Shown here: positions 1 to 24,000 of the stretch, in pieces
Layout of the letters: each line of letters begins with the position of its first letter
How positions within the stretch are numbered: the first letter of the stretch is position 1
From: Photobacterium aphoticum
Lineage (GTDB): Bacteria; Pseudomonadota; Gammaproteobacteria; Enterobacterales; Vibrionaceae
Assembly: GCF_001029435.1 (NCBI RefSeq)
Contig: NZ_LDOV01000053.1
Coordinates: 14,592-38,591, forward strand
Direction of reading: 5' to 3'
Length of the DNA stretch: 24,000 bases
Notes under the pieces: generated by a model
What the model was told of the DNA's origin: nothing
The model's database searches: none
Seen by the model: the letters and a program-made list of their open reading frames with translations, nothing else
Made by a program: the position numbers and the translations under genes

Positions 1-12
1 AAGAGCGGCTCG

Positions 13-35
13 AAAAGACGGCATCAGAAGATCCG
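13..35 (-). terminator. Weak candidate intrinsic terminator downstream of terE
   Basis: On the minus strand, CGGATC-ttct-GAT(G)CCG forms a 6-bp hairpin with one bulge, followed by TCTTTTCG, about 50 nt after the terE stop. The stem is short and the window edge prevents a context check. Confidence 0.3.
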
Positions 36-85
36 CATACCATCAAAAGCGCGACATCAAAGACGCACTGATTGGTTTAGCTCGA

Positions 86-661
86 TTACACGTTAACACC
101 GTGCTCACGTGCCAATGCCGCTAGGCCGCCAGCAAAACCTTGACCCACAGCTTTGAATTTCCAATCACCATTGTGACGGTATAGCTCACCAAAGATCATT
201 GCCGTTTCAACAGACGCATCTTCAGACAAGTCAAAACGTGCGATTTCAGCGTTGTTATCGCTATTCACAATACGCATGTACGCGTTAGACACCTGACCGA
301 AGTTCTGGCTACGCACGTCAGCATCATGAATGGTCACGGCAAACACCAGTTTCTTCACTTCTGCTGGCACTTTATCAAAGCTGACAGTCACAGTTTCATC
401 ATCGCCGTCACCTTCGCCGGTGCGGTTGTCACCGTTGTGAACCACTGAGCCACATGCACTGGTGGTGTTGTTGAAGAAGATGAAGCTTGTATCAGACAAA
501 ACTTTGTTGTCATCGCCAACCATAAATACAGAACAGTCCAAGTCAAACTCTTGACCATCTGTTGCGCGTGCATCCCAGCCTAGGCCAGACAGTGCCACTT
601 TCATGGTTGGGGCTTCTTTGGTAAGAGAGACGTTACCGCCTTTAACTAATGAAACAGCCAT
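86..661 (-). CDS. terE: TerD-family tellurium/stress resistance protein TerE (191 aa)
   Basis: The protein begins [13 protein letters not shown] and carries DGQEFDLD and [13 protein letters not shown] acidic Ca-site motifs plus C-terminal [19 protein letters not shown]. The length matches TerE. I chose the ATG at 659-661 rather than the ORF-track start at 706, because the N-terminus then matches TerD/TerE. It is the last gene of the terZABCDE order. Confidence 0.93.
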
Positions 662-761
662 GTTCATTCCTTTTTGATGACAATTAAAATCAAAATACGT
701 GTACATTCACACGCAATGCGGGGAAGTTGCCCTCCCCCTGTTTGTTACTCATTAACAGCAA

Positions 762-1340
762 TTAAGACGCGTTGATGCCATATTGGGCACACATCGCGCC
801 AAGGCCGCCGCTGTAGCCTTGACCTACTGCACGGAATTTCCACTCACCATTGTGACGGTATAACTCACCAAAAATCATAGCGGTTTCCGTTGAGGCATCT
901 TCCGTCAAATCGTAACGCGCCACTTCCACATTGGTGTCTTCATTCACAATACGCATGAACGCATTGCTTACCTGACCAAAGCTCTGACGGCGCGTCATCG
1001 CATCGTGGATAGTGACAGTGAAAGCAATCTTCGTCACATCCGTGGGTACGTTATTCAACTCCACGATCAAGGACTCATCATCCCCGTCGCCTTCACCGGT
1101 ACGGTTATCACCGGTATGCACAACCGAGCCATCCAGAGAACGCAGGTTGTTGTAAAAAATGAAATCATTGTCGTGACGGACGCGGCCCATGTCTGACAAC
1201 AGGAACGCTGAACCATCAAGGTCGAAGTCCTGTCCGTCTGTGGCGCGTGTATCCCAACCCAGCCCCACGCGAACACGCACAAGGGATGGATCGGTTTTAC
1301 TCAGTGAAACATTACCGCCTTTAGATAATGAAACGCCCAT
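762..1340 (-). CDS. terD: Tellurium/stress resistance protein TerD (192 aa)
   Basis: [16 protein letters not shown]-terminus, [21 protein letters not shown] and [19 protein letters not shown]. The length is that of TerD. An AAGGAAG RBS lies 6 nt upstream of the ATG. Confidence 0.95.
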
Positions 1341-1372
1341 TCATGTCTTCCTTTTCATTTATCAACTTGGCA

Positions 1373-2419
1373 TTAAGCCGGTTTAGAGGTCTGTTCTTCG
1401 TCTTTCTTCTCAGGGAAGAGATAGCTGGCCAGTACACCCGCAACCAACACCGTGATCACCACAATCAAGCTGGTGGTAGCAGAAATGGTGTATTCATGGC
1501 CGAACAAATGAGAGGTCGCATTGAGGCCCAACTTACCTGCAATGAAGAACAACAATGCAATCACCGCTTTTTCAAGGTGGATCAGGTACTGCTTCATGGC
1601 TTCGAGAACGAAGTACAAGGTACGCAAACCCAAAATGGCAAACATCATGGCGCTGTAGACAATCAATGGCTCACGGCTGACCGCGATCACGGCCGGTACC
1701 GAGTCAAACGCAAACATCACGTCAGACAATTCCACCACCGCCAGACACAACAACAATGGCGTTGCGTAATATTTCGCCTTGCTAGTGCGGCCAACGGTCA
1801 CGTCTGCGTTCTCTGGTTTTGCCAGTTCTTCATCAACGTCTTTTTGTTTGATCAGGAAGTTATTACCTTTGATCTTTGGCCATACCGGAAACAGACGCTT
1901 CACTGCGCGGTACGCCAAATGCTGGGAATAATCTTCCACTTCGTCTTCCTGATCACCGCTGCGCAGCATCATCACCGCCGTCCAGGCCACCATCAGGGCA
2001 AAGACCACTTCCACCCAAGGGCCCAGCGCCAGCAAGCTGGTACCGATAGCGACAAAGATCCCCCGGAACACGATGGCACCGATGATCCCCCAGTAGAGGA
2101 TGCGGTGGCGGTACTTGTCAGGGACAGAGAACCAGGTAAAGATCGCCATGATCACAAACAAGTTATCGACGGAGAGCACTTTCTCCAGGGCATAACCGGT
2201 CACAAAGAGACTAGCAACTTCTAGTCCGTGGTGTAGATACAAGAACCCGGCGAAAGCAAAGGCCACAACAATCCAGAAAATGGACCACATAATGGCGCTT
2301 TTCAGCGGGATCACCTTGTCGTCACGGTGCATGTATAAATCGATTAAAATCGCACCGACTGACAAGCATACAAAGACCAATACGGTCTCAATGGGAAAAC
2401 CGATATGCGTTGATTCCAT
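1373..2419 (-). CDS. terC: Integral membrane protein TerC (348 aa)
   Basis: Multi-pass hydrophobic protein with the duplicated TerC-family signatures LSVDNLFVIMAIF and ELSDVMFAFDSVPAV. Position between terB and terD, and a length close to E. coli TerC. Confidence 0.95.
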   Translation of the reverse strand: MESTHIGFPIETVLVFVCLSVGAILIDLYMHRDDKVIPLKSAIMWSIFWIVVAFAFAGFLYLHHGLEVASLFVTGYALEKVLSVDNLFVIMAIFTWFSVPDKYRHRILYWGIIGAIVFRGIFVAIGTSLLALGPWVEVVFALMVAWTAVMMLRSGDQEDEVEDYSQHLAYRAVKRLFPVWPKIKGNNFLIKQKDVDEELAKPENADVTVGRTSKAKYYATPLLLCLAVVELSDVMFAFDSVPAVIAVSREPLIVYSAMMFAILGLRTLYFVLEAMKQYLIHLEKAVIALLFFIAGKLGLNATSHLFGHEYTISATTSLIVVITVLVAGVLASYLFPEKKDEEQTSKPA

Positions 2420-2435
2420 GTTTATAACTACCTAA

Positions 2436-2891
2436 TTACAGATGATATTCATCTGTTGAGAATCCCAATGCCTGGCAAATTTCACGGGCGATGGCTTTTT
2501 CCTGATCATCAAAATCGCCGTCACTTTTTGCCACCGCAATGCCGACACGTAGCGCTAACTGCGCCGCATCCGGCTGATCTTTCAAGCGCATCACATATTT
2601 CATCGCTTCGCCTTTACCGATATCGACATCAAATTCAAAACCGGTTGCCAGCTCATTGAAGAAAGCGATGACTTCTTGCACATCAAACACAGCTAAGTCT
2701 TTTGACTGCTGAATAAAGCCCACCATTTTTTGCTTTTCTTCTGCGCTCGCTCCGTTCGATGCCATGCTGATGCACGCACAGACCGCCACAGTCCCTTCCA
2801 TGAATTTGCGATTTTTAAAACGGCTCACTTGGCTCGCTAATTCACTCTGACCCGCAGAGACTGCATTTTTAATCTTGTTAAAAATTGACAT
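2436..2891 (-). CDS. terB: Tellurite resistance protein TerB (151 aa)
   Basis: MSIFNKIKNAV... through ...KSDGDFDDQEKAIAREICQALGF is typical of the TerB helical domain. The ATG at 2889-2891 is preceded by AAGGAAAT. The ORF-track start at 2939 would overlap the terA 3' end. Confidence 0.93.
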   Translation of the reverse strand: MSIFNKIKNAVSAGQSELASQVSRFKNRKFMEGTVAVCACISMASNGASAEEKQKMVGFIQQSKDLAVFDVQEVIAFFNELATGFEFDVDIGKGEAMKYVMRLKDQPDAAQLALRVGIAVAKSDGDFDDQEKAIAREICQALGFSTDEYHL

Positions 2892-2901
2892 AGTTATTTC
2901 C

Positions 2902-4110
2902 TTATTTGCTGCCGGCACGCCACCGGAAACCCCAACCAAATGCGCTGTCTAGCTCTTCGTGTCCGGAGAAATAACGGTCTAAACGCTGCACCGTAATTAC
3001 CCCGTTATCGTTGATCAATCGCGCAACGGCACACATACACTTGGTACGTCCACCCTCGGTCAAGCGAGTTTCTACTGGCGGTTCGTTTGGCACGGTGATC
3101 GTCACCGCACCATCGGTTTTGGTCCAATCCGGTACGCCCTGATAAATGAAGGCAAACACCAGCACTTCCGAAATGTGTTTCCAGTTGTCCCCGTTAATGT
3201 GTAGCCATTCACCGCTCTGAGAGGCCCCGGTGCGATCATCTTCCAGCAAGCGCACAAACGGCGGCCTGTTGAGATCACCAAACCGATTACCCAACGCCTG
3301 CACAATGTCGGCACTGCCATCTTTCATCCGCACAAACGCCCCGAGATCCAAATCCACTCCAGACGAACCAAAAATCCCGCTCAAGAAACCTTGGCCATTG
3401 TGGGTACCACGGTGCCAATTCAAATTCACTTTGATCAGCCCGTAATCCTGGCGTTTGGTTAAATTGACACTCGGATTCTGCTTGGTCAGCGATATCTTGC
3501 TCAGGTTAATCGTTGGCGATGGTGCCTGACCGGCCTGAGCCGCTGTTGATGAAGAAGGCACAGGAGAACCAACAGGCGGTGTCGTTGATGGCGGCGGCGA
3601 GGCAGGCGTTTGATCTTCATCCACCACCACACCATAAAACTCCGCCAGCGGTTTCAAACCACCGTTAAAGCCCTGTGCGACAAAGCGGAATTTCCACTGA
3701 CCATTGCGGCGATAACATTCACCCAAGATCAGCGCCCCTTCCGTTCTGGCTTGCATCTCGACATTCGCCTGAATATGAACCTGTCCAGCCTGCTCGATTT
3801 GAATCGTGATATGGCCCAAGGTAGACACCGTCTGGCCCGGATTGCAGGTACAGGTAAACGCCACCTTCTCGATATTGGCCGGCAGGCGATTCACATTCAG
3901 GGAGTACGAGGTATTCGTGCCTTCACTACGCAGCACCACGGCCTGCTCACGACACGCACGTTGACCGTAAAAGATCATGTCTGCGTCATGGGCCACTTTG
4001 CCATTGGCCTGCAAACGAAACGCAGACACATCGACGGGCTTTCCGGTAAGCACCCGCACGGTCAACTCACCGGCCGGAACCGGTGAATTTCCACCCGCTA
4101 TCAGTAACAT
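2902..4110 (-). CDS. terA: TerA, a two-TerD-fold-domain protein (402 aa)
   Basis: The N-terminal TerD-like domain ends ECYRRNGQWKFRFVAQGF. A Pro/Ser/Thr-rich linker (aa ~164-200, nt 3511-3621) follows. The C-terminal TerD-like domain has VDLDLG and a degenerate acidic loop, EDDRTGASQSGEW. Position between terZ and terB. Confidence 0.9.
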   Translation of the reverse strand: MLLIAGGNSPVPAGELTVRVLTGKPVDVSAFRLQANGKVAHDADMIFYGQRACREQAVVLRSEGTNTSYSLNVNRLPANIEKVAFTCTCNPGQTVSTLGHITIQIEQAGQVHIQANVEMQARTEGALILGECYRRNGQWKFRFVAQGFNGGLKPLAEFYGVVVDEDQTPASPPPSTTPPVGSPVPSSSTAAQAGQAPSPTINLSKISLTKQNPSVNLTKRQDYGLIKVNLNWHRGTHNGQGFLSGIFGSSGVDLDLGAFVRMKDGSADIVQALGNRFGDLNRPPFVRLLEDDRTGASQSGEWLHINGDNWKHISEVLVFAFIYQGVPDWTKTDGAVTITVPNEPPVETRLTEGGRTKCMCAVARLINDNGVITVQRLDRYFSGHEELDSAFGWGFRWRAGSK

Positions 4111-4116
4111 GACACG

Positions 4117-4707
4117 TTACACCAGCGCGTTTTTGATCACCGGGATCATGTCTTCCACGGTACGGCCCTGACAAGGCAGCCCGTGCGCCGTGAAGGACCA
4201 GTCACCGCCCTGGCGGGCCAGTGACGCAATCAAAATACCGGAATGTGGACCTTGTTCATTCAGTTTGTAATGACACACTTCCTGCTGACCGCTTGTCGTA
4301 TTCACGACACGACAGAACGCATTTTCGACTTCATTGAAAGTCTGCCCACGGAAGCTGTTTACCGTCACGGCTAAAAATGCCACGTTGCTTGGCAAAGCAT
4401 TCAGGTTCACGTCGATCACTTCATCATCGCCGTCCCCTTCGCCCGTCATGTTATCGCCACGGTGACGCACGGAACCACAACGGGAATTCAGTTGCTGGAA
4501 CCATACAAGATCAATCGGGTTGCCTTGCGCATCAAACAATACGCATGACGCATCCAAATCAATAGAATCTGATCCGCCAAACAGGCCGCCAAAAAAGCCG
4601 GCTTTCTTTTTAATCGGATCCCAACCAAGACCAATAGCGATCGTCGATAACGCAGAACCTGCTGTTTTCGCTAAAGAAACAGATTGATTTTTACTTAATG
4701 AAACCAA
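4117..4707 (-). CDS. terZ: TerD-family protein TerZ (196 aa), TTG start
   Basis: (M)VSLSKNQSVSLAK N-terminus, SIDLDASC and [13 protein letters not shown]. The TTG at 4705-4707 lies 6 nt after TAAGGAG. The 251-aa ORF-track version extends 55 codons into the AT-rich intergenic region with no homology-like sequence. Confidence 0.9.
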   Translation of the reverse strand: MVSLSKNQSVSLAKTAGSALSTIAIGLGWDPIKKKAGFFGGLFGGSDSIDLDASCVLFDAQGNPIDLVWFQQLNSRCGSVRHRGDNMTGEGDGDDEVIDVNLNALPSNVAFLAVTVNSFRGQTFNEVENAFCRVVNTTSGQQEVCHYKLNEQGPHSGILIASLARQGGDWSFTAHGLPCQGRTVEDMIPVIKNALV

Positions 4708-4986
4708 GTGAATCTCCTTATTACGGGTGTAATAACGTCCATTCCATATATCAATAAAAATATCAACAAAGGGTATATTGCTGATAGCTTTAGATAAAAC
4801 ACTTAGCCACGTATACAACCTATGAGGATGTGCCTTTATAGATGTATTCGGTGAGTAAACACGATAATACATTAAATTTTATCTTGTGTTTCCCATTCTA
4901 TTAATGGCTGGAACAAATTTGTGATTATTCACGCAAATAAACTGTATTCGATGTGACAACCGCACCGTTGTATTGATAATCGCCTT
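4708..4986. promoter_or_regulatory. Divergent promoter/control region between terZABCDE and the PRTase-HAD-StiP-lyase operon
   Basis: A 279-bp AT-rich non-coding gap between two divergently oriented operon starts. It contains the near-palindrome GTGATTATTCAC (4921-4932) and a TATCAA-N6-TATCAA direct repeat. I cannot place -10/-35 elements confidently. Confidence 0.5.
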
Positions 4987-6153
4987 ATGAATATTTCGCC
5001 CTCTGTCACGACTGAATTATCCACTATGATGAATAAAAGAAATCAACCGCTTTCGACGGGCACCATTGCCATGCAGATTGCCAAAGGTAAATGGCAAGAT
5101 ACTGATTTATTTGAGTTTGCAGAAAGAAAAAACCCGAAGCGCGCGTTCTTATTTGTCAGCAAAATTCTGGGTAAACATATCCCTGTTTCTCCTCGTAAAA
5201 TGCGATCCGCTTATCAGGATTTAGCACAACAAATACCTGAAAATATTCCCGAGCCCATCTTATTTATCGGCATGGCAGAAACCGCCGTGGGTTTAGCGGG
5301 CGGAATATATGAAGAAGCGAGAAAGAAATACCCAAACAGTTTGTTATTAACCACTACACGCCACCCGATTGACAGTGAATTATTGTGTGAATTTAAAGAA
5401 GAACATTCGCATGCTACTGACCATTTGATTTATATTCCTGACGGTGAAAACAAAATATCTTTTTGCACAAAATTTCGGACGCTGATCTTAATTGATGATG
5501 AATCCACAACAGGTCGAACATTTCATAATTTAATTTCATCTTTATTTCATGCCGGTCTTCGTGGCATTTCACAAATATTCACTGTGACTCTGACTGATTG
5601 GTCGGGCGATGTCTTGTCCCACCAGCATGATATGCCTATTACCTCCTTGGCATTAATGCGAGGCCAATGGGAATGGCACCCTGATCCCTCCGCGCCACTG
5701 CCGACCATGCCCAATGTGAATGTGACAGAAAAAGGCGCAGCCATGCTCTCAAGTCGTCAGGATTGGGGACGACGGGGGATGGCAGCCTATGACGGTACAG
5801 GTTGGCTAAACCGTTACAGTGCCTCGCCTGGCGAGCGCATTTTAGTGCTGGGCACCGGGGAATTCCTGTATCCGCCCTTTTTACTGGCCGAACAGTTAGA
5901 GCAGCAAGGGGCAGAGGTGCGCTTTAGCTCCACCACACGTTCCCCGATTGCCGAAGGGTTAGCGATTCAGTCCAGTCTCGCCTTTACCGACAACTATGGC
6001 CTGAATATCCCTAACTACTGTTACAACGTTGCCCATCAAACGTTTGATCGGATCATCGTCTGTACCGAAACCCGCGATTGCGATCTGGATCCGGCGTTCC
6101 TCGCCGCACTCGCCAATGTCGCTACCACCGTGGAGGTCGCCGTGTATGACTAA
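4987..6153 (+). CDS. ter-associated phosphoribosyltransferase-domain protein (PRTase + C-terminal TRSP-like region)
   Basis: Classical type I PRPP-binding loop LILIDDESTTGRTF. The N-terminal ERKNPKRAFLFVSKILGKHIPV block is as I recall it from ter-linked PRTase proteins. It is divergent from terZ. The start is uncertain (4987, or the ATGs near 5026), and neither has a strong RBS. Confidence 0.8.
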   Translation: MNISPSVTTELSTMMNKRNQPLSTGTIAMQIAKGKWQDTDLFEFAERKNPKRAFLFVSKILGKHIPVSPRKMRSAYQDLAQQIPENIPEPILFIGMAETAVGLAGGIYEEARKKYPNSLLLTTTRHPIDSELLCEFKEEHSHATDHLIYIPDGENKISFCTKFRTLILIDDESTTGRTFHNLISSLFHAGLRGISQIFTVTLTDWSGDVLSHQHDMPITSLALMRGQWEWHPDPSAPLPTMPNVNVTEKGAAMLSSRQDWGRRGMAAYDGTGWLNRYSASPGERILVLGTGEFLYPPFLLAEQLEQQGAEVRFSSTTRSPIAEGLAIQSSLAFTDNYGLNIPNYCYNVAHQTFDRIIVCTETRDCDLDPAFLAALANVATTVEVAVYD

Positions 6154-6955
6154 GCCCCTGTTTTTGGTTGATCTGGACGACAACCTATTCCAAACCCAAC
6201 GCAAGATGACGCAGAAAGGGCAAACACCGGCTGAAACCGCCGCCCTTGATCGCGCCCTGAAACCTCGCAGTTTTTTCTCACAAGAACAGGCTAACTTTGT
6301 GCATTGGCTGTTGGAACATGCCGATGTGATTCCGGTAACAGCGCGAGGCACCGAAGAAACCGCCCGCGTAACCATTCCCTTTACCTCATGGAAAGTGATG
6401 ACCCATGGTGCGGTGATCACTATGCCGGATGATCAGCCAGATCCTCAATGGCAAGATCAGATCCAAACCGCACTGATCCCTTATCAGCAGCAACTACACG
6501 ATCGTCAAGCCGCGCTGACCGCTGCGTTTAACGCCGCCAATATTGACGCATGGGCGCGCATTAACTTCGAATACGACGGTCAGGCCATCTACTTAGTGGC
6601 TAAACACACCGACAGCAGCAAGATTGACGAATTGTATGCGGTGGCGGATCAGGTCGACCGTGAACTGGGCACCGACGGCTTTTACATTCACCGTAACGAC
6701 AACAATATCGCCTGGCTGCCGCACTGCATTGAAAAAGGCAAAGCCACCCGTTACCTCATCGACAAACTGCGTGCCGACGAGCCGCACAAACCCATTATCG
6801 GATTAGGCGACAGCTTAAGTGACATGACTTTCTTACGTCAGTGCTCCTGGTTTGGCATGCCGCCACACAGCCAGTTGTCCAAACCGCTGTTGGATTTTAT
6901 CGATGCCGAACACGGCTCAACTCAACCCACAACGACCAAGTGGAATAATGTATGA
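6146..6955 (+). CDS. HAD-superfamily phosphatase (269 aa)
   Basis: HAD motif I LVDLDDNLF (DxD nucleophile pair), motif II VIPVTARG and motif IV GLGDSLSDMTF. The ATG at 6146 overlaps the upstream stop (ATGACTAA). The ORF-track start at 6029 lies inside the previous gene. Confidence 0.85.
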   Translation: MTKPLFLVDLDDNLFQTQRKMTQKGQTPAETAALDRALKPRSFFSQEQANFVHWLLEHADVIPVTARGTEETARVTIPFTSWKVMTHGAVITMPDDQPDPQWQDQIQTALIPYQQQLHDRQAALTAAFNAANIDAWARINFEYDGQAIYLVAKHTDSSKIDELYAVADQVDRELGTDGFYIHRNDNNIAWLPHCIEKGKATRYLIDKLRADEPHKPIIGLGDSLSDMTFLRQCSWFGMPPHSQLSKPLLDFIDAEHGSTQPTTTKWNNV

Positions 6956-8031
6956 CGACGTTTTCCGGTGCTTATTCACCCAACGATATCACCTTTCTGC
7001 TTACACCTATCGACATGGTCATGACCTCGGTGGAAGAAAAGGAACGGTTAATCCAATCTGGTCAGGCACATTACTCAGACATGCTCAGCCAAGAGCCGGC
7101 ACCGTCTGACGAACATTTGTCGATTTATGCTCAAGCCTTAGCCGACGGCGAACAGCGTCTGGCGAAAGAAGTGATGGTACTTGCCCTACAACTGCGCGAA
7201 CACTTTGCCGATAAACCGGTGGTGCTGACCAGCTTGGTCCGTGCGGGGGTGCCTTTAGGGGTCATGCTGCACCGTGCGTTGCAACAACTGGGACACCCAT
7301 CTTTTCACTATGGGATCAGCATTATTCGTGACCGGGGCATTGATGACAAAGCCCTGTCTGAAATAGAAGCCAAACACGGTACAGACAGCATTGTGTTTGT
7401 CGATGGCTGGACCGGAAAAGGAGCGATCACTCGTCAGCTCACCGCTTCTTTATCACAGCGTAAAGGCTATCCCGCTCAACCGCGCTTAGTGGTGTTGGCG
7501 GACCCGTGTGGTATGGCATGGATGAGCGCATCTGATGAAGACTGGTTGATCCCGTTTGGTATTCTCGGCGCGCCGGTCTCCGGTTTAGTGTCTCGCTCGG
7601 TATGGGCCAGTGAGGATTATCACGGCTGCGTCATTTGCGATCATCTGGCTGACTATGAATGCAGTCGCGCACTGGTGGATCGCATCAGCGCATTGCAACG
7701 CAGCTTACACTCACAGGCTATCGACACCCTTACATGGCAAACACCGTCGCACGACCACCACACCACTTTGCAAACCCTCTCACAGCAAGTGTTAGACGAT
7801 TTGCAACAGGCTTATCAGGTCGACCATATCAATCGCATTAAGCCGGGCATTGCCGAAGCCACCCGCGCTGTATTACGCCGGGTGCCAGATCATGTGCTGG
7901 TGCGAGACAAGCAAGATCCGGATGTCAAACTGCTGGTGCATTTAGCCGAGAAAAAGCACATCACCGTGATTGAAGCCGGTTCACGCCTTGGCCAGTACCG
8001 CGCCACGACAATCATCAAGAAGGTATTATGA
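6952..8031 (+). CDS. StiP-family ('cysteine protease StiP') PRTase-like protein with C-terminal PELOTA-like region
   Basis: PRTase-like loop IVFVDGWTGKGAI. The size (359 aa) and position in a ter-linked operon match the family as I recall it. ATGA start/stop overlap with the HAD gene. The PELOTA-like assignment of the C-terminus comes from family knowledge, not from a motif I can point to. Confidence 0.7.
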   Translation: MTTFSGAYSPNDITFLLTPIDMVMTSVEEKERLIQSGQAHYSDMLSQEPAPSDEHLSIYAQALADGEQRLAKEVMVLALQLREHFADKPVVLTSLVRAGVPLGVMLHRALQQLGHPSFHYGISIIRDRGIDDKALSEIEAKHGTDSIVFVDGWTGKGAITRQLTASLSQRKGYPAQPRLVVLADPCGMAWMSASDEDWLIPFGILGAPVSGLVSRSVWASEDYHGCVICDHLADYECSRALVDRISALQRSLHSQAIDTLTWQTPSHDHHTTLQTLSQQVLDDLQQAYQVDHINRIKPGIAEATRAVLRRVPDHVLVRDKQDPDVKLLVHLAEKKHITVIEAGSRLGQYRATTIIKKVL

Positions 8032-8960
8032 TGAAGCACTCCCCTTACGCGTTAGGCGCCACCTTGTACATGCCCGCGACACGTGATGACATTGTTCAGG
8101 TCGCGCTGCGCAATAAGATCCCGCATCTGCGTTCGATGGTGATTTGCCTTGAAGATGCGGTGGCCGATCACGAGGTTGAACAAGCACTCGCTAACTTAAT
8201 CACGATCACCCGCCAGTTAGCGACACACCGTCGTGATCATGAACAACCGATCATTTTTATCCGCCCAAGAGATTTAGACATGGCCGCCCACATTGTGGCG
8301 CACTATGACTTAACCGGTATTGATGGGTTTGTGTTCCCGAAATTTACCTTAGCAACCCTGCCCGAATGGGAAGCGATCACCGCCTCTACCCATTTGATGT
8401 GGATGCCGACGTTAGAAACCCAAGAGGTGTTTGACGGGCAAGCCATGCAGCAATTAGCCAATGCCTTGCATGCTAGCCCGATGCGGGATCGGATCATTGC
8501 ACTGCGTATTGGCGGTAACGATTTGATGAGTATTTTAGGAATCCGCCGCTCTCGCCATGCGACCATCTATGAAGGGCCGCTCAATTACGTGATGAAAATG
8601 CTCACCTGCACCTTTGGGGCCAAAGGCTTTGCCCTCACCTCGCCGGTGTTTGAACTGATCGATAACGTGGAGCTGCTCGAACAAGAACTGCAATTGGATT
8701 TGATCCACGGCTTAGTCGGCAAAACCGCCATTCACCCAAGCCAAATTGCCTGCATTCATGAAGCCTGGATGGTTGACCCGTCAGAATATGAAGACGCAAT
8801 CCGCATCATCAACAGCACACAAGCGGTGTACCAGCATGGCGGCGCGATGTGTGAGCCCGCGACGCATCGGCAATGGGCGAAAAATATTTTAGAGCGCCGT
8901 CAGTTGTTTGGCTTGCGCACACCCGAAGCGGCCAATGCCAAAGAGTTTGTTCATCTATAA
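8028..8960 (+). CDS. HpcH/HpaI aldolase / citrate-lyase beta (CitE)-like TIM-barrel C-C bond lyase
   Basis: CitE-type signature MVICLEDAVAD near the N-terminus, RIGGNDL, and GKTAIHPSQI (similar to the CitE 'K..IHP.Q' block). ATGA overlap with the preceding gene. Confidence 0.8.
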   Translation: MMKHSPYALGATLYMPATRDDIVQVALRNKIPHLRSMVICLEDAVADHEVEQALANLITITRQLATHRRDHEQPIIFIRPRDLDMAAHIVAHYDLTGIDGFVFPKFTLATLPEWEAITASTHLMWMPTLETQEVFDGQAMQQLANALHASPMRDRIIALRIGGNDLMSILGIRRSRHATIYEGPLNYVMKMLTCTFGAKGFALTSPVFELIDNVELLEQELQLDLIHGLVGKTAIHPSQIACIHEAWMVDPSEYEDAIRIINSTQAVYQHGGAMCEPATHRQWAKNILERRQLFGLRTPEAANAKEFVHL

Positions 8961-8990
8961 TCAACCTTTCTCATGCCAACAGCTAATGCA

Positions 8991-9037
8991 GAGTCAGTGC
9001 TTTCTCCCTCTCTTGAAACACTGGCTCTTTTTCTTTT
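8991..9037 (+). terminator. Intrinsic terminator of the four-gene operon
   Basis: GAGTCAGTG(c)TTTC ... GAAACACTGGCTC stem (9+4 bp, one bulge, one G-U pair) followed by TTTTTCTTTT, starting 30 nt after the stop at 8960. Confidence 0.7.
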
Positions 9038-9207
9038 GTGGCAAATGATTAACCCCATTGATTCAATCAACAATCACTCCATCGAAAAAACTGACCAAGA
9101 TGGTCAATGTCATGCGGTTTTCTGTGGTGTGTCATACGCCTACACTCACAGACAGAGACGATAGAACAAGCTCACAAACAGAAAATCGACCAGCAGGAGA
9201 CAGCATT

Positions 9208-9903
9208 ATGATCACACTCCGTCATGCCAACGAACGCGGCCAAGCAGACTTCGGCTGGCTCCAGACGCACCATTCTTTTTCTTTTGGGGAGTATTACGAT
9301 CCTGCTCACATGGGCTTTTCCGCCCTGCGTGTGATCAATGATGACATCGTTCAACCCGGCGCAGGGTTTGATACCCACGGCCATAAAGACATGGAAATCA
9401 TCACCTTTGTCCTCAAGGGCAGCATTGCCCACAAAGACAGCGAAGGGAATGTGGAAACCCTTCCAGCAGGAGAATTCCAACTGATGTCAGCTGGCCGAGG
9501 GATCGCCCACAGTGAGTTCAACCCATCAAGTACCGAGACGTTGCATTTGCTGCAGATTTGGATCCAACCCAATACCATCGGCGGCCAACCGGGTTACCAA
9601 CAAAAAGCCTTTGCCGTGCAAACCGGATTAACGCCAATCGCAACGCCAGACGGTCAACAAGGCACACTACACATCAAGCAAGATGCGACACTGTATCAAC
9701 TAACGCTGCCGCCTCAGACTGCACACACCCTGTCTGTTACAGCTGCTCGTCAGGTGTACATTCATCAGGTGGAAGGAGCATTAACGGTGAATGATGTGGC
9801 GTTATTGGCAGGTGATGGGGCGAAAATCCGTGATGAAAACACGCTGACACTGCGCAATACCGGTGACAGCACCGTCACGGCGCTGGTGTTTGATTTGCCG
9901 TAA
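9208..9903 (+). CDS. yhhW: Pirin-family protein (YhhW-like quercetinase-type cupin, 231 aa)
   Basis: MITLRHANERGQADFGWLQTHHSFSFGEYYDPAHMGFSALRVINDD and THGHKDMEIITFVLKG align closely with E. coli YhhW as I recall it, at the same length. An AGGAGA RBS lies 7 nt upstream of the ATG at 9208. The ORF-track start at 9058 adds 50 non-homologous codons. Confidence 0.88.
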   Translation: MITLRHANERGQADFGWLQTHHSFSFGEYYDPAHMGFSALRVINDDIVQPGAGFDTHGHKDMEIITFVLKGSIAHKDSEGNVETLPAGEFQLMSAGRGIAHSEFNPSSTETLHLLQIWIQPNTIGGQPGYQQKAFAVQTGLTPIATPDGQQGTLHIKQDATLYQLTLPPQTAHTLSVTAARQVYIHQVEGALTVNDVALLAGDGAKIRDENTLTLRNTGDSTVTALVFDLP

Positions 9904-9932
9904 TGGATACGGATTCAATTTCACAATGTGTC

Positions 9933-9973
9933 AAAAAATCCCTGTTGTTCAGGCAGTAACTGAACAACAGGGA
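9933..9973 (-). terminator. Intrinsic terminator for ygjH (may also stop pirin transcription)
   Basis: 14-bp perfect stem TCCCTGTTGTTCAG / CTGAACAACAGGGA with a 7-nt loop. The A6 run at 9933-9938 gives a U-tract on the minus strand; there is no U-tract on the plus strand. Confidence 0.8.
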
Positions 9974-10027
9974 AAGCAGGTTGTATGAATATAATAGTGA
10001 ATATAAAGATTGATGAAACAGTCGCCG

Positions 10028-10398
<371 letters not shown>

Positions 10399-10666
10399 AA
10401 ATTTTATATTACCGTATCAGTCATCACCATAAACAAAAATGCACTTATCTCCATTTCAAGATCCCGATCACGTCTCTCTTTCACCAAACATCATGCCAAT
10501 CATTGCGTCCAAAAGGGTATTTTCGCCCCTATCATCAGGGAACTAGCCCCCAAATGGGGTGATTTTGTCCGCAAAAGTCGCCCATTTACATACACAAACA
10601 CACAATTTTACTAAAAGTTTGTGCATCGATTCGTTGCTGTTTAGAATGGAGATTGATAAAAGCTGA

Positions 10667-11704
<1,038 letters not shown>

Positions 11705-11736
11705 TCCCTCATTCTGTTTCAGCCCCTCCTCTTTAT

Positions 11737-11763
11737 AAAGCACTGCTCGCAGTGCTTTTTTTT
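11737..11763 (+). terminator. Intrinsic terminator after ebgR
   Basis: AAAGCACTG-ctcg-CAGTGCTTT stem-loop running into a run of 8 T, starting 33 nt after the ebgR stop. Confidence 0.85.
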
Positions 11764-11887
11764 ATAAATCCGCACGCATAACCACCACCTCGACAGCATT
11801 TTCAACAACTCCAGCCTGCCTCGCGCGTTTTTCATACCGCGATCACAACTTGCGTGCTTCATCCCCAGATAAACGTGACCAAGTTAA

Positions 11888-11930
11888 AGTAAAACATTTT
11901 CACTGATTTATTTTAGTAAAAGTTTTACTA
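11888..11930. promoter_or_regulatory. Paired operator-like sites upstream of ebgA (probable EbgR operators)
   Basis: TAGTAAAA-G-TTTTACTA is a perfect 8+1+8 palindrome at 11914-11930. An imperfect copy, AGTAAAACATTTTCACT, lies at 11888-11904. Both are about 95-135 nt upstream of the ebgA start. Confidence 0.6.
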
Positions 11931-11931
11931 A

Positions 11932-15594
<3,663 letters not shown>

Positions 15595-15630
15595 TCACTT
15601 TCATCACAAGTAAGGCTTTAACCCAAAGAA

Positions 15631-15662
15631 GAAGGACGGCAGTCGCTGGCTGCCAGTCCTTC
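15631..15662 (+). other. Stable RNA hairpin without U-tract in the ebgC-transporter spacer
   Basis: GAAGGAC-GGCAG-tcgctgg-CTGCC-(A)-GTCCTTC gives 12 bp with one bulge. It is followed by AAATCT, so it is not a canonical terminator. Confidence 0.5.
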
Positions 15663-15814
15663 AAATCTGGTAGTCCTTCAAAACATGAACACCTGTAACA
15701 CCTGTTTTTGACAGATAGAGACAACGTCAAAAACACAAGAAACACCGTAATACCAAGCGCTCTAAGAAATAAGCAATAAGAACAAAGCAATAACAACACC
15801 TACATATAACGTGA

Positions 15815-17275
<1,461 letters not shown>

Positions 17276-17311
17276 CCCATCACACAAAACGGAACAAAAA
17301 ATCATACCCGA

Positions 17312-17339
17312 GCAGAGAGAACGTGAGCGTTCTCTCTGC
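17312..17339 (+). other. Perfect 12-bp hairpin between the two transporter genes (no U-tract)
   Basis: GCAGAGAGAACG-tgag-CGTTCTCTCTGC, 37 nt after the stop of copy 1 and followed by ACATACAT. It may be a processing or stability element or a weak terminator. Confidence 0.55.
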
Positions 17340-17456
17340 ACATACATAACAAAAAGGTTATATCCAAGCCCTCTCTTATCACGAAGAGTACCAAACAGCG
17401 TGAATCAGAGGGCTTCGCTATCACCACGCAACACGCTAAATCGATAAAAGTAATAA

Positions 17457-18905
<1,449 letters not shown>

Positions 18906-18936
18906 TCACTCAACACAAAGCACAATCCAAATACTC

Positions 18937-18962
18937 GCGAGCGTCTTGGCGCTCGCTTTTTT
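18937..18962 (+). terminator. Intrinsic terminator after transporter copy 2
   Basis: GCGAGCG-tcttgg-CGCTCGC followed by TTTTTT, starting 32 nt after the stop. Confidence 0.8.
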
Positions 18963-19199
18963 ATTCCAATCACAATCTCATCATGGCTTCACCGCCTTCC
19001 CCTTTCAGCGTTCACTCTCACGCTTAGGATCCTGCCATTTTCTGTTTCGCAAAAAGCAAACCGCACATTTTCAAGCTGCATGTCGCAATATCAAGAAGCG
19101 GTCGCAATAGTAATAATAGTATCTATAAATCAAACAATTAATTATTGGCCTCAATATTGCTTATCTACTGTATGTCATGTCAGGCTAGGTAGGGAAACG

Positions 19200-19928
19200 A
19201 TGATGAACAAGGCCTTTTTACTTTATCTCTTCGCCGTATTACTGGGTTGTTCTAGTGCACAAGCCTCGCTGCTGTTTACGATTGAAGATGCCTACATTGA
19301 AGAATCGCAAATTTCCGATCCCAAGCAGGTCGAAACTTTTGATGATTGGACGACAGGGACATTCAACGGCACGATTACCGCCGAATTTGGGGAATACGAA
19401 GTGCTCAACGGCGTGCCTCAAATTAAAGCGGCCAATGTGTATGGTGGCGCAGGCGGGGAGGGTAATTATCTTTTTGTGAGCCCTCAGCAAAACACGCAGG
19501 TGTTACTGACTTTTAATGATCCTGTCGGTTATTTCGGGTTTTGGTGGAGTGCTGGGGATGCCGGTAACAAACTGCAGGTAGAAACCTTTAAGACGACCTA
19601 TGAATTTACCACTGCAGATGTATTCCAAGGTGATGCCCTGACCATGAATCACTACGGCAACACAAACTTCAGCGGCGGAAATGGCGGCGAACCTTATGGT
19701 TTCTTGAACTTGTATGCGACATCGGATGAATACAAAATCAAGTCGATCAAATTTTATGGCTCTAACTTTGAAAGTGACAACCACACCGTCGCTGGTGCAT
19801 TGCAAAACCCAACGGGTACTGTGATTGTGACCGTGTCCGAACCCGCTCACCTCGGCGCATTGGCGCTGGCACTGCTGCCCTTGGTGCATGCACGTCGCAC
19901 ACGCATGACCAACACGATTCGCGCATGA
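19200..19928 (+). CDS. Secreted protein with a PEP-CTERM-like C-terminal sorting signal (242 aa)
   Basis: N-terminal signal peptide MMNKAFLLYLFAVLLGCSSAQA, which contains both an LLGC lipobox-like site and an AQA|S SPase I site. The C-terminus VSEP-AHLGALALALLPLVHA-RRTR fits the P-E-P / hydrophobic helix / basic cluster pattern. The internal YGGAGGEGNY and YFGFWWSAGDAGN blocks resemble exosortase-dependent surface proteins as I recall them. The ATG at 19200 follows AGGTAGGGAAA; the ORF-track start at 19080 adds 40 codons. Confidence 0.65.
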   Translation: MMNKAFLLYLFAVLLGCSSAQASLLFTIEDAYIEESQISDPKQVETFDDWTTGTFNGTITAEFGEYEVLNGVPQIKAANVYGGAGGEGNYLFVSPQQNTQVLLTFNDPVGYFGFWWSAGDAGNKLQVETFKTTYEFTTADVFQGDALTMNHYGNTNFSGGNGGEPYGFLNLYATSDEYKIKSIKFYGSNFESDNHTVAGALQNPTGTVIVTVSEPAHLGALALALLPLVHARRTRMTNTIRA

Positions 19929-19998
19929 CAATCCTATCCGTACACCCAACCACCAAATGACGCGGAAAGGGTGGTGTCTTCGTCACCAATTTCTCGTC

Positions 19999-20036
19999 AA
20001 AAAAGCGCGAAGAGCAGGATGCCCTTCGCGCTTTTC
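19999..20036. terminator. Bidirectional intrinsic terminator between convergent genes
   Basis: AAAAA-AGCGCGAAG-(11-nt loop)-CTTCGCGCT-TTTC: a 9-bp GC-rich stem flanked by an A-run and a T-run. It lies between the stops at 19928 (+) and 20071 (-). Confidence 0.75.
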
Positions 20037-20070
20037 TCTTTACGTTATCCAGTCACGACAATGATATGAC

Positions 20071-21504
20071 TTACACCAACGCTGCTTTCTCTGCCGCAAA
20101 TGCAGCCAGGATTTTCTCCACCGACGTCAATACATCCTCTTGGCTGGTGTGGTAATTCAGAATCGAAATCAGCATCGTTTTCAGGCCTTTATAACCGGAT
20201 GTTGATGGGTACAAATACCCTTCCTGCTGCAAGCGATGCACCACGCGTTCTGTCAGCACATCACGGGAAGCCGTATCACCCGTGCCAAATTGCACAGAGA
20301 ATCGATTCGACACGACATCATTCAATACCGTAATGCCTTCCACTTCTGCCAGTTGTGCTGCCATCAATTTGGCCAAATCTGTACAGTTATCCAAATGCGC
20401 AGCAATACCGGCTTTACCTAATGACTTAAAGGCCGCATATACCGGTACGCCACGGGCACGGCGTGATGCTGCAATACCAAAGTTAATCGCATTACGATCT
20501 GGCTTGGCCATCGCATCATTGAGGTAATCACCCATATTGTTGCCGCCCATGGCTATGGTGATCGCGGATGGATCTTTCACAATCACCATACCGCAGTCGT
20601 ACGGCATGTTGAACCACTTGTGGCCGTCAGTATCAATGGAATCGATGCGCTCGATACCTTTCAACAAATGCTTTTGTTTATCACTGGCGGCGGCCCACAG
20701 GCCAATCGCACCATCAACATGGCACCACGCATTCGGGTGTGCCGCTACGCAATCGGCAATCTCATCAAACAAATCAAACGCACCGGAATCGATACAGCCC
20801 GCTTGTGCACACACCAAGGTCGGCCCTTCACAGTTGGCCATAATGTCACGCAGTGCTTCCGGCAACATACGCAAGTTATCATCGGTCGGCACTTTAATGA
20901 TGTCGTTCAGGCCGATACCGATCATCGATAGTGCACGCTTAATGGTGGAATGGATTTGATCGCTGAGAACCACATTGATACGCGGCGCGCCGTATAAGCC
21001 TTGCGTAGCGACATCCCACCCTGCTCGTTGCAACAAGGTGTTACGGGCGGTGATCAGCCCGGTATAAATCGCTTCCTGCGCCCCAGAGGTAAAGCCCACC
21101 GCTGAACCCGGCGTTAGCCCCAACAATTCCACCATCCATTCTGCAGCGGTTTCTTCCACCACCGCCATCGCAGGGCTGGAGACATAATACGGTACGTTTT
21201 GATCCCACGCGCTCACCAACCAGTCAGCGGCAAGGGAAGCTGGCAAAGCGCCACCAATGGCATAACCGAAGAAACGCGGGCCACCTGATGCAATCAGCCC
21301 TGCATCAACGTTTTTCACCATCTCATCAATCACGGCAGCCGGATCGCTACCCTCAAGCGGCAATGGTCCTCCAAGCGCATAACGCAGTTGCTCTGACGTG
21401 GCAACCTGATCGATTTTGCGCTCAGGCAGAGATTCAATGTACGAAACGGCGTGTTCACATGAACGTTGAAGCGGGGATTGATACTGATTAAATGCGTGTC
21501 CCAT
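20071..21504 (-). CDS. PLP-dependent group II amino-acid decarboxylase (aromatic-L-amino-acid/DDC-like fold, 477 aa)
   Basis: The PLP-lysine block DTDGHKWFNMPYDCGMVIVK parallels the DDC-type NPHKW...DCS..WVK motif. GFTSGAQEA and HVDGA(I)G blocks are also present. A GGAGGA RBS lies 7 nt upstream of the ATG at 21502-21504. The substrate cannot be inferred. Confidence 0.8.
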   Translation of the reverse strand: MGHAFNQYQSPLQRSCEHAVSYIESLPERKIDQVATSEQLRYALGGPLPLEGSDPAAVIDEMVKNVDAGLIASGGPRFFGYAIGGALPASLAADWLVSAWDQNVPYYVSSPAMAVVEETAAEWMVELLGLTPGSAVGFTSGAQEAIYTGLITARNTLLQRAGWDVATQGLYGAPRINVVLSDQIHSTIKRALSMIGIGLNDIIKVPTDDNLRMLPEALRDIMANCEGPTLVCAQAGCIDSGAFDLFDEIADCVAAHPNAWCHVDGAIGLWAAASDKQKHLLKGIERIDSIDTDGHKWFNMPYDCGMVIVKDPSAITIAMGGNNMGDYLNDAMAKPDRNAINFGIAASRRARGVPVYAAFKSLGKAGIAAHLDNCTDLAKLMAAQLAEVEGITVLNDVVSNRFSVQFGTGDTASRDVLTERVVHRLQQEGYLYPSTSGYKGLKTMLISILNYHTSQEDVLTSVEKILAAFAAEKAALV

Positions 21505-21795
21505 GGGACTGTCCTCCGGTCTTTATTGATGCCTCCATCCTAAGTGCAACCGATATTAAAAATTTACCATTTCACGACATCATGAGTATTCTATCTCTTA
21601 GCCTTAACGCGTATTTACCCCTTGTCGCCATACACGCAGATATAGAAATTGTCATTACTCCACTGATCACGAAATAAGCAATTGAACACCTAATTGCAAT
21701 TTTGTGATCTTAAGCCACGGAATGTTTCGACGTCTTTTTCGTTTTCGTTTCATTGCATTACATTTCATAGCAAATCCCCCACAGAGATATTAACC

Positions 21796-24000
21796 ATGAA
21801 AAAGACTCTCCTTGCTGGCCTGCTTGGTAGTGTATTAGCGGCTCCTTATGCCGTTGCTGCACCTGCTCATGATGCTGTTTCCGAACAACAATATGTCGCC
21901 GATATGCAAACCATGCATCGCATGATGAACGAACGTATCGAAGAGCTACGCGAATACGCGAGCCATGAAGAAAATATTATTCATCGCAATGAGCGTCGCT
22001 TTATCATGGTTGATGGTCGTGAATATGAAGTGGGGGAAAATAATTACCTGTACTTTGATATTCCTCGTCCTTTCCATAACGAAGAAATGTTCCGCCACAT
22101 CTTCGGCTTCTTTAATGAAGATTGGGAACTGAGCCTGTACGCACGTGGCATGGTGGCCGTAAACCGCATTTACGGTAACTACGACTACGGCAACGGCTGT
22201 TTGATGGAATACAACCCATCACGCCCATTCACGGCCGCTGATGGTAGCAAAACACCATTTTCACTAGAGATCAGCACCTGTCAGGTGGATGAGGGCCGCT
22301 CTCACCAAACGTTGCGTTACTTGGGTAAAGGCACCCCAATCACACATGAAACCTTCGGCTACGCACAATCGGGTGATTTCATCCCTGAATCTGTCGCGCT
22401 GCACGGTGACAAAGTCTACGTCGGTAACACCCACAGCGGTTTCTCACGCATCGACCGCTACGACATGCGCACCCAAAAAGCCCTACCGCCAATCACGGGC
22501 TTCACCCTGAACGGTCAGGAAGAAACCTACCGTATCGTGAGTGATGTGACGGAGCATAATGGCCGTCTGTTTGTGGCTTCTCTGTCCTCTAACCGCGTCG
22601 ATGTTTACGATCTGAATAACAACGATGAAATCATCATGTCACTGGGTACCGGCGTGTACTGGGGCGACAAGTTTGTTGATGCCCTCACCCACCCGTACAG
22701 CGTGGCAGCCAATGACGAATATGTTTTTGTTGCGGACATTACCGGTAAGATCTCCATCTACCGACAAAGTGACGTTACGCAGGCCAACCACAAACGCGCG
22801 GTGAAACACGCCTTCTTTGATTTGCCAGACAGTAACAGTATCTACCGCAACATCAAGATGGAAGTGGTCGCTAACGAGCTGATCGTCAGCTTCGACAACA
22901 GCAAAACATATGTGTTTGGCATTGATCAGATCGAACCAGGTCAAACCTTGATCCCAGCGAAGCAGATCATCAACAAATCACAGCGTCGTAATGTCTTTGA
23001 AGCACAAAATGGCACCGTATTTACAGGTACCAGCCAAGGTAAAGTAGAGCTATTCAACAAGGGCGATCTGCAATTCAACGAACACGGTATCGCGACGACG
23101 CCTGCGTATGAGTTCAGCACCTACTTCAATGAAAAATTAGACAAAGAAGTGGCAACCAAAGCCAGCTGGGATCTTGCGGCAAACACCGACACGCTGGCGA
23201 TGCTACAGGACAACACGATCCTGCTGGCGGATATGGAATCGCTAAAAGTCTACGTGAACAATGCTCCGGCTTGGGATCCTGCACCAGAGCTTGATCTGAA
23301 CGCATATGAAGTCAAAAGAAAGCCATTGCTGACGAACGAAGAAAGCTGGGAAAGCCTGACGCAAAACCACGAAGTGCGCGTCAATCGCCTGCTTTCAGGT
23401 AAACAGCGTTTGGATAGTTTAGAAATCATCAGCTACGCCGCACAGCGCACGTTCGATCTGGATGTTGAAGCACGCTTTGGTAAAACCGGCCCATGGGTGA
23501 AACTGGGTTCAATCAGCGAGTTGGAGCCATTTACATCGTTCAAGCTGGATCAAACACTGGAAGACAACGTCTACTACCCAACCACCAATGATGGGCAGTC
23601 TGTCACGGTGATGGGTCTGAAAGATGTGTCGTACATGCCAGCTAACCTGATCGACATTCGCCTGACATCAGACACCGACACTTTCGTTCAGAAGATTACC
23701 GATCTGAAACCAAACTGGCGCCTGCGCTTTGGTACCTACAGCCCAGAAACCCACGGTAACTGGGGTCGAATTACGGGTCCTTACGCCCGTGAGTGGATGA
23801 TCATGATGGCAAACTTTGCTTACATCATGAACAGCCCAGAGTTTGAACACATTTGGTTCAACTACAAAGAGACCTGGGGTCAAGGCACCAGCGAGTTCTT
23901 TGGTGATGCCGGCCAAGTGGACGCACCAAACGGTAACTTCACCGCTGAAGATTACGCACGTGTTTACCAAAACTTCATGAACCGTGATCTGATTGAACTG
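21796..24000 (+). CDS. Large secreted protein with beta-propeller-like repeats, function unknown (3' partial, >=735 aa)
   Basis: My hand translation from the ATG at 21796 is open to the window end, with no stop in 735 codons. It is absent from the ORF track, presumably because no stop lies within the window. Sec signal MKKTLLAGLLGSVLAAPYAVA|AP. Repeated strand motifs: DKVYVGNTHSGFSRIDRYD, GRLFVASLSSNRVDVYD, EYVFVADITGKISIYR, ELIVSFDNSKTYVFG, GTVFTGTSQGKVELFN. The only in-frame ATG after the upstream stop at 21691 is 21796. Confidence 0.8.
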   Translation, partial: MKKTLLAGLLGSVLAAPYAVAAPAHDAVSEQQYVADMQTMHRMMNERIEELREYASHEENIIHRNERRFIMVDGREYEVGENNYLYFDIPRPFHNEEMFRHIFGFFNEDWELSLYARGMVAVNRIYGNYDYGNGCLMEYNPSRPFTAADGSKTPFSLEISTCQVDEGRSHQTLRYLGKGTPITHETFGYAQSGDFIPESVALHGDKVYVGNTHSGFSRIDRYDMRTQKALPPITGFTLNGQEETYRIVSDVTEHNGRLFVASLSSNRVDVYDLNNNDEIIMSLGTGVYWGDKFVDALTHPYSVAANDEYVFVADITGKISIYRQSDVTQANHKRAVKHAFFDLPDSNSIYRNIKMEVVANELIVSFDNSKTYVFGIDQIEPGQTLIPAKQIINKSQRRNVFEAQNGTVFTGTSQGKVELFNKGDLQFNEHGIATTPAYEFSTYFNEKLDKEVATKASWDLAANTDTLAMLQDNTILLADMESLKVYVNNAPAWDPAPELDLNAYEVKRKPLLTNEESWESLTQNHEVRVNRLLSGKQRLDSLEIISYAAQRTFDLDVEARFGKTGPWVKLGSISELEPFTSFKLDQTLEDNVYYPTTNDGQSVTVMGLKDVSYMPANLIDIRLTSDTDTFVQKITDLKPNWRLRFGTYSPETHGNWGRITGPYAREWMIMMANFAYIMNSPEFEHIWFNYKETWGQGTSEFFGDAGQVDAPNGNFTAEDYARVYQNFMNRDLIEL

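Follow-up and report, generated by a model that had tools for sequence, protein, structure and literature searches.

The window analyzed here, a stretch of 24,000 nucleotides of Photobacterium aphoticum DNA, contains ten genes arranged in two divergent groups around one intergenic region, as follows.

86 to 661, minus strand: terE, TerD-domain protein, 191 aa (Pfam TerD, E 1.3e-82)
762 to 1340, minus strand: terD, TerD-domain protein, 192 aa (Pfam TerD, 2.2e-85)
1373 to 2419, minus strand: terC, TerC/Alx-family integral membrane protein, 348 aa (Pfam TerC, 1.4e-43)
2436 to 2891, minus strand: terB, TerB protein, 151 aa (Pfam TerB, 1.1e-19)
2902 to 4110, minus strand: terA, 402 aa (Pfam TerD, 1.2e-27, on residues 26-159)
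4117 to 4707, minus strand: terZ, TerD-domain protein, 196 aa, TTG start (Pfam TerD, 9e-42)
4708 to 4986: divergent intergenic region, 279 bp
4987 to 6153, plus strand: Ter-linked PRTase_2 with C-terminal TRSP, 388 aa (Pfam, 3.8e-57 and 9e-24)
6146 to 6955, plus strand: HAD-superfamily phosphatase, type IIB-like, 269 aa (PDB 6D3V/6CJ0)
6952 to 8031, plus strand: StiP, PRTase-like domain and PELOTA/L7Ae-like domain, 359 aa (Pfam, 6e-89; PELOTA_1, 7e-27)
8028 to 8960, plus strand: TIM-barrel C-C bond lyase, HpcH/CitE-like superfamily, 310 aa (Pfam C-C_Bond_Lyase, 1.3e-102)

The six minus-strand reading frames and their Pfam matches make up the complete terZABCDE set named in a preliminary description of this DNA, and the plus-strand genes form the four-gene enzyme operon that it had placed opposite. 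In all but the HAD protein, the Pfam matches have E values of 1e-20 to 1e-103, far over threshold, and the family matches of the ten genes lie far beyond chance expectation. The ter-side genes are separated by gaps of 6, 10, 16, 32, and 100 nt, and at each of the three enzyme-side junctions the stop codon overlaps the next start codon; this spacing fits two operons, of which the enzyme operon is translationally coupled. Before start refinement, the longest open reading frames extended to 706 for terE, to TTG 2939 for terB, and to 4872 for terZ, and that of the HAD gene began at 6029. The terE start is most likely ATG 661, giving 191 aa, and the TerD domain begins at residue 16 of the long frame. 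An AAGGA ribosome-binding site precedes ATG 2891 of terB, and residue 17 of the long frame is the first to align with PDB 2JXU, so that terA and terB do not overlap. An AAGGAG Shine-Dalgarno sequence lies 6 nt before TTG 4707 of terZ; this start makes the shared control region exactly 279 bp, the length previously given for it. ATG 6146 is the start of the HAD gene, and it overlaps the stop codon of the PRTase gene. Photobacterium japonica keeps the PRTase start at 4987, but the window shows no obvious ribosome-binding site before it, so the intergenic region could be slightly longer. This region contains sigma-70-like hexamers in both directions (plus strand, 4953-4980, 10 of 12 matches; minus strand, 4904-4876), at a frequency not above that of shuffled sequence. 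A conserved block at about 4915-4960, which includes TGTGATTATTCACGCAAAT (4920-4938), is shared with P. japonica and absent from all other loci compared.

On the ter side, TerZ, TerD, and TerE each carry an acidic motif of 13 residues. TerD aligns over its full length with PDB 2KXT, deposited as "Tellurite resistance protein" (E 6e-99), TerB matches the TerB structure 2JXU (1.3e-61), and TerC scores 346 bits against the NCBIfam model TIGR03718 (TerC/Alx metal homeostasis membrane protein; cut-off, 246.4). TerA is composed of two TerD-like halves with a Pro/Ser-rich linker between them; the C-terminal half aligns weakly with TerD (26% identity, E 0.002), and its metal motif is degenerate, EDDRTGASQSGE.

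All four plus-strand proteins fall into Ter-associated families, the HAD protein through its solved homologue 6D3V/6CJ0. The PRTase has a canonical PRPP-loop sequence, LILIDDESTTGRT, and a sequence search of the PDB with it returned no relative. StiP models as a PRTase fold (AlphaFold AF2; pLDDT, 83.6; pTM, 0.87), in line with the earlier label "PRTase-like": the best Foldseek matches of the model in the PDB are HGPRT-type phosphoribosyltransferases, and the C-terminal domain matches L7Ae/Snu13. Its motifs VFVDGWTGKG and SxxRAGxPxG do not vary among 79 orthologues, across which there is no conserved cysteine. The C-C lyase contains the sequence LEDAV, is distantly matched to RipC and CitE, and aligns with acyl-CoA lyase beta and citrate lyase chains in the PDB (E ~5e-5). 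For the HAD protein, Pfam gives only a weak S6PP match (2e-4) and NCBIfam weak SPP/MPGP matches; its assignment is confirmed by the match to 6D3V (E 1.5e-39) together with the intact HAD motifs FLVDLDDN, VTAR, a Lys, and GDSLSD. The predicted catalytic or ligand motifs of the PRTase, the HAD protein, and TerZ, TerD, and TerE are intact.

The closest solved HAD homologue entered the PDB as a trehalose-6-phosphate phosphatase and was assayed as such, and the weak HAD matches include sucrose-phosphate and mannosyl-phosphoglycerate phosphatase families, as might be expected if the plus-strand operon were an ordinary sugar-phosphate/trehalose pathway that merely neighbors terZABCDE. Such an arrangement is highly improbable here. 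The operon has no trehalose-6-phosphate synthase gene; the Pfam models PRTase_2, TRSP, C-C_Bond_Lyase, and ATPgrasp_Ter were built on Ter association; and the "trehalose phosphatase" gene itself sits between PRTase and StiP genes in a ter locus. The co-conservation of the two modules brings this alternative close to refutation: among 60 related loci with enough flanking DNA, ter genes (TerD/TerB/TerC) adjoin the enzyme block in 57, and in three (L034, L055, and L066) ter genes are missing within 10 kb of the enzyme genes, which is what unrelated neighbors would predict. The linked loci range across Gamma-, Beta-, and Alphaproteobacteria and show three or more arrangements (divergent, co-directional upstream, and co-directional downstream); linkage kept through rearrangement is a classic sign that genes are functionally coupled.

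Nearest to the window locus is that of P. japonica (GCA_050337005.1, JAKJSN010000017.1), in which all ten genes recur in identical order and orientation at the same chromosomal site; it is colinear with window positions 83-9033 at 78.7% nucleotide identity. Its TerZ (196 aa), TerB, TerC, and TerD are equal in length to those of the window, its TerE orthologue has 191 aa, and its StiP is 86% identical, the best StiP match in a protein collection in which the window sequence itself was not found. The downstream neighbors (a PLP decarboxylase and a large secreted protein) are also the same, but window positions 9034-19188, with a pirin, a tRNA-binding-domain gene, lacI/lacZ, and two permeases, are missing in P. 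japonica except for a 94-bp remnant. The window holds no mobile-element or defence genes in its 24 kb, and the neighbors are housekeeping-type; from these neighbors and the synteny with the P. japonica contig, the locus is most likely chromosomal, so that this part of the preliminary description is plausible on indirect grounds.

In the classical Enterobacterales locus (IncHI2 R478 and Klebsiella pneumoniae pK2044 types; NZ_CP054968.1), too, terZABCDE and the genes for PRTase, HAD-like protein, StiP, and lyase are divergent and follow the window's order, with protein identities of 52-79% and DNA identity of about 72% over terB-terD. Unlike the window locus, the classical one sits on mobile elements and carries an ATPgrasp_Ter gene before the PRTase gene, DUF4236, the TerW regulator, the TerX/TerY VWA proteins, TerY-C, PP2C, and terF. 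The window lacks the ATP-grasp, DUF4236, terW, terF, and terXY genes, which bears out the earlier term "compact"; ATP-grasp is absent in 18 of the 60 loci too. The Pseudomonas aeruginosa plasmid locus (CP109686.1) has PRTase, HAD, StiP, and lyase genes in the window's order, likewise linked to TerD/TerB/TerC genes, although these lie downstream on the same strand; it also contains IS1182 insertions and additional genes for HAD-IB and ATP-grasp proteins. The Ter-linked HAD protein encoded in this locus is the one whose structure (6D3V/6CJ0) was deposited as a "trehalose phosphatase." In Bacillus altitudinis 3W19, compared by its published description (PMC11994780), the same four enzyme families, again without ATP-grasp, adjoin terB, three terD genes, and terC, but in this Gram-positive organism the gene order differs, the genes are co-directional, and YceG and TelA/YceH are present. 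The two-operon bidirectional layout, present on the Klebsiella plasmid, has already been published as standard for the ter locus (Vornhagen 2021, PMC8115787), in keeping with the earlier remark that the neighborhood type had been predicted before. The window locus is complete but ordinary, and its divergent layout is not special. It is almost certainly a canonical Ter stress-response locus in a reduced ten-gene form, most likely chromosomal, of Photobacterium/Vibrionaceae.

Five further Vibrionaceae islands (L084-L088: Vibrio owensii CP025796.1, Photobacterium leiognathi, and three metagenome contigs) share the compact divergent core without the leading ATP-grasp gene, have StiP proteins 66-69% identical to that of the window, adjoin integrase genes, and, except for L088, add DUF4236 after the core. 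In these islands, the enzyme operon ends on the same strand with a full-length CARF and PD-(D/E)xK nuclease of about 390 aa. CARF is a family of nucleotide-ligand sensors.

These islands bear on whether the locus is a dedicated anti-phage and anti-colicin conflict system, in which the enzyme operon would make a nucleoside-like alarm signal upon envelope attack and TerB/TerD/TerC, plus the CARF nuclease in sister loci, would be the effectors. Phage inhibition and colicin resistance are historic ter phenotypes, and plaques are smaller on the wild type than on a terC mutant (PMC12054061); Ter has been called a conflict system and is known from a jumbo phage (PMC7824862), and Acinetobacter phage ME3 has StiP homologues. 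We nevertheless consider a dedicated defence role rather unlikely: the reported phage effects are modest (PMC12054061), PADLOC defence models match none of the ten proteins, the window's setting is the housekeeping-type one described above, and the CARF nuclease, absent from both the window and P. japonica (the window also has no integrase neighbors), could be an unrelated defence-island passenger where it does occur.

For the mechanism, we follow the proposal reportedly made by Anantharaman, Iyer, and Aravind in 2012, who are also said to have predicted this neighborhood type; we favor it only tentatively. The C-C lyase would make or modify a base-like acceptor, to which the PRTase would join PRPP, and the HAD enzyme would take off the 5' phosphate to give a nucleoside-like small molecule. 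StiP, also PRTase-like and bearing a domain of the RNA/ribose-phosphate-binding type, may act on or bind an intermediate. With the ATP-grasp ligase absent, the five-enzyme form's predicted amide-linked decoration should be missing from the product. TerB and the Ca2+-binding TerD paralogues would assemble at TerC in the inner membrane, and this assembly may respond to the molecule, to cations, or to both, altering ion flux or membrane state; the outcome would be tolerance to tellurite, oxidative and metal stress, pore-forming colicins, and some phages.

The CARF nuclease at the end of the enzyme operon in the sister islands counts in favor of this mechanism. A nucleoside-like product has been predicted for Ter (PMC8115787, PMC7824862, PMC11994780), ter insertions abolish the tellurite, colicin, and phage phenotypes and terC deletion enlarges plaques (PMC12054061), and an Acinetobacter baylyi stiP mutant is tellurite-sensitive (Reichert 2013, as cited in PMC11994780). 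Against it, terZ-F alone makes Escherichia coli K-12 tellurite-resistant (PMC8115787) and terBCDEF alone gives a MIC of 2 mM (PMC11003894), so the phenotype that gave Ter its name does not require the enzyme module; the solved HAD homologue was assayed on trehalose 6-phosphate, and StiP has been reported as a protease, as cited in PMC11994780. In agreement with the preliminary description, the searchable literature identifies no product, substrate, trigger, or mechanism for Ter.

The sufficiency of the ter genes would also suit metal and oxidative-stress homeostasis, with TerC exporting a cation (Mn2+, Zn2+, or Ca2+) or serving as a metal chaperone, TerB and the Ca2+-binding TerD paralogues regulating it from the cytoplasm, the enzyme operon as an accessory for tuning only, and the tellurite, phage, and colicin effects arising secondarily from changes in envelope and metal physiology. 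The TerC score above the curated metal homeostasis cut-off and the acidic motif kept in TerZ, TerD, and TerE point this way. In K. pneumoniae, the ter operon is induced by Zn, Mn, and Te and terC contributes to Zn and Mn resistance, but heterologous K. pneumoniae TerC did not act as a Zn/Mn efflux protein (PMC12054061). Oxidative damage is lower with ter genes (PMC11003894), and Bacillus TerC proteins are reported to metalate exoenzymes (PMC12096827). We regard this reading as possible but somewhat unlikely, since it gives no reason for the linkage of the PRTase/HAD/StiP/lyase block to ter genes, which 57 of the 60 loci retain despite several rearrangements; it is compatible with the nucleoside-like-molecule mechanism and does not exclude it. 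Ter identity and that mechanism together are probably the best explanation of the locus, and the window copy adds a slimmed-down, most likely chromosomal example of the known Ter cluster.

The ORF map and the Pfam scan agree on ten genes between 86 and 8960, with terZ-A-B-C-D-E on the minus strand and an enzyme operon on the plus strand, at the places where the preliminary description had put them.

Genes of the locus (window positions, strand, product, Pfam match)
86-706 (longest ORF; start probably ATG 661), minus, terE, TerD
762-1340, minus, terD, TerD
1373-2419, minus, terC, TerC 1.4e-43; NCBIfam TerC/Alx above cut-off
2436-2939 (longest ORF; start ATG 2891), minus, terB, TerB 1.1e-19
2902-4110, minus, terA, TerD
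4117-4872 (longest ORF; start TTG 4707), minus, terZ, TerD
4987-6153, plus, PRTase_2 and TRSP, 3.8e-57 and 9e-24
6029-6955 (longest ORF; start ATG 6146), plus, HAD-like, S6PP 2e-4
6952-8031, plus, StiP and PELOTA_1, 6e-89 and 7e-27
8028-8960, plus, C-C_Bond_Lyase, 1.3e-102

Pfam E-values for the ten genes range from 1e-20 to 1e-103, the S6PP match of the HAD-like protein excepted. Spacers between the ter genes are 6 to 100 nt long, and stop and start codons overlap at all three junctions on the enzyme side, a spacing that fits two divergent operons. The TTG at 4707, which is preceded by an AAGGAG site, was read as the terZ start; the intergenic region is therefore 4708-4986, and the single shared control region of 279 bp claimed earlier is recovered. 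Sigma-70-like hexamers occur in both directions in this region; since neither consensus promoter sites nor terminator-like hairpins are commoner here than in shuffled sequence, little weight was given to predicted promoters. A terminator-like hairpin with a T-run is also present at 696-715 (minus strand) in the 100-nt terD/terE spacer, where it could act as an internal attenuator. Just ahead of the -35 hexamer predicted for the enzyme operon, a block at about 4915-4960 that includes TGTGATTATTCACGCAAAT is conserved with Photobacterium japonica and absent from every other locus compared; it may represent a lineage-specific operator in place of TerW control. The TGTGA-N4-TCAC sequence at 4920-4933 was rejected as a CRP site because of its wrong spacing; it is present only in the window and in P. 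japonica.

The Ter proteins are readily placed. Four are TerD-domain paralogues (TerZ, TerA, TerD, and TerE; Pfam TerD E values from 1e-27 to 2e-85), of which TerZ, TerD, and TerE retain the GDN(R/M)TGEGDGDDE motif and TerA consists of two degenerate TerD-like halves. TerD matches PDB 2KXT (deposited as "Tellurite resistance protein"; E of 6e-99) and TerB matches 2JXU (E of 1.3e-61), and both TerC and TerB are encoded inside the terZABCDE operon. By tblastn synteny, the gene order Z-A-B-C-D-E is colinear with that of a Klebsiella plasmid locus (NZ_CP054968.1) and 23 enterobacterial loci. A megablast search of E. coli genomes and plasmids reached only about 72% identity, over terB-terD, and the window is thus no copy of the mobile cluster known from enterobacteria. 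For tellurite resistance, colicin resistance, and phage inhibition, the evidence comes solely from ter homologues on plasmids and islands (PMC8115787, PMC12054061, PMC11003894).

Profile searches likewise placed the four plus-strand proteins in Ter-associated families. PRTase_2 has an intact PRPP-binding loop of canonical type, LILIDDESTTGRT, and the lyase shows distant kinship to CitE, RipC, and acyl-CoA lyases. The HAD protein carries all four HAD motifs; taken alone, its Pfam match only just passes the cut-off (21.5 bits; threshold, 20.3), and its placement is supported by a match (E of 1.5e-39) to PDB 6D3V/6CJ0, deposited as a "trehalose phosphatase" of Pseudomonas aeruginosa. By tblastn (99.6% identity), the crystallized protein maps to a ter locus of the P. 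aeruginosa plasmid CP109686.1, where its gene (8989-9747 of that locus; window counterpart, 6146-6955) is flanked by those for the PRTase and StiP, and a Ter-linked HAD structure therefore already exists under another name. That protein was assayed on trehalose-6-phosphate as an "extrachromosomal TPP"; judged from the Ter context, trehalose-6-phosphate may not be the physiological substrate of the Ter-linked HAD. One predicted protein of 613 aa on an ENA contig (P0005) combines a HAD domain (PF08282) with StiP and PELOTA, and is either a natural fusion, which would support a coupling of HAD and StiP, or an artefact of a frameshift or of gene calling where the stop and start codons overlap.

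The protease label of StiP goes back to Reichert et al. 2013, as cited in PMC11994780, and both Pfam and the NCBI product name carry "cysteine protease StiP." This name conflicts with the predicted fold and with the absence of a conserved cysteine. The AlphaFold model (pLDDT 83.6, pTM 0.87) retrieved dozens of HGPRT-type PRTases in Foldseek with a probability of 1.0, E values of about 3e-4, and target-normalized TM-scores of about 0.5, and its C-terminal domain matches L7Ae/Snu13, in agreement with a sequence-level hint. Among 79 StiP orthologues, VFVDGWTGKG, SxxRAGxPxG, D184, D197, SGxxSR, H119, and H224 are 98 to 100% conserved, the PRPP-loop-like VFVDGWTGKG being invariant; no cysteine is conserved in the same set, the best being C226 (57/79) and C186 (44/79). 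StiP thus looks like a PRTase, not a protease, which supports the "PRTase-like" label of the preliminary description. The result also identifies StiP as the protein that the published five-enzyme model calls the "additional PRTase." That StiP depends on zinc or on a cysteine was considered and rejected, because the H-G-C-x-x-C-D-H pattern is invariant only among close relatives and not in the wider family, and recent paralogy of StiP and PRTase_2 was dismissed because the two share no sequence similarity.

Co-conservation was assessed with a StiP alignment scan (one genome per species), which yielded 80 loci at 41 to 65% identity. According to tblastn with the window proteins, 71 of the 80 carry all four enzymes and 67 have one or more TerD-family genes, the loci without enzyme or TerD-family matches being mostly short contigs. 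In 57 of the 60 loci with enough flanking DNA, ter genes are linked to the enzyme block: they lie divergently upstream (29 loci), co-directionally upstream (13 loci), or downstream on the same strand. Ter genes are missing from the remaining three loci, found in a Paraburkholderia, a Rhizobium plasmid, and a Bradyrhizobium. These ter-less loci (L034, L055, and L066; no ter gene within 10 kb) differ in their enzymes, with all four in Paraburkholderia, PRTase, HAD, and StiP in Bradyrhizobium, and StiP only on the Rhizobium plasmid.

The full five-enzyme form adds a gene for an ATP-grasp amide ligase (ATPgrasp_Ter), which is found in 42 of the 60 loci and is missing from 18, so that the four-enzyme form is common; it also occurs in Bacillus (PMC11994780). 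Since tblastn with the Klebsiella protein found no ATPgrasp_Ter in the 24-kb window either, the locus belongs to this four-enzyme sub-form and not to the full five-enzyme form. Four Xenorhabdus loci (L014, L015, L016, and L020) lack both ATP-grasp and terE and keep terW. No TerW homologue was detected in the window (terW is present in 23 of the 60 related loci), and DUF4236, terF, and terXY genes are absent as well, in keeping with the earlier description of the locus as compact. The Klebsiella plasmid locus, whose DNA is about 72% identical across terB-terD, similarly has terZABCDE(F) divergent from PRTase, hypothetical (HAD-like), StiP, and lyase genes, but with ATP-grasp before the PRTase and with DUF4236, TerW, and then VWA/TerX/TerY genes; the same bidirectional two-operon arrangement was reported by Vornhagen et al. 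2021 (PMC8115787). The preliminary description, too, called the neighbourhood type predicted before. Judged by these gene neighbourhoods, the two-module divergent layout is not special, and the locus is a reduced member of a well-known, already predicted type. The observation made in the preliminary description is confirmed, and its interpretation is supported.

The closest StiP relative, 86% identical, is that of P. japonica, whose contig carries the same ten ter-locus genes and is colinear with the window over 83-9033 (78.7% identity) and 19189-23993 (82%). Unlike the window, it lacks 9034-19188, save for a 94-bp remnant of the tRNA-binding-domain gene. This block of about 10 kb encodes pirin, a CsaA-like tRNA-binding-domain protein, a LacI-family regulator, YhcH, a 1,051-aa GH2 (LacZ-like) beta-galactosidase, and two APC-family permeases, and no flanking repeats that could serve as mobile-element boundaries were found around it. 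Because the remnant persists in P. japonica, a deletion there appears likelier than an insertion in the window. Within the block, AGTAAAACTTTTACTAAA and its complement form a perfect inverted pair of 18 nt at 10384-10401 and 11912-11929; each arm holds a near-palindrome. One arm precedes the LacI-family gene, the other stands about 54 nt ahead of the beta-galactosidase gene, and both are candidate operator sites. Farther along, the ORF at 19080-19928 (282 aa) has no Pfam match and only a partial match to the P. japonica contig, which falls between the ter locus and a PLP-dependent decarboxylase gene (window 20071-21504, minus strand). The ORF at 21796-24000 runs off the window end (>734 aa); its N terminus resembles a signal peptide, and it matches no Pfam domain. 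Its P. japonica counterpart (858 aa) has only a sub-threshold Reprolysin_4 match near the C terminus, and the product may be an uncharacterised secreted metalloprotease.

No tRNA genes (ARAGORN) and no Rfam matches at gathering thresholds were found in the 24 kb, and these empty scans exclude a Mn riboswitch before terC and a tRNA-flanked island. No mobile-element-type genes were detected among the window genes scanned, and GC content is even across the window. Given these features and the colinearity with P. japonica, the locus looks like a settled chromosomal feature of a Photobacterium lineage; the chromosomal location, also given in the preliminary description, is plausible but inferred.

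A different companion gene appears in related islands. In V. owensii, P. leiognathi, and three metagenomic contigs, a full-length CARF plus PD-(D/E)xK (Card1-like) nuclease of about 390 aa is encoded behind the same compact ter core, on the strand of the enzyme operon, with integrase genes nearby. DUF4236 precedes the nuclease gene except in the one island that lacks it (L088), where the lyase gene is the immediate predecessor.

CARF nuclease genes in the Vibrionaceae islands (locus, positions)
L084 12240-13424
L085 12254-13423
L086 and L087 9001-10176
L088 1519-2697

These proteins match Pfam Card1_endonuc (3e-39) and PADLOC CARF4--CARF_PDDEXK (6e-106) and form their own subgroup at 58 to 66% identity, distinct from a large core-Vibrio VC1899-like CARF group (41 to 44% identity) that is not Ter-linked. 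No CARF nuclease gene is present in the window or in P. japonica, no further relatives were confirmed in a metagenome scan, and a plasmid collection gave no match. The searched literature that names both CARF and TerD showed no link between the two. Judged from its gene context, the Ter-linked nuclease fits a nucleotide-like signal; it could also be a chance neighbour in a defence island.

The published prediction (Anantharaman, Iyer, and Aravind 2012, as relayed in the citing papers PMC8115787, PMC7824862, and PMC11994780) is that of a nucleoside-like product. The enzyme module would make a PRPP-derived, dephosphorylated nucleoside-like compound, which would be sensed by TerB and TerD at TerC. 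We adopt this model as the most likely one, tentatively and at well short of even chances. The chief caveats are the tellurite resistance that ter genes alone give in E. coli (PMC8115787, PMC11003894) and the metal-related roles of TerC-family proteins (PMC12096827, PMC12054061); in the most recent work, Zn and Mn phenotypes and modest plaque-size effects are reported for terC (PMC12054061). Consistent with the earlier claim that neither product nor trigger had been demonstrated, no study identifying a Ter metabolite, trigger, or mechanism was found in the literature searched, up to mid-2026. None of the ten proteins matched a defence model in PADLOC-DB v2.

Ter clusters are widespread, are used diagnostically through tellurite media, and have been connected with fitness in Klebsiella, EHEC, and Yersinia. 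A bolder proposal, which we consider rather unlikely, treats the four-enzyme operon as a minimal pathway, sufficient by itself, to a dephosphorylated ribosyl (nucleoside-like) signal that dedicated sensors read. In the window locus, TerB and the TerD paralogues at TerC would be the only sensors; in the sister Vibrionaceae islands, the CARF nuclease encoded last in that operon would join them. On this view, Ter would be an envelope immunity system that works by small-molecule signalling, the CARF protein would offer a direct biochemical handle to fish out the product, and the window would hold the simplest natural version, with ten genes, no regulator, and no ligase.

The locus itself leaves the picture of Ter mechanism and product unchanged, and its interest is only that of a minimal natural construct for an old question: its ten genes come without a regulator, a ligase, or accessories of the VWA or phosphatase kind, which makes it convenient for reconstitution and metabolomics. 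More useful than the locus are the existing HAD structure, the PRTase-like StiP, and the Ter-linked CARF nuclease, whose presence in related islands suggests a route to capture the product.

Follow-up and report, generated by a model that had tools for sequence, protein, structure and literature searches.

Ter loci occur widely among pathogens, and the phenotypes tied to them concern tellurite, phage, colicin, and gut fitness. A biosynthetic module associated with these loci was reportedly predicted by Anantharaman, Iyer and Aravind in 2012, and we take its components to be the Pfam families PF15609, PF12500, PF11202, PF15608, PF15617, and PF15632. The five-gene version, carried by Klebsiella/IncHI virulence plasmids (e.g. 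NZ_CP110143.1) and the ter island of E. coli O157, comprises ATPgrasp_Ter, PRTase_2-TRSP, HAD, StiP-PELOTA, and C-C lyase genes. Two- and five-enzyme versions are described in the literature, and the module is predicted to make a nucleoside-like metabolite (PMC11994780, PMC7824862, PMC8115787). A four-gene module (lyase, PRTase, StiP, and HAD) was already described in Bacillus altitudinis 3W19 in 2025, and its authors took StiP for a protease that is not part of the pathway (PMC11994780). A literature search on the chemistry of the module returned no reported product, substrate, or activity for PRTase_2, StiP, or the lyase.

The 24,000-nucleotide stretch of Photobacterium aphoticum DNA analyzed here (the window, to whose positions all coordinates refer) contains four genes adjoining terZABCDE (86-4707) on the opposite strand (Table 1). 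Homology was assigned by Pfam profile matches to open reading frames unless stated otherwise, and the main families of the four enzymes match with E-values of 1e-57 to 1e-102. The locus has the PRTase_2 plus TRSP, HAD phosphoesterase, PF11202 plus PELOTA_1, and PF15617 lyase components of the Ter-associated module and its adjacency to TerD-, TerC-, and TerB-family genes; it lacks the ATPgrasp_Ter amidoligase (PF15632), which is part of the five-gene version and variable in the family. Nearly every Ter-linked module has these four genes, identically ordered, at its core: almost all of 80 species loci show the P-H-S-L order, and conserved order, overlaps, and even gene fusions are seen across phyla. 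Judged from its sequence, the locus is best explained, in our moderately confident view, as a chromosomal P. aphoticum version of the four-gene core that is conserved in this already predicted module, with 5029-8960 forming one translationally coupled operon divergent from terZABCDE, and with the ATP-grasp ligase being an accessory step of the plasmid-borne five-gene version whose absence is a common lineage-level state (here of the Vibrionaceae) rather than a new pathway design. The locus itself is not unusual, and the arrangement is already known from other species.

Table 1. Features of the ter locus and the adjoining four-gene operon in the P. aphoticum window.
Feature	Coordinates	Strand	Basis
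terE, TerD-domain protein, 191 aa	86..661	-	PF02342; same protein used as query for relatives
terD, TerD domain, 192 aa	762..1340	-	PF02342, E 2.2e-85
terC, integral membrane TerC family	1373..2419	-	PF03741, E 1.4e-43
terB, 151 aa	2436..2891	-	PF05099, E 1.1e-19
terA, TerD-domain protein, 402 aa	2902..4110	-	PF02342, E 1.2e-27
terZ, TerD domain	4117..4707	-	PF02342, E 9e-42; start per TTG 4707
Divergent intergenic/promoter region	4708..5028	.	Consensus matches
PRTase_2 + TRSP protein	5029..6153	+	Pfam PRTase_2 E 3.8e-57, TRSP 9e-24; longest ORF from 4987
HAD-IIB phosphatase, 269 aa	6146..6955	+	Pfam, motifs, PDB homologue
StiP PF11202 (PRTase-fold N-domain) + PELOTA_1/L7Ae-like C-domain	6952..8031	+	Pfam 6e-89 / 7e-27
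CitE/HpcH-like TIM-barrel C-C lyase, C-C_Bond_Lyase PF15617	8028..8960	+	Pfam E 1.3e-102
Terminator-like hairpin, then TTTTTCTTTT	8990..9037	+	Folding

All three junctions between the four genes overlap exactly as described in an earlier sequence-only reading, through ATGACTAA at 6146-6153 and ATGA at 6952-6955 and 8028-8031, and the tight coupling it proposed is confirmed; its further claim of fixed stoichiometry is more than overlapping stop and start codons can show. Intergenic distances between -23 and +4 bp are kept across relatives of the operon (the Klebsiella plasmid locus and three Vibrionaceae loci). Because the PRTase_2 homologues all begin at the residue equivalent to M15, this gene probably starts at 5029 and not at 4987. 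The terZ open reading frame reaches 4872, but its start is probably TTG 4707, with AAGGAG six bases before it; the terZ products of P. japonica, P. leiognathi, and V. owensii are 196-197 aa long. With both starts revised, the divergent intergenic region is ~320 bp rather than 114 bp. It contains a promoter-like GTGACA-16-GATAAT at 4953-4980 (+) and a candidate element at ~4914-4948, a block with GTGA-N4-TCAC shared with P. japonica, each of them a consensus match only. The hairpin following the lyase gene (-24.6 kcal/mol, z -4.0, with 0 of 200 shuffles as good) was detected by RNA folding, having been missed by a consensus terminator scan on account of that scan's loop-size limit, and is the probable end of the operon. 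A pirin gene (9208-9903) was rejected as an operon member, as it lies beyond the hairpin and its position is not conserved in P. japonica, P. leiognathi, or V. owensii.

The Klebsiella plasmid locus is likewise divergent from terZABCDE and has the four genes in the same order with 54-63% identity and an identical 8-bp PRTase/HAD overlap. It differs in having ATP-grasp as an extra first gene, and in its downstream DUF4236, CopG-like, and terXYW-type vWA/kinase/phosphatase genes, none of which is present in the window, where the operon probably ends at the terminator-like hairpin. The numbers of plasmid records matching ATP-grasp (2504) and StiP (2574) are similar. In B. altitudinis the same four families lie beside terB, terD, and terC with no ATP-grasp listed, but this is a different phylum, and the genes are ordered differently, run in the same direction as the ter genes, and are followed by yceG and yceH (PMC11994780). 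Acinetobacter loci (L044) have the same core plus ATP-grasp. The window PRTase_2 protein is 100% identical to a P. aphoticum protein; a megablast search against E. coli genomes gave no match, nor did PADLOC defence models against six of the proteins, and no Rfam family reached gathering score anywhere in the window.

Two of the proteins carry PRPP-type loops, LILIDDESTTGRTF in the PRTase_2-TRSP reading frame (4987-6153) and IVFVDGWTGKGAI in StiP. Both model as type I phosphoribosyltransferase folds, in agreement with the sequence-only reading: for the PRTase_2 AF2 model (pLDDT 86) the top PDB folds are APRT, XPRT, and UPRT, with PyrR-type PRTases among its structural neighbours, and for StiP (pLDDT 95) they are HGPRT/HPRT. 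PRTase_2 combines this fold with the full loop motif of a hydrophobic strand, an acidic pair, and T-G-x-T (D170-D171-E172..T175-G176-x-T178), and these residues are invariant, the motif residues of the core enzymes having been checked across 72-78 homologues. The StiP motif is conserved among 33 representatives, with an invariant D-G-W-T-G-K-G, and because this loop has one acidic residue only it may serve in binding rather than catalysis. Calling the two proteins unrelated-looking was fair at the sequence level, since a profile-profile comparison aligns the loops in register without reaching significance (E 0.057). Natural fusions of PRTase_2-TRSP-StiP-PELOTA and of HAD-StiP were found.

In the HAD protein, which gives a weak S6PP/SPP-subfamily match, the intact DLDDN nucleophile motif noted earlier lies at residues 9-13, and the active-site motifs are confirmed (I, D9-x-D11-D12; II, T65; III, K197; IV, G221-D222-S223..D226), all four being invariant across homologues. 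It aligns over its full length, with all HAD motifs, to PDB 6D3V/6CJ0 'trehalose phosphatase' (E 1.5e-39), although identity to the crystallised Pseudomonas aeruginosa enzyme is only 37%. PMC6838324 attributes structures 6CJ0 and 6D3V/6D3W of P. aeruginosa trehalose-6-phosphate phosphatases to Cross et al. (2018, FASEB J), and it reports use of the orthologue with trehalose-6-phosphate (T6P) as substrate; genomic context is not part of that interpretation. The orthologue is an active, Mg-dependent glycoside-6-phosphate phosphatase. A P. aeruginosa megaplasmid HAD matches the PDB chains at 531 bits with few differing positions over 251 residues, and its gene lies within a Ter module, flanked by those for PRTase_2 and StiP. 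The nearest characterised relative of the window HAD is itself Ter-module-encoded, and it is reported as a T6P phosphatase and not a 5'-nucleotidase, which counts against the 5'-dephosphorylating role assigned to the HAD by the sequence-only reading. T6P hydrolysis, with a substrate that is not a nucleotide, is the sole biochemical datum for the family.

The lyase was correctly recognized as a TIM-barrel protein with a CitE-type signature: CLEDAV is intact, the family is PF15617, and the invariant residues are E42 D43, N164 D165, and K232-T-x-I-H-P-x-Q239. PDB matches are to the acyl-CoA lyase beta chain/citrate lyase (5e-5). The TIM-barrel HpcH/CitE superfamily and the E-D, N-D, and IHPxQ motifs are shared with the CitE, RipC, and CLYBL acyl-CoA lyases, but the window lyase belongs to a separate family and scores far below the NCBIfam equivalog cut-offs for RipC (49.3 versus 375 bits) and CitE (31 versus 443 bits).

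The ATP-grasp ligase is truly missing, but this is nothing out of the ordinary. Neither the Klebsiella Ter ATP-grasp nor a set of 47 ATP-grasp queries detected a gene or a remnant in the window by tblastn, and the Pfam-annotated gene calls of the same contig include none. Nor does one lie just beyond terE in the closest relative (L002), or in the P. japonica, P. leiognathi, or V. owensii loci, and all four Vibrionaceae loci lack ATPgrasp_Ter. The finding that the sequence-only reading named as able to overturn it, such a gene past terE or in the operon of close relatives, therefore did not turn up. Among 53 species-level loci with full flanks, 33 have the gene intact and 17 show no trace of it. 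In another two it is frameshifted or truncated by the end of the locus, and an Erwinia MAG locus retains a 73-aa remnant where the gene would be expected. The absence is ordinary because about one third of such loci in other species also lack the ligase, and treating it as special overlooked that the four-gene set is the conserved core. Absences are spread over at least eight branches of the StiP tree, and two of them, Xenorhabdus and Burkholderia, are nested in ATP-grasp-positive clades; the ligase has probably been lost repeatedly, and repeated gain is also compatible with the tree.

The pathway logic already proposed, PRPP-dependent ribosylation, dephosphorylation, and a C-C step, equals the published prediction for the module. 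In the most likely scheme, the CitE-like lyase would make or trim a carboxylate or acyl-CoA-derived aglycone by C-C bond formation or cleavage, and PRTase_2-TRSP would move ribose-5-phosphate from PRPP to this aglycone or a base. StiP, with its PRTase-fold and L7Ae-fold domains, would be physically associated with PRTase_2 as a second or degenerate phosphoribosyl-binding subunit. The HAD-IIB enzyme would then strip the sugar phosphate to give a nucleoside-like small molecule, thought to be sensed or handled by TerD, TerB, and TerC proteins.

Whether loss of the ligase means a shorter pathway with a chemically different product, such as an un-amidated core, is a separate matter, and we consider this possible but doubtful. 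The ligase is gone from a whole clade (Vibrionaceae) and from about a third of loci while the remaining four genes are intact and conserved, and if the amide-forming step is missing, its bond must be missing from the product too, unless a housekeeping enzyme takes over. None of the four core enzymes, however, has columns switching consistently in ATP-grasp-less lineages, variation being confined to the most divergent ones, and there is no sign of adaptation to another substrate. Because no convergent change accompanies the missing ligase, the different product suggested by the sequence-only reading finds no sequence evidence. The Erwinia remnant and the patchy distribution look as if a dispensable gene had been casually lost, and absence was established at the locus and its flanks.

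An action on RNA, in which the StiP L7Ae/PELOTA-like domain docks a K-turn-like target and the PRTase folds bind or modify RNA as in PyrR, is improbable: the C-terminal domain does match L7Ae (E 7e-5) and Snu13 profiles and PELOTA_1, and PyrR-type folds are near the PRTase_2 model, but no Rfam RNA was found in the window, a sugar phosphatase and a CitE-like lyase have no obvious RNA role, and the PRPP-loop residues of PRTase_2 are invariant. It is more improbable still that the database annotations are correct, with StiP a morphology cysteine protease, the HAD an osmoprotective T6P phosphatase, and no single pathway. The Pfam/NCBI name 'cysteine protease StiP', traced by PMC11994780 to Reichert et al. 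(2013), comes from the Acinetobacter baylyi protein, which is of the same PF11202 plus PELOTA_1 family, and the HAD orthologue carries its PDB name and T6P use (PMC6838324). Yet the StiP model matches HGPRT-type PRTases with no protease among the listed top matches, and no cysteine is shared by all 33 diverse members, several of which have another residue in place of the HGC cysteine. With a predicted PRTase fold and no invariant cysteine, StiP does not look like a cysteine protease, and neither fold nor conservation supports the A. baylyi assignment in our analysis. There is also no T6P synthase (OtsA-like) gene in the operon, and the four genes stay together across phyla.

Returning to the four-gene core, its compact chromosomal form, with coupled genes and a clean terminator, offers a handy minimal construct in the search for the Ter product, and the survey, in showing the ligase to be optional, indicates which genes an experiment should retain. 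Two annotations also emerge as misleading, 'protease' for StiP and 'trehalose phosphatase' for the HAD. Tentatively, the four genes may be a self-sufficient unit in which PRTase_2 and StiP form one complex, as the natural fusions suggest, and the HAD dephosphorylates a phosphoribosyl glycoside. The signal molecule of ATP-grasp-less lineages such as the Vibrionaceae and Xenorhabdus would be un-amidated and simpler than that of the plasmid-borne systems. If this is true, Ter systems use at least two related ligands.

On the minus strand, terZABCDE (TerD, TerC and TerB families) occupies the left third of the window, and four closely packed plus-strand genes diverge from it to form a four-gene operon. 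The PRTase_2 protein matches a Photobacterium aphoticum protein with 100% identity, and StiP shares 86% identity with its P. japonica counterpart. All of the features noted in the sequence-only reading (families, motifs and overlaps) are present, with the three gene-junction overlaps exactly as it gave them. The motifs it quoted are intact and sit on residues that are invariant in alignments of homologues: D170-D171-E172, T175-G176 and T178 in PRTase_2; D9, D11, D12, T65, K197, G221-D222-S223 and D226 in the HAD protein; S94, R97, G99, P101, G103 and D151-G-W-T-G-K156 in StiP; and E42-D43, N164-D165 and K232-T-x-I-H-P-x-Q239 in the lyase.

The four plus-strand genes, with their family assignments and the motifs quoted in the sequence-only reading
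Gene	Coordinates	Strand	Families	Source	Motif
PRTase_2	4987-6153	+	PRTase_2 (3.8e-57) + TRSP (9e-24)	Pfam	LILIDDESTTGRTF
HAD	6146-6955	+	HAD, weak S6PP match; SPP/MPGP subfamilies of HAD-IIB	Pfam, NCBIfam	DLDDN
StiP	6952-8031	+	PF11202 'StiP' (6e-89) + PELOTA_1 (7e-27)	Pfam	IVFVDGWTGKGAI
Lyase	8028-8960	+	C-C_Bond_Lyase PF15617 (1.3e-102)	Pfam	LEDAV

Two of the gene starts need correction. The longest PRTase_2 ORF begins at 4987, yet all homologues have their first residue opposite M15 (ATG 5029), which makes 5029 the probable start; in P. japonica a reading from the upstream ATG meets a stop. The terZ ORF (4117-4872, minus strand) has a 55-residue N-terminal extension that is missing in relatives (196-197 aa), and TTG 4707, six bases past AAGGAG, yields the usual TerZ start (MVSLSKNQ...) and is the most likely initiation codon. 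Between the divergent operons, a block at 4914-4980 that is kept in P. japonica, AATTTGTGATTATTCACGCAAAT, contains inverted half-sites GTGA-N4-TCAC and then a promoter-like GTGACA-16-GATAAT. This block is not shared by P. leiognathi or V. owensii, and may be an operator for both operons. The four genes are followed by a strong hairpin and T-run at 8990-9037 (-24.6 kcal/mol, z = -4.0 by folding), to the right of which lie genes for pirin and a tRNA-binding-domain protein, a lacI/lacZ/DUF386 cluster, two amino-acid permeases and a PLP decarboxylase, none of them related to the four-gene finding. No ORF longer than about 100 aa is listed for 21500-24000, but this gap is probably a long plus-strand gene running past the right end of the window, because P. 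japonica has an 858-aa gene, with no Pfam hits, at the corresponding position.

The Klebsiella plasmid ter locus differs in that an ATP-grasp gene (PF15632 ATPgrasp_Ter) precedes the four genes, which keep their order and have 54-63% identity to those of the window. Tblastn searches with the Klebsiella protein and 47 ATP-grasp proteins found no trace of such a gene in the window. The contig ends 82 bp left of the window, and the region past terE was read from a closely related assembly (GCA_000755345.1), where we found a pyroglutamyl peptidase gene, a GreA/B-like gene, a LysR regulator and Flp-pilus genes, and no ATP-grasp gene. In that assembly frameshifts split nearly all genes of the locus (terZ, terC, StiP and the lyase), which looks like assembly or sequencing error and not decay. 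The sequence-only reading had itself named an ATP-grasp gene past terE or in close relatives as the finding that would overturn the absence; the absence survives this check, and the ligase-free arrangement is also that of P. japonica, P. leiognathi and V. owensii.

To place this arrangement more widely, StiP was used as the anchor for 80 species-level loci with 10-kb flanks, in which ORFs were classed by iterated HMMs with Pfam spot-checks. Nearly all of the 80 have the gene order PRTase_2, HAD, StiP, lyase, and the association with ter is conserved. The ligase is dispensable: among the 53 loci that have the complete core and no less than 6 kb to either side of it, 33 carry an intact Ter-type ATP-grasp gene, two have one that is frameshifted or runs off the edge of the locus, and 17 have none at all, including four Xenorhabdus, three Burkholderia/Paraburkholderia, Psychromonas, Paucimonas, Halomonas, several sphingomonads and Bradyrhizobium. 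The remaining locus, from an Erwinia MAG (L013), retains a remnant at the position expected for the gene, just upstream of PRTase_2 (7838-8044; 73 aa, 42% identity to residues 14-86), that looks like loss in progress. The absences are spread over at least eight separate branches of the StiP tree, two of them nested within ATP-grasp-positive clades, and are probably the outcome of repeated loss. Sequenced plasmids differ from the species-level loci, with the ATP-grasp protein matching 2504 records and StiP 2574, which is probably the reason that descriptions have been of the five-gene version. A ligase-free set of these four families has already been reported in Bacillus altitudinis (PMC11994780), and the 2012 prediction (Anantharaman et al. 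2012), as summed up in PMC11994780, allowed two-enzyme and five-enzyme versions. The absence is real and lineage-wide, but common and already documented.

The sequence-only reading took the missing ligase to suggest a shorter pathway or a different product. To see whether loss of the ligase changes the core enzymes, we screened for columns that are conserved in ATP-grasp-positive loci and changed in at least four independent ligase-free lineages. Few columns pass, the changes are conservative and mainly in the most divergent lineages, and the Vibrionaceae, Xenorhabdus and Burkholderia lineages, which otherwise keep the ATP-grasp-positive consensus, show no change at most of these columns; this screen therefore gives no sign of retargeting. 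The interpretation in the sequence-only reading is partly supported: the absence itself stands throughout the lineage, but many other loci share it, and a ligase that is an optional add-on fits the screen better than a redesigned pathway.

Other features suggest that the four genes act together. Close spacing is kept across loci (-23 to +4 bp), PRTase_2-TRSP-StiP-PELOTA occurs as single polypeptides (P0202 and P0245, with many clusters of about 720-920 aa), and HAD-StiP fusions of about 610-670 aa also occur (P0141). The overlapping stop and start codons support the translational coupling proposed earlier, but do not establish the 'fixed stoichiometry' claimed with it. In V. owensii and P. leiognathi (L088 12003-14424; L089 12004-14423) the lyase gene is directly followed by a DUF4236 gene and a Card1-type endonuclease-domain gene (PF09002), neither of which is in the window. 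This pairing hints that some relatives link the product of the module to a nuclease effector.

By their structural models, PRTase_2 and StiP are both PRTases at the fold level. For StiP, 33 diverse members of the family went into an AlphaFold2 model (mean pLDDT 95) that has hypoxanthine/guanine PRTases as its best PDB matches (probability 1.00), and the C-terminal domain of StiP has a profile match to L7Ae/Snu13; the PRTase_2 model (pLDDT 86) matches adenine, xanthine and uracil PRTases and PyrR. The two sequences are scarcely comparable (hhalign E 0.057), with the PPi and PRPP loops in register, and the StiP PRPP loop retains only one of two acidic residues; StiP may be a catalyst or may only bind. 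The name 'cysteine protease StiP' is not supported, with no invariant Cys and no protease fold among the listed top structural matches.

PDB 6CJ0 and 6D3V, entries named 'trehalose phosphatase' (Cross et al. 2018), match the window HAD over its whole length (E 1.5e-39), and T6P is given as a substrate for them in PMC6838324. In the Ter module of a P. aeruginosa megaplasmid (L091) the HAD gene lies between PRTase_2 and StiP, and its product, although only 37% identical to the window HAD, matches those PDB chains at 531 bits with few differing positions over 251 residues. One Ter-module member therefore has a solved structure and measured glycoside 6-phosphate activity. This shows the family to be an active Mg-dependent sugar-phosphate phosphatase of the capped HAD-IIB type, and removal of the phosphate from a phosphoribosyl glycoside would be in keeping with this. 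It does not follow from the P. aeruginosa enzyme data that T6P is the physiological substrate, and the window's four-gene operon contains no T6P synthase gene. The megaplasmid module also has a 'trypsin-like peptidase' gene between ATP-grasp and PRTase_2 (8897-10036) and a second HAD gene past the lyase (14015-14743); a gene of similar size to the former, with a TerD-like HMM label, lies directly upstream of PRTase_2 in many other loci.

PRTase_2, aided by StiP, would presumably carry out a PRPP-dependent ribosylation, the CitE-like lyase a C-C step on an acyl-CoA or 2-oxoacid-type precursor, and the HAD enzyme would take off the sugar phosphate, giving a nucleoside-like product that TerD, TerB and TerC may handle. 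This scheme follows the published prediction as presented in PMC8115787, PMC11994780 and PMC7824862, and our literature search found no report of a Ter-module product. The locus belongs to a known kind of module, and it is no surprise but a handy minimal construct.
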